Below are positions 1 to 64,000 of a stretch of DNA of 64,000 nt, in pieces. A program made the position numbers and the translations under genes. Below the pieces are notes generated by a model. That model saw only the letters and a list, made by a program, of their open reading frames with translations, had not been told where the DNA came from and did not search any database. Positions within the stretch are counted from its first letter, which is position 1. The number at the start of each line of letters is the position of its first letter. The DNA lies in assembly GCF_964355755.1 (NCBI RefSeq), contig NC_092679.1, forward strand, positions 9,777,332 to 9,841,331, written 5' to 3'. This DNA is from Antedon mediterranea. Lineage: Eukaryota > Animalia > Echinodermata.

Positions 1-31
1 ACGGCTGGAAAATGGCGAACTTCAACTGGCA

Positions 32-93
32 TTCCGGTAAACTTTTCGAAATTCCATTGAAATAGTTCCGGTAAACTTTTTGAAATTCCATTG
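32..93. repeat. Two near-identical ~28-bp direct repeats (TTCCGGTAAACTTTTYGAAATTCCATTG), probably the edge of a repeat element cut by the window start
   Basis: Copies at 32-59 and 66-93, read directly. Confidence 0.7.
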
Positions 94-478
94 CCATACT
101 AGTGATCGGAATGTTGTTGTAAACACTTGGACTGTCTAAGAAACATTTCTTCTTTAAAAATTCAATCCATTATTAAATTTTACAACAGACTAAGAATCTT
201 TTGTCTATTATTTTCCTTACATCTGCATACTTTGCTTTATTTGTATAAGCCTCTTGATTGATTTTACATAATAATTCTCACATAATTGCATTGTCATAAG
301 ATGTTTAAACCACTTAAAACCATTTATTCACCTTTGTTTTATTGTTACCCCCCAATTCTTAACTTGTTTCTTTATATTTACGTTCTTGTACTTTTCTGTT
401 TTTACGTAACATTACCAGGCATCTTTTATTACATACTATTGAATAAACTAATCACATTATGTACCGCTAGATATTCTC

Positions 479-3290
479 ATGGACCCTTTTGACAATATAG
501 ATGCATTCCCATTTAATCACATTATTGATAATGATGAATTCTTGCATGTCATTCACTATTACTTTTGTGACGATAGAATTGACTTTGATAGATTTAATTC
601 TTTAATTTTTAAACCTTTTGATATTAATTTTAAAGATGTTATTAATAACAACGATGCCCAATTATTTTCCGAAAATATTGAATCTTGTGCCTATGAATAT
701 ATCGATAGTCTTAACAACAAATATTCAACACAAGATTGTTCATTTAGTATCTTTCACTTAAACGCACGCAGTCTTGTTAAACATTTTAACGATATCAATG
801 TATGCGTAGGTGCTATTAACCATGAATTCTCAGCACTATGCTTCACCGAAACTTTTTTTAATCATAATACGCCTTTTTCCTTTTATAATATTCCCAATTA
901 TAACCTCTTGCATGTTTCACGAGCTAGTAGACCAGGAGGAGGCGTTGCCATTTACCTACACCAGAGATTTAAGTATATTCTTCGCCCTGATTTATCATTA
1001 TCATTACTAATGGTTCGGAATCTCTTTTCATTGAAATCGATGCACAACCCAAAAACATAATCCTTGGAGTAGTATATCGTTTGCCTGAATTATCCATTAA
1101 CACATTTAATAAAGATATCTCTAATTTAATTGACACCATTAATAATGAGAAAAAAACAGCATATATTTTAGGAGACTTTAATATTAACTTGTTAAATTCC
1201 AAAACACATAAAGGTACTTCTGATTTTGTTAATACTTTATTTCAATCAAATTATTATCCTCTTATTACTAGGCCAACTAGAATTACGCGTTATTCTGCAA
1301 CTTTAATCGACAATATTTTTTGTAATAATCTATACGATAACTTTTCTTCCGGAATTCTATATTCGGACATCTCGGATCACTTTCCTGTTTTCTTGTTAGT
1401 ACATAAATCAGATCCTCTCCAACACCTGAAACCTAAATCAAAATATATGTACATAAAAAAAGTCAATGATATTTCAATTTCTGCCTTAAGTAATGATTTG
1501 AAATCTCGTAAACCGTTTCCTTCTAGCTTTATTAACAATGACATTGAATTAAATAATCCTCAACAAATTGCAACTGAATTCAATAATTATTTTACTAGTA
1601 TAGGGCCAAATTTAGTTAACAAAATACATGTGTCGGATAATGATAATTATACTTCTACCCTACATCGTCCATGTGTGCACTCTCTCTTTCTTAGTCCTGT
1701 AACCGAACATGAAGTTGTCAGTATAATACTTTCCCTCAAAGATAATAAATCTCCTGGGTTTGATGGGTTTTCCAATAAAATTATTAAACGTGTTTCTAAT
1801 TTTATATGCAAACCCTTAACTCACATTTTTAATACCTCTTTTCAAACTGGTATTTTTCCTGATTCTTTTAAAATAGCTAAAGTCATCCCTATCTAAAGGA
1901 AAGAAGATCCTCATCATTTCAATAACTACAGACCAATCTCCCTACTTCCTTGTTTCTCAAAATTAATTGAAAAAATAATGCATAATTGAATTTCTTCCTT
2001 TTTAACTAAACATAACATTTTATTTAAAGGCCAATATGGTTTCAGGAAAAAGTATTCAACAGATCTTGCTTTATTAGATATTTTTGACAAAATTACAATT
2101 GCCCTGACTAAAAATGAGTTTTCTGTTGGCATTTTCCTTGATTTATCTAAGGCCTTCGATACTATTAACCACGATATTTTAATTCATAAACTTTCAAATT
2201 ACGGTATCAGAGGCCTTCCTTTAAAACTAATTAAAAGCTACCTTTTCAATCGTGTTCAGTTTACTTCCTTAAATAATTTTAACTCTTCCTATTCCCGTTT
2301 AACCTGTGGTGTTCCCCAAGGATCGATTCTTGGACCACTCTTATTCCTGATTTTTGTTAACGATATACCAAACAGCTCTAAATTACTAAATTTTATCTTA
2401 TTTGCTGACGACACAAATATTTTTTTCTCTCATCCTAAATTAAATACCTTGTTTAAAATTGTCAATGATGAGTTACTTAAAGTTTCAAATTGGCTCAAAC
2501 ACAATAAATTAACTCTTAATACATTCAAAACGAACTATATAATATTTTCTAAACGTAACATTTCAAATTCTTTAAATGAACAAATATACATTGATAATAA
2601 AATGATCAAACGAGTTAATGAAACACAATTTTTAGGAGTAACCATAGATGCCTCTCTGACTAGGAAACTACATATAAATAAAGAGTTAATTTATCAGTAA
2701 TCTAGTTTCTAGAAATGTTGGAATATTGAACAAATTAAAACATATCTTCCCTCAAAAAACCTTATTAACCCTTTATAATACTTTAGTTTTGCCTTCCCTT
2801 TCTTATGCCAATTTATGTTGGGCAATTACTCTAGATAAATTTAATACGTTATGCCCCTGGACAAGTCTAGAGAAAACTCAAATTGACCGCCTTTTTAAAC
2901 TACAAACACGTGCACTTCGGATTTGCGCGGGAGAATCATTTAGAGCCCATACAAAATTACCTTTTAAAAGATTTAACGTTTTAAACATTTATGATTTAAA
3001 TAAATTACAAGTTGCCTCATTTATGTACCGTTTATCTAACAATTTACTGCCTTCACATTTTAATGCTTTATTTACAAGAATTGACGAACGCCATTCCTAT
3101 AAAACCCGATCCTCTGTTAATAATTATATCCTTGATAATTAATTTTAAAAGTTAAGGCTCGACGATTTTCTATGTATTATTTTGGTCCCAAACTTTGGAC
3201 TTCACTCTCAAATGAACTTAAACAGAAATCTTCCTTTTCTAGTTTTAAATCTAATTTCAAATACAAAATGGTGTCAGAATATGCTACATA
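479..3290 (+). pseudogene. Disrupted LINE ORF2 (APE-RT)
   Basis: Split over ORFs 479-1060, 1081-1896, 2449-2700 and 2726-3142. Frameshifts near 1010 and 2690; in-frame stops at 1894-1896 (TAA) and 1987-1989 (TGA). The APE-RT linker looks internally deleted near 1505. Confidence 0.9.
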
Positions 3291-3598
3291 ATTTTTCGCC
3301 GATCTTTTATCCTTATTTATTTGGTGGTGATACATGGCATTAAATCCTTCACCCTGGTATTCAATAATCTCCGCTACATTGTATCGTTATACTTGTTATT
3401 ATACCATATTTAATTATATTTCATATTGAACTCTAATTGTTATCATTATCCCTTTTATCATTATATTATATAATTGCCTGGTTTATCTTAACTTCTATAA
3501 TTTAAATTTTTTTGTTTTGTTTATTTTATGTACTTTCACTATTATATATTCATATTTTAGTCTACTCTGTAGCAATGTTAGTATACTTATAGGCATAC

Positions 3599-3640
3599 GG
3601 GAGTCACGACTTAAAGTTCAGTGAACTTACTGTGACTTCC
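3599..3640 (+). other. LINE 3' UTR stem-loop (likely RT recognition structure)
   Basis: GAGTCAC pairs with GTGACTT and an inner AAGTTC/GAACTT stem, ~75 nt before the tail. 3' stem-loops are typical of CR1/L2-group LINEs. Confidence 0.65.
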
Positions 3641-6088
3641 ATCCACCCACATTTAATATATGTTATGTAAATGTAAATGATATATATATATATATATATA
3701 AGTGAGTGGAAAAAAATAAATAAACGAAACGAAAAATAAACGAAACATTCACAACCCTAAAAAATATCTCATTTTCAAAAAAAATATTTATTTTCAATAA
3801 GAAAAAAAAAGCAATATTCCTAGAGGTTGGAACCCGCTACTGAGAGCACTCAAGCCTGAGCATTACCCGTTACGCCACAAACCAGTAGATAACTGAAGAG
3901 CTGATAATAGTCTATTTATATGAAATTAATGATCAATCAATGAAAAATAATGCCATGCAACTTTGTTTCTGATTTTAAAAAAGGTTCATTTGTTTAGGCC
4001 TGACATTTACAACCCTCAAAATATCTCACTTTCAAAAACAATATTTATTTTCAATTTAAAAAAAAAAAAAATCCCTAGAGGTTCGAACCCACTACTCAGA
4101 GCACTCAAACCTGAGCATTACCCGTTACGCCACAAACCAGTAGATAACTGAAGAGCTGATAATAGTCTATTTATATGAAATTAATGATCAATCAATGAAA
4201 AATAATGCCATGCAACTTTGTTTCTGATTTTAAAAAAGGTCTACTTGTTTAGGCCTGACATTTACAACCCTCAAAATATCTCACTTTCAAAAACAATATT
4301 TATCTTAAATAAAAAAAAAGAAAAGAAACAAAATATCCGTAGAGGTTCGAACCCACTAGTGAGAGCACTCAAATTTGAGCATTACCCGGTACACCTCAAA
4401 CCAGTAGATAACTGAAGAGCTGATAATAGTCTATTTATATGAAATGAATAATAAATCAATGAAAAATAATGCCATGCAACTTTGTTTCTGATTTTAAGAA
4501 AGGTTCATTTGTTTAGGCCTGACATTTACAATCCTCAAAATATCTCACTTTCAAAAACAATATTTATTTTCAATTAAAAAAAAAAGAAAAAAAATACCCG
4601 TATAGGTTCGAACCCACTACTGAGAGCAATCAAACCTGAGCATTATCCGTTACGCAACAAACCAGTAGATGACTGAGGAGCTGATAATAGTCTATTTATA
4701 TGAAATGAATGATCAATCAATGAAAAATAATGCCATGCAACTTTGTTTCTGATTGAAAAAAAGATCCACTTGGTTAGGCTTGACATTTAAAACCATAAAA
4801 ATATCTCACTTTTAAAAACAATATTTATTTTCAAATAAAAAAAAAAGACAAAAAATATCCCTAGAACCAGTATATGACTGAAGAGCTGATAATAGTCTAT
4901 TTATATGAAATGGATCATCAATCAATGAAAAATAATGCCATGCAACTTTGTTTCTGATTTTAAAAAAGGTTCACTTGTTTAGGCCTGACAGTTGCAACCC
5001 TCAAAATATCTCACTTTCAAAAACCATATTTATTTTCAATTTAAAAAAAAATGAAAAAAATAACCCTAGAGGTTCGACCCACTACTCAGAGCACTCAAAC
5101 CTGAGCATTACCCGTTACGCCACAAACCAGTAGATAACTGAAGAGCTGATAATAGTCTATTTATATGAAATTAATGATCAATCAATTAAAAATAATGCCA
5201 TGCAACTTTGTTTCTGATTTTAAAAAAAGGTTCATTTGTTTAGGCCTGACATTTACAACCCTCAAAATATCTAACTTTAAAAAAAAATATTTATTTTCAA
5301 TTAAAAAAAAAAATAAAAGAAATATCCCTAGAGGTTCGAACCCACTACTGCAAGCACTCAAACTTGAGCATTACCCGTTACGCCTCAAACCAGTAGATGA
5401 CTGAAGAGCTGATAATAGTCTATTTATATGAAATAAATAATAAATCAATGAAAAATAATGCCATGCAACTTTGTTTCTGATTTTAAAAAAGGTTCATTTG
5501 TTTAGACCTGACATTTACAACCCTCAAAATATCTCACTTTCAAAAAAAATATTTATTTTCAATTTAAAAAAAAAAGAAAAGAAGTATCCCCAGAGGTTCG
5601 AACCCACTACTGCGAGCACTCAAACTTGAGCATTACCGGTTACGCCTCAAACCAGTAGATGACTGAAGAGCTGATAATACTCTATTTATATGAAATAAAT
5701 AATAAATCAATGAAAAATAATGCCATGCAACTTTGTTTCTGATTTTAATAAAGGTCCACTTGTTTAGGGCTGATATTTACAATCCTCAAAATAGCTCACT
5801 TTCAAAAACAATATTTATTTTCAATTAAAAAAAAAGAAAAAAAATACCCGTATAGGTTCGAACCCACTACTGAGAGCCCTCAAACCTGAGCATTATCCGT
5901 TACGCCACAAACCAGTAGATGACTGAGGAGCTGATAATAGTCTATTTATATGAAATGAATGATCAATCAATGAAAAATAATGCCATGCAACTTTGTTTCT
6001 GATTTAAACAAGCACGAATGTGCAATACTCGGGGTACAGCAAAAGAAGCTGTATACAGACGTATACAGTTAGAAAGTTAAAGCAAAAT

Positions 6089-6160
6089 AGGTTTCGCCAG
6101 GGCTCGAACCGGGACCTTCTGCGTGTTAAGCAGACTTGACAACCACTACACTACGAAACC
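6089..6160 (-). tRNA. tRNA-Val(AAC), type A; possibly a pseudogene
   Basis: Reverse complement GGTTTCGTAGTGTAGTGGTTGTCAAGTCTGCTTAACACGCAGAAGGTCCCGGTTCGAGCCCTGGCGAAACC: perfect acceptor and anticodon stems, D- and T-stem mismatches, TTTT immediately downstream. Confidence 0.8.
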
Positions 6161-6369
6161 TCTTACATTAAAATTGTGGGTTACAGAAAGTTTTTTAATC
6201 CATTTAAATTACAAATAAATGGTAATAAGCACAAAGCAAAATAAACATGTGTAAAAGTGATAATTACCGATTACACAAAATAAGTATTTAAAAAAATAAT
6301 AATAAGATATACTGTGTATAATTATCATATTGCGTATACAGTACTTTTCACCATAAAGTTTAAAAAAAA

Positions 6370-6442
6370 AGGTTTAGCCCGGGCTCGAACCAGGTACCTT
6401 CTGCGTATTGAGCAAACGTGATAACCACTACGCCAAGAAGCC
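6370..6442 (-). pseudogene. tRNA-Val-derived pseudogene, type B (anticodon drifted to AAT, C at position 33)
   Basis: Reverse complement GGCTTCTTGGCGTAGTGGTTATCACGTTTGCTCAATACGCAGAAGGTACCTGGTTCGAGCCCGGGCTAAACC; acceptor-stem mismatches. Confidence 0.75.
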
Positions 6443-6586
6443 GCATATAACTACATAACGCTGTGGTGTGTGTCACACATTGTGGCTTCTTAATTAAACA
6501 AATTAATTAACAAAAAAAGCACGAAAGACGAAAGACGCTGTATACAGACGTATACAGTTATTTCACAATAAAGTAAAAGAAACCCG

Positions 6587-6659
6587 AGGTTTCGCCAGGG
6601 CTCGAACCGGGACCTTCTGCGTGTTAAGCAGACTTGACAACCACTACACTACGAAAACC
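6587..6659 (-). pseudogene. tRNA-Val(AAC) type A copy with 1-nt insertion in the acceptor stem
   Basis: Same as 6089-6160 but the 5' end reads GGTTTTCG. Confidence 0.75.
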
Positions 6660-6871
6660 ACTTACACTAAAAATGTGGGTTACAGAAAGTTTTTTAATCC
6701 ATTTAAATTACAAATAAATATGGTAATAAGCACAAAGAAAAATAAACATGTGTAAAAGTGATAATTACCGATTACACAAAATAAGTATTTAAAAAAATAA
6801 TAAAAATAATATATACTGTGTATAATTATCATATTGCGTATAGAGTACTTTTCACCATAACGTTTAAAAAA

Positions 6872-6944
6872 AAGTTTCGTCCGGGCTCGAACCAGGTACC
6901 TTCTGCGTGTTAAGCAAACGTGATAACCACTACGCCAAGAATCC
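6872..6944 (-). pseudogene. tRNA-Val(AAC) type B copy, degenerate acceptor stem
   Basis: Reverse complement GGATTCTTGGCGTAGTGGTTATCACGTTTGCTTAACACGCAGAAGGTACCTGGTTCGAGCCCGGACGAAACT. Confidence 0.75.
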
Positions 6945-9661
6945 GCATATAACCATATAACTATATAACGCTGTGGTGTGTGTCACACATTGTGGATTCT
7001 TAATTAAACAAATTAATTAACAAAAAATTAAAAATCCGGCTCTATAGCTTTGAGGACATGTCCCTCAAAATATCTCACTTTCAAAAACAATATTTATTTT
7101 CAATTAAAAAAAAAAGAAAAAATATACCCGTATAGGTTCGAACCCACTACTGAGAGCACTCAAACCTGAGCATTATCCGTTACGCCACAAACCAGTAGAT
7201 GACTGAGGAGCTGATAATAGTCTATTTATATGAAATGAATGATCAATCAATGAAAAATAATGTCATGCAAGTTTGTTTCTGATTAAAAAAAAGGTCCACT
7301 TGGTTAGGCTTGACATTTAAAACCATAAAAATATCTCACTTTCAAAAACAATATTTATTTTCAAACAAAAAAAAAAGAAAAAAATATTCCTAGAGGTTCG
7401 AACCCACTACTGAGAGAACTCAAACCTGAGCATTACCGGTTACGGCGCAAGCCAGTAGATGAGGGAAGAGCTGATAATAGTCTATTTATATGAAATGAAT
7501 GATCCATCAATGTAAAATGATGTTATGCAACTTTGTTTCTGATTTTGAAAAAGGTCCACTTGGTTAGGCTTGAAATTTAAAACCATAAAAATATCTCACT
7601 TTCAAAAACAATATTTATTTTCAAATAAAAAAATATGAAAAAAAGTATCCCTAGAAGTTCGAACCCACTATTAAAATCACTCAAACCTGAGCATTACCCG
7701 TTACGCCGCAAACCAGTATATGACTGAAGAGCTGATAATAGTCTATTTATATGAAATGAATGATCCATCAATGTAAAATGATGTTATGCAACTTTGTTTC
7801 TGATTTAAAAAACGGTCCACTTGGTTAGGCTTGACATTTAAAACCATAAAAATATCTCACTTTCAAAAACAATAATTATTTAAAAAAAAAAAAAAAAAGA
7901 AAAAAATATTCCTAGAGGTTCGAACCCACTACTGAGAGAACTCAAACCTGAGCATTACCGGTTACGGCGCAAGCCAGTAGATGAGTGAAGAGCTGATAAT
8001 AGTCTATTTATATGAAATGAATGATCCATCAATGTAAAATGATGTTATGCAACTTTGTTTCTGATTTTAAAAAAGGTCCACTCGGTTAGGCTTGACATTT
8101 AAAACCATAAAAATATCTCACTTTCAAAAACAATATTTATTTTCAATTAAAAAAAAAAGAAAAAAAATACCCGTATAGGTTCGAACCCACTACTGAGAGC
8201 AATCAAACCTGAGCATTATCCGTTACGCAACAAACCAGTAGATGACTGAGGAGCTGATAATAGTCTATTTATATGAAATGAATGATCAATCAATGAAAAA
8301 TAATGCCATGCAACTTTGTTTCTGATTGAAAAAAAGATCCACTTGGTTAGGCTTGACATTTAAAACCATAAAAATATCTCACTTTTAAAAACAATATTTA
8401 TTTTCAAATAAAAAAAAAAGACAAAAAATATCCCTAGAACCAGTATATGACTGAAGAGCTGATAATAGTCTATTTATATGAAATGGATCATCAATCAATG
8501 AAAAATAATGCCATGCAACTTTGTTTCTGATTTTAAAAAAGGTTCACTTGTTTAGGCCTGACAGTTGCAACCCTCAAAATATCTCACTTTCAAAAACCAT
8601 ATTTATTTTCAATTTAAAAAAAAATGAAAAAAATAACCCTAGAGGTTCGACCCACTACTCAGAGCACTCAAACCTGAGCATTACCCGTTACGCCACAAAC
8701 CAGTAGATAACTGAAGAGCTGATAATAGTCTATTTATATGAAATTAATGATCAATCAATTAAAAATAATGCCATGCAACTTTGTTTCTGATTTTAAAAAA
8801 AGGTTCATTTGTTTAGGCCTGACATTTACAACCCTCAAAATATCTAACTTTAAAAAAAAATATTTATTTTCAATTAAAAAAAAAAATAAAAGAAATATCC
8901 CTAGAGGTTCGAACCCACTACTGCAAGCACTCAAACTTGAGCATTACCCGTTACGCCTCAAACCAGTAGATGACTGAAGAGCTGATAATAGTCTATTTAT
9001 ATGAAATAAATAATAAATCAATGAAAAATAATGCCATGCAACTTTGTTTCTGATTTTAAAAAAGGTTCATTTGTTTAGACCTGACATTTACAACCCTCAA
9101 AATATCTCACTTTCAAAAAAAATATTTATTTTCAATTTAAAAAAAAAAGAAAAGAAGTATCCCCAGAGGTTCGAACCCACTACTGCGAGCACTCAAACTT
9201 GAGCATTACCGGTTACGCCTCAAACCAGTAGATGACTGAAGAGCTGATAATACTCTATTTATATGAAATAAATAATAAATCAATGAAAAATAATGCCATG
9301 CAACTTTGTTTCTGATTTTAATAAAGGTCCACTTGTTTAGGGCTGATATTTACAATCCTCAAAATAGCTCACTTTCAAAAACAATATTTATTTTCAATTA
9401 AAAAAAAAGAAAAAAAATACCCGTATAGGTTCGAACCCACTACTGAGAGCCCTCAAACCTGAGCATTATCCGTTACGCCACAAACCAGTAGATGACTGAG
9501 GAGCTGATAATAGTCTATTTATATGAAATGAATGATCAATCAATGAAAAATAATGCCATGCAACTTTGTTTCTGATTTAAACAAGCACGAATGTGCAATA
9601 CTCGGGGTACAGCAAAAGAAGCTGTATACAGACGTATACAGTTAGAAAGTTAAAGCAAAAT

Positions 9662-9733
9662 AGGTTTCGCCAGGGCTCGAACCGGGACCTTCTGCGTGTT
9701 AAGCAGACTTGACAACCACTACACTACGAAACC
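9662..9733 (-). tRNA. tRNA-Val(AAC) type A, HOR copy 2
   Basis: Same as 6089-6160, offset +3573. Confidence 0.8.
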
Positions 9734-9942
9734 TCTTACATTAAAATTGTGGGTTACAGAAAGTTTTTTAATCCATTTAAATTACAAATAAATGGTAATA
9801 AGCACAAAGCAAAATAAACATGTGTAAAAGTGATAATTACCGATTACACAAAATAAGTATTTAAAAAAATAATAATAAGATATACTGTGTATAATTATCA
9901 TATTGCGTATACAGTACTTTTCACCATAAAGTTTAAAAAAAA

Positions 9943-10517
9943 AGGTTTAGCCCGGGCTCGAACCAGGTACCTTCTGCGTATTGAGCAAACGTGATAACCA
10001 CTACGCCAAGAAGCCGCATATAACTACATAACGCTGTGGTGTGTGTCACACATTGTGGCTTCTTAATTAAACAAATTAATTAACAAAAAAAGCACGAAAG
10101 ACGAAAGACGCTGTATACAGACGTATACAGTTATTTCACAATAAAGTAAAAGAAACCCGAGGTTTCGCCAGGGCTCGAACCGGGACCTTCTGCGTGTTAA
10201 GCAGACTTGACAACCACTACACTACGAAAACCACTTACACTAAAAATGTGGGTTACAGAAAGTTTTTTAATCCATTTAAATTACAAATAAATATGGTAAT
10301 AAGCACAAAGAAAAATAAACATGTGTAAAAGTGATAATTACCGATTACACAAAATAAGTATTTAAAAAAATAATAAAAATAATATATACTGTGTATAATT
10401 ATCATATTGCGTATAGAGTACTTTTCACCATAACGTTTAAAAAAAAGTTTCGTCCGGGCTCGAACCAGGTACCTTCTGCGTGTTAAGCAAACGTGATAAC
10501 CACTACGCCAAGAATCC
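9943..10517 (-). pseudogene. Three tRNA-Val-derived pseudogenes of HOR copy 2 (9943-10015, 10160-10232, 10445-10517)
   Basis: Same as copy 1, offset +3573. Confidence 0.75.
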
Positions 10518-13234
10518 GCATATAACCATATAACTATATAACGCTGTGGTGTGTGTCACACATTGTGGATTCTTAATTAAACAAATTAATTAACAAAAAA
10601 TTAAAAATCCGGCTCTATAGCTTTGAGGACATGTCCCTCAAAATATCTCACTTTCAAAAACAATATTTATTTTCAATTAAAAAAAAAAGAAAAAATATAC
10701 CCGTATAGGTTCGAACCCACTACTGAGAGCACTCAAACCTGAGCATTATCCGTTACGCCACAAACCAGTAGATGACTGAGGAGCTGATAATAGTCTATTT
10801 ATATGAAATGAATGATCAATCAATGAAAAATAATGTCATGCAAGTTTGTTTCTGATTAAAAAAAAGGTCCACTTGGTTAGGCTTGACATTTAAAACCATA
10901 AAAATATCTCACTTTCAAAAACAATATTTATTTTCAAACAAAAAAAAAAGAAAAAAATATTCCTAGAGGTTCGAACCCACTACTGAGAGAACTCAAACCT
11001 GAGCATTACCGGTTACGGCGCAAGCCAGTAGATGAGGGAAGAGCTGATAATAGTCTATTTATATGAAATGAATGATCCATCAATGTAAAATGATGTTATG
11101 CAACTTTGTTTCTGATTTTGAAAAAGGTCCACTTGGTTAGGCTTGAAATTTAAAACCATAAAAATATCTCACTTTCAAAAACAATATTTATTTTCAAATA
11201 AAAAAATATGAAAAAAAGTATCCCTAGAAGTTCGAACCCACTATTAAAATCACTCAAACCTGAGCATTACCCGTTACGCCGCAAACCAGTATATGACTGA
11301 AGAGCTGATAATAGTCTATTTATATGAAATGAATGATCCATCAATGTAAAATGATGTTATGCAACTTTGTTTCTGATTTAAAAAACGGTCCACTTGGTTA
11401 GGCTTGACATTTAAAACCATAAAAATATCTCACTTTCAAAAACAATAATTATTTAAAAAAAAAAAAAAAAAGAAAAAAATATTCCTAGAGGTTCGAACCC
11501 ACTACTGAGAGAACTCAAACCTGAGCATTACCGGTTACGGCGCAAGCCAGTAGATGAGTGAAGAGCTGATAATAGTCTATTTATATGAAATGAATGATCC
11601 ATCAATGTAAAATGATGTTATGCAACTTTGTTTCTGATTTTAAAAAAGGTCCACTCGGTTAGGCTTGACATTTAAAACCATAAAAATATCTCACTTTCAA
11701 AAACAATATTTATTTTCAATTAAAAAAAAAAGAAAAAAAATACCCGTATAGGTTCGAACCCACTACTGAGAGCAATCAAACCTGAGCATTATCCGTTACG
11801 CAACAAACCAGTAGATGACTGAGGAGCTGATAATAGTCTATTTATATGAAATGAATGATCAATCAATGAAAAATAATGCCATGCAACTTTGTTTCTGATT
11901 GAAAAAAAGATCCACTTGGTTAGGCTTGACATTTAAAACCATAAAAATATCTCACTTTTAAAAACAATATTTATTTTCAAATAAAAAAAAAAGACAAAAA
12001 ATATCCCTAGAACCAGTATATGACTGAAGAGCTGATAATAGTCTATTTATATGAAATGGATCATCAATCAATGAAAAATAATGCCATGCAACTTTGTTTC
12101 TGATTTTAAAAAAGGTTCACTTGTTTAGGCCTGACAGTTGCAACCCTCAAAATATCTCACTTTCAAAAACCATATTTATTTTCAATTTAAAAAAAAATGA
12201 AAAAAATAACCCTAGAGGTTCGACCCACTACTCAGAGCACTCAAACCTGAGCATTACCCGTTACGCCACAAACCAGTAGATAACTGAAGAGCTGATAATA
12301 GTCTATTTATATGAAATTAATGATCAATCAATTAAAAATAATGCCATGCAACTTTGTTTCTGATTTTAAAAAAAGGTTCATTTGTTTAGGCCTGACATTT
12401 ACAACCCTCAAAATATCTAACTTTAAAAAAAAATATTTATTTTCAATTAAAAAAAAAAATAAAAGAAATATCCCTAGAGGTTCGAACCCACTACTGCAAG
12501 CACTCAAACTTGAGCATTACCCGTTACGCCTCAAACCAGTAGATGACTGAAGAGCTGATAATAGTCTATTTATATGAAATAAATAATAAATCAATGAAAA
12601 ATAATGCCATGCAACTTTGTTTCTGATTTTAAAAAAGGTTCATTTGTTTAGACCTGACATTTACAACCCTCAAAATATCTCACTTTCAAAAAAAATATTT
12701 ATTTTCAATTTAAAAAAAAAAGAAAAGAAGTATCCCCAGAGGTTCGAACCCACTACTGCGAGCACTCAAACTTGAGCATTACCGGTTACGCCTCAAACCA
12801 GTAGATGACTGAAGAGCTGATAATACTCTATTTATATGAAATAAATAATAAATCAATGAAAAATAATGCCATGCAACTTTGTTTCTGATTTTAATAAAGG
12901 TCCACTTGTTTAGGGCTGATATTTACAATCCTCAAAATAGCTCACTTTCAAAAACAATATTTATTTTCAATTAAAAAAAAAGAAAAAAAATACCCGTATA
13001 GGTTCGAACCCACTACTGAGAGCCCTCAAACCTGAGCATTATCCGTTACGCCACAAACCAGTAGATGACTGAGGAGCTGATAATAGTCTATTTATATGAA
13101 ATGAATGATCAATCAATGAAAAATAATGCCATGCAACTTTGTTTCTGATTTAAACAAGCACGAATGTGCAATACTCGGGGTACAGCAAAAGAAGCTGTAT
13201 ACAGACGTATACAGTTAGAAAGTTAAAGCAAAAT

Positions 13235-13306
13235 AGGTTTCGCCAGGGCTCGAACCGGGACCTTCTGCGTGTTAAGCAGACTTGACAACCACTACACTAC
13301 GAAACC
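13235..13306 (-). tRNA. tRNA-Val(AAC) type A, HOR copy 3
   Basis: Same as 6089-6160, offset +7146. Confidence 0.8.
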
Positions 13307-13515
13307 TCTTACATTAAAATTGTGGGTTACAGAAAGTTTTTTAATCCATTTAAATTACAAATAAATGGTAATAAGCACAAAGCAAAATAAACATGTGTAA
13401 AAGTGATAATTACCGATTACACAAAATAAGTATTTAAAAAAATAATAATAAGATATACTGTGTATAATTATCATATTGCGTATACAGTACTTTTCACCAT
13501 AAAGTTTAAAAAAAA

Positions 13516-14090
13516 AGGTTTAGCCCGGGCTCGAACCAGGTACCTTCTGCGTATTGAGCAAACGTGATAACCACTACGCCAAGAAGCCGCATATAACTAC
13601 ATAACGCTGTGGTGTGTGTCACACATTGTGGCTTCTTAATTAAACAAATTAATTAACAAAAAAAGCACGAAAGACGAAAGACGCTGTATACAGACGTATA
13701 CAGTTATTTCACAATAAAGTAAAAGAAACCCGAGGTTTCGCCAGGGCTCGAACCGGGACCTTCTGCGTGTTAAGCAGACTTGACAACCACTACACTACGA
13801 AAACCACTTACACTAAAAATGTGGGTTACAGAAAGTTTTTTAATCCATTTAAATTACAAATAAATATGGTAATAAGCACAAAGAAAAATAAACATGTGTA
13901 AAAGTGATAATTACCGATTACACAAAATAAGTATTTAAAAAAATAATAAAAATAATATATACTGTGTATAATTATCATATTGCGTATAGAGTACTTTTCA
14001 CCATAACGTTTAAAAAAAAGTTTCGTCCGGGCTCGAACCAGGTACCTTCTGCGTGTTAAGCAAACGTGATAACCACTACGCCAAGAATCC
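13516..14090 (-). pseudogene. Three tRNA-Val-derived pseudogenes of HOR copy 3 (13516-13588, 13733-13805, 14018-14090)
   Basis: Same as copy 1, offset +7146. Confidence 0.75.
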
Positions 14091-17000
14091 GCATATAACC
14101 ATATAACTATATAACGCTGTGGTGTGTGTCACACATTGTGGATTCTTAATTAAACAAATTAATTAACAAAAAATTAAAAATCCGGCTCTATAGCTTTGAG
14201 GACATGTCCCTCAAAATATCTCACTTTCAAAAACAATATTTATTTTCAATTAAAAAAAAAAGAAAAAATATACCCGTATAGGTTCGAACCCACTACTGAG
14301 AGCACTCAAACCTGAGCATTATCCGTTACGCCACAAACCAGTAGATGACTGAGGAGCTGATAATAGTCTATTTATATGAAATGAATGATCAATCAATGAA
14401 AAATAATGTCATGCAAGTTTGTTTCTGATTAAAAAAAAGGTCCACTTGGTTAGGCTTGACATTTAAAACCATAAAAATATCTCACTTTCAAAAACAATAT
14501 TTATTTTCAAACAAAAAAAAAAGAAAAAAATATTCCTAGAGGTTCGAACCCACTACTGAGAGAACTCAAACCTGAGCATTACCGGTTACGGCGCAAGCCA
14601 GTAGATGAGGGAAGAGCTGATAATAGTCTATTTATATGAAATGAATGATCCATCAATGTAAAATGATGTTATGCAACTTTGTTTCTGATTTTGAAAAAGG
14701 TCCACTTGGTTAGGCTTGAAATTTAAAACCATAAAAATATCTCACTTTCAAAAACAATATTTATTTTCAAATAAAAAAATATGAAAAAAAGTATCCCTAG
14801 AAGTTCGAACCCACTATTAAAATCACTCAAACCTGAGCATTACCCGTTACGCCGCAAACCAGTATATGACTGAAGAGCTGATAATAGTCTATTTATATGA
14901 AATGAATGATCCATCAATGTAAAATGATGTTATGCAACTTTGTTTCTGATTTAAAAAACGGTCCACTTGGTTAGGCTTGACATTTAAAACCATAAAAATA
15001 TCTCACTTTCAAAAACAATAATTATTTAAAAAAAAAAAAAAAAAGAAAAAAATATTCCTAGAGGTTCGAACCCACTACTGAGAGAACTCAAACCTGAGCA
15101 TTACCGGTTACGGCGCAAGCCAGTAGATGAGTGAAGAGCTGATAATAGTCTATTTATATGAAATGAATGATCCATCAATGTAAAATGATGTTATGCAACT
15201 TTGTTTCTGATTTTAAAAAAGGTCCACTCGGTTAGGCTTGACATTTAAAACCATAAAAATATCTCACTTTCAAAAACAATATTTATTTTCAAATAAAAAA
15301 ATATGAAAAAAAAGAACCCTAGAAGTTCGAACCCACTATTAAAATCACTCAAACCTGAGCATTACCCGTTACGCCACAAACCAGTAGATAAGTGAAGAGC
15401 TGATAATAGTCTATTTATATGAAATTAATGAACAATCAATGAAAAATAATGCCATGCAACTTTGTTTCTGATTTTAAAAAAAGGTTCATTTGTTTAGGCC
15501 TGACATTTACAACCCTCAAAATATCTCACTTTAAAAAAAAATATTTATTTTCAATTAAAAAAAAAATAAAAGAAAATCCCTAGAGGTTCGAACCCACTAC
15601 TGCAAGCACTCAAACTTGAGCATTACCCGTTACACCTCAAACCAGTAGATAACTGAAGAGCTGATAATAGTCTATTTATATGAAATGAATAATAAATCAA
15701 TGAAAAATAATGCCATGCAACTTTTTTTCTGATTTTAAAAAAGGTTCATTTGTTTAGGCCTGACATTTACAATCCTCAAAATATCTCACTTTAAAAAACA
15801 ATATTTATTTTCAATTAAAAAAAAAAGAAAAAATATACCCGTATAGGTTCGAACCCACTACTGAGAGCACTCAAACCTGAACATTATCCGTTACGCCACA
15901 AACCAGTAGATGACTGAGTAGCTGATAATAGTCTATTTATATGAAATGAATGATCAATCAATGAAAAATAATGCCATGCAACTTTGTTTCTGATTTAAAA
16001 AAAGGTCCACTTGGTTAGGCTTGACATTTAAAACCATAAAAATATCTCACTTTCAAAAACAATATTTATTGTCAAATAAAAAAAAAAGACAAAAAATATT
16101 CGTAGAGGTTCGAACCCACTACTGCGAGAACTCAAACCTAAGCACTACCGGTTACGCCACAAACCAGTAGATGAGAGAAGAGCTAATAATAGTCTATTAT
16201 ATGAAATGAATGATCCATCAATGTAAAATGATGTTATGCAACTTTGTTTCTCATTTAAAAAAAGGTCCACTTGGTTAGGCTTGACATTTAAAACCATAAA
16301 AATATCTCACTTTCAAAAACAATATTTATTTTCAAACAAAAAAAAAAGAAAAAAATATTCCTAGAGGTTCGAACCCACTACTGAGAGAACTCAAACCTGA
16401 GCATTACCGGTTACGGCGCAAGCCAGTAGATGAGTGAAGAGCTGATAATAGTCTATTTATATGAAATGAATGATCCATCAATGTAAAATGATGTTATGCA
16501 ACTTTGTTTCTGATTTTAAAAAAGGTCCACTTGGTCAGGCTTGACATTGAAAACCATACAAATATCTCACTTTCAAAAACAATATTTATTTTCAAATAAA
16601 AAAATATGAAAAAAAGTATCCCTAGAAGTTCGAACCCACTATTAAAATCACTCAAACCTGAGCATTACCCATTACGCCGCAAACCAGTATATGACTGAAG
16701 AGCTGATAATAGTGTATTTATATGAAATGAATGATCCATCAATGTAAAATGATGTTATGCAACTTTGTTTCTGATTTAAAAAACGGTCCACTTGGTTAGG
16801 CTTGACATTTAAAACCATAAAAATATCTCACTTTCAAAAACAATATTTATTTTCACAAAAAAAAAAAAGAAAAAAATATTCCTAGAGGTTCGAACCCACT
16901 ACTGAGAGAACTCAAACCTGAGCATTACCGGTTACGGCGCAAGCCAGTAGATGAGTGAAGAGCTGATAATAGTCTATTTATATGAAATGAATGATCCATC

Positions 17001-20000
17001 AATGTAAAATGATGTTATGCAACTTTGTTTCTGATTTTAAAAAAGGTCCACTCGGTTAGGCTTGACATTTAAAACCATAAAAATATCTCACTTTCAAAAA
17101 CAATATTTATTTTCAAATAAAAAAATATGAAAAAAAAGAACCCTAGAAGTTCGAACCCACTATTAAAATCACTCAAACCTGACCATTACCCGTTACGCCA
17201 CAAACCAGTAGATAAGTGAAGAGCTGATAAAAGTCTATTTATATGAAATTAATGATCAATCAATGAAAAATATGCCATGCAACTTTGTTTCTGATTTTAA
17301 AAAAAGGTTCATTTGTTTAGGTCTGACATTTACAACCCTCAAAATATCTCACTTTAAAAAAAAATATTTATTTTCAATTAAAAAAAAAATAAAAGAAAAT
17401 TCCTAGAGGTTCGAACCCACTACTGCAAGCACTCAAACTTGAGCATTACCCGTTACACCTCAAACCAGTAGATAACTGAAGAGCTGATAATAGTCTATTT
17501 ATATGAAATGAATAATAAATCAATGAAAAATAATGCCATGCAACTTTTTTTCTGATTTTAAAAAAGGTTCATTTGTTTAGGCCTGACATTTACAATCCTC
17601 AAAATATCTCACTTTCAAAAACAATATTTATTTTCAATTAAAAAAAAAAGAAAAAATATACCCGTATAGGTTCGAACCCACTACTGAGAGCACTCAAACC
17701 TGAACATTATCCGTTACGCCACAAACCAGTAGATGACTGAGTAGCTGATAATAGTCTATTTATATGAAATGAATGATCAATCAATTTAAAATGATGTTAT
17801 GCAACTTTGTTTCTGATTTAAAAAAAGGTCCACTTGGTTAGGCTTGACATTTAAAACCATAAAAATATCTCACTTTCAAAAACAATATTTATTTTCAAAC
17901 AAAAAAAAAAGAAAAAAATATTCCTAGAGGTTTGAACCCACTACTGAGAGAACTCAAACCTGAGCATTACCGGTTACGGCGCAAGCCAGTAGATGAGTGA
18001 AGAGCTGATAATAGTCTATTTATATGAAATGAATGATCCATCAATGTAAAATGATGTTATGCAACTTTGTTTCTGATTTTAAAAAAGGTCCACTTGGTTA
18101 GGCTTGACATTTAAAACCATAAAAATATCTCACTTTCAAAAACAATATTTATTTTCAAATAAAAAAATATGAAAAAAAGTATCCCTAGAAGTTCGAACCC
18201 ACTATTAAAATCACTCAAACCTGAGCATTACCCGTTACGCCGCAAACCAGTATATGACTGAAGAGCTGATAATAGTCTATTTATATGAAATGGATGATCA
18301 ATCAATGAAAAATAATGCCATGCAACTTTGTTTCTGATTTCAAAAAAGGTTCACTTGTTTAGGCCTGACAGTTGCAACCCTCAAAATATCTCACTTTCAA
18401 AAACAATATTTATATTCAATTAAAAAAAAAAAGAAAAAAAATACCCGTATATGGTTCGAACCCACTACTGAGAGCACTCAAACCTGAGCATTACCCGTTA
18501 CGCCTCAAACCAGTAGATGACTGAATTAAATTGCTGATAATACTCTATTTATATGAAATGAATAATAAATCAATGAAAAATAATGCCATGCAACTTTTTT
18601 TTCTGATTTTAAAAAAAGGTTCACTTGTTTAGGCCTGACATTTACAACCCTCAAAATATCTCATTTCAAAAACAATATTTATTTTAAATTAAAAAAAAAT
18701 AAAAGAAACAAAATATCCGTAGAGGTTCGAACCCACTAGTGAGAGCACTCAAACTTGAGCATTACCCGTTACGCCACAAACCAGTAGATGACTGAAGAGC
18801 TGATAATACTCTATTTATATGAAATAAATAATAAATCAATGAAAAATAATGCCATGCAACTTTGTTTCTGATTTTAAAAAAGGTCCACTTGTTTAGGCCT
18901 GATATTTGCAACCCTCAAAATATCTCACTTTCAAAAACAATATTTATTTTCAATTTAAAAAAAAAAAATCTCTAGAGGTTCGAACCCACTACTGAGAGCA
19001 TTCAAACCTGAGCATTATCCGTTACGCCACAAACCAGTAGATGACTGAGGAGCTGATAATAGTCTATTTTGATGGAATGAATGATCAATCAATGAAAAAT
19101 AATGCCATGCAACTTTGTTTCTGATTTTAAAAAAGGTCCACTTGTTTAGGCCTGACATTTACAACACTCAAAATATCTCACTTTCAAAAACAATATTTAT
19201 TTTCAATTAAAAAAAAAGAAAGAAAAAAAATATTCGTGGAGGTTCGAACCCACTACTGCGAGAACTCAAACCTAAGCACTACCGGTTACGCCACAAACCA
19301 GTAGATGAGTGAAGAGCTGATAATAGTCTATTTATATGAAATGAATGATCCATCAATGTAAAATGATGTTATGCAACTTTGTTTCTGATTTAAAAAAAGG
19401 TCCACTTGGTTAGGCTTGACATTTAAAACCATAAAAATATCTCACTTTCAAAAACAATATTTATTTTCAAACAAAAAAAAAGAAAAAAATATTCCTAGAG
19501 GTTCGAACCCACTACTGAGAGAACTCAAACCTGAGCATTACCGGTTACGGCGCAAGCCAGTAGATGAGTGAAGAGCTGATAATAGTCTATTTATATGAAA
19601 TGAATGATCCATCAATGTAAAATGATGTTATGCAACTTTGTTTCTGATTTTAAAAAAGGTCCACTCGGTTAGGCTTGACATTTAAAACCATAAAAATATC
19701 TCACTTTCAAAAACAATATTTATTTTCAAATAAAAAAATATGAAAAAAAAAACCCTAGAAGTTCGAACCCACTATTAAAATCACTCAAACCTGAGCATTA
19801 CCCGTTACGCCACAAACCAGTAGATGACCGAAAAGCTGATAATACTCTATTTATATGAAATAAATAATAAATCAATGAAAAATAATGCCATGCAACTTTG
19901 TTTCTGATTTTAAAAAAAGGTTCATTTGTTTAGGCCTGACATTTACAACCCTCAAAATATCTCACTTTCAAAAACAATATTTATTTTCAGTTAAAAAAAA

Positions 20001-21586
20001 AAGAAAAAAAAATACCCGTATAGGTTCGAACCCACTACTGAGAGCACACAAACCTGAGTTTTACCCGTTACGCCACAAACCAGTAGATGACTGAGGAGCT
20101 GATAATAATCTATATATATATATGAAATGAATGATCAATCAATTAAAAATAATGCCATGAAACTTTGTTTCTGATTTTAAAAAAGGTCCACTTGTTTAGA
20201 CCTGACATTTACAACCCTCAAAATATCTCACTTTCAAAAACCATATTTATTTTCAATTTAAAAAAAAAAGAAAAAAAATATACCTAGAGGTTCGCCCCAC
20301 TACGCAGAGCACTCAAACCTGAGCATTACCCGTTACGCCACAAACCAGTAGATGACTGAAGAGCTCATAATAGTCTATTTATATGAAATGAATGATCAAT
20401 CAATGAAAAATAATGCCATGCAACTTTGTTTCTGATTTTTAAAAAGATCCATTTGTTTAGGCCTGACATTCACAACCCTCAAAATATCTCATTTTCAAAA
20501 AAAATATTTATTTACAATAAGAAAAAAAAAGCAATATCCCTAGAGGTTGGAACCCGCTACTGAGAGCACTCAAACCTGGGTATTACCCGTTACGCCACAA
20601 ACCAGTAGATAACTGAAAAGTTGATAATAGTCTATTTATATGAAATTAATGATCAATCAATGAAAAATAATGCCATGCAATTTTTTTTCTGATTTTTAAA
20701 AAGGTACATTTGTTTAGGCCTGACATTTACAACCCTCAAAATATCTCACTTTCAAAAAAAATATTTATTTTCAATTAAAAAAAAAAAGAAAAGAAATATC
20801 CCTAGAGGTTCGAAGCCACTACTGCAAGCACTCAAACTTGAGCATTACCCGTTACGCCTCAAACCAGTAGATTACTGAAGAGCTGATAATACTCTATTTA
20901 TATGAAATGAATAATAAATCAATGAAAAATAATGCCATGCAACTTTGTTTCTGATTTTAAAAAAGGTTCACTTGTTTAGGCCTGACATTTACAACCCTCA
21001 AAATATCTCACTTTCAAAAACAATATTTATTTTCAATTAAAAAAAAAAAGAAACAAAATATCCGTAGAGGTTTGATCCCACTAGTGAGAGCACTCAAACT
21101 TGAGCATTATCCGTTACGCCACAAACCAGTAGATGACTAAGAGCTGATAATAGTCTCTTTATATGAAATGAATGATCAATCAATGAAAAACAATGCTATG
21201 CAACTTTATTTCTGATTTTAAAAAAAGGTCCACTTGGTTAGGCATGACATTTACAACCATAAAATATATCTTTAAAAAACAATATTTATTTTCAATAAAA
21301 AAAAAGAAAACAATTTCCCGTAGAGGTTTGAACCCACTAGTGAGAGCACTCAAACCTGAGCATTACTCGTTACGCCACAAACCAGTAGATGACTGAAGAG
21401 CTGATAATAATCTATTTATATGAAATGAATGATCAATCATTGAAAAATAATGCCATGCAACTTTGTTTCTGATTTTAAAAAAGGTTCACTTGTTGAGGCC
21501 TGACATTTACAACCCTTATTTATAAGTGTATTACGTAATTCATCATTACGTCATAAATATCATATTAACCTTGTTAAAACCAAAAT

Positions 21587-21835
21587 GGTCAGTTAGCTCA
21601 GACGACTGAGCGTCATGTTGACAACACGTATGTCGTGGGTTCGATTCCCACGCTGGTCGGTGGAATAGAGTTAAAGGTATGCGACCAACTCTGTTTGGGG
21701 TTCACAGAATTTACGTCCCCCTTTCCACCACACATCTTGAGAAGGCACTAGCAATGCATCTGGTGATGATGTGGTGGAAACGACCCCAAGGCTGTGGCAG
21801 GGCCTTAGTGCTGAGGCAGGGAGAGCACATTTTTA
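21587..21835 (+). mobile_element. Probable tRNA-derived SINE (head resembles tRNA-Ile)
   Basis: Head 21587-21659, GGTCAGTTAGCTCAG...GTGGGTTCGATTCCCACGCTGGTCG, has A and B boxes and a perfect T stem but a broken anticodon arm. It is followed by a ~170-nt GC-richer body ending in a T run. Confidence 0.7.
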
Positions 21836-22161
21836 AAATTTTTTTTGGCTTTCGCTGCATGTATTTGATCTCGTATATTTTATGTTTAGCGCCCTCAATT
21901 TAATGTAAAAAGAAATTAATTTATCTTCGTTACGTACCTAATCATTTTTTCAGGGGACAATATATCTTTAAGATAATAACAATTATTGCAGAAATAATAA
22001 TTATTTGAAAAAAAAAATTTAAAGAACTGACTACAAAAGATTGCTCACGTTAGTTTTATTATAACAGTCATCCACCCTGCGAAACCTAATTACCTTTAAC
22101 CTACAGTAGTAAGTAGGCCAGGTAGCCTACGTTGGCTAGGTTGAGGACTGATTGCCCATAA

Positions 22162-22398
22162 AACATTCGATGTATAAATATCAACACCCCAGACAGTGTA
22201 ATAATGACCTTTCTAGACCGAAAACCATTCTGGTTTGACTGAGGGTCTGGGCTTCTCCAAGATTACGCAAGTTGTCTAGGACCTCTTCAGGTAAAGCTTC
22301 AATAATGGGGCTATTCGATTCGATTCGAACATTCGATGTATAAATATCAACACCCCAGACAGTGTAATAATGACCTTTCCAGACCGAAAACCATTCTG
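22162..22398. repeat. 71-bp direct repeat pair (22162-22232, 22328-22398)
   Basis: AACATTCGATGTATAAATATCAACACCCCAGAC...GAAAACCATTCTG occurs twice with one mismatch. Confidence 0.9.
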
Positions 22399-23607
22399 CC
22401 CGAAATTACGATACTCTCTCGATAAAATTCCATATTTTATTAGTGGAAAATGCATTTATTTAACATCAATCTTATCTAGCCACCCAAAAACTGAATACGT
22501 ACATTAAAAGTACAAAGAACAATGTAAACCTATAAACAATTATTTGCAATTAGCAATGTATAATAAATAAAATCAACGATGGAGAAGGTGGAAAGGTTAT
22601 ATACACTGCCATGGGAATGGATACTTGAGAGGCGCCATATGTCAGTTGTGTGAACACCCATATAACTATTTGGTCAAAGTTGAATTATATCATTCGAGGG
22701 TTTAAATATATAATAATATGCAACCGAGAGTAAAATTAATAGTTAAACGTAAATTTGAAATTAAATTTAACTTTTTAACGACAATTTGCAATAGCATAAT
22801 CTATGGCGTACCAAACTGTCATTTATTTAGGCAACTAAAATATCTTAGTTTTTAATAGATGTAGTTAGTTTACAATATAGATCTTAGGTTCCAATAGAGA
22901 TATATCCCTGTTTATAACCAAGATATCTTTTCAATAAAGAGATCTCTATTATTCCAATTAGAGACAATTAATATAATATGTCTTAAGAGATATATCATAG
23001 TTTTGTTCCCTTGAGTTAGGCCTATTAGTAATTTAGTATTCCTATCAAATAAACTTGGTAGCCTATATAGACGAAGAAATTCCCATAAGAATATATAGGC
23101 CTATACTAACTATTATATTATAATAAATGTATTAACTAAAATCATTTCATTACTACTCAACTTATCAGATGTTATCGTAAATAGTGTTGTCATTTTTTTA
23201 ATCAATATTATCGGTATCGATATAAATCTTCAACCATCTTTAATATTTATTACCAAAATTGGTAGGCATATAGGGCTACGTGTTCCGTTTTTCTGAATCG
23301 GAAATAATTTTAAGTGTACAATAATATTGTTATACGTCAGTATAAACTGTACTTATACTCGACTCAAAGTATTCAAGTTCCATATTAGACTGTTGCTTAA
23401 TTAGTTTGCTTTTACTCACGGTAGATTAATTAGATTCCTTTACCTATTAACAATTTGTTGGCACCGGTTTAGAGGAGGTTGTAAAATGATATTCGCGCGC
23501 TGTTTGATCGTAGGCCTATAACTGTCAATCTTCGAGTTTCCAATAACAACCCCGCCTTCTAATTTAAATGTTAAAACGTTTTGTCCCACGCTTGAGTAGG
23601 CTCGGCT

Positions 23608-24117
23608 AACAAAATTCATTTTGTTGCAACAAAACGAATTTTGTCTACACAGAATGAATTTTGTCTACACAGAATGAATTTTGTCTACACAGAATAAATT
23701 TTGTCTACACAGAATACATTTTGTCGCCACAAAATGAATTTTGTCCACGCAGAATTAATTTTGTCTACACAGAATTAATTTTGTCAACACAAAATGAATT
23801 TTGTCGTTACAGAATGAATTTTGTCGCCACAAAATGAATTTTGTCGTTACAGAATGAATTTTGTCTACACAGAATTAATTTTGTCAACACAGAATTAATT
23901 TTGTCTACACAGAATGAATTTTGTTTACACAGAATTAATTTAGTCGAGACAAAATGAATTTTTTCAAGACAAAATTAATTTTGTCCACACAGAATAAATT
24001 TTGTCAACACAAAATGAATTTTGTCAATACAAAATGAATTTTGTGTTGACAAAATGAATTTTGTATTGACAAAATGAATTTTGTGTAGACAAAATTGTAA
24101 TATTTCGACAAAATTCG
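23608..24117. repeat. 20-bp minisatellite (AATTTTGTCTACACAGAATG, ~25 units)
   Basis: 20-bp period visible directly; the last units (24040-24096) are in inverted orientation. Confidence 0.92.
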
Positions 24118-24141
24118 CAATGTCCCATACGGCGCCCCGTA

Positions 24142-24325
24142 CTAAATCACTTGGATCTAGCAATGGGTTCTTTCCTTTTATATGAGTTCCTTGTTTATCA
24201 CTATGAGTTCAACACCAAATAAAAGTCCAAATATTTTCAAATAATAACAACAATTAAGAGATATCTTTCAAGTAGCGTACTGGTTGCGCTTCATTGTTCC
24301 TAGATTGCATTAACCAGATTTCTTC
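24142..24325. repeat. ~190-bp unique segment abutting the CT-rich satellite, copy 1
   Basis: Homologous to 31192-31393 (17-bp indel and several substitutions); the junction TTC|GATCTAT is the same in both. Confidence 0.9.
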
Positions 24326-24991
24326 GATCTATCTCTCTCTCGCTGATCTATCTCTATCTCTCTCTCGCTGATCTATCTCTCTCTCGCTGACCTATCTCTC
24401 TCTCGCTGATCTATCTCTTTCTCGCTGATCTATCTCTCTCTTGCTGATCTATCTCTCTCCCTCTCTCGCTGAACTATCTCTCTCTCGCTGAATTATCTCT
24501 CTCTCGCTGATCTATCTCTCTTTCTCTCGCTGATCTATCTCTCTCTCTCGCTGATCTATCTCTCTCTCGCTGATCTATCTCTCTCTCGCTAATCTATCTC
24601 TCTCTCACTGATCTATTTCTCTCTCGCTGATCTATCTCTCTCTCGCTGATCTATCTCTCTCTCGCTCATCTATCTCTCTCGCTGACCTATCTCTCTCTCG
24701 CTGATCTATCTCTCTCTCGCTGATCTATCTCTCTCTCGCTGATCTATCTCTCTCTCGCTGATCTATCTCTCTCTCGCTGATCTATCTCTCTCTCGCTGAT
24801 CTATCTCTCTCTCGCTGATCTATCTCTCTCGCTGATCTATCTCTCTCTCTCTCTCTCGCCGATCTCTCTCTCTCTCTCTCTCTCCCCCGCTGATCTATCT
24901 CTCTCGCTGATCTCTCTCTCTCTCTCGCTGATCTATCTCTCTCTCGCTGATCTATCTCTCTCGCTGATCTATCTCTCTCTCGCTGATCTAT
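24326..24991. repeat. ~20-bp satellite GCTGATCTA(TC)n, array 1
   Basis: Tandem monomers with variable TC tract length. Confidence 0.97.
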
Positions 24992-25146
24992 AATAATAAT
25001 AATAATAACAGGGTTTTTATAGCGCACATACCACTCAAGAGTGCTCAAGGCGCATTCAAAAAAAAAAATTAAAACAAATCATACAAATGCCTGACAAATA
25101 AAATGCAATTTCTTTGGAGGGTCCCCATCCGTTCTCGTTCTGTCGC

Positions 25147-26092
25147 GGTCCCGGACGCGATTTTTTTTTCGTACATAAGTTGGGGACCCCCTCATGAAAC
25201 GTCACAAAATAAACATGAATAATTCATCAGTTAAATTTTCTTGTTCCGTGTGCACCCAAGCGTATAGCAACAAGAAGTGATTACACAAGTGCGGTACGAT
25301 TCTAGGCCTCCTATCTCCGCTGTTGTTGCGGCGTGCGATTTCATAGAAGAATAGCCGCGTTTTGTGTGGATTGTCGAAATAATTAGCCTTTAGTTTATGG
25401 TGCTTTTAATATAATTTATTACTAACGAATTACGTGTTAAAATTATAGTTTCTATTAATACTATTAGGCCTAATTATTAGTCTCTAAACCCATGTCTATT
25501 TTAGTAGTAGCTGTGTGGGTGTGTTTGACGTGTGTGTGTTAGGTATGACCAAAGATAGTTACACTATCTTTGGTATGACACAATCCGAGTAATAAGTCCG
25601 CAAAATTAAAAAATAAACATTACACAAAAATACATTTTTTATTCTCGTGGGTCAAATCTTCCCATCTCATGTGTACGCGCATTTTTAAAGTTCCTTTGAG
25701 TACATGCATATTGTTTGATAATAAAATAGCAGAATTAAAAAAATACAGTACACAAATTATACACATTTTTTATTCTTGTGGGTCTAAGCTTTCTTTGGGC
25801 AATGTCCAATGAATTACTACTTAGTTTAATGTCTTGCCTAGCTGTCGATTAGCCTCGACTCGACACATTTTGTGTGAAGAAGAGTGCGCGAAGGCAATCA
25901 CGTGAATTGACTTACAATCCTAGGCCTACTGTAGAAAGTATCGTATCGCAGTTGTGTAATCACTTCTTGTTGCTATACGCTTGGGTGCACACGGAACAAC
26001 AAATTTAACTGATGAATTATTCATGTTTATTTTGTGACGTTTCATGAGGGGTCTCCAACTTATGTACGAAAAAAAAAATCGCGTCCCGGACC
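25147..26092. mobile_element. MITE / non-autonomous DNA transposon with ~155-bp terminal inverted repeats, inside the LINE 3' UTR
   Basis: 25147-~25300 is the reverse complement of ~25940-26092 (e.g. CGTACATAAGTTGG/CCAACTTATGTACG, GTGTGCACCCAAGCGTATAGC/GCTATACGCTTGGGTGCACAC). No ORF; TSD unclear. Confidence 0.88.
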
Positions 26093-26220
26093 CCTACCTA
26101 GATGACCAAACCAAGGAACAGGATACACATTTGCCTTGCCACAGACGACCGGGTGCTCAGAGAACAACCAAGATAAGATAATGCTGGTCAGGAAAAAGTA
26201 TACTATAAAATTCTAGAACT

Positions 26221-29090
26221 TTAAGAAACCTCATGATTTCCATATGCCTTAATGAATAAATGTGTTTTTAATATTTTTTTAAAAGTATAAAAAGTTTTGC
26301 AAAATCTGATAGAGCTCGGTATTGCATTCCATAGACGAGGAGCAGTAACGGTGAAAGATCTGTCTCCCCATGAGTGGTGAGACTTAGGTTGATGTAGAAG
26401 CAGCGTATCACTAGAACGCAGATTCCGTCTGGGAACATACAGCCTAAGCATGTCAGAAATATATTCAGGAGCCATGCCATTAATAGACTTAAAAACATAG
26501 AGTAATAATTTAAAAACAATGCGGTACCTAACAGGAAGCCAATGCAAAGTTTCCAAGGTATTTGATATGTGTGCATATCTTGGTAGTTTTTAACAACTCG
26601 TGCCGCTGTATTTTGAATCAGCTGAAGCCTGTGGAGTTGTTTTTGTGGGAGACCAAATAACAAGGAGTTACACATATCGAGACGCAAACTAACAAATGCA
26701 TGTACAAGTTGCTCAGCAGCTGCACGATTTAAGTATTTTCTGATGCCTTGAATATTTCTTAAATGATATGACGATGCAGACGTAATTTTAGAAATTATGA
26801 GCCGTCATTGTCATATTAGAATCCAGAATTACACCAAGATTTGTAACTTGTGTAGTATTTTTAGTACAAAAGTTACCAATGGAAACCCTCTTAGATGGAA
26901 TTTTCTCTAATTGTTGTTGCGAACCAAATAGAATGCACTCAGTCTTATCATCATTACGTTTCAAAAAGTTTTTGGCCATCCAGACACGAATTTCAGAGAT
27001 ACATTTTTCAAGCAAATCAATTGATAATTCACTCTTTGTCATGGTAGGTTTAAACGATATATATATCTGAGTGTCATCAGCGTAAACATGATAACTAAGA
27101 TTATATTTCTTAATGATATCACGAATAGGATATACATAAATTGTAAACAATTGTGGACCTAACACAGATCCTTGCTGAACAGAGTAATTTAAAGTGTTAG
27201 GTTGAGAGATTTCCTCTCTAATACAAATGTGTTGAGGTCTGTCCTCCAAGTATGATTGACACCATCTTAGTGCACATCCCTGAACACCAATAGAAGCATG
27301 CAACCTCTCAGTCAGAATACTATGATCTACCGTATCAAACGCAGCACTCAAATCAAGTAAAATTAAAGCAGTTACTTTTTCAACATCCATCGCACGAAGT
27401 ATATCATTGCTAACGCGCAGGAGTGCAGTTTCAGTACTGTGATGTGCTTTATACGCTGATTGAAACGGGTCAAGTAAAGAATTATCCTTTACATGTGATA
27501 GTATACGTTTAGATACCACTTTTTCAATTACTTTTCCAAGAAAACACAGATTTGATACTGGTCTGTAATTGGATAGCTTTTCAGGATCAAGACCCGATTT
27601 CTTTAATTGAGGACGTATGTGCGAGATTTTACAAATATCTGGGAAAACCCCAGTTTCCAAAGACAGGTTAACGACACGTGTAATTAGTGGAACAAAAACA
27701 ACAGCATTTCGCTTAATTAACAGAGTAGGAACTGGATCAAGACTGCAAGATTTAGCAGGCGAGTTTTTGACAATTTCAGAAATTTCTTTTTTCACTTGCA
27801 GGTTCAAATATACAAAGGGAGGCACAATTATAATTTTCACAGCATACGTCGTTATTAAAGTAATGAGACAAACTTCCAGCACTATCTTTAACAAGAAGTT
27901 TACGAATATTAACAATTTTATTTTTTTTAAATACGGAAAATCTTTCTGCAAGCAACTCATCTGAGTGAGAAAATGGAAGCACCGACGGTTTAGAACAGTG
28001 TAAAAGATTATTTACAACTTTAAACAGCTTCTTCTGATCACCTGAGCAATCTTCGACCAGATCAGAATAATATTGTTTCTTAGCACTTTCAACAAGCATA
28101 TTAACAATACACCGCTGATGACAATATTTCTGTCTATCTAATGTATTTTTTTATTTCATCCATTTTCTCTCAAATACGCGACGGAGTTTTCTCGCAGATC
28201 TAATTTCATCAGTATACCACGGTTTTGAAGAATTTAGTTTGATACATTTTATTTTTAAAGGTGCGTGTTTATCCATAACTTCTCTTAAAGAGCAGTATCT
28301 TTCAATATTTTCTTGCAAAGTACCATCATGCATAACAGACAACCGAGCTTGTATGTCATATGAAAATATTGTTGTATCAATACTGTTTATATTTGTGGAT
28401 TTTAATTTTAGATTTAGGAAGAGGTGGTTTCTTGAAGTCGAGACTACAAAGTATAGAAAAATGATCAGAGATACCCGGTTTTACAGTGATCCCCGAGATC
28501 AGAGAAACATCTCTAGTAATAATGAGATCAAGACAATGACCACCATCATGCGTAGGTTCATTTACATGCTGTATAAGATTGAAAGACTGCAATAGACGAT
28601 TACATTTATTTGCAGCGATATTCTCATTTTCATCAATGTGGATATTAAAATCACCACAAAAAATTACTTCTGATGGAATAATGAGATAATCAAAAATCAT
28701 ATTTTCAAATTCATTAAGAAAGTCGGTGACAGACAAACTCGGTGATCTATAGATGCATACAATATAAATTGTTTTTGAACTTAATGTAAACTGTTAATGT
28801 ATTGATTCAAATGAAGAATAAACATTTACATCATTTTTCATATTAACACTTAGACTAGATTTAAATAAAATTCCAATCCCTCCACCGATTTTATCCAATC
28901 TAGGGACATGTTTAAAACAATATCCAAGTGGAGTTATGTTTCTAATGGAGAGGTTGTCATCAGGTGGAAGCCATGTTTCAGACACAGACACGATATCAAT
29001 GTCATTACTAACAACAAAGTCTGTGAATTCATCACTTTTGTTACGCAATGAACGAGCATTTAGCAAACAAAATATAAGTGACGAATTTGG
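26221..29090 (-). pseudogene. Disrupted LINE ORF2 (APE endonuclease + reverse transcriptase)
   Basis: LLNARSLRNK, VSETWL, GGGIG, CGDFNIH, HCLDLII, ISDHF, KPWYT, KSCSLDPVPT, NYRPVSNL, LLDLSAAFDTVDH, QGSVLGP, VYADDTQ, LHWLPVRYRIVFK. Multiple stops and frameshifts. Confidence 0.95.
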
Positions 29091-29289
29091 AGAATTTGAA
29101 TTTAATTTGTGTAGGTAGGTTTTTGTGGATTTAGCAGCTCTCGTACAAGTTCCAGGTACTTGAACCACTCTTTTCTTTCTTTTCTTGCATCGATTTTTAT
29201 AGTCCCTTGTTGATGATTGACGCATTCTCTCTGACGAATTGGTTGGTACTGATTTGAGAGCAGAAAAAAATGACGGAGGTGGACTCATC

Positions 29290-30967
29290 GCCGATTCACT
29301 ACTTATGTGATCAATAATGTTCTTCGCCAAGATGAACTCCATCAGAAGATAGTTTCATGAATGGAATATTTGTATTATCAGTAAATCCCCAGCCATTCTC
29401 TTTGCATATGAGTTTCATATGGTGATTTGCTCTCTCTACATCATCGCATTTCGAGACTGTCTGGTTGAATTGCGTCGGTGTATGATGGAGGAAACTATGC
29501 ACTTTATTGGCTTCAAGGTTTCACACAGAGATGTCGTTTTTGAGGTCAAAGTGTCTGAACTGTCATTTCTATTGTTAGTTCCCACATGAACAATCACTCT
29601 TTCAACACCATGTTTTACTGCAAGACGCTTGGCACAATGCACGAGGTCTTCTATTTTTGCACCACGCATAGTGTGGCATATCACTTTTTTTTCAGTAGAA
29701 TTATTTAATCGTTTGGGACGAAGATGTTTAATCATTGAATCGCCAATAATCAGAGCGTCAGCTGGAATTGTGTAATCTGGAGTACTAGCAGTTTTATCAG
29801 CAATTTGTTGTGTGTCGCTTAGTGCTTTATGTTTATTACGGTATTTATGAAGCTGTAGTTGATAAGAATCAACTTTTCCAGTACTCTTCGTTACATCATT
29901 AGTAGGGCTAGTCGTGTCCAATGCGTTATATAGAGTGTCAATTAGCTGCTCAGAATAAGTCCGAGAATCATCGATAACTTTGCTGTCACAATTTGGTTCT
30001 ACATTAGACCGATTTTGTTTCGGGAGGTCCAATGAGGTCAGATGTATAGACTGTTCTTGAGGAGAGGAACATCTATCGTGCAGACCAAGTTGGGGACAGG
30101 TTTTATGTTGAGTAACACTATGCCCCTTCACAGTAATAAAGTCAGATGTGTCAATAGCAACTTGGGTTATTTTTGCATCGTATGCTTCATCTTTGGCTTT
30201 AGCAGCATCTTTATGAACTGAGATAAGTAGATCGTGTAGTTTTGTCACTTCCTTATCTTTTTGCTGCAACAGTTGTAAAGTATGCTGCAAATGTGTTACA
30301 TCGGACTTAAGAGCTTTGAATTTAATATTTATATTATGTTTGAATTTTCTATTTTCTTGTAGGGATTTAACCTCTTTTTGAAATTCATTAAGCTCACGTC
30401 GAATATCTTTTAGAGCTTCAAACAAAATAGCACAATCATTGTTTTTAGCTAGTAATTTATCTTTCAGGACTCTATTCTCATTTTCAGACATTTTAATTTT
30501 AAGTTCGAAGTTTTCTTTTAGCAAATCAGATAGATTTGGAGAAGCTAATGAGTGATCAAAATGTGATTGAGTGCAAGCGGAATGGATGTTTTGGAGGTCA
30601 TTTACATAAGTGGTTACCAGGTCATGTATTATGTATCATTACATTCAGTATCTATTTTGTTACTCTCAATAGCTGTATTTACTAAAGGTAGTTCCACTTC
30701 AGCATCAATGACTTTAGTTGCATCAGTACATTCTAAGTCATTGCACACCCCATTTTCGCTGAGATATTTTTCGGCTTTTTCAACACTAAAAAATGATTGG
30801 AATAAAGCTCCGTGATAGCCATCAGTGTTTGCTTGGCATTCCAGCCAGGATAAATATATACCTGGTTGTTTCCCGACAGCAACAGCATAAACCTTTTTCT
30901 TTTTAGTTTTCTTAGATTTAATTAGTTTTTCAGCCATTTCTATGTGTTGCATTGTTGCATTAGCCAT
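29290..30967 (-). pseudogene. Disrupted LINE ORF1: RNase H1 hybrid-binding-like domain + coiled coil + SGNH/GDSL esterase
   Basis: From ATG 30967: YAVAVGKQPGIYLSWLEC...FQSFFSVEKAEKYL; after a frameshift at ~30632, a heptad-rich coil; then IIGDSMI, RGAKI, VHVGTNN; after a second frameshift, SSDGVHL. Confidence 0.85.
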
Positions 30968-31191
30968 CTCGCTATGCAGTGGTATTTGTACGATTTCAAT
31001 GGACAAAAGAAGACAATAGAAAGTACTGTTGCCTAGCACAACGACGCCTCGCACTGATTGGCCGATTAGAAGGCAGACAAGACGCGGTACGATCGTTTCA
31101 GGTCCCAGCAATGAAAAGGGCCAAACTAACCCTGTATAGATCGTATGGTACAACTTTTTTTTTCCTATCCGTGGGCCTAGGCGTTGAAGGT

Positions 31192-31393
31192 CTAAATCAC
31201 TTGGATCTAGCAATAGGTTCTGTAATAAAAAGTGTACTTTCCTTTTATATGAGTTCTTTGTTTATCAATATGAGTTCAACACCAAATAAAAGTCCAAATA
31301 ATTGTAAAATAATAACAACAATTAAGAGATATCTTTCAAGTAGCGTACTGGTTGCGCTTCATTGTTCCTAGATTGCATTAACCAAATTTCTTC
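31192..31393. repeat. ~200-bp unique segment abutting the CT-rich satellite, copy 2 (possibly the LINE 5' end)
   Basis: Homologous to 24142-24325. Confidence 0.9.
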
Positions 31394-32032
31394 GATCTAT
31401 CTCTCTCTCGCTGATTTATCTCTCTCTCGCTGATCTATCTTTCTCTCGCTGATCTATCTCTCTCTCGCTGATCTATCTCTCTCTCTCGCTGATCTATCTC
31501 TCTCTCGCTGATCTATCTCTCTCTCGCTGATCTATCTCTCTCTCTCTCTCACTGATCTATCTCTCTCTCTCGCTGATCTATCTCTCTCTCTCTCTCGCTG
31601 ATCTATCTCTCTCTCTCTCGCTGATCTATCTCTCTCTCGCTGATCTATCTCTCTCTCGCTGATCTATCTCTCTCTCGCTGATCTATCTCTCTGGCCGATC
31701 TATCTCTCTCTCTCTCTCGCTGATCTATCTCTCTCTCGCTGATCTATCTCTCTCTCGCCGATCTATCTCTCTCTCGCTGATCTATCTCTCTCTCTCTCTC
31801 TCTCTCTCGCTGATCTATCTCTCTCTCTCGCTGATCTATCTCTCTCTATCGCTGATCTATCTCTCTCTCGCTGATCTATCTCTCTCTCGCTGATCTATCT
31901 GTCTCTCACTGATCTATCTCTCTCTCTCGCTGATCTATTTCTCTCTCGCTGATCTATCTCTCTCTCTCTCGCTGATCTATATCTCTCTCGCTGATCTATC
32001 TCTCTCTCGCTGATCTATCTCTCTCTCTCGCT

Positions 32033-32107
<75 letters not shown>

Positions 32108-35100
32108 TCTATCTCTCTCTCGCTGATCTATCTCTCTCTCGCTAATCTATCTCTCTCTCGCTGATCTATCTCTCTCTCTCGCTGATCTATCTCTCTCTCG
32201 CTGATCTATCTCTCTCTCTCTCTCTCTCGCTGATCTATCTCTCTACCGCTGATCTATTTCTCTCTCGCTGATCTATCTCTCTCTCGCTGATCTTTCTCTC
32301 TCTCGCTGATCTATCTCTCTCTCGCTGATCTATATCTCTCTCGCTGATCTATCTCTCTTTCGCTGATCTATCTCTCTGTCGCTGATCAATCTCTCTCTCG
32401 CAGATCTTTCTCTATCTCGCTGATCTATCTCTCTCTCGCTGATCCATCTCTCTCTCTCGCTGATCTATCTCTCTCTCGCTGATCTATATCTCTCGCTGAT
32501 CTATCTCTCTCTCTCGCTGATCTATCTCTCTCTCTCGCTGATCTATCTTTCCCTCTCGCTGATCTATCTCTCTCTCGCTGATATATCTCTCTCTCGCTGA
32601 TCTATCTATCTCTCTCTCTCTCGCTGATCTATATCTCTCTCGCTGATCTATCTCTCTCTCGCTGATCTATCTCTCTCTCGCTGATCTCTCTCTCTCTCTC
32701 GCTGATCTATCTCTTTCTCGCTGATCTATCTCTCTCTCGCTAATCTATCTCTCTCGCTGATCTATCTCTCTCTCGCTGATCTATCTCTCTCTCTCTCTCT
32801 CTCGCTCGCTGATCTATCTCTCTCTCGCTGATCTTTCTCTCTCTCGCTGATCTATCTCTCTCTCGCTGATCTATCTCTCTCTCGCTGATCTATATCTCTC
32901 TCGCTGATCTATCTCTCTTTCGCTGATCTATCTCTCTGTCGCTGATCAATCTCTCTCTCGCAGATCTTTCTCTATCTCGCTGATCTATCTCTCTCTCTCG
33001 CTGATCCATCTCTCTCTCTCGCTGATCTATCTCTCTCTCGCTGATCTATCTCTCTCTCGCTGATCTATCTCTCTCGCTGATCTATCTCTCTCTTGCTGAT
33101 CTATCTTTCCCTCTCGCTGATCTATCTCTCTCTCGCTGATCTATCTCTCTCTCGCTGATCTATCTCTTTCTCTCACTGATCTATCTATCTCTCTCTCTCT
33201 CGCTGATCTATCTCTCTCTCGCTGATCTATCTATCTCTCTCGCTGATCTATCTCTCTCGCTCATCTTTTTCTCTCTCGCTGATCTATCTATCTCTCTCTC
33301 GCTGATCTATCTATCCCTCTCTCGCTGATCTATCTATCTCTCTCTCGCTGATCTATCTATCTCTCTCTCGCTGATCTATCTATCTCTCTCTCGCTGATCT
33401 ATCTCTCTCTCGCTGATCTATCTCTCTCTCGCTGATCTATCTCTCTCTCGCTGATCTATCTCTCTCTCGCTCATCTATCTATCTCTCTCTCGCTGATCTA
33501 TCTCTCTCGCTGATCTATCTATCTCTCTTTCGCTGATCTATCTCTCTCTCGCTGATCTATCTATCTCTCTCTCGCTGATCTATCTATCTCTCTCTCTCTC
33601 GCTGATCTATCTCTCTCTCGCTGATCTATCTCTCTCTCGCTCATCTATCTCTCTCTCGCAGATCTATCTCTCTTTCGCTGATCTATCTCTCTCTCGCTGA
33701 TCTTTCTCTCTCTCGCTGATCTATCTCTTTCTCGCTGATCTATCTCTCTCGTTGATATATATATATCTCTCTCTCTCTCTCTCGCTGATCTATCTCTCTC
33801 TCGCTGATCTATCTCTCTGTCGCTGATCTATCTCTCTCTCGCTGATTTTTCTCTCTCTCGCTGATCTATCTCTCTCTCTCGCTGATCTATCTCTCTCTCT
33901 CGCTGATCTATCTCTCTCTCGCAGATCTATCTCTCTCTAGCTGATCTAACTCTCTCTCTCTTGCTGATCTATATCTCTCTCGCTGATCTATCTCTCCCTC
34001 TCGCTGATCTATCTCTCTCTCTCGCTGATCTATCTCTCTCTCGCTGATCTATCTCTCTCTCTCGCTGATCTATCTCTCTCTCTCTCGCTGATCTATCTCT
34101 CTCTCGCTGATCTATCTATCTTTCTCGCTGATCTATCTCTTTCTCGCTGATCTATCTCTCTCTCTCTCGCTGATCTATCTCTCTTTCGCTGATCTATCTA
34201 TCTCTCTCTCTCTCGCTAATCTATCTCTCTCTCTCGCTGATCTCTCTCTCTCTCGCTGATCTATCTCTCTCTTGCTGATCTATCTCTCTCTCTCTCTCTC
34301 GCTGATCTATCTATCTCTCGCTGATCTATCTCACTCTCGCTGATCTATATCTCTCTCGCTGATCTATCTCTCTCTCGCTGATCTATGTCTCTGTCACTGA
34401 TCTATCTCTCTCTCGCTGATCTTTCTCTATCTCGCTGATCTATCTCTCTCTCTCGCTGATCTATCTCTCTCTCGCTGATCTATCTCTCTCTCGCTGATCT
34501 ATCTCTCTCTCGCTGATCTATCTCTCTCTCGCTGATCTATCTCTCTCGCTGATCTATCTCTCTCTCTCGCAGATCTTTCTCTATCTCGCTGATCTATCTC
34601 TCTCTCTCTCGCTGATCCATCTCTCTCTCTCGCTGATCTATCTCTCTCTCGCTGATCTATCTCTCTCTCGCTGATCTATCTCTCTCGCTGATCTATCTCT
34701 CTCTCGCTGATCTATCTCTCTCTCGCTGATCTATCTCTCCTTCTCGCTAATCTATCTCTCTCGCTGATCTATCTCTCTCTCTCTCGCTGATCTATCTCTC
34801 TCTCGCTGATCTATCTCTCTCTCGCTGATCTATCTCTCTCTCGCTGATCTCTCTCTCTCTCTCGCTGATCTATCTCTCTCTCGCTGATCTATCTCTCTCT
34901 TGCTAATCTATCTCTCTCTCGCTGATCTATCTCTCTCTCGCTGATCTATCTCTCTCTCTCTGATCTATCTCTCTCTCTCGCTGATCTATCTCTCCCCCGC
35001 TAATCTATCTCTCTCTCGCTGATCTATCTCTCTCTCACTGATCTATCTCTCTCTCGCTGATATTTCTCTCTCTCGCTGATCTATCTCTCTCTCTCGCTGA

Positions 35101-36780
35101 TCTATCTCTCTCTCTCGCTGATCTTTATCTCTCTCGCTGATCTATCTCTCTCGCTGATCTATCTCTCTGTCGCTGACCTATCTCTCTCTCGCTGATCTTT
35201 CTCTCTCTCGCTGATCTATCTCTCTCTCTCTCGCTGATCTATCTCTCTCTCGCTGATCTATCTCTCTCTCGCTGATCTATCTCTCTCTCGCTGATCTATC
35301 TCTCCCTCTCGCTGATCTATCTCTCTCTCGCTGATCTATCTCCCTCTCGCTGATCTATCTCTCTCTCTCTCGCTGATCTATCTCTCTCTCTCTCTCTCTC
35401 GCTGATCTATCTCTCTCTCTCGCTGATCTATCTCTCTCTCACTGATCTATCTATCTCTCTCGCTGATCTATCTCTTTCTCGATGATCTATCTCTCTCTCG
35501 CTGATCTATCTCTCTCTCGCAGATCTATCTCTCTCGCTAATCTATCTCACTCTCGCTGATCTATCTCTCTCTCTCGCTGATCTATCTCTCTCTTGCTGAT
35601 CTATCTCTCTCTCTCTCGCTGATCTATCTATCTCTCTCTCTCGCTGATCTATCTATCTCTCTCTCGCTGATCTATTTCTCTCTCGCTGATCTATCTCTCT
35701 CTCGCTGATCTATCTCTCTCTCGCTGATCTATCTCTCTCTCGCTGATCTATCTCTCTCTCTCTCTGATCTATCTCTCTCTCTCTCGCTGATCTATCTCTC
35801 TCTCGCTAATCTATCTCTCTCTCGCTGATCTATCTCTCTGTCACTGATCTATCTCTCTCTCGCTGATCTTTCTCTCTCTCGCTGATCTATCTCTCTCTCG
35901 CTGATCTATCTCTCTCTCGCTGATTTATATCTCTCTCGCTGATCTATCTCTCTCTCGCTGATCTATATCTCTCTCGCTGATCTATCTCTCCCTCTCACTG
36001 ATCTATCTCTCTCTCGCTGATCTATCTCTCTTGCTGATCTATCTCTCTATCTCGCTGATCTATCTCTCTCTCGCTGGTCTATCTCTCTCTCGCTGATCTA
36101 TCTCTCTCTCGCTGATCTATCTCTCTCTCGCTGATCTATCTCTCCCTCTCGCTGATCTATCTCTCTCTCTCTCGCTGATCTATCTCTCTCTCGCTGATCT
36201 ATCTCTCTCTCGCTGATCTATCTCTCCCTCTCGCTGATCTATCTCTCTCTCGCTGATCTATTTCTCTCTCGCTGATCTATATCTCTCTCGCTGATCTATC
36301 TCTCCCTCTCGCTGATCTATCTCTCTCTCGCTGATCTATCTCTCTCTCTCTCTCTCGCTGATCTATCTCTCTCTCTCTCTCTCGCTGATCTATCTCTCTC
36401 TCGCTGATCTATCTATCTCTCTCGCTGATCTATCTCTTTCTCGCTGATCTATCTCTCTCTCTCTCGCTGATCTTTCTCTCTCTCGCTGATCTATCTCTCT
36501 CTCTCGCTGATCTATATCTCTCTCGCTGATCTATCTCTCTCGCTGATCTATCTCTCTGTCGCTGACCTATCTCTCTCTCGCTGATCTTTCTCTCTCTCGC
36601 TGATCTATCTCTCTCTCTCGCTGATCTATCTCTCTCACTGATCTATCTCTCTCTCGCTGATCTATCTCTCTCTCGCTGATCTATCTCTCTCTCGCTGATC
36701 TATCTCTCCCTCTCGCTGATCTATCTCTCTCTCGCTGATCTATCTCTCTCTCGCTGATCTATCACTCTCTCTCTCGCTGA

Positions 36781-36817
<37 letters not shown>

Positions 36818-38128
36818 TCTATCTCTCTCTCTCTCGCTGATCTATCTCTCTCTCGCTGATCTATCTATCTCTCTCGCTGATCTATCTCTTTCTCGCTGAT
36901 CTATCTCTCTCTCTCGCTGATCTATCTCTCTCTCGCTGATCTATCTCTTTCGCTAATTTATCTCGCTCTCGCTGATCTATCTCTCTCTCTCTCGCTGATC
37001 TATCTCTCTCTTGCTGATCTATCTCTCTCTCTCTCGCTGATCTATCTATCTCTCTCTCGCTGATCTATCTATCTCTCTCTCGCTGATCTATCTCTCTTGC
37101 TGATCTATCTCTCTCTCGCTGATCTATCTCTCTCTCGCTGATCTATCTCTCTCTCTCGCTGATCTATCTCTTTCTCGCTGATCTATCTCTCTCTCTCTCG
37201 CTGATCTATCTCTCTCTCTCGCTGATCTATCTCTCTCTCTCTCTCGCTGATCTCTCTCTCTCTCGCTGATCTATCTCTCTCTCGCTGATCTATCTCTCTC
37301 TCGCTGATCTATCTCTCTCTCTCGCTGATCTATCTCTCTCTCGTTGATCTATCTCTCTCTCTCGCTGATCTCTCTCTCTCTCGTTGATCTATCTCTCTCT
37401 CGCTGATCTCTCTCTCTCTCGCTGATCTATCTCTCTCTCGCTGATCTATCTCTCTCTCTCGCTAATCTATCTCTCTCTCGCTTATCTATCTCTCTCTCTC
37501 TCGCTGATCTATCTCTCTCTTGCTAATCTATCTCTCTCTCGCTGATCTATCTCTCTCTCGCTGATCTATCTCTCTCTCTCTGATCTATCTCTCTCTCGCT
37601 GATCTATATCTCTCTCGCTGATCTATCTCTCCCTCTCGCTGATCTATTTCTCTCTCGCTGATCTATCTCTCTTTCTCTCTCTCGCTGATCTATCTCTCTC
37701 TCTCTCTCTCGCTGATCTATCTCTCTCTCGCTGATCTATCTATCTCTCTCGCTGATCTATCTCTTTCTCGCTGATCTATCTCTCTCTCTCTCGCTGATCT
37801 TTCTCTCTCTCGCTGATCTATCTCTCTCTCTCTCGCTGATCGATCTCTCTCTCTCGCTGATCTATATCTTTCTCGCTGATCTATCTCTCTCGCTGATCTA
37901 TCTCTCTGTCACTGACCTATCTCTCTCTTGCTGATCTTTCTCTCTCTCGCTGATCTATCTCTCTCTCTCGCTGATCTATCTCTCTCGCTGATCTATCTCT
38001 CTCTCGCTGATCTATCTCTCTCTCGCTGATCTATCTCTCTCTCGCTGATCTATCTCTCCCTCTCGCTGATCTATCTCTCTCTCGCTGATCTATCTCTCTC
38101 TCGCTGATCTATCTCTCTCTCTCGCTGA

Positions 38129-38165
<37 letters not shown>

Positions 38166-39663
38166 TCTATCTCTCTCTCTCTCGCTGATCTATCTCTCTC
38201 TCTCGCTGATCTATCTATCTTTCTCTCTCGCTGATCTATCTCTTTCTCGCTGATCTATCTCTCTCTCTCGCTGATCTATCTCTCTCTCGCTGATCTATCT
38301 CTTTCGCTAATCTATCTCGCTCTCGCTGATCTATCTCTCTCTCTCTCTCGCTGATCTATCTCTCTCTTGCTGATCTATCTCTCTCTCTCTCGCTGATCTA
38401 TCTATCTCTCTCTCGCTGATCTATCTATCTCTCTCTCGCTGATCTATCTCTCTTGCTGATCTATCTCTCTCTCGCTGATCTATCTCTCTCGCTGATCTAT
38501 CTCTCTCTCGCTGATCTATCTCTCTCTTGCTAATCTATCTCTCTCTCGCTGATCTATCTCTCTCTCGCTGATCTATCTCTCTCTCTCTGATCTATCTCTC
38601 TCTCTCTCGCTGATCTATCTCTCTCTCGCTAATCTATCTCTCTCTCGCTGATCTATCTCTCTCTCACTGATCTATCTCTCTCTCGCTGATCTTTCTCTCT
38701 CTCGCTGATCTATCTCTCTCTCGCTGATCTATCTCTCTCTCGCTGATTTATATCTCTCTCGCTGATCTATCTCTCTCTCGCTGATCTATATCTCTCTCGC
38801 TGATCTATCTCTCCCTCTCGCTGATCTATCTCTCTCTCGCTGATCTATCTCTCTCGCTGATCTATCTCTCTCTCGCTGGTCTATCTCTCTCTCGCTGATC
38901 TATCTCTCTCTCGCTGATCTATCTCTCTCTCGCTGATCTATCTCTCCCTCTCGCTGATCTATCTCTCTCTCGCTGATCTATCTCTCTCTCGCTGATCTAT
39001 CTCTCCCTCTCGCTGATCTATCTCTCTCTCGCTGATCTATTTCTCTCTTGCTGATCTATCTCTCTCTCGCTGATCTATATCTCTCTCGCTGATCTATCTC
39101 TCCCTCTCGCTGATCTATCTCTCTCTCGCTGATCTATCTCTCTCTCGCTGATCTATCTCTCTCTCTCTCTCTCGCTGATCTATCTCTCTCTCTCTCTCTC
39201 TCGCTGATCTATCTCTCTCGCTTATCTATCTATCTCTCTCGCTGATCTATCTCTTTCTCGCTGATCTATCTCTCTCTCTCTCTCTCGCTGATCTATCTCT
39301 CTCTCGCTGATCTATCTCTCTCTCGCTAATCTATCTCGCTCTCGCTGATCTATCTCTCTCTCTCGCTGATCTATCTCTCTCTTGCTGATCTATCTCTCTC
39401 TCTCGCTTATCTATCTATCTCTCGCTGATCTATCTCTCTCTCGCTGATCTATATCTCTCTCGCTGATCTATCTCTCTCTCGCTGATCTATCTATATCTCT
39501 CTCGCTGATCTATCTCTCTATCGCTGATCTATCTCTCTCGCTGATCTCTCTCTCTCTCGCTGATCTATCTCTCTCTCTCTGATCTATCTCTCTCTTGCTA
39601 ATCTATCTCTCTCTCGCTGATCTATCTATCTCTCGCTGATCTATCTCTCTATCTGATCTATCT
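31394..39663. repeat. ~20-bp satellite GCTGATCTA(TC)n, array 2 (includes a pure (TC)~34 tract at 32035-32102)
   Basis: Continuous tandem monomers. Confidence 0.98.
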
Positions 39664-41974
39664 CACACTCGATTCACCAGGGACAAAAAGTAGTGAGCCC
39701 TCTATCGGCAGCCAATCGTTTTTGCACACGAGACAGCGTGGACAATTACCCGGAAGCAACTTTGTTTTGAAAAGTAAATCTTAGGTTTTTGCAAATTGGC
39801 CAATTGGAACTTTTGGTTTTATTTACTAATGAATAATTCATGAAAACCTTTGACAAGGCATCTACGAACCACGTGATATTGTTTTTTAATCGACGAACCC
39901 ATTATATTTGTGTGAAACAAGGGTGAATTACACCGATGTTTTTTAAACAATTTTAGGCTATTCGAATGTTAAAATTTCGTCTAATTTGTTGAGGCTGTAA
40001 TAAAACAACGCAATTTTTTGAGAAGGTGGGTTTTATAGTTTCTGAATATTTGATTTTTCAATAGTAGTTAATAAAAAAATCTCGTTGGGGTTATTTTTTA
40101 TTTTTTTTTAATGGCTGCTTAAACATGTGCCTTCTTGGGTATTTCACTATTGAAAATGGAACACATGGTTGTAGCTAAAATCATTTTTTACGCCATAAGA
40201 TAAAAAATGTGGTTTTGTAAATTAATAAGGGCAACATATAATATATAGGAAAGCTGTTTTTAATCATAAAACTCTACAAAGCCTCTTTTTTTTATTTATA
40301 AATCAATATAGTCTAGGCCTAGTAGTACAGTAGGAGAGCCAGGCTTTAGCCTATAGTGGGGTAGTGCGTGCATTATTGGCGCGTGTTCATTGTCGGGCGC
40401 GCGTTGTTTATAGGCCTAAGAAAAAAAGTAAAATATACAAATATAATTAAATAATGATTATTATTAATTGAATGTTGTTTTTTTTTTACAGACCACAGAG
40501 GATTGTTCTACATACTTCAATACAAATAGCATTAAATCAACAACAATTTCTTATGAGTCATATTAATTGCTCTGGCATATAATGTGAAAAAGCACTATTA
40601 ATACTGTAATAATGGATATCTATAGATGTATTGCCAAAAAGACATTTTATTTTTTAAAAACTTTAACTTATCCTAATTTACTTATTTAAAGGTTCAAGTG
40701 GCGGTTGGTTGTTGTGCAGTAGTTTAATAAAGTTTAAATGTACATTTCAAATCGGCAAATAAATAATGGTAATAGGCCTACAGTACTACAGTAAAGAAAA
40801 TCTTTTCGAAGATTAGGCTTAGTACAAAAGATGTTAGCTAAGTTGATGTAGAAAACTTGTTGTCTGATTTTTAAGGTGAAATTTGTGATAATATTAAAAG
40901 TTAAAATGTTAATTGGTGTGTATTTGTATTTCATTTATTGCTCCATTATTATAATAAAAAGCAGGGAACCATGAAATTTCATTTTAGCTCCGATAAAAAG
41001 TAAACATTTTCAGCATATACTGTACTTAAATAAATCATATGTTAGTGACAGGTGACATTAACAGATTTATTATGAGATTACTAGTAAGCCTACTAGTAGG
41101 TTTAGCTCTATTCATAAAAATAATGACATTATATACTGTACATTAATTAATTAGCCTAGCTAGGCCTAACTAATTTACTGATTTTTCAGTATTTTACCAA
41201 GTCAACCGTTCAGGCATGCAGACAGTCCTCACTTCACACTAATCTTCATAATTTTAAGAAAATGAAAGTTCAGCACTTTATTTTAAAATTTATAAGCCCA
41301 TATTATAAGATTCTGCATCATCCACTTAACAAGAACTAAAATCGAGAGCCCAGTGATAGAGCGCATCTTCCGACGTTCTCGTCGCCTAAGGAAACGAGTA
41401 TTCCAGCCCTGCCGCGTCTTCCTAGGCCTACGCGCACCGCACTTTCGCTCAAAATACACTATCTTCAACTCCTTATAGAATTTGTTTGAAAACAACCCCA
41501 AGCTTATATTTGGAAATCTTTGAAAATGCATATAAGACTATATTATAGCGTTTTCAGAATTTCATTTAAAAATTGCAAATTAATGTTAGCTATTTTAAAA
41601 GATTAGTTAGTTTTCACTTTTTTGTTTTCGCCGTATGACTCACTTTGTTTACGTTTACATTTGGCTTAGACGTTTATCTTAGAATTCGAATCAATTAATC
41701 CATAATCAACTAAAATTGCTATTGTTGTGGTTTTTGTTAAATATAAATGTTCTTAATAAACAGAAATAAATCAAACAACAATATAATTTAATATAAATCC
41801 GTTAAAAGATAAATTTAGACAGCCTATAAAACACGGAAGTCAGAACTCGCGTCGCTCGAAAATGCTCGGGAACTTTCTATTTATAGCCAATCGAAAAAGG
41901 CTCCGGCTAACTTAAACAATGAAAACGGCTCTCGGAACACTTAATGTCCATTTTCGCTGTTTGACGTGGATGTG
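39664..41974. mobile_element. Non-autonomous DNA transposon with CAC...GTG termini and 4-bp TSD (Chapaev-like; Transib/RAG-like not excluded)
   Basis: ATCT at 39660-39663 and 41975-41978. An empty-site paralogue at ~45151-45190 matches the rejoined flanks exactly. Ends read CACACTC... and ...GGATGTG. Confidence 0.8.
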
Positions 41975-43625
41975 ATCTCTCTCTCTCTCGCTGATCTATC
42001 TCTCTCTCTCGCTGATCTATCTCTCTCTTGCTAATCTATCTCTCTCTCGCTGATCTATCTCTCTCGCTGATCTATCTCTCTCTCTCTCATCTATCTCTCT
42101 CTCTCTCGCTGATCTATCTCTCCCCCGCTAATCTATCTCTCTCTCGCTGATCTATCTCTCTCTCACTGATCTATCTCTCTCTCGCTGATCTTTCTCTCTC
42201 TCGCTGATCTATCTCTCTCTCTCGCTGATCTATCTCTCTCTCTCGCTGATCTATATCTCTCTCGCTGATCTATCTCTCTCGCTGATCTATCTCTCTGTCG
42301 CTGACCTATCTCTCTCTCGCTGATCTTTCTCTCTCTCGCTGATCTATCTCTCTCTCTCTCGCTGATCTATCTCTCTCTCTCGCTGATCTATCTCTCTCGC
42401 TGATCTATCTCTCTCTCGCTGATCTATCTCTCTCTCGCTGATCTATCTCTCTCTCGCTGATCTATCTCTCCCTCTCGCTGATCTATCTCTCTCTCGCTGA
42501 TCTATCTCTCTCTCGCTGATCTATCTCTCTCTCTCTCGCTGATCTATCTCTCTCTCTCTCTCTCTCTCGCTGATCTATCTCTCTCTCTCTCGCTGATCTA
42601 TCTCTCTCTCACTGATCTATCTATCTCTCTCGCTGATCTATCTCTTTCTCGCTGATCTATCTCTCTCTCTCGCTGATCTATCTCTCTCTCGCAGATCTAT
42701 CTCTCTCGCTAATCTATCTCGCTCTCGCTGATCTATCTCTCTCTCTCGCTGATCTATCTCTCTCTTGCTGATCTATCTCTCTCTCTCTCTCGCTGATCTA
42801 TCTATCTCTCTCTCGCTGATCTATTTCTCTCTCTCGCTAATCTATCTCTCTCTCGCTTATCTATCTCTCTCTCTCTCTCTCGCTGATCTATCTATCTCTC
42901 TCTCGCTGATCTATCTCTCTCTCTCGCTAATCTATCTCTCTCTCGCTTATCTATCTCTCTCTCTCTCTCTCTCTGATCTATCTCTCTCTCTCTCGCTGAT
43001 CTATCTCTCTCTTGCTAATCTATCTCTCTCTCGCTGATCTATCTCTCTCTCGCTGATCTATCTCTCTCTCTCTGATCTATCTCTCTCTCGCTGATCTATA
43101 TCTCTCTCGCTGATCTATCTCTCCCTCTCGCTGATCTATTTTCTCTCTCGCTGATCTATCTCTCTTTCTCTCTCTCGCTGATCTATCTCTCTCTCTCTCT
43201 CTCGCTGATCTATCTCTCTCTCGCTGATCTATCTATCTCTCTCGCTGATCTATCTCTTTCTCGCTGATCTATCTCTCTCTCTCTCGCTGATCTTTCTCTC
43301 TCTCGCTGATCTATCTCTCTCTCTCTCGCTGATCGATCTCTCTCTCTCGCTGATCTATATCTTTCTCGCTGATCTATCTCTCTCGCTGATCTATCTCTCT
43401 GTCGCTGACCTATCTCTCTCTCGCTGATCTTTCTCTCTCTCGCTGATCTATCTCTCTCTCTCGCTGATCTATCTCTCTCGCTGATCTATCTCTCTCTCGC
43501 TGATCTATCTCTCTCTCGCTGATCTATCTCTCTCTCGCTGATCTATCTCTCCCTCTCGCTGATCTATCTCTCTCTCGCTGATCTATCTCTCTCTCGCTGA
43601 TCTATCTCTCTCTCTCGCTGATCTA

Positions 43626-43656
<31 letters not shown>

Positions 43657-45739
43657 TCTATCTCTCTCTCTCTCGCTGATCTATCTCTCTCTCTCGCTGA
43701 TCTATCTATCTATCTCTCTCGCTGATCTATCTCTTTCTCGCTGATCTATCTCTCTCTCTCGCTGATCTATCTCTCTCTCGCTGATCTATCTCTTTCGCTA
43801 ATCTATCTCGCTCTCGCTGATCTATCTCTCTCTCTCTCGCTGATCTATCTCTCTCTTGCTGATCTATCTCTCTCTCTCTCGCTGATCTATCTATCTCTCT
43901 CTCGCTGATCTATCTATCTCTCTCTCGCTGATCTATCTCTCTTGCTGATCTATCTCTCTCTCGCTGATCTATCTCTCTCGCTGATCTATCTCTCTCTCGC
44001 TGATCTATCTCTCTCTTGCTAATCTATCTCTCTCTCGCTGATCTATCTCTCTCTCGCTGATCTATCTCTCTCTCTCTGATCTATCTCTCTCTCTCTCGCT
44101 GATCTATCTCTCTCTCGCTAATCTATCTCTCTCTCGCTGATCTATCTCTCTCTCACTTATCTATCTCTCTCTCGCTGATCTTTCTCTCTCTCGCTGATCT
44201 ATCTCTCTCTCGCTGATCTATCTCTCTCTCGCTGATTTATATCTCTCTCGCTGATCTATCTCTCTCTCGCTGATCTATATCTCTCTCGCTGATCTATCTC
44301 TCCCTCTCGCTGATCTATCTCTCTCTCGCTGATCTATCTCTCTCGCTGATCTATCTCTCTCTCGCTGGTCTATCTCTCTCTCGCTGATCTATCTCTCTCT
44401 CGCTGATCTATCTCTCTCTCGCTGATCTATCTCTCCCTCTCGCTGATCTATCTCTCTCTCGCTGATCTATCTCTCTCTCGCTGATCTATCTCTCCCTCTC
44501 GCTGATCTATCTCTCTCTCGCTGATCTATTTCTCTCTCGCTGATCTATCTCTCTCTCGCTGATCTATATCTCTCTCGCTGATCTATCTCTCCCTCTCGCT
44601 GATCTATCTCTCTCTCGCTGATCTATCTCTCTCTCGCTGATCTATCTCTCTCTCTCTCTCTCGCTGATCTATCTCTCTCTCTCTCTCTCTCGCTGATCTA
44701 TCTCTCTCTCGCTTATCTATCTATCTCTCTCGCTGATCTATCTCTTTCTCGCTGATCTATCTCTCTCTCTCTCTCTCGCTGATCTATCTCTCTCTCGCTG
44801 ATCTATCTCTCTCTCGCTGATCTATCTCTCTCTCGCTAATCTATCTCGCTCTCGCTGATCTATCTCTCTCTCTCGCTGATCTATCTCTCTCTTGCTGATC
44901 TATCTCTCTCTCTCGCTTATCTATCTATCTCTCGCTGATCTATCTCTCTCTCGCTGATCTATATCTCTCTCGCTGATCTATCTCTCTCTCGCTGATCTAT
45001 CTATATCTCTCTCGCTGATCTATCTCTCTATCGCTGATCTATCTCTCTCGCTGATCTCTCTCTCTCTCGCTGATCTATCTCTCTCTCGCTGATCTATCTC
45101 TCTCTTGCTAATCTATCTCTCTCTCGCTGATCTATCTATCTCTCGCTGATCTATCTCTCTATCTGATCTATCTCTCTCTCTCTCGCTGATCTATCTCTCT
45201 CTCGCTGATCTATCTCTCTCTTGCTAATCTATCTCTCTCTCGCTGATCTATCTCTCTCGCTGATCTATCTCTCTCTCTCTCATCTATCTCTCTCTCTCTC
45301 GCTGATCTATCTCTCCCCCGCTAATCTATCTCTCTCTCGCTGATCTATCTCTCTCTCACTGATCTATCTCTCTCTCGCTGATCTTTCTCTCTCTCGCTGA
45401 TCTATCTCTCTCTCTCGCTGATCTATCTCTCTCTCTCGCTGATCTATATCTCTCTCGCTGATCTATCTCTCTCGCTGATCTATCTCTCTGTCGCTGACCT
45501 ATCTCTCTCTCGCTGATCTTTCTCTCTCTCGCTGATCTATCTCTCTCTCTCTCGCTGATCTATCTCTCTCTCTCGCTGATCTATCTCTCTCGCTGATCTA
45601 TCTCTCTCTCGCTGATCTATCTCTCTCTCGCTGATCTATCTCTCTCTCGCTGATCTATCTCTCCCTCTCGCTGATCTATCTCTCTCTCGCTGATCTATCT
45701 CTCTCTCGCTGATCTATCTCTCTCTCTCTCGCTGATCTA

Positions 45740-45770
<31 letters not shown>

Positions 45771-46993
45771 TCTATCTCTCTCTCTCTCGCTGATCTATCT
45801 CTCTCTCACTGATCTATCTATCTCTCTCGCTGATCTATCTCTTTCTCGCTGATCTATCTCTCTCTCTCGCTGATCTATCTCTCTCTCGCAGATCTATCTC
45901 TCTCGCTAATCTATCTCGCTCTCGCTGATCTATCTCTCTCTCTCGCTGATCTATCTCTCTCTTGCTGATCTATCTCTCTCTCTCTCTCGCTGATCTATCT
46001 ATCTCTCTCTCGCTGATCTATTTCTCTCTCGCTGATCTATCTCTCTCTCGCTGATCTATCTCTCTCTCGCTGATCTATCTCTCTCTTGCTAATCTATCTC
46101 TCTCTCGCTGATCTATCTCTCTCTCGCTGATCTATCTCTCTCTCTCTGATCTATCTCTCTCTCTCTCGCTGATCTATCTCTCTCTCGCTAATCTATCTCT
46201 CTCTCGCTGATCTATCTCTCTCTCACTGATCTATCTATCTCTCGCTGATCTTTCTCTCTCTCGCTGATCTATCTCTCTCTCGCTGATCTATCTCTCTCTC
46301 GCTGATTTATATCTCTCTCGCTGATCTATCTCTCTCTCGCTGATCTATATCTCTCTCGCTGATCTATCTCTCCCTCTTGCTGATCTATCTCTCTCTCGCT
46401 GATCTATCTCTCTCGCTGATCTATCTCTCTATCTCGCTGATCTATCTCTCTCTCGCTGATCAATCTCTCTCTCGCTGATCTATCTCTCCATCTCGCTGAT
46501 CTATCTCTCTCTCTCTCGCTGATCTATCTCTCTCTCGCTGATCTATCTCTCCCTCTCGCTGATCTATCTCTCTCTCGCTGATCTATTTCTCTCTCGCTGA
46601 TCTATCTCTCTCTCGCTGATCTATATCTCTCTCGCTGATCTATCTCTCCCTCTCGCTGATCTATCTCTCTCTCGCTGATCTATCTCTCTCTCTCTCTCTC
46701 TCGCTGATCTATCTCTCTCTCTCTCTCGCTGATCTATCTCTCTCTCGCTGATCTATCTATCTCTCTCGCTGATCTATCTCTTTTTCGCTGATCTATCTCT
46801 CTCTCTCTCGCTGATCTTTCTCTCTCTCGCTGATCTATCTCTCTCTCTCTCGCTGATCGATCTCCCTCTCTCGCTGATCTATATCTCTCTCGCTGATCTA
46901 TCCCTCTCGCTGATCTATCTCTCTGTCGCTGACCTATCTCTCTCTCGCTGATCTATCTCTCTCTCGCTGATCTATCACTCTCTCTCTCGCTGA

Positions 46994-47038
<45 letters not shown>

Positions 47039-48262
47039 TCTATCTCTCTCTCTCTCGCTGATCTATCTCTCTCTCGCTGATCTATCTATCTCTCTCGCTG
47101 ATCTATCTCTTTTTCGCTGATCTGTCTCTCTCTCTCGCTGATCTATCTATCTCTCTCGCTGATCTATCTCTTTCTCGCTGATCTATCTCTCTCTCTCGCT
47201 GATCTATCTCTCTCTCGCTGATCTATCTCTTTCGCTAATCTATCTCGCTCTCGCTGATCTATCTCTCTCTCTCTCTCGCTGATCTATCTCTCTCTTGCTG
47301 ATCTATCTCTCTCTTTCTCGCTGATCTATCTATCTCTCTCTCGCTGATCTATCTATCTCTCTCTCGCTGATCTATCTCTCTTGCTGATCTATCTCTCTCT
47401 CGCTGATCTATCTCTCTCTCGCTGATCTATCTCTCTCTCGCTGATCTATCTCTCTCTCGCTGATCTATCTCTCTTTTGCTAATCTATCTCTCTCTCGCTG
47501 ATCTATCTCTCTCTCGCTGATCTATCTCTCTCTCTCTGATCTATCTCTCTCGCTGATCTATATCTCTCTCGCTGATCTATCTCTCCCTCTCGCTGATCTA
47601 TCTCCCTCTCGCTGATCTATCTCTCTCTCTCTCTCTCTCTCGCTGATCTATCTCTCTCTCTCTCTCTCGCTGATCTATCTCTCTCTCGCTGATCTATCTA
47701 TCTCTATCGCTGATCTATCTCTTTCTCGCTGATCTATCTCTCTCTCGCTGATCTTTCTCTCTCTCGCTGATCTATCTCTCTCTCTCTCGCTGATCGATCT
47801 CTCTCTCTCTCTCTCTCGCTGATCTATCTCTCTCTCTCTCTCGCTGATCTATCTCTCTCTCGCTGATCTATCTATCTCTCTCGCTGATCTATCTCTTTCT
47901 CGCTGATCTATCTCTCTCTCTCTCGCTGATCTTTCTCTCTCTCGCTGATCTATCTCTCTCTCTCTCGCTGATCGATCTCCCTCTCTCGCTGATCTATATC
48001 TCTCTCGCTGATCTATCCCTCTCGCTGATCTATCTCTCTGTCGCTGACCTATCTCTCTCTCGCTGATCTTTCTCTCTCTCGCTGATCTATCTCTCTCTCT
48101 CACTGATCTATCTCTCTCGCTGATCTATCTCTCTCTCGCTGATCTAACTCTCTCTCGCTGATCTATCTCTCTCTCGCTGATCTATCTCTCCCTCTCGCTG
48201 ATCTATCTCTCTCTCGCTGATCTATCTCTCTCTCGCTAATCTATCACTCTCTCTCTCGCTGA

Positions 48263-48303
<41 letters not shown>

Positions 48304-51300
48304 TCTATCTCTCTCTCTCTCGCTGATCTATCTCTCTCTCGCTGATCTATCTATCTCTCTCGCTGATCTATCTCTTTCTTGCTGATCTATCTCTCTCTCT
48401 CGCTGATCTATCTCTCTCTCGCTGATCTATCTCTTTCGCTAATCTATCTCGCTCTCGCTGATCTATCTCTCTCTCTCTCGCTGATCTATCTCTCTCTTGC
48501 TGATCTATCTCTCTCTCTCTCGCTGATCTATCTATCTCTCTCTCGCTGATCTATCTATCTCTCTCTCGCTGATCTATCTCTCTTGCTGATCTATCTCTCT
48601 CTCGTTGATCTATCTCTCTCTCGCTGATCTATCTCTCTCTCGCTGATCTATCTCTCTCTTGCTAATCTATCTCTCTCTCGCTGATCTATCTCTCTCTCGC
48701 TGATCTATCTCTCTCTCTCTGATCTATCTCTCTCTCGCTGATCTATATCTCTCTCGCTGATCTATCTCTCCCTCTCGCTGATCTATCTCCCTCTCGCTGA
48801 TCTATCTCTCTCTCTCTCTCTCTCGCTGATCTATCTCTCTCTCTCTCTCTCGCTGATCTATCTCTCTCTCGCTGATCTATCTATCTCTATCGCTGATCTA
48901 TCTCTTTCTCGCTGATCTATCTCTCTCTCTCGCTGATCTTTCTCTCTCTCGCTGATCTATCTCTCTCTCTCTCGCTGATCGATCTCTCTCTCTCGCTGAT
49001 CTATATCTCTCTCGCTGATCTATCTCTCTCGCTGATCTATCTCTCTGTCGCTGACCTATCTCTCTCTCGCTGATCTTTCTCTCTCTCGCTGATCTATCTC
49101 TCTCTTTCGCTGATCTATCTCTTTCGCTGATCTATCTCTCTCTCGCTGATCTATCTCTCTCTCGCTGATCTATCTCTCTCTCGCTGATCTATCTCTCCCT
49201 CTCGCTGATCTATCTCTCTCTCGCTGATCTATCTCTCTCTCGCTGATCTATCTCTCTCTCTCGCTGATCTATCTCTCTCTCGCTGATCTATCTCTCTCTC
49301 TCGCTGATCTATCTCTCTCTCTCTCTCTCTCGCTGATCTATCTCTCTCTCTCTCGCTGATCTATCTCTCTCTCGCTGATCTATCTATCTCTCTCGCTGAT
49401 CTATCTCTTTCTCGCTGATCTATCTCTCTCTCTCGCTGATCTATCTCTTTCGCTAATCTATCTCGCTCTCGCTGATCTATCTCTCTCTCTCTCGCTGATC
49501 TTTCTCTCTCTTGCTGATCTATCTCTCTCTCTCTCGCTGATCTATCTATCTCTCTCTCGCTGATCTATCTATCTCTCTCTCGCTGATCTATCTCTCTTGC
49601 TGATCTATCTCTCTCTCGCTGATCTATCTCTCTCTCGCTGATCTATCTCTCTCTCGCTGATCTATCTCTCTCTTGCTAATCTTTCTCAGCTCTCTCTCGC
49701 TGATCTATCTCTCTCTCGCTGATCTATCTCTCTCTCTCTGATCTATCTCTCTCTCTCTCGCTGATCTATCTCTCTCTCGCTAATCTATCTCTCTCTCGCT
49801 GATCTATCTCTCTCTCACTGATCTATCTCTCTCTCGCTGATCTTTCTCTCTCTCGCTGATCTATTTCTCTCTCGCTGATCTATCTCTCTCTCGCTGATTT
49901 ATATCTCTCTCGCTGATCTATCTCTCTCTCGCTGAGCTATATCTCTCTCGCTGATCTATCTCTCCCTCTCGCTGATCTATCTCTCTCTCGCTGATCTATC
50001 TCTATCGCTGATCTATCTCTCTCTTTCTCGCTGATCTATCTCTCTCTCGCTGGTCTATCTCCCTCTCGCTGATCTATCTCTCTCTCGCTGATCTATCTCT
50101 CTCTAGCTGATTTATCTCTCCCTCTTGCTGATCTATCTCTCTCTCGCTGATCTATCTCTCTCTCGCTGATCTATCTCTCCCTCTCGCTGATCTATCTCTC
50201 TCTCGCTGATCTATTTCTCTCTCGCTGATCTATCTCTCTCTCGCTGATCTATATCTCTCTCGCTGATCTATCTCTCCCTCTCGCTGATCTATCTCTCTCT
50301 CGCTGATCTATCTCTCTCTCTCTCTCGCTGATCTATCTCTCTCTCTCTCTCGCTGATCTATCTCTCTCTCGCTGATCTATCTATCTCTCTCGCTGATCTA
50401 TCTCTTTCTCGCTGATCTATCTCTCTCTCTCTCGCTGATCGATCTCTCTCTCTCTCTCGCTGATCGATCTCTCTCTCTCGCTGATCTATATCTCTCTCGC
50501 TGATCTATCTCTCTCGCTGATCTATCTCTCTGTCGCTGACCTATCTCTCTCTCGCTGATCTTTCTCTCTCTCGCTGATCTATCTCTCTCTCTCGCTGATC
50601 TATCTCTCTCGCTGATCTATCTCTCTCTCGCTGATCTATCTCTCTCTCGCTGATCTATCTCTCTCTCGCTGATCTATCTCTCCCTCTCGCTGATCTATCT
50701 CTTTCTCGCTGATCTATCTCTCTCTCGCTGATCTATCACTCTCTCTCTCGCTGATCTATCTCTCTCTCTCTCTCTCTCTCTTGCTGATCTATCTCTCCCT
50801 CTCTCGCTGATCTATCTCTCTCTCGCTGATCTATCTATCTCTCTCGCTGATCTATCTCTTTCTCGCTGATCTATCTCTCTCTCTCGCTGATCTATCTCTC
50901 TCTCGCTGATCTATCTCTTTCGCTAATCTATCTCGCTCTCGCTGATCTATCTCTCTCTCTCTCGCTGATCTATCTCTCTCTTGCTGATCTATCTCTCTCT
51001 CTCGCTGATCTATCTATCTCTCTCTCTCGCTGATCTATCTATCTCTCTCTCGCTGATCTATCTCTCTTGCTGATCTATCTCTCTCTCGCTGATCTATCTC
51101 TCTCTCGCTGATCTATCTCTCTCTCGCTGATCTATCTCTCTCTTGCTAATCTATCTCTCTCTCGCTGATCTATCTCTCTCTCGCTGATCTATCTCTCTCT
51201 CTCTGATCTATCTCTCTCTCGCTGATCTATATCTCTCTCGCTGATCTATCTCTCCCTCTCGCTGATATATCTCTCTCTCGCTGATCTATCTCTCTCTCTC

Positions 51301-51759
51301 TCTCTCGCTGATCTATCTCTCTCTCTCTCTCTCTCTCGCTGATCTATCTCTCTCTCGCTGATCTATCTATCTCTCTCGCTGATCTATCTCTTTCTCGCTG
51401 ATCTATCTCTCTCTCTCTCTCGCTGATCTTTCTCTCTCTCGCTGATCTATCTCTCTCTCTCTCGCTGATCGATCTCTCTCTCTCGCTGATCTATATCTCT
51501 CTCGCTGATCTATCTCTCTCGCTGATCTATCTCTCTGTCGCTGACCTATCTCTCTCTCGCTGATCTTTCTCTCTCTCGCTGATCTATCTCTCTATCTCGC
51601 TGATCTATCTCTCTCGCTGATCTATCTCTCTCTCGCTGATCTATCTCTCTCTCGCTGATCTATCTCTCTCTCGCTGATCTATCTCTCCCTCTCGCTGATC
51701 TATCTCTCTCTCTCGCTGATCTATCTCTCTCTCGCTGATCTATCTCTCTCTCTCGCTGA

Positions 51760-51795
<36 letters not shown>

Positions 51796-54546
51796 ATCTA
51801 TCTCTCTCTCTCTCGCTGATCTATCTCTCTCTCGCTGATCTATCTATCTCTCTCGCTGATCTATCTCTTTCTCGCTGATCTATCTCTCTCTCTCGCTGAT
51901 CTATCTCTCTCTCGCTGATCTATCTCTTTCGCTAATCTATCTCGCTCTCGCTGATCTATCTCTCTCTCTCTCTCGCTGATCTATCTCTCTCTTGCTGATC
52001 TATCTCTCTCTCTCGCTGATCTATCTATCTCTCTCTCGCTGATCTATCTTTCTTGCTGATCTATCTTTCTTGCTGATCTATCTCTCTCTCGCTGATCTAT
52101 CTCTCTCTTGCTGATCTATCTCTCTCTCGCTGATCTATCTCTCTCTTGCTAATCTATCTCTCTCTCGCTGATCTATCTCTCTCTCGCTGATCTATCTCTC
52201 TCTCTCTGATCTATCTCTCTCTCTCTCTCGCTGATCTATCTCTCTCTCGCTAATCTATCTCTCTCTCGCTGATCTATCTCTCTCTCACTGATCTATCTCT
52301 CTCGCTGATCTTTCTCTCTCTCGCTGATCTATCTCTCTCTCGCTGATCTATCTCTCTCTCGCTGATTTATATCTCTCTCGCTGATCTATCTCTCTCTCGC
52401 TGATCTATATCTCTCTCGCTGATCTATCTCTCCCTCTCGCTGATCTATCTCTCTCTCGCTGATCTATCTCTCTCGCTGATCTATCTCTCTCTCTCTCGCT
52501 GATCTATCTCTTTCTCGCTGGTCTATCTCTCTCTCGCTGATCTATCTCTCTCTCGCTGATCTATCTCTCTCTCGCTGATCTATATCTCCCTCTCGCTGAT
52601 CTATCTCTCTCTCGCTGATCTATCTCTCTCTCGCTGATCTATCTCTCCCTCTCGCTGATCTATCTCTCTCTCGCTGATCTATTTCTCTCTCGCTGATCTA
52701 TCTCTCTCTCGCTGATCTATATCTCTCTCGCTGATCTATCTCTACCTCTCGCTGATCTATCTCTCTCTCGCTGATCTATCTCTCTCTCGCTGATCTATCT
52801 CTCTCTCTCTCTCTCGCTGATCTATCTCTCTCTCGCTTATCTATCTATCTCTCTCGCTGATCTATGTCTTTCTCGCTGATCTATCTCTCTCTCTCTTGCT
52901 GATCTATCTCTCTCTCGCTGATCTATCTCTCTCTCGCTAATCTATCTCGCTCTCGCTGATCTATCTCTCTCTCTCGCTGATCTATCTCTCTCTTGCTGAT
53001 CTATCTCTCTCTCTCGCTGATCTATCTATCTCTCGCTGATCTATCTTTCTCTCGCTGATCTATATCTCTCTCGCTGATCTATCTCTCTCTCGCTGATCTA
53101 TCTATATCTCTCTCGCTGATCTATCTCTCTCTCGCTGATCTATCTCTCTCGCTGATCTCTCTCTCTCTCGCTGATCTATCTCTCTCTCGCTGATCTATCT
53201 CTCTCTTGCTAATCTATCTCTCTCTCGCTGATCTATCTATCTCTCGCTGATCTGTCTCTCTCTCTGATCTATCTCTCTCTCTCTCTCGCTGATCTATCTC
53301 TCCCCCGCTAATCTATCTCTCTCTTGCTGATCTATCTCTCTCTCACTGATCTATCTCTCTCTCGCTGATCTTTCTCTCTCTCGCTGATCTATCTCTCTCT
53401 CTCGCTGATCTATCTCTCTCTCGCTGATCTATATCTCTCTCGCTGATCTATCTTTCTCTCGATGATCTATCTCTCTGTCGCTGACCTATCTCTCTCTCGC
53501 TGATCTTTCTCTCTCTCGCTGATCTGTCTCTCTGTCTCTCTCGCTGATCTATCTCTCTCTCTCTCTCGCTGATCTATCTCTCTCGCTGATCTATCTCTCT
53601 CTCGCTGATCTATCTCTTTCTCGCTGATCTATCTCTCTCTCGCTGATCTATCTCTCCTTCTCGCTGATCTATCTCTCTCTCGCTGATCTATCTCTCTCTC
53701 TCTCGCTGATCTATCTCTCTCTCTCTCCCTCTCTGTCTCGCTGATCTATCTCTCTCTCTCTCTCGCTGATCTATCTATCTTTCTCTCGCTGATCTATCTC
53801 TCTCTCGCTCATCTATCTCTCTCTCGCTGATCTATCTCTCTCTCGCTGATCTATCTCTCTCGCTGATTTATCTCTCTCTCGCTGATTTATCTCTCTCTCT
53901 CGCAGATCTTTCTCTATCTCGCTGATCTATCTCTCTCTCGCTGATCTATCTCTCTCTCGCTGATCTCTCTCTCTCTCGCTGATCTATCTCTCTCGCTGAT
54001 CTATCTCTCTCTCGCTGATCTATCTCTCTCTCGCTGATCTATCTGTCCCTCTCGCTGATCTATCTCTCTCTCGCTGATCTATCTCTCTCTCTCTCTCTCG
54101 CTGATCTATCTCTCTCTCTCTCTCGCTGATCTATCTCTCTCTCGCTGATCTATCTATCTCTCTCGCTGATCTATCTCTTTCTCGCTGATCTATCTCTCTC
54201 TCTCGCTGATCTTTCTCTCTCTCGCTGATCTATCTCTCTCTCTCTCGCTGATCGATCTCTCTCTCTCGCTGATCTATATCTCTCTCGCTGATCTATCTCT
54301 CTCGCTGATCTATCTCTCTGTCGCTGACCTATCTCTCTCTCGCTGATCTTTCTCTCTCTCGCTGATCTATCTCTCTCTCTCGCTGATCTATCTCTCTCGC
54401 TGATCTATCTCTCTCTCGCTGATCTATCTCTCTCTCGCTGATCTATCTCTCTCTCGCTGATCTATCTCTCCCTCTCGCTGATCTATCTCTCTCTCGCTGA
54501 TCTAACTCTCTCTCGCTGATCTATCTCTCTCTCTCTCGCTGATCTA

Positions 54547-54577
<31 letters not shown>

Positions 54578-57500
54578 TCTATCTCTCTCTCGCTGATCTA
54601 TCTATCTCTCTCGCTGATCTATCTCTTTCTCGCTGATCTATCTCTCTCTCGCTGATCTATCTCTCTCTCGCTGATCTATCTCTTTCGCTAATCTATCTCG
54701 CTCTCGCTGATCTATCTCTCTCTCTCTCGCTGATCTATCTCTCTCTTGCTGATCTATCTCTCTCTCTCTCTCTCTCGCTGATCTATCTATCTCTCTCTCG
54801 CTGATCTATCTATCTCTCTCTCGCTGATCTATCTCTCTTGCTGATCTATCTCTCTCTCGCTGATCTATCTCTCTCTCGCTGATCTATCTCTCTCTTGCTA
54901 ATCTATCTCTCTCTCGCTGATCTATCTCTCTCTCACTGATCTATCTCTCTCTCTCTGATCTATCTCTCTCTCTTTCGCTGATCTATCTCTCTCTCGCTAA
55001 TCTATCTCTCTCTCGCTGATCTATCTCTCTCTCGCTGATCTTTCTCTCTCTCGCTGATCTATCTCTCTCTCGCTGATCTATCTCTCTCTCGCTGATTTAT
55101 ATCTCTCTCGCTGATCTATCTCTCTCGCTGATCTATATCTCTCTCGCTGATCTATCTCTCTCTCTCTCGCTGATCTATCTCTCTCTTGCTGATCTATTTC
55201 TCTCTCTCTCTCTCGCTGATCTATCTATCTCTCTCTCGCTGATCTATCTATCTCTCTCTCGCTGATCTATCTCTCTTGCTGTACTATCTCTCTCTCGCTG
55301 ATCTATCTCTCTCTCGCTGATCTATCTCTCTCTCGCTGATCTATCTCTCTCTTGCTAATCTATCTCTCTCTCGCTGATCAATCTCTCTCTCGCTGATCTA
55401 TCTCTCTCTCTCTGATCTATCTCTCTCTCTCTCGCTGAACTATCTCTCTCTCGCTAATCTATCTCTCTCTCGCTGATCTATCTCTCTCTCACTGATCTAT
55501 CTCTCTCTCGCTGATCTATCTCTCTCGCTGATCTATCTCTCTCTCTCTCGCTGATCTATCTCTCTCTCGCTGGTCTATCTCTCTCTCGCTGATCTATCTC
55601 TCTCTCGCTGATCTATCTCTCTCTCGCTGATCTATCTCTCCTTCTCGCTGATCTATCTCTCTCTCGCTGATCTATCTCTCTCTCGCTGATCTATATCTCC
55701 CTCTCGCTGATCTATCTCTTTCTCGCTGATCTATTTCTCTCTCGCTGATCTATCTCTCTCTCGCTGATCTATATCTCTCTCGCTGATCTATCTCTCCCTC
55801 TCGCTGATCTATCTCTCTCTCGCTGATCTATCTCTCTCTCGCTGATCTATCTCTCTCTCTCTCTCTCGCTGATCTATCTCTCTCTCTCTCTCTCGCTGAT
55901 CTATCTCTCTCTCGCTTATCTATCTATCTCTCTCGCTGATCTATCTCTTTCTCGCTGATCTATCTCTCTCTCACTGATCTATCTCTCTCTCGCTGATCTA
56001 TCTCTCTCGCTGATCTATCTCTCTCTCTCTCGCTGATCTATCTCTCTCTCGCTGGTCTATCTCTCTCTCGCTGATCTATCTCTCTCTCGCTGATCTATCT
56101 CTCTCTCGCTGATCTATCTCTCCCTCTCGCTGATCTATCTCTCTCTCGCTGATCTATCTCTCTCTCGCTGATCTATCTCTCCCTCTCGCTGATCTATCTC
56201 TTTCTCGCTGATCTATTTCTCTCTCGCTGATCTATCTCTCTCTCGCTGATCTATATCTCTCTCGCTGATCTATCTCTCCCTCTCGCTGATCTATCTCTCT
56301 CTCGCTGATCTATCTCTCTCTCGCTGATCTATCTCTCTCTCTCTCTCTCGCTGATCTATCTCTCTCTCTCTCTCTCTCGCTGATCTATCTCTCTCTCGCT
56401 TATCTATCTATCTCTCTCGCTGATCTATCTCTTTCTCGCTGATCTATCTCTCTCTCTCTCTCGCTGATCTATCTCTCTCTCGCTGATCTATCTCTCTCTC
56501 GCTAATCTATCTCGCTCTCACTGATCTATCTCTCTCTCTCGCTGATCTATCTCTCTCTTGCTGATCTATCTCTCTCTCTCGCTGATCTATATATCTCTCG
56601 CTGATCTATCTCTCTCTCGCTGATCTATATCTCTCTCGCTGATCTATCTCTCTCTCGCTGATCTATCTATATCTCTCTCGCTGATCTATCTCTCTCTCGC
56701 TGATCTTTCTCTCTCGCTGATCTCTCTCTCTCTCGCTGATCTATCTCTCTCTCGCTGATCTATCTCTCTCTTGCTAATCTATCTCTTTCTCGCTGATCTA
56801 TCTCTCTCTCGCTGATCTATCTCTTTCTCGCTGATCTATCTCTCTCTCGCTGATCTATCTCTCTCTCGCTGATCTATCTCTCCCTCTCGCTGATCTATCT
56901 CTCTCGCTGATCTATCTCTCTCTCTCTCTCGCTGATCTATCTCTCTCTCGCTGATCTATCTCTCTCTTGCTAATCTATCTCTCTCTCGCTGATCTATCTA
57001 TCTCTCGCTGATCTATCTCTCTCTCTGATCTATCTCTCTCTCTCTCTCTCGCTTATCTATCTCTCCCCCGCTAATCTATCTCTCTCTCGCTGATCTATCT
57101 CTCTCTCACTGATCTATCTCTCTCTCGCTGATCTTTCTCTCTCTCGCTGATCTATCTCTCTCTCTCGCTGATCTATCTCTCTCTCGCTGATCTATATCTC
57201 TCTCGCTGATCTATCTTTCTCTCGCTGATCTATCTCTCTGTCGCTGACCTATCTCTCTCTCGCTGATCTTTCTCTCTCTCGCTGATCTATCTCTCTGTCT
57301 CTCTCGCTGATCTGTCTTTCTCGCTGATCTATCTCTCTCTCGCTGATCTATCTCTTTCTCGCTGATCTATCTCTCTCTCGCTGATCTATCTCTCCCTCTC
57401 GCTGATCTATCTCTCTCTCTCGCTGATCTATCTCTCTCTCGCTGATCTATCTCTCTCTCGCTCATCTATTTCTCTCTCGCTGATCTATCTCTCTCTCGCT

Positions 57501-60500
57501 GATCTATCTCTCTCTTGCTGATTTATCTCTCTCTCGCTGATTTATCTCTCTCTCGCTGATCTTTCTCTATCTCGCTGATCTATCTCTCTCTCTCTCGCTG
57601 ATCTATCTCTCTCTCGCTGATCTATCTCTCCCTCTCGCTGATCTATCTCTCTCTCGCTGATCTATTCCTCTCTCGCTGATCTATCTCTCTCTCGCTGATC
57701 TATATCTCTCTCGCTGATCTATCTCTCCCTTTCGCTGATCTATCTCTCTCTCGCTGATCTATCTCTCTCTCTCGCTTATCTATCTCTCTCTCTCTCTCTC
57801 GCTGATCTATCTCTCTCTCGCTGATCTATCTATCTCTCTCGCTGATCTATCTCTCTCTCGCTCATCTATCTCTCTCTCGCTGATCTATCTATCTCTCTCT
57901 CGCTGATCTATCTATCTCTCTCTCGCTGATCTATCTATCTCTCTCTCGCTGATCTATCTATCTCTCTCTCGCTGATCTATCTATCTCTCTCTCGCTGATC
58001 TATCTATCTCTCTCTCGCTGATCTATCTATCTCTCTCTCGCTGATCTATCTCTCTCTCGCTGATCTATCTCTATCTCGCTCATCTATCTATCTCTCTCTC
58101 GCTAATCTATCTCTCTCGCTGATCTATCTCTCTCTCGCTGATCTATCTATCTCTCTTTCGCTGATCTATCTCTCTCTCTCGCTGATCTATCTATCTCTCT
58201 CTCGCTGATCTATCTATCTCTCTCTCACTGATCTATCTATCTCTCTCTCGCTGATCTATCTCTCTCTCTCGCTGATCTCTCTCTCTCTCGCTGATCTATC
58301 TCTCTCTCGCTGATCTATCTCTCTCACTCTCTTTCGCTGATCTATCTCTCTCTCTCTCGCTGATCTATCTCTCTCTTGCTGATCTATCTCTCTCTCGCTG
58401 ATCTATCTCTCTCTCGCTGATCTATCTCTCTCGCTGATCTATCTCTCTCTCGCTGATCTATCTCTCCCTCTCGCTGATCTATCTCTCTCTCTCGCTGATC
58501 TATCTCTCTCTCGCTGATCTATCTCTCTCTCTCGCTGATCTATCTCTCTCTCTCTCGCTGATCTATCTCTCTCTCTCTCTCGCTGATCTATCTATCTCTC
58601 TCGCTGATCTATCTCTTTCTCGCTGATCTATCTCTCTCTCTCGCTGATCTATCTCTCTCGCTGATCTATCTGTCTCTCGTTTATCTATCTCGCTCTCGCT
58701 GATCTATCTCTCTCTCTCGCTGATCTATCTCTCTCTTGCTGATCTATCTCTCTCTTGCTGATCTATCTCTCTCGCATATCTATCTATCTCTCGCTGATCT
58801 ATCTCTCTCTCGCTGATCTATATCTCTCTCGCTGATCTCTCTCTCTCTCGCTGATCTATCTCTCTGTTGCTGATCTATCTCTCTCTCGCTGATCTTTTTC
58901 TATCTCGCTGATCTATCTCTCTCTCTAGCTAATCTATCTCTCTCCCGCTGATCTATCTCTCTCTCGCTGATCTATCTCTCTCTCGCTGATCTATCTCTCT
59001 CGCTGATCTATCTCTCTCTCGCTGATCTATCTCTCCCTCTCGCTGATCTGTCTCTCTCTCGCTCATCTATCTCTCTCTCGCTGATCTATCTCTCTTTCTC
59101 GCTGATCTATCTATCTCTCTCGCTGATCTATCTCTCTCGCTGATCTATCTCTCTCTCTCGCTGATCTATCTATCTCTCTCTTACTGATCTATCTCTCTCT
59201 AGATAATCTATCTATCTCTCTCTAGCTGATCTATCTATCTATCTCTCTCTCCCTAATCTATCTCTCTCTCGCTTATCTATCTCTTTCTCGGTGATCTATC
59301 TCTCTCTCGCTCATCTATCTCTCTCTCGCTCATCTATCTATCTATCTCTCTCTAGCTGATCTATCTCTCTCGCTGATCTATCTCTCTCTCGCTGATCTAT
59401 CTATCTCTCTTTCGCTGATCTCTCTCTCTCGCTGATCTATCTATCTCTCTCTCGCTGATCTATCTCTATCTCGCTGATCTATCTCTCTCTCGCTCATCTA
59501 TCTCTCTCTCGCTGATCTTTCTCTCTCTCGCTGATCTATCTCTCTCGCTGATCTATCTCTCTCTTGCTAATCTATCTCTCTCTCGCTGATCTATCTCTCT
59601 CTCGCTGATCTATCTCTCTCTCTCTGATCTATCTCTCTCTCGCTAATCTATCTCTCTCTCGCTGATCTATCTCTCTCTCGCTGATCTATATCTCTCTCGC
59701 TGATCTATCTATCTCTCTCTCGCTGATCTATCTATCTCTCTCTCGCTGATCTATCTCTCTCTCGCTGATCTATCTCTCTCTCGCTCATCTATCTATCTCT
59801 CTCTCGCTAATCTATCTCTCTCGCTGATCTATCTCTCTCTCGCTGATCTATCTCTCTCTCTCTCTCGCTGATCTATCTATCTCTCTCTCGCTGATCTATC
59901 TATCTCTCTCTCGCTGATCTATCTCTCTTGCTGATCTATCTCTCTCGCTGATCTATCTCTCTCTCGCTGATCTATCTCTCTCTCGCTGATCTATCTCTCT
60001 CTCGCTGATCTATCTCTCTCACTCTCTTTCGCTGATCTATCTCTCTCTCTCTCGCTGATCTATCTCTCTCTCGCTGATCTATCTCTCTCTCGCTGATCTA
60101 TCTCTCTCTCGCTGATCTATCTCTCTCGCTGATCTATCTCTCTCTCGCTGATCTATCTCTCCCTCTCGCTGATCTATCTCTCCCTCTCGCTGATCTATCT
60201 CTCTCTCGCTGATCTATCTCTCTCTCTCGCTGATCTATCTCTCTCTCTCTCGATGATCTATCTCTCTCTCTCTCTCGCTGATCTATCTATCTCTCTCGCT
60301 GATCTATCTCTTTCTCGCTGATCTATCTCTCTCTCTCGCTGATCTATCTCTCTTGCTGATCTATCTCTCTCTCGTTTATCTATCTCGCTCTCGCTGATCT
60401 ATCTCTCTCTCTCGCTGATCTATCTCTCTCTTGCTGATCTATCTCTCTCTTGCTGATCTATCTCTCTCGCATATCTATCTATCTCTCGCTGATCTATCTC

Positions 60501-63500
60501 TCTCTCGCTGATCTATATCTCTCTCGCTGATCTCTCTCTCTCTCGCTGATCTATCTCTCTGTCGCTGATCTATCTCTCTCTCGCTGATCTTTCTCTATCT
60601 CGCTGATCTATCTCTCTCTCTAGCTGATCTATCTCTCTCCCGCTGATCTATCTCTCTCTCGCTGATCTATCTCTCTCTCGCTGATCTATCTCTCTCGCTG
60701 ATCTATCTCTCTCTCGCTGATCTATCTCTTCCTCTCGCTGATCTGTCTCTCTCTCGCTCATCTATCTCTCTCTCGCTGATCTATCTCTCTTTCTCGCTGA
60801 TCTATCTATCTCTCTCGCTGATCTATCTCTCTCGCTGATCTATCTCTCTCTCTCGCTGATCTATCTATCTCTCTCTTACTGATCTATCTCTCTCTAGATG
60901 ATCTATCTATCTCTCTCTCGCTGATCTATCTATCTATCTCTCTCTCCCTGATCTATCTCTCTCTCGCTTATCTATCTCTCTCTCGGTGATCTATCTCTCT
61001 CTCGCTCATCTATCTCTCTCTCGCTCATCTATCTATCTATCTCTCTCTGGCTGATCTATCTCTCTCGCTGATCTATCTCTCTCTCGCTGATCTATCTATC
61101 TCTCTTTCGCTGATCTCTCTCTCTCGCTGATCTATCTATCTCTCTCTCGCTGATCTATCTCTATCTCGCTGATCTATCTCTCTCTCGCTCATCTATCTCT
61201 CTCTCGCTGATCTCTCTCTCTCTCGCTGATCTATCTCTCTCGCTGATCTATCTCTCTCTTGCTAATCTATCTCTCTCTCGCTGATCTATCTCTCTCTCGC
61301 TGATCTATCTCTCTCTCTCTGATCTATCTCTCTCCCTCTTGCTGATCTATCTCTCTCTCGCTAATCTATCTCTCTCTCGCTGATCTATCTCTCTCTCGCT
61401 GATCTATATCTCTCTCGCTGATCTATCTCTCTCTCGCTGATCTATCTCTCTGTCGCTGACCTATCTCTCTCTCGCTGATCTTTCTCTCTCTCGCTGATCT
61501 ATCTCTCTCTCTCTCTCGCTGATCTATCTCTCTCTCTCTCTCTCGCTGATATATCTCTCTCTCGCTGATATATCTCTCTCTCGCTGATCTATCTCTCTCT
61601 CGCTGATCTATCTCTTTCTCGCTGATCTATCTCTCCCTCTCGCTGATCTATCTCTCTCTCTCGCTGATCTATCTCTCTCTCGCTGATCTATCTCTCTCAC
61701 TGATCTATATCTCTCTCGTTGATCTATCTCTTTCTCGCTGATCTATCTCTCTGTCGCTGATCTATATCTCTCTCGCTGATCTTTTTCTCTCTCGCTGATC
61801 TATCTTTCTCTCGCTGATCCATCTCTATCTCTCGCTGATCTATCTCTCTCTCTCTCTCTCGCTGATCTATCTCTCTCACTCTCTCTCGCTGATCTATCTG
61901 TCTCTCTCTCGCTGATCTATCTCTCTCTCTCGCTGATCTATCTCTCTCTCGCTGATCTCTCTCTCTCTCGCTGATCTATCTCTCTCTCGCTGATCTATCT
62001 CTCTGTCGCTGACCTATCTCTCTCTCGCTGATCTTTCTCTCTCTCGCTGATCTATCTCTCTCTCTCTCGCTGATCTATCTCTCTCTCTCTCTCTCGCTGA
62101 TCTATCTCTCTCTCGCTGATATATCTCTCTCTCGCTGATGTATCTCTCTCTCGCTGATCTATCTCTTTCTCGCTGATCTATCTCTCCCTCTCGCTGATCT
62201 ATCTCTCTCTCTCGCTGATCTATCTCTCTCGCTGATCTATCTCTCTCTTGCTAATCTATCTCTCTCTCGCTGATCTATCTCTCTCTCGCTGATCTATCTC
62301 TCTCTCTCTGATCTATCTCTCTCTCGCTAATCTATCTCTCTCTCGCTGATCTATCTCTCTCTCTCTGATCTATCTCTCTCTCTCTCGCTGATCTATCTCT
62401 CTCTCGCTAATCTACCTCTCTCTCGCTGATCTATCTCTCTCTCACTGATCTATCTCTCTCTCGCTGATCTTTCTCTCTCTCGCTGATCTATCTCTCTCTC
62501 GCTGATCTATCTCTCTCTCGCTGATTTATATCTCTCTCGCTGATCTATCTCTCTCTCGCTGATCTATATCTCTCTCGCTGATCTATCTCTCCCTCTCGCT
62601 GATCTATCTCTCTCTCGCTGATCTATCTCTCTCTCGCTGGTCTATCTCTCTCTCGCTGATCTATCTCTCTCTCGCTGATCTATCTCTCTCTCGCTGATCT
62701 ATCTCTCCCTCTCGCTGATCTATCTCTCTCTCGCTGATCTATCTCTTTCTCGCTGATCTATCTCTCCCTCTCGCTGATCTATCTTTCTCTCGCTGATCTA
62801 TTTCTCTCTCACTGATCTATCTCTCTCTCGCTGATCTATATCTCTCTCGCTGATCTATCTCTCCTTCTCGCTGATCTATCTCTCTCTCGCTGATCTATCT
62901 CTCTCTCTCTCTCTCTCTCTCTCACTGATCTATCTCTCTCTCTCTCTCTCTCGCTGATCTATCTCTCTCTCGCTTATCTATCTATCTCTCTCGCTGATCT
63001 ATCTCTTTCTCGCTGATCTATCTCTCTCTCTCTCGCTGATCTATCTCTCTCTCGCTGATCTATCTCTCTCTCGCTGATCTTTCTCTCTCTCGCTGATCTA
63101 TCTCTCTCTCGCTGATCTATCTCTCTCTCGCTTATTTATATCTCTCTCGCTGATCTATCTCTCTCTCGCTGATCTATATCTCTCTCGCTGATCTATCTCT
63201 CCCTCTCGCTGATCTATCTCTCTCTCGCTTATCTATCTCTTTCTCGCTGGTCTATCTCTCTCTCGCTGATCTATCTCTCTCTCGCTGATCTATCTCTCTC
63301 GCTGATCTATCTCTCTCTCGCAGATCTTTCTCTATCTCGCTGATCTATCTCTCTCTCTCGTTGATTTATCTCTCTCTCTCGCTGATCTATCTCTCTCTCG
63401 CTGATCTATCTCTCTCTCGCTGATCTATCTCTCTCGCTGATCTATCTCTCTCTCGCTGATCTATCTCTCCCTCTCGCTGATCTATCTCTCTCTCGCTAAT

Positions 63501-64000
63501 CTATCTCTCTCTCGCTTATATATCTCTCTCTCGCTGATCTATCTCTCTCTCTCTGATCTATATCTCTCTCGCTGATCTCTCTCTCTCTCGCTGATCTATC
63601 TCTCTGTCGCTGATCTATCTCTCTCTCGCTGATCTTTCTCTATCTCGCTGATCTATCTCTCTCTCTAGCTGATCTATCTCTCTCCCGCTGATCTATCTCT
63701 CTCTCGCTGATCTATCTCTCTCTCGCTGATCTATCTCTCTCGCTGATCTATCTCTCTCTCGCTGATCTATCTCTTCCTCTCGCTGATCTGTCTCTCTCTC
63801 GCTCATCTATCTCTCTCTCGCTGATCTATCTCTCTTTCTCGCTGATCTATCTATCTCTCTCGCTGATCTATCTCTCTCGCTGATCTATCTCTCTCTCTCG
63901 CTGATCTATCTATCTCTCTCTTACTGATCTATCTCTCTCTAGATGATCTATCTATCTCTCTCTCGCTGATCTATCTATATATCTCTCTCTCCCTGATCTA
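41975..64000. repeat. ~20-bp satellite GCTGATCTA(TC)n, array 3 (continues past the window end)
   Basis: Continuous tandem monomers with recurring variant monomers. Confidence 0.98.

Follow-up and report, generated by a model that had tools for sequence, protein, structure and literature searches.

An RNase H1-type hybrid-binding domain at the start of an esterase-type ORF1 in a decayed crinoid LINE

The question raised by this locus is whether ORF1 of a LINE can begin with an RNase H1-type RNA/DNA hybrid-binding domain (HBD), as an original prediction made from the letters of the DNA had claimed, and what such a domain might do there. The window (the whole stretch of 64,000 nucleotides of Antedon mediterranea DNA that was analysed) contains on its minus strand, at 24991-31393, a full-length decayed LINE of the CR1 group, recognised by Pfam matches to endonuclease (EN) and reverse transcriptase (RT), by the satellite that ends at 24991 and resumes at 31394, and by an (ATT)n tail. 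The element is probably an L2, an assignment that rests on the esterase match given below and on two features taken to be of L2 type, namely an LHWLP motif near the end of ORF2 and the short-repeat tail. The 5' UTR (30968-31393, minus strand) is covered by the main contigs to about 31330-31350, and its last ~40 bases were assigned by the satellite edge. ORF1 starts at 30967 and its stop (29102-29104, minus strand) follows a C-terminal EW..YL..VR.LLNP motif common to homologues. ORF2 (26221-29230, minus strand; start not fixed) overlaps the end of ORF1 and encodes, in pieces, an APE endonuclease and a reverse transcriptase (Exo_endo_phos and RVT_1, the latter with E 3e-32). The 3' UTR carries a MITE-like insertion with 158-bp inverted ends (25147-26092), and the 3' end (24991-25060, minus strand) consists of a short stem-loop candidate, whose fold is no better than that of shuffles (z -0.63), and the (ATT)n tail.

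The LINE is flanked on both sides by arrays of a 19-bp GA-rich satellite (24326-24991 and 31394-64000) with strand skews near -0.6. A second LINE 5' end (24142-24332), 88.5% identical to 31192-31400, begins at the phase of the satellite at which the full copy also begins, and another repeat with a 20-bp minisatellite cuts it short; the common phase would fit either a target preference or a local duplication. A 2.3-kb AT-rich non-coding insert with CACA...TGTG-like ends, likely a non-autonomous DNA transposon, interrupts the satellite at ~39660-41975. Elsewhere in the window, an AT-rich tandem array of 261-bp units, which also repeats at a higher order of ~3.57 kb, occupies 3745-21516, and its unit contains a GGTTCGAACCC motif, which we take to resemble a tRNA B box. 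The plus strand at 452-3142 carries a second, unrelated decayed LINE ORF2 with endonuclease and RT motifs identified by eye, for which no ORF1 was found within the window.

The minus-strand frame at 30967-30629 encodes 112 aa, made up of a lysine patch, the HBD and an acidic linker, and its translation from the ATG at 30967 reads as originally described, with KSKKTKKKK followed by VYAVAVGKQPGIYLSWLECQANTDGYHGALFQSFFSVEKAEKYL. The lysine patch (aa 14-25, 8 Lys; 30893-30928, minus strand) directly precedes the HBD (aa 25-68; 30764-30895, minus strand), and P0071, an intact relative described below, has RKKK at the same place. The Pfam profile Cauli_VI (PF01693) covers residues 25-68 over all 44 of its positions with 63.1 bits and E 2.8e-17 (Pfam cut-off 21 bits), and no gaps are needed to align the stretch with yeast 1QHK (E 1.3e-8) or with human 3BSU (E 2.6e-5), as the predicted ungapped pattern had implied. 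An AlphaFold model built from an alignment of 29 sequences (three loci of an earlier list, one with a stop codon, were left out) reached a mean pLDDT of 86, had a three-stranded sheet and two helices, and gave the human HBD 3BSU as its best structural match (TM by target 0.91, rmsd 0.5 A). As the alignment was made from HBD homologues, this fold match is not independent of the sequence match; folded from the single sequence, the HBD gave a poor model (pLDDT 62). A chance match was rejected as the source of the similarity, and so was a fragment of a host RNase H1 gene; no RNase_H catalytic domain was found with Pfam downstream in the window frames or in P0071. Residues 25-68 are thereby confirmed as a full RNase H1-type HBD.

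Two details of the domain that had been predicted, the retention of the Tyr, Trp and Phe and the replacement of FKKF by FQSF, were both seen in the alignment. The kept residues are Tyr27, Trp41 and Phe56, of which Trp41 corresponds to W43 of the human binding surface; Y29 and F58 are likewise hybrid-binding surface residues in human RNase H1. The positions of human K59 and K60 are occupied by Gln57 and Ser58, and P0071 also has Gln-Ser there. Among 374 HBD stretches, the first lysine position holds Lys or Arg in 318 and Gln in 24, and Ser is common at the second (115 of the 374). Net charge over residues 25-69 is zero. A decay of FKKF limited to the window copy was rejected, the main contigs being unchanged at this place and P0071 sharing FQSF. 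Judged from sequence, the Gln-Ser pair would lower the probability that the domain binds like the human HBD and leaves its family membership untouched.

The HBD is separated in the window from the remainder of ORF1 by a frame break. The stop-to-stop frame with the coiled coil and the esterase (30635-29436, 399 aa) overlaps the stop of the HBD frame by 7 nt, and a single 1-nt frameshift had been proposed to join the two; the offset between the frames is as proposed, but the lesion, according to contigs, consists of two extra bases in the window copy (30629-30630, minus strand), which create the stop of the 5' piece. Five public runs from a single organism (X1-X5) contain the stretch, and the junction was examined in four of them (X2-X5), which come from two samples. 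Each of the four has contigs in which 30628 is followed immediately by 30631: gapped contigs show this in X2, X3 and X5, and a 13-base loose end shows it in X2, X3 and X4. Dropping bases 30629-30630 puts the HBD in the coiled-coil/esterase frame, so that in the other copies represented by these contigs the HBD and the coiled coil/esterase share one frame. Relative to the window, contigs are further short of 5 bases at 29465 and of 1 base at 29264, and a gain of ~23 bases near 29329 is deduced for one contig; the window esterase is correspondingly broken by 5 extra bases at 29465 and a ~23-base loss near 29329. Applied together, the four length differences (-2, -5, the deduced +23 and -1) bring the distance between 30967 and the stop at 29102 to 627 codons, or ~626 aa, pieced together from contigs that cannot phase one intact copy. 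The only contig spanning the HBD to the esterase (X5, 1128 nt) is in frame at the junction and, by its coordinates, is 1 nt short within the HBD and 11 bases longer further downstream; with these other frame-breaking differences, no single intact copy of the window LINE family was seen.

The insertion is not private to the window copy, being present also in contigs of X1, X2 and X3 and in at least two sequence variants, which may be copies or alleles; copies with the frame-splitting bases may have retrotransposed or may have been duplicated as DNA. Junction contig depth with and without the insertion was 75 versus 93 in X2 and 59 versus 72 in X3, so that roughly 40-50% of the depth, which is not equated with copy number, carries the insertion and split copies are not rare.

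Downstream of the junction, the 399-aa frame contains a heptad-like region and the first SGNH blocks, and the remaining esterase lies in other frames. The coiled-coil-like region (approximately 30138-30533, minus strand) is homologous to residues ~170-309 of P0071 and gave weak matches to coiled-coil families and, with a homologue profile, to coiled-coil chains. The SGNH esterase (29290-29762, minus strand) has its Ser, Asn and Asp-x-x-His blocks as GDS (29744-29736), GTNN (29582-29571) and DGVH (29343-29332). The window's own esterase fragment gave no Pfam GDSL match, and a profile of nine esterase homologues had the ZfL2-1 ORF1 esterase (4C1B) as its first match with E 4.6e-15. Together with a position upstream of an APE-RT ORF2, these blocks are those of an esterase-type (Type IV) ORF1, and the presence of a folded HBD makes the protein a variant of the esterase-type ORF1p as PMC3905857 describes it.

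An intact relative of this architecture was found in the same crinoid. P0071 (XP_071948969.1, Antedon mediterranea, 536 aa, annotated as uncharacterized) is one open frame with Cauli_VI at 7-50, a coiled-coil-like middle and an SGNH-type end. It matched the HBD query in a phmmer search of 1.84 billion representatives (56% identity, E 4.3e-17), was the only single-stretch match among the best 150 of 3426, and alone among those 150 also matched the esterase profile (residues 161-532, E 6.4e-12); its structure matches in the Atlas were GDSL clusters (TM by row 0.74-0.80). By its homology, P0071 would be a LINE ORF1 protein. The HBDs of the window and P0071 are identical at 30 of 42 positions (71%), against 25 for the next best and a median of 18 among 379 HBD stretches, and have rare residues in common, FQSF included. 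The coiled-coil half of the window protein matches P0071 alone (BLASTP, 31% over 166 aa), so the HBD is more conserved than its flank. The in-frame contigs and this intact protein support the original proposal of an ancestral ORF1p made up of HBD, coiled coil and SGNH esterase.

The esterase half has a different history. It matches other proteins at 58-66% and gave no BLASTP match to P0071 at E 0.01, and the SGNH motifs of P0071 (GNSH, HEITN and DGYH) belong to a lineage other than that of the window esterase. The esterase-side searches yielded 35 proteins, which have a different N-terminus where one is present; Cauli_VI was found in none of the 35 (33 scanned by Pfam and 2 by precomputed domains, many being N-terminally incomplete), so close relatives work without an HBD. 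That HBD plus coiled coil occurs with esterases of two separate lineages suggests that a module was swapped; to go by the sequences, HBD and coiled coil would move together and the shuffling point of ORF1 would lie between the coiled coil and the esterase.

Several wider searches bear on how far the architecture extends. By features, the best Atlas match of P0071 was a eukaryotic cluster whose 75 proteins, ~713 aa in length, all have Cauli_VI (score 0.91, 205/256 features); this cluster disappears when clusters with any GDSL, KH or FLYWCH member are skipped, so that at least one member likely carries a skipped family; the cluster is an indirect lead to a wider family and may include P0071's own kin. 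When longer proteins were sought through a word index queried with the HBD frame, 0/185 candidates had the architecture, and the same search also missed P0071. The best 150 of the 3426 representatives are ranked mostly by repeated HBDs, and 44 of the 150 were scanned with Pfam, so single-HBD fusions are under-sampled in that set; P0108, P0143, P0157, P0112, P0166 and P0182 have tandem Cauli_VI fused to PIF1 and UvrD helicases. None of 35 metagenome loci had esterase, EN or RT matches (the nine frames examined, one of them incomplete, resemble bacterial RNase HI), and none of 133 stretches in viral contigs had the architecture. P0032 combines a candidate SAMD1-type winged helix (E 3e-4, under the cut-off) with an ORF1-like esterase, one Atlas cluster combines NADAR, GDSL and zf-CCHC, and KH, FLYWCH and 2OG-Fe(II) clusters are look-alikes. 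Esterases of the ORF1 kind may thus carry accessory domains more often than one would gather from the 2013 survey, and the HBD is to that extent less surprising.

The reading that is preferred, and that is given an about even chance of being right, is that the HBD serves as the nucleic-acid grip of an HBD/coiled-coil/SGNH ORF1p. The domain would bind RNA-containing duplexes weakly, multimerisation through the coiled coil and the adjacent lysine patch would make this weak binding effective, and the stems of the element's own RNA would be its main target, held during RNP assembly; in retrotransposition the HBD would thereby take the role of the RRM or zinc-knuckle domains in other ORF1 types. 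The binding surface of human RNase H1 is formed by W43, K59 and K60; hybrid binding is lost altogether in W43A and drops about 10-fold in the K59 and K60 mutants (PMC6846478). With Tyr, Trp and Phe kept and FQSF in place of FKKF, weak multivalent duplex binding is likelier than tight hybrid binding. CaMV P6, which has the same motif, binds both hybrids and dsRNA in vitro (PMC5902531), and for ZfL2-1 ORF1p it is reported that the coiled coil dimerises and that the esterase binds lipids and not oligo-A RNA (PMC3905857). Counted against a weak grip are the lost K59/K60 equivalents, the zero charge of the HBD, the common split copies, the failure of the one HBD-to-esterase contig to show an intact copy, and the 35 esterase homologues lacking an HBD.

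The possibility that the HBD binds RNA:DNA hybrids in the nucleus, where it would coat the TPRT RNA:cDNA hybrid or steer the RNP to R-loops, for example in purine-skewed satellite, is viewed as doubtful. It draws on the retention of the three hybrid-binding surface residues, on the two related 5' ends that adjoin satellite at the same phase (31394 and 24333) and on the satellite's GC and AT skews near -0.6. However, the phosphate-binding lysines are lost, and since the K59 and K60 positions read Gln-Ser in both LINE-type HBDs, the roles originally proposed (binding of the TPRT hybrid, a shield against RNase H1, guidance to R-loops) are weakened. Moreover, loose ends at 31339 and 31348 show non-satellite 5' flanks in other copies, a local duplication could account for the second 5' piece, and satellite makes up much of the window, so that two matching 5' ends weigh little. 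Were the HBD to read hybrids, the TPRT intermediate or the choice of target would directly involve ORF1p. A bolder version, regarded as unlikely, would make HBD plus coiled coil a mobile ORF1 module of marine-invertebrate LINEs, present in dozens of proteins and exchanged between different esterases, that grips RNA:DNA hybrids, protects the RNA:cDNA intermediate and steers insertion to R-loop-prone DNA, of which the GA-rich satellite of the window would be an example; a dedicated hybrid reader would then be a first for an ORF1p.

By analogy with CaMV P6/TAV, which promotes reinitiation after long ORFs and whose binding of TOR, eL18 and eL13 is placed in its RNase H-like dsR motif (PMC5902531), the HBD could instead be a protein-binding surface that aids ribosome reinitiation on ORF2. 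A fold retained without its lysines would fit, as would a bicistronic LINE RNA in which ORF2 overlaps the end of ORF1, but this is an analogy, the other TAV domains are absent, and relatives without an HBD have the same ORF1 end, so it is thought improbable. A similarly small probability is given to the HBD being a captured passenger of little function, in a family whose ORF1 is dispensable and which spreads with a split frame too. The split form is indeed common in the contigs, ZfL2-1 ORF1p was not essential in HeLa assays (PMC3905857), and the 28 substitutions classified among those listed between copies (10 synonymous, 18 non-synonymous) give no clear signal; against this stand the 71% identity of the HBD to that of P0071, compared with 31% in the coiled coil, its retention with two unrelated esterase lineages, and the 75-protein cluster, all with Cauli_VI, that tops the feature matches of P0071. 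A last alternative, held to be highly improbable, would have the esterase protein begin at an internal ATG, the HBD frame being either unrelated neighbouring sequence or a short upstream ORF in its own right. Two overlapping frames do occur in the window and in some of the contigs, and the downstream frame has an in-frame ATG at residue 49, but contigs from two samples are in frame at the junction, and the single open frame of P0071 has homology to either side of it.

The reading of the HBD as a weak RNA grip bears on a gap in what is known of these proteins. According to PMC3905857 (2013), esterase ORF1ps in RepBase have no RRM or other structural RNA-binding domain, arginine-rich peptides are proposed for them, the combination of an esterase with an RNA-binding domain is suggested to be useless or exclusive, and the manner in which esterase-type ORF1ps bind RNA is left open by that ZfL2-1 ORF1p structure study. 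The window element and P0071 are counter-examples to esterase ORF1ps without a folded RNA binder, and the HBD likely supplies the folded grip reported as lacking. PMC4120745 lists ORF1 types, and its accessible text contains neither RNase H nor ribonuclease; that of PMC13343379 (2026) likewise mentions neither. Further background came from 10.1101/572842, PMC7102451 and PMC4176376. In agreement with the original statement that no such ORF1 was known, no description of an HBD-bearing ORF1 was found in the open literature, with RepBase, Dfam, InterPro, subscription papers and supplements (e.g. Table S1 of PMC3905857) outside the scope. The combination of HBD, coiled coil and SGNH esterase is concluded to be a real, conserved and apparently undescribed esterase-type ORF1 architecture; as far as could be tested, each of the three findings on which the original claim depended (a significant Cauli_VI match, the segment in other copies, no earlier description) has held.

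Among known systems, ZfL2-1 ORF1p (4C1B; PMC3905857 and PMC4120745) is alike in its linker, C-terminal SGNH esterase and downstream APE-RT ORF2 and has a coiled coil where the window protein is coiled-coil-like, whereas the window ORF1p starts with a folded RNase H1-type HBD. The HBD of RNase H1 (PF01693; 3BSU and 1QHK) is alike in the 44-residue match, the fold (rmsd 0.5 A) and the Tyr, Trp and Phe; in the window, however, no RNase H catalytic domain follows, and human R32, R33, R52, R57, K59 and K60 are replaced by A, V, G, L, Q and S in the alignment. P0071 shares the domain order, the FQSF HBD and a homologous coiled-coil-like region, and differs in its SGNH lineage. Cauli_VI is also reported in RNase LS toxins (PMC3710099). 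The dsR motif of CaMV P6/TAV belongs to the same Pfam family and is likewise employed by a reverse-transcribing element without being joined to an RNase H catalytic domain, but P6 is described as an inclusion-body and reinitiation protein of a plant pararetrovirus (PMC5902531), whereas the protein that begins with the window HBD is the ORF1p of an animal LINE, in which coiled coil and esterase follow. Finally, capE of Pleurotus Helitrons (PMC4289320) is another PF01693 domain carried by a eukaryotic transposon; capE is presented there as a separate gene captured in a DNA transposon, whereas the HBD of the window is part of a LINE ORF1.
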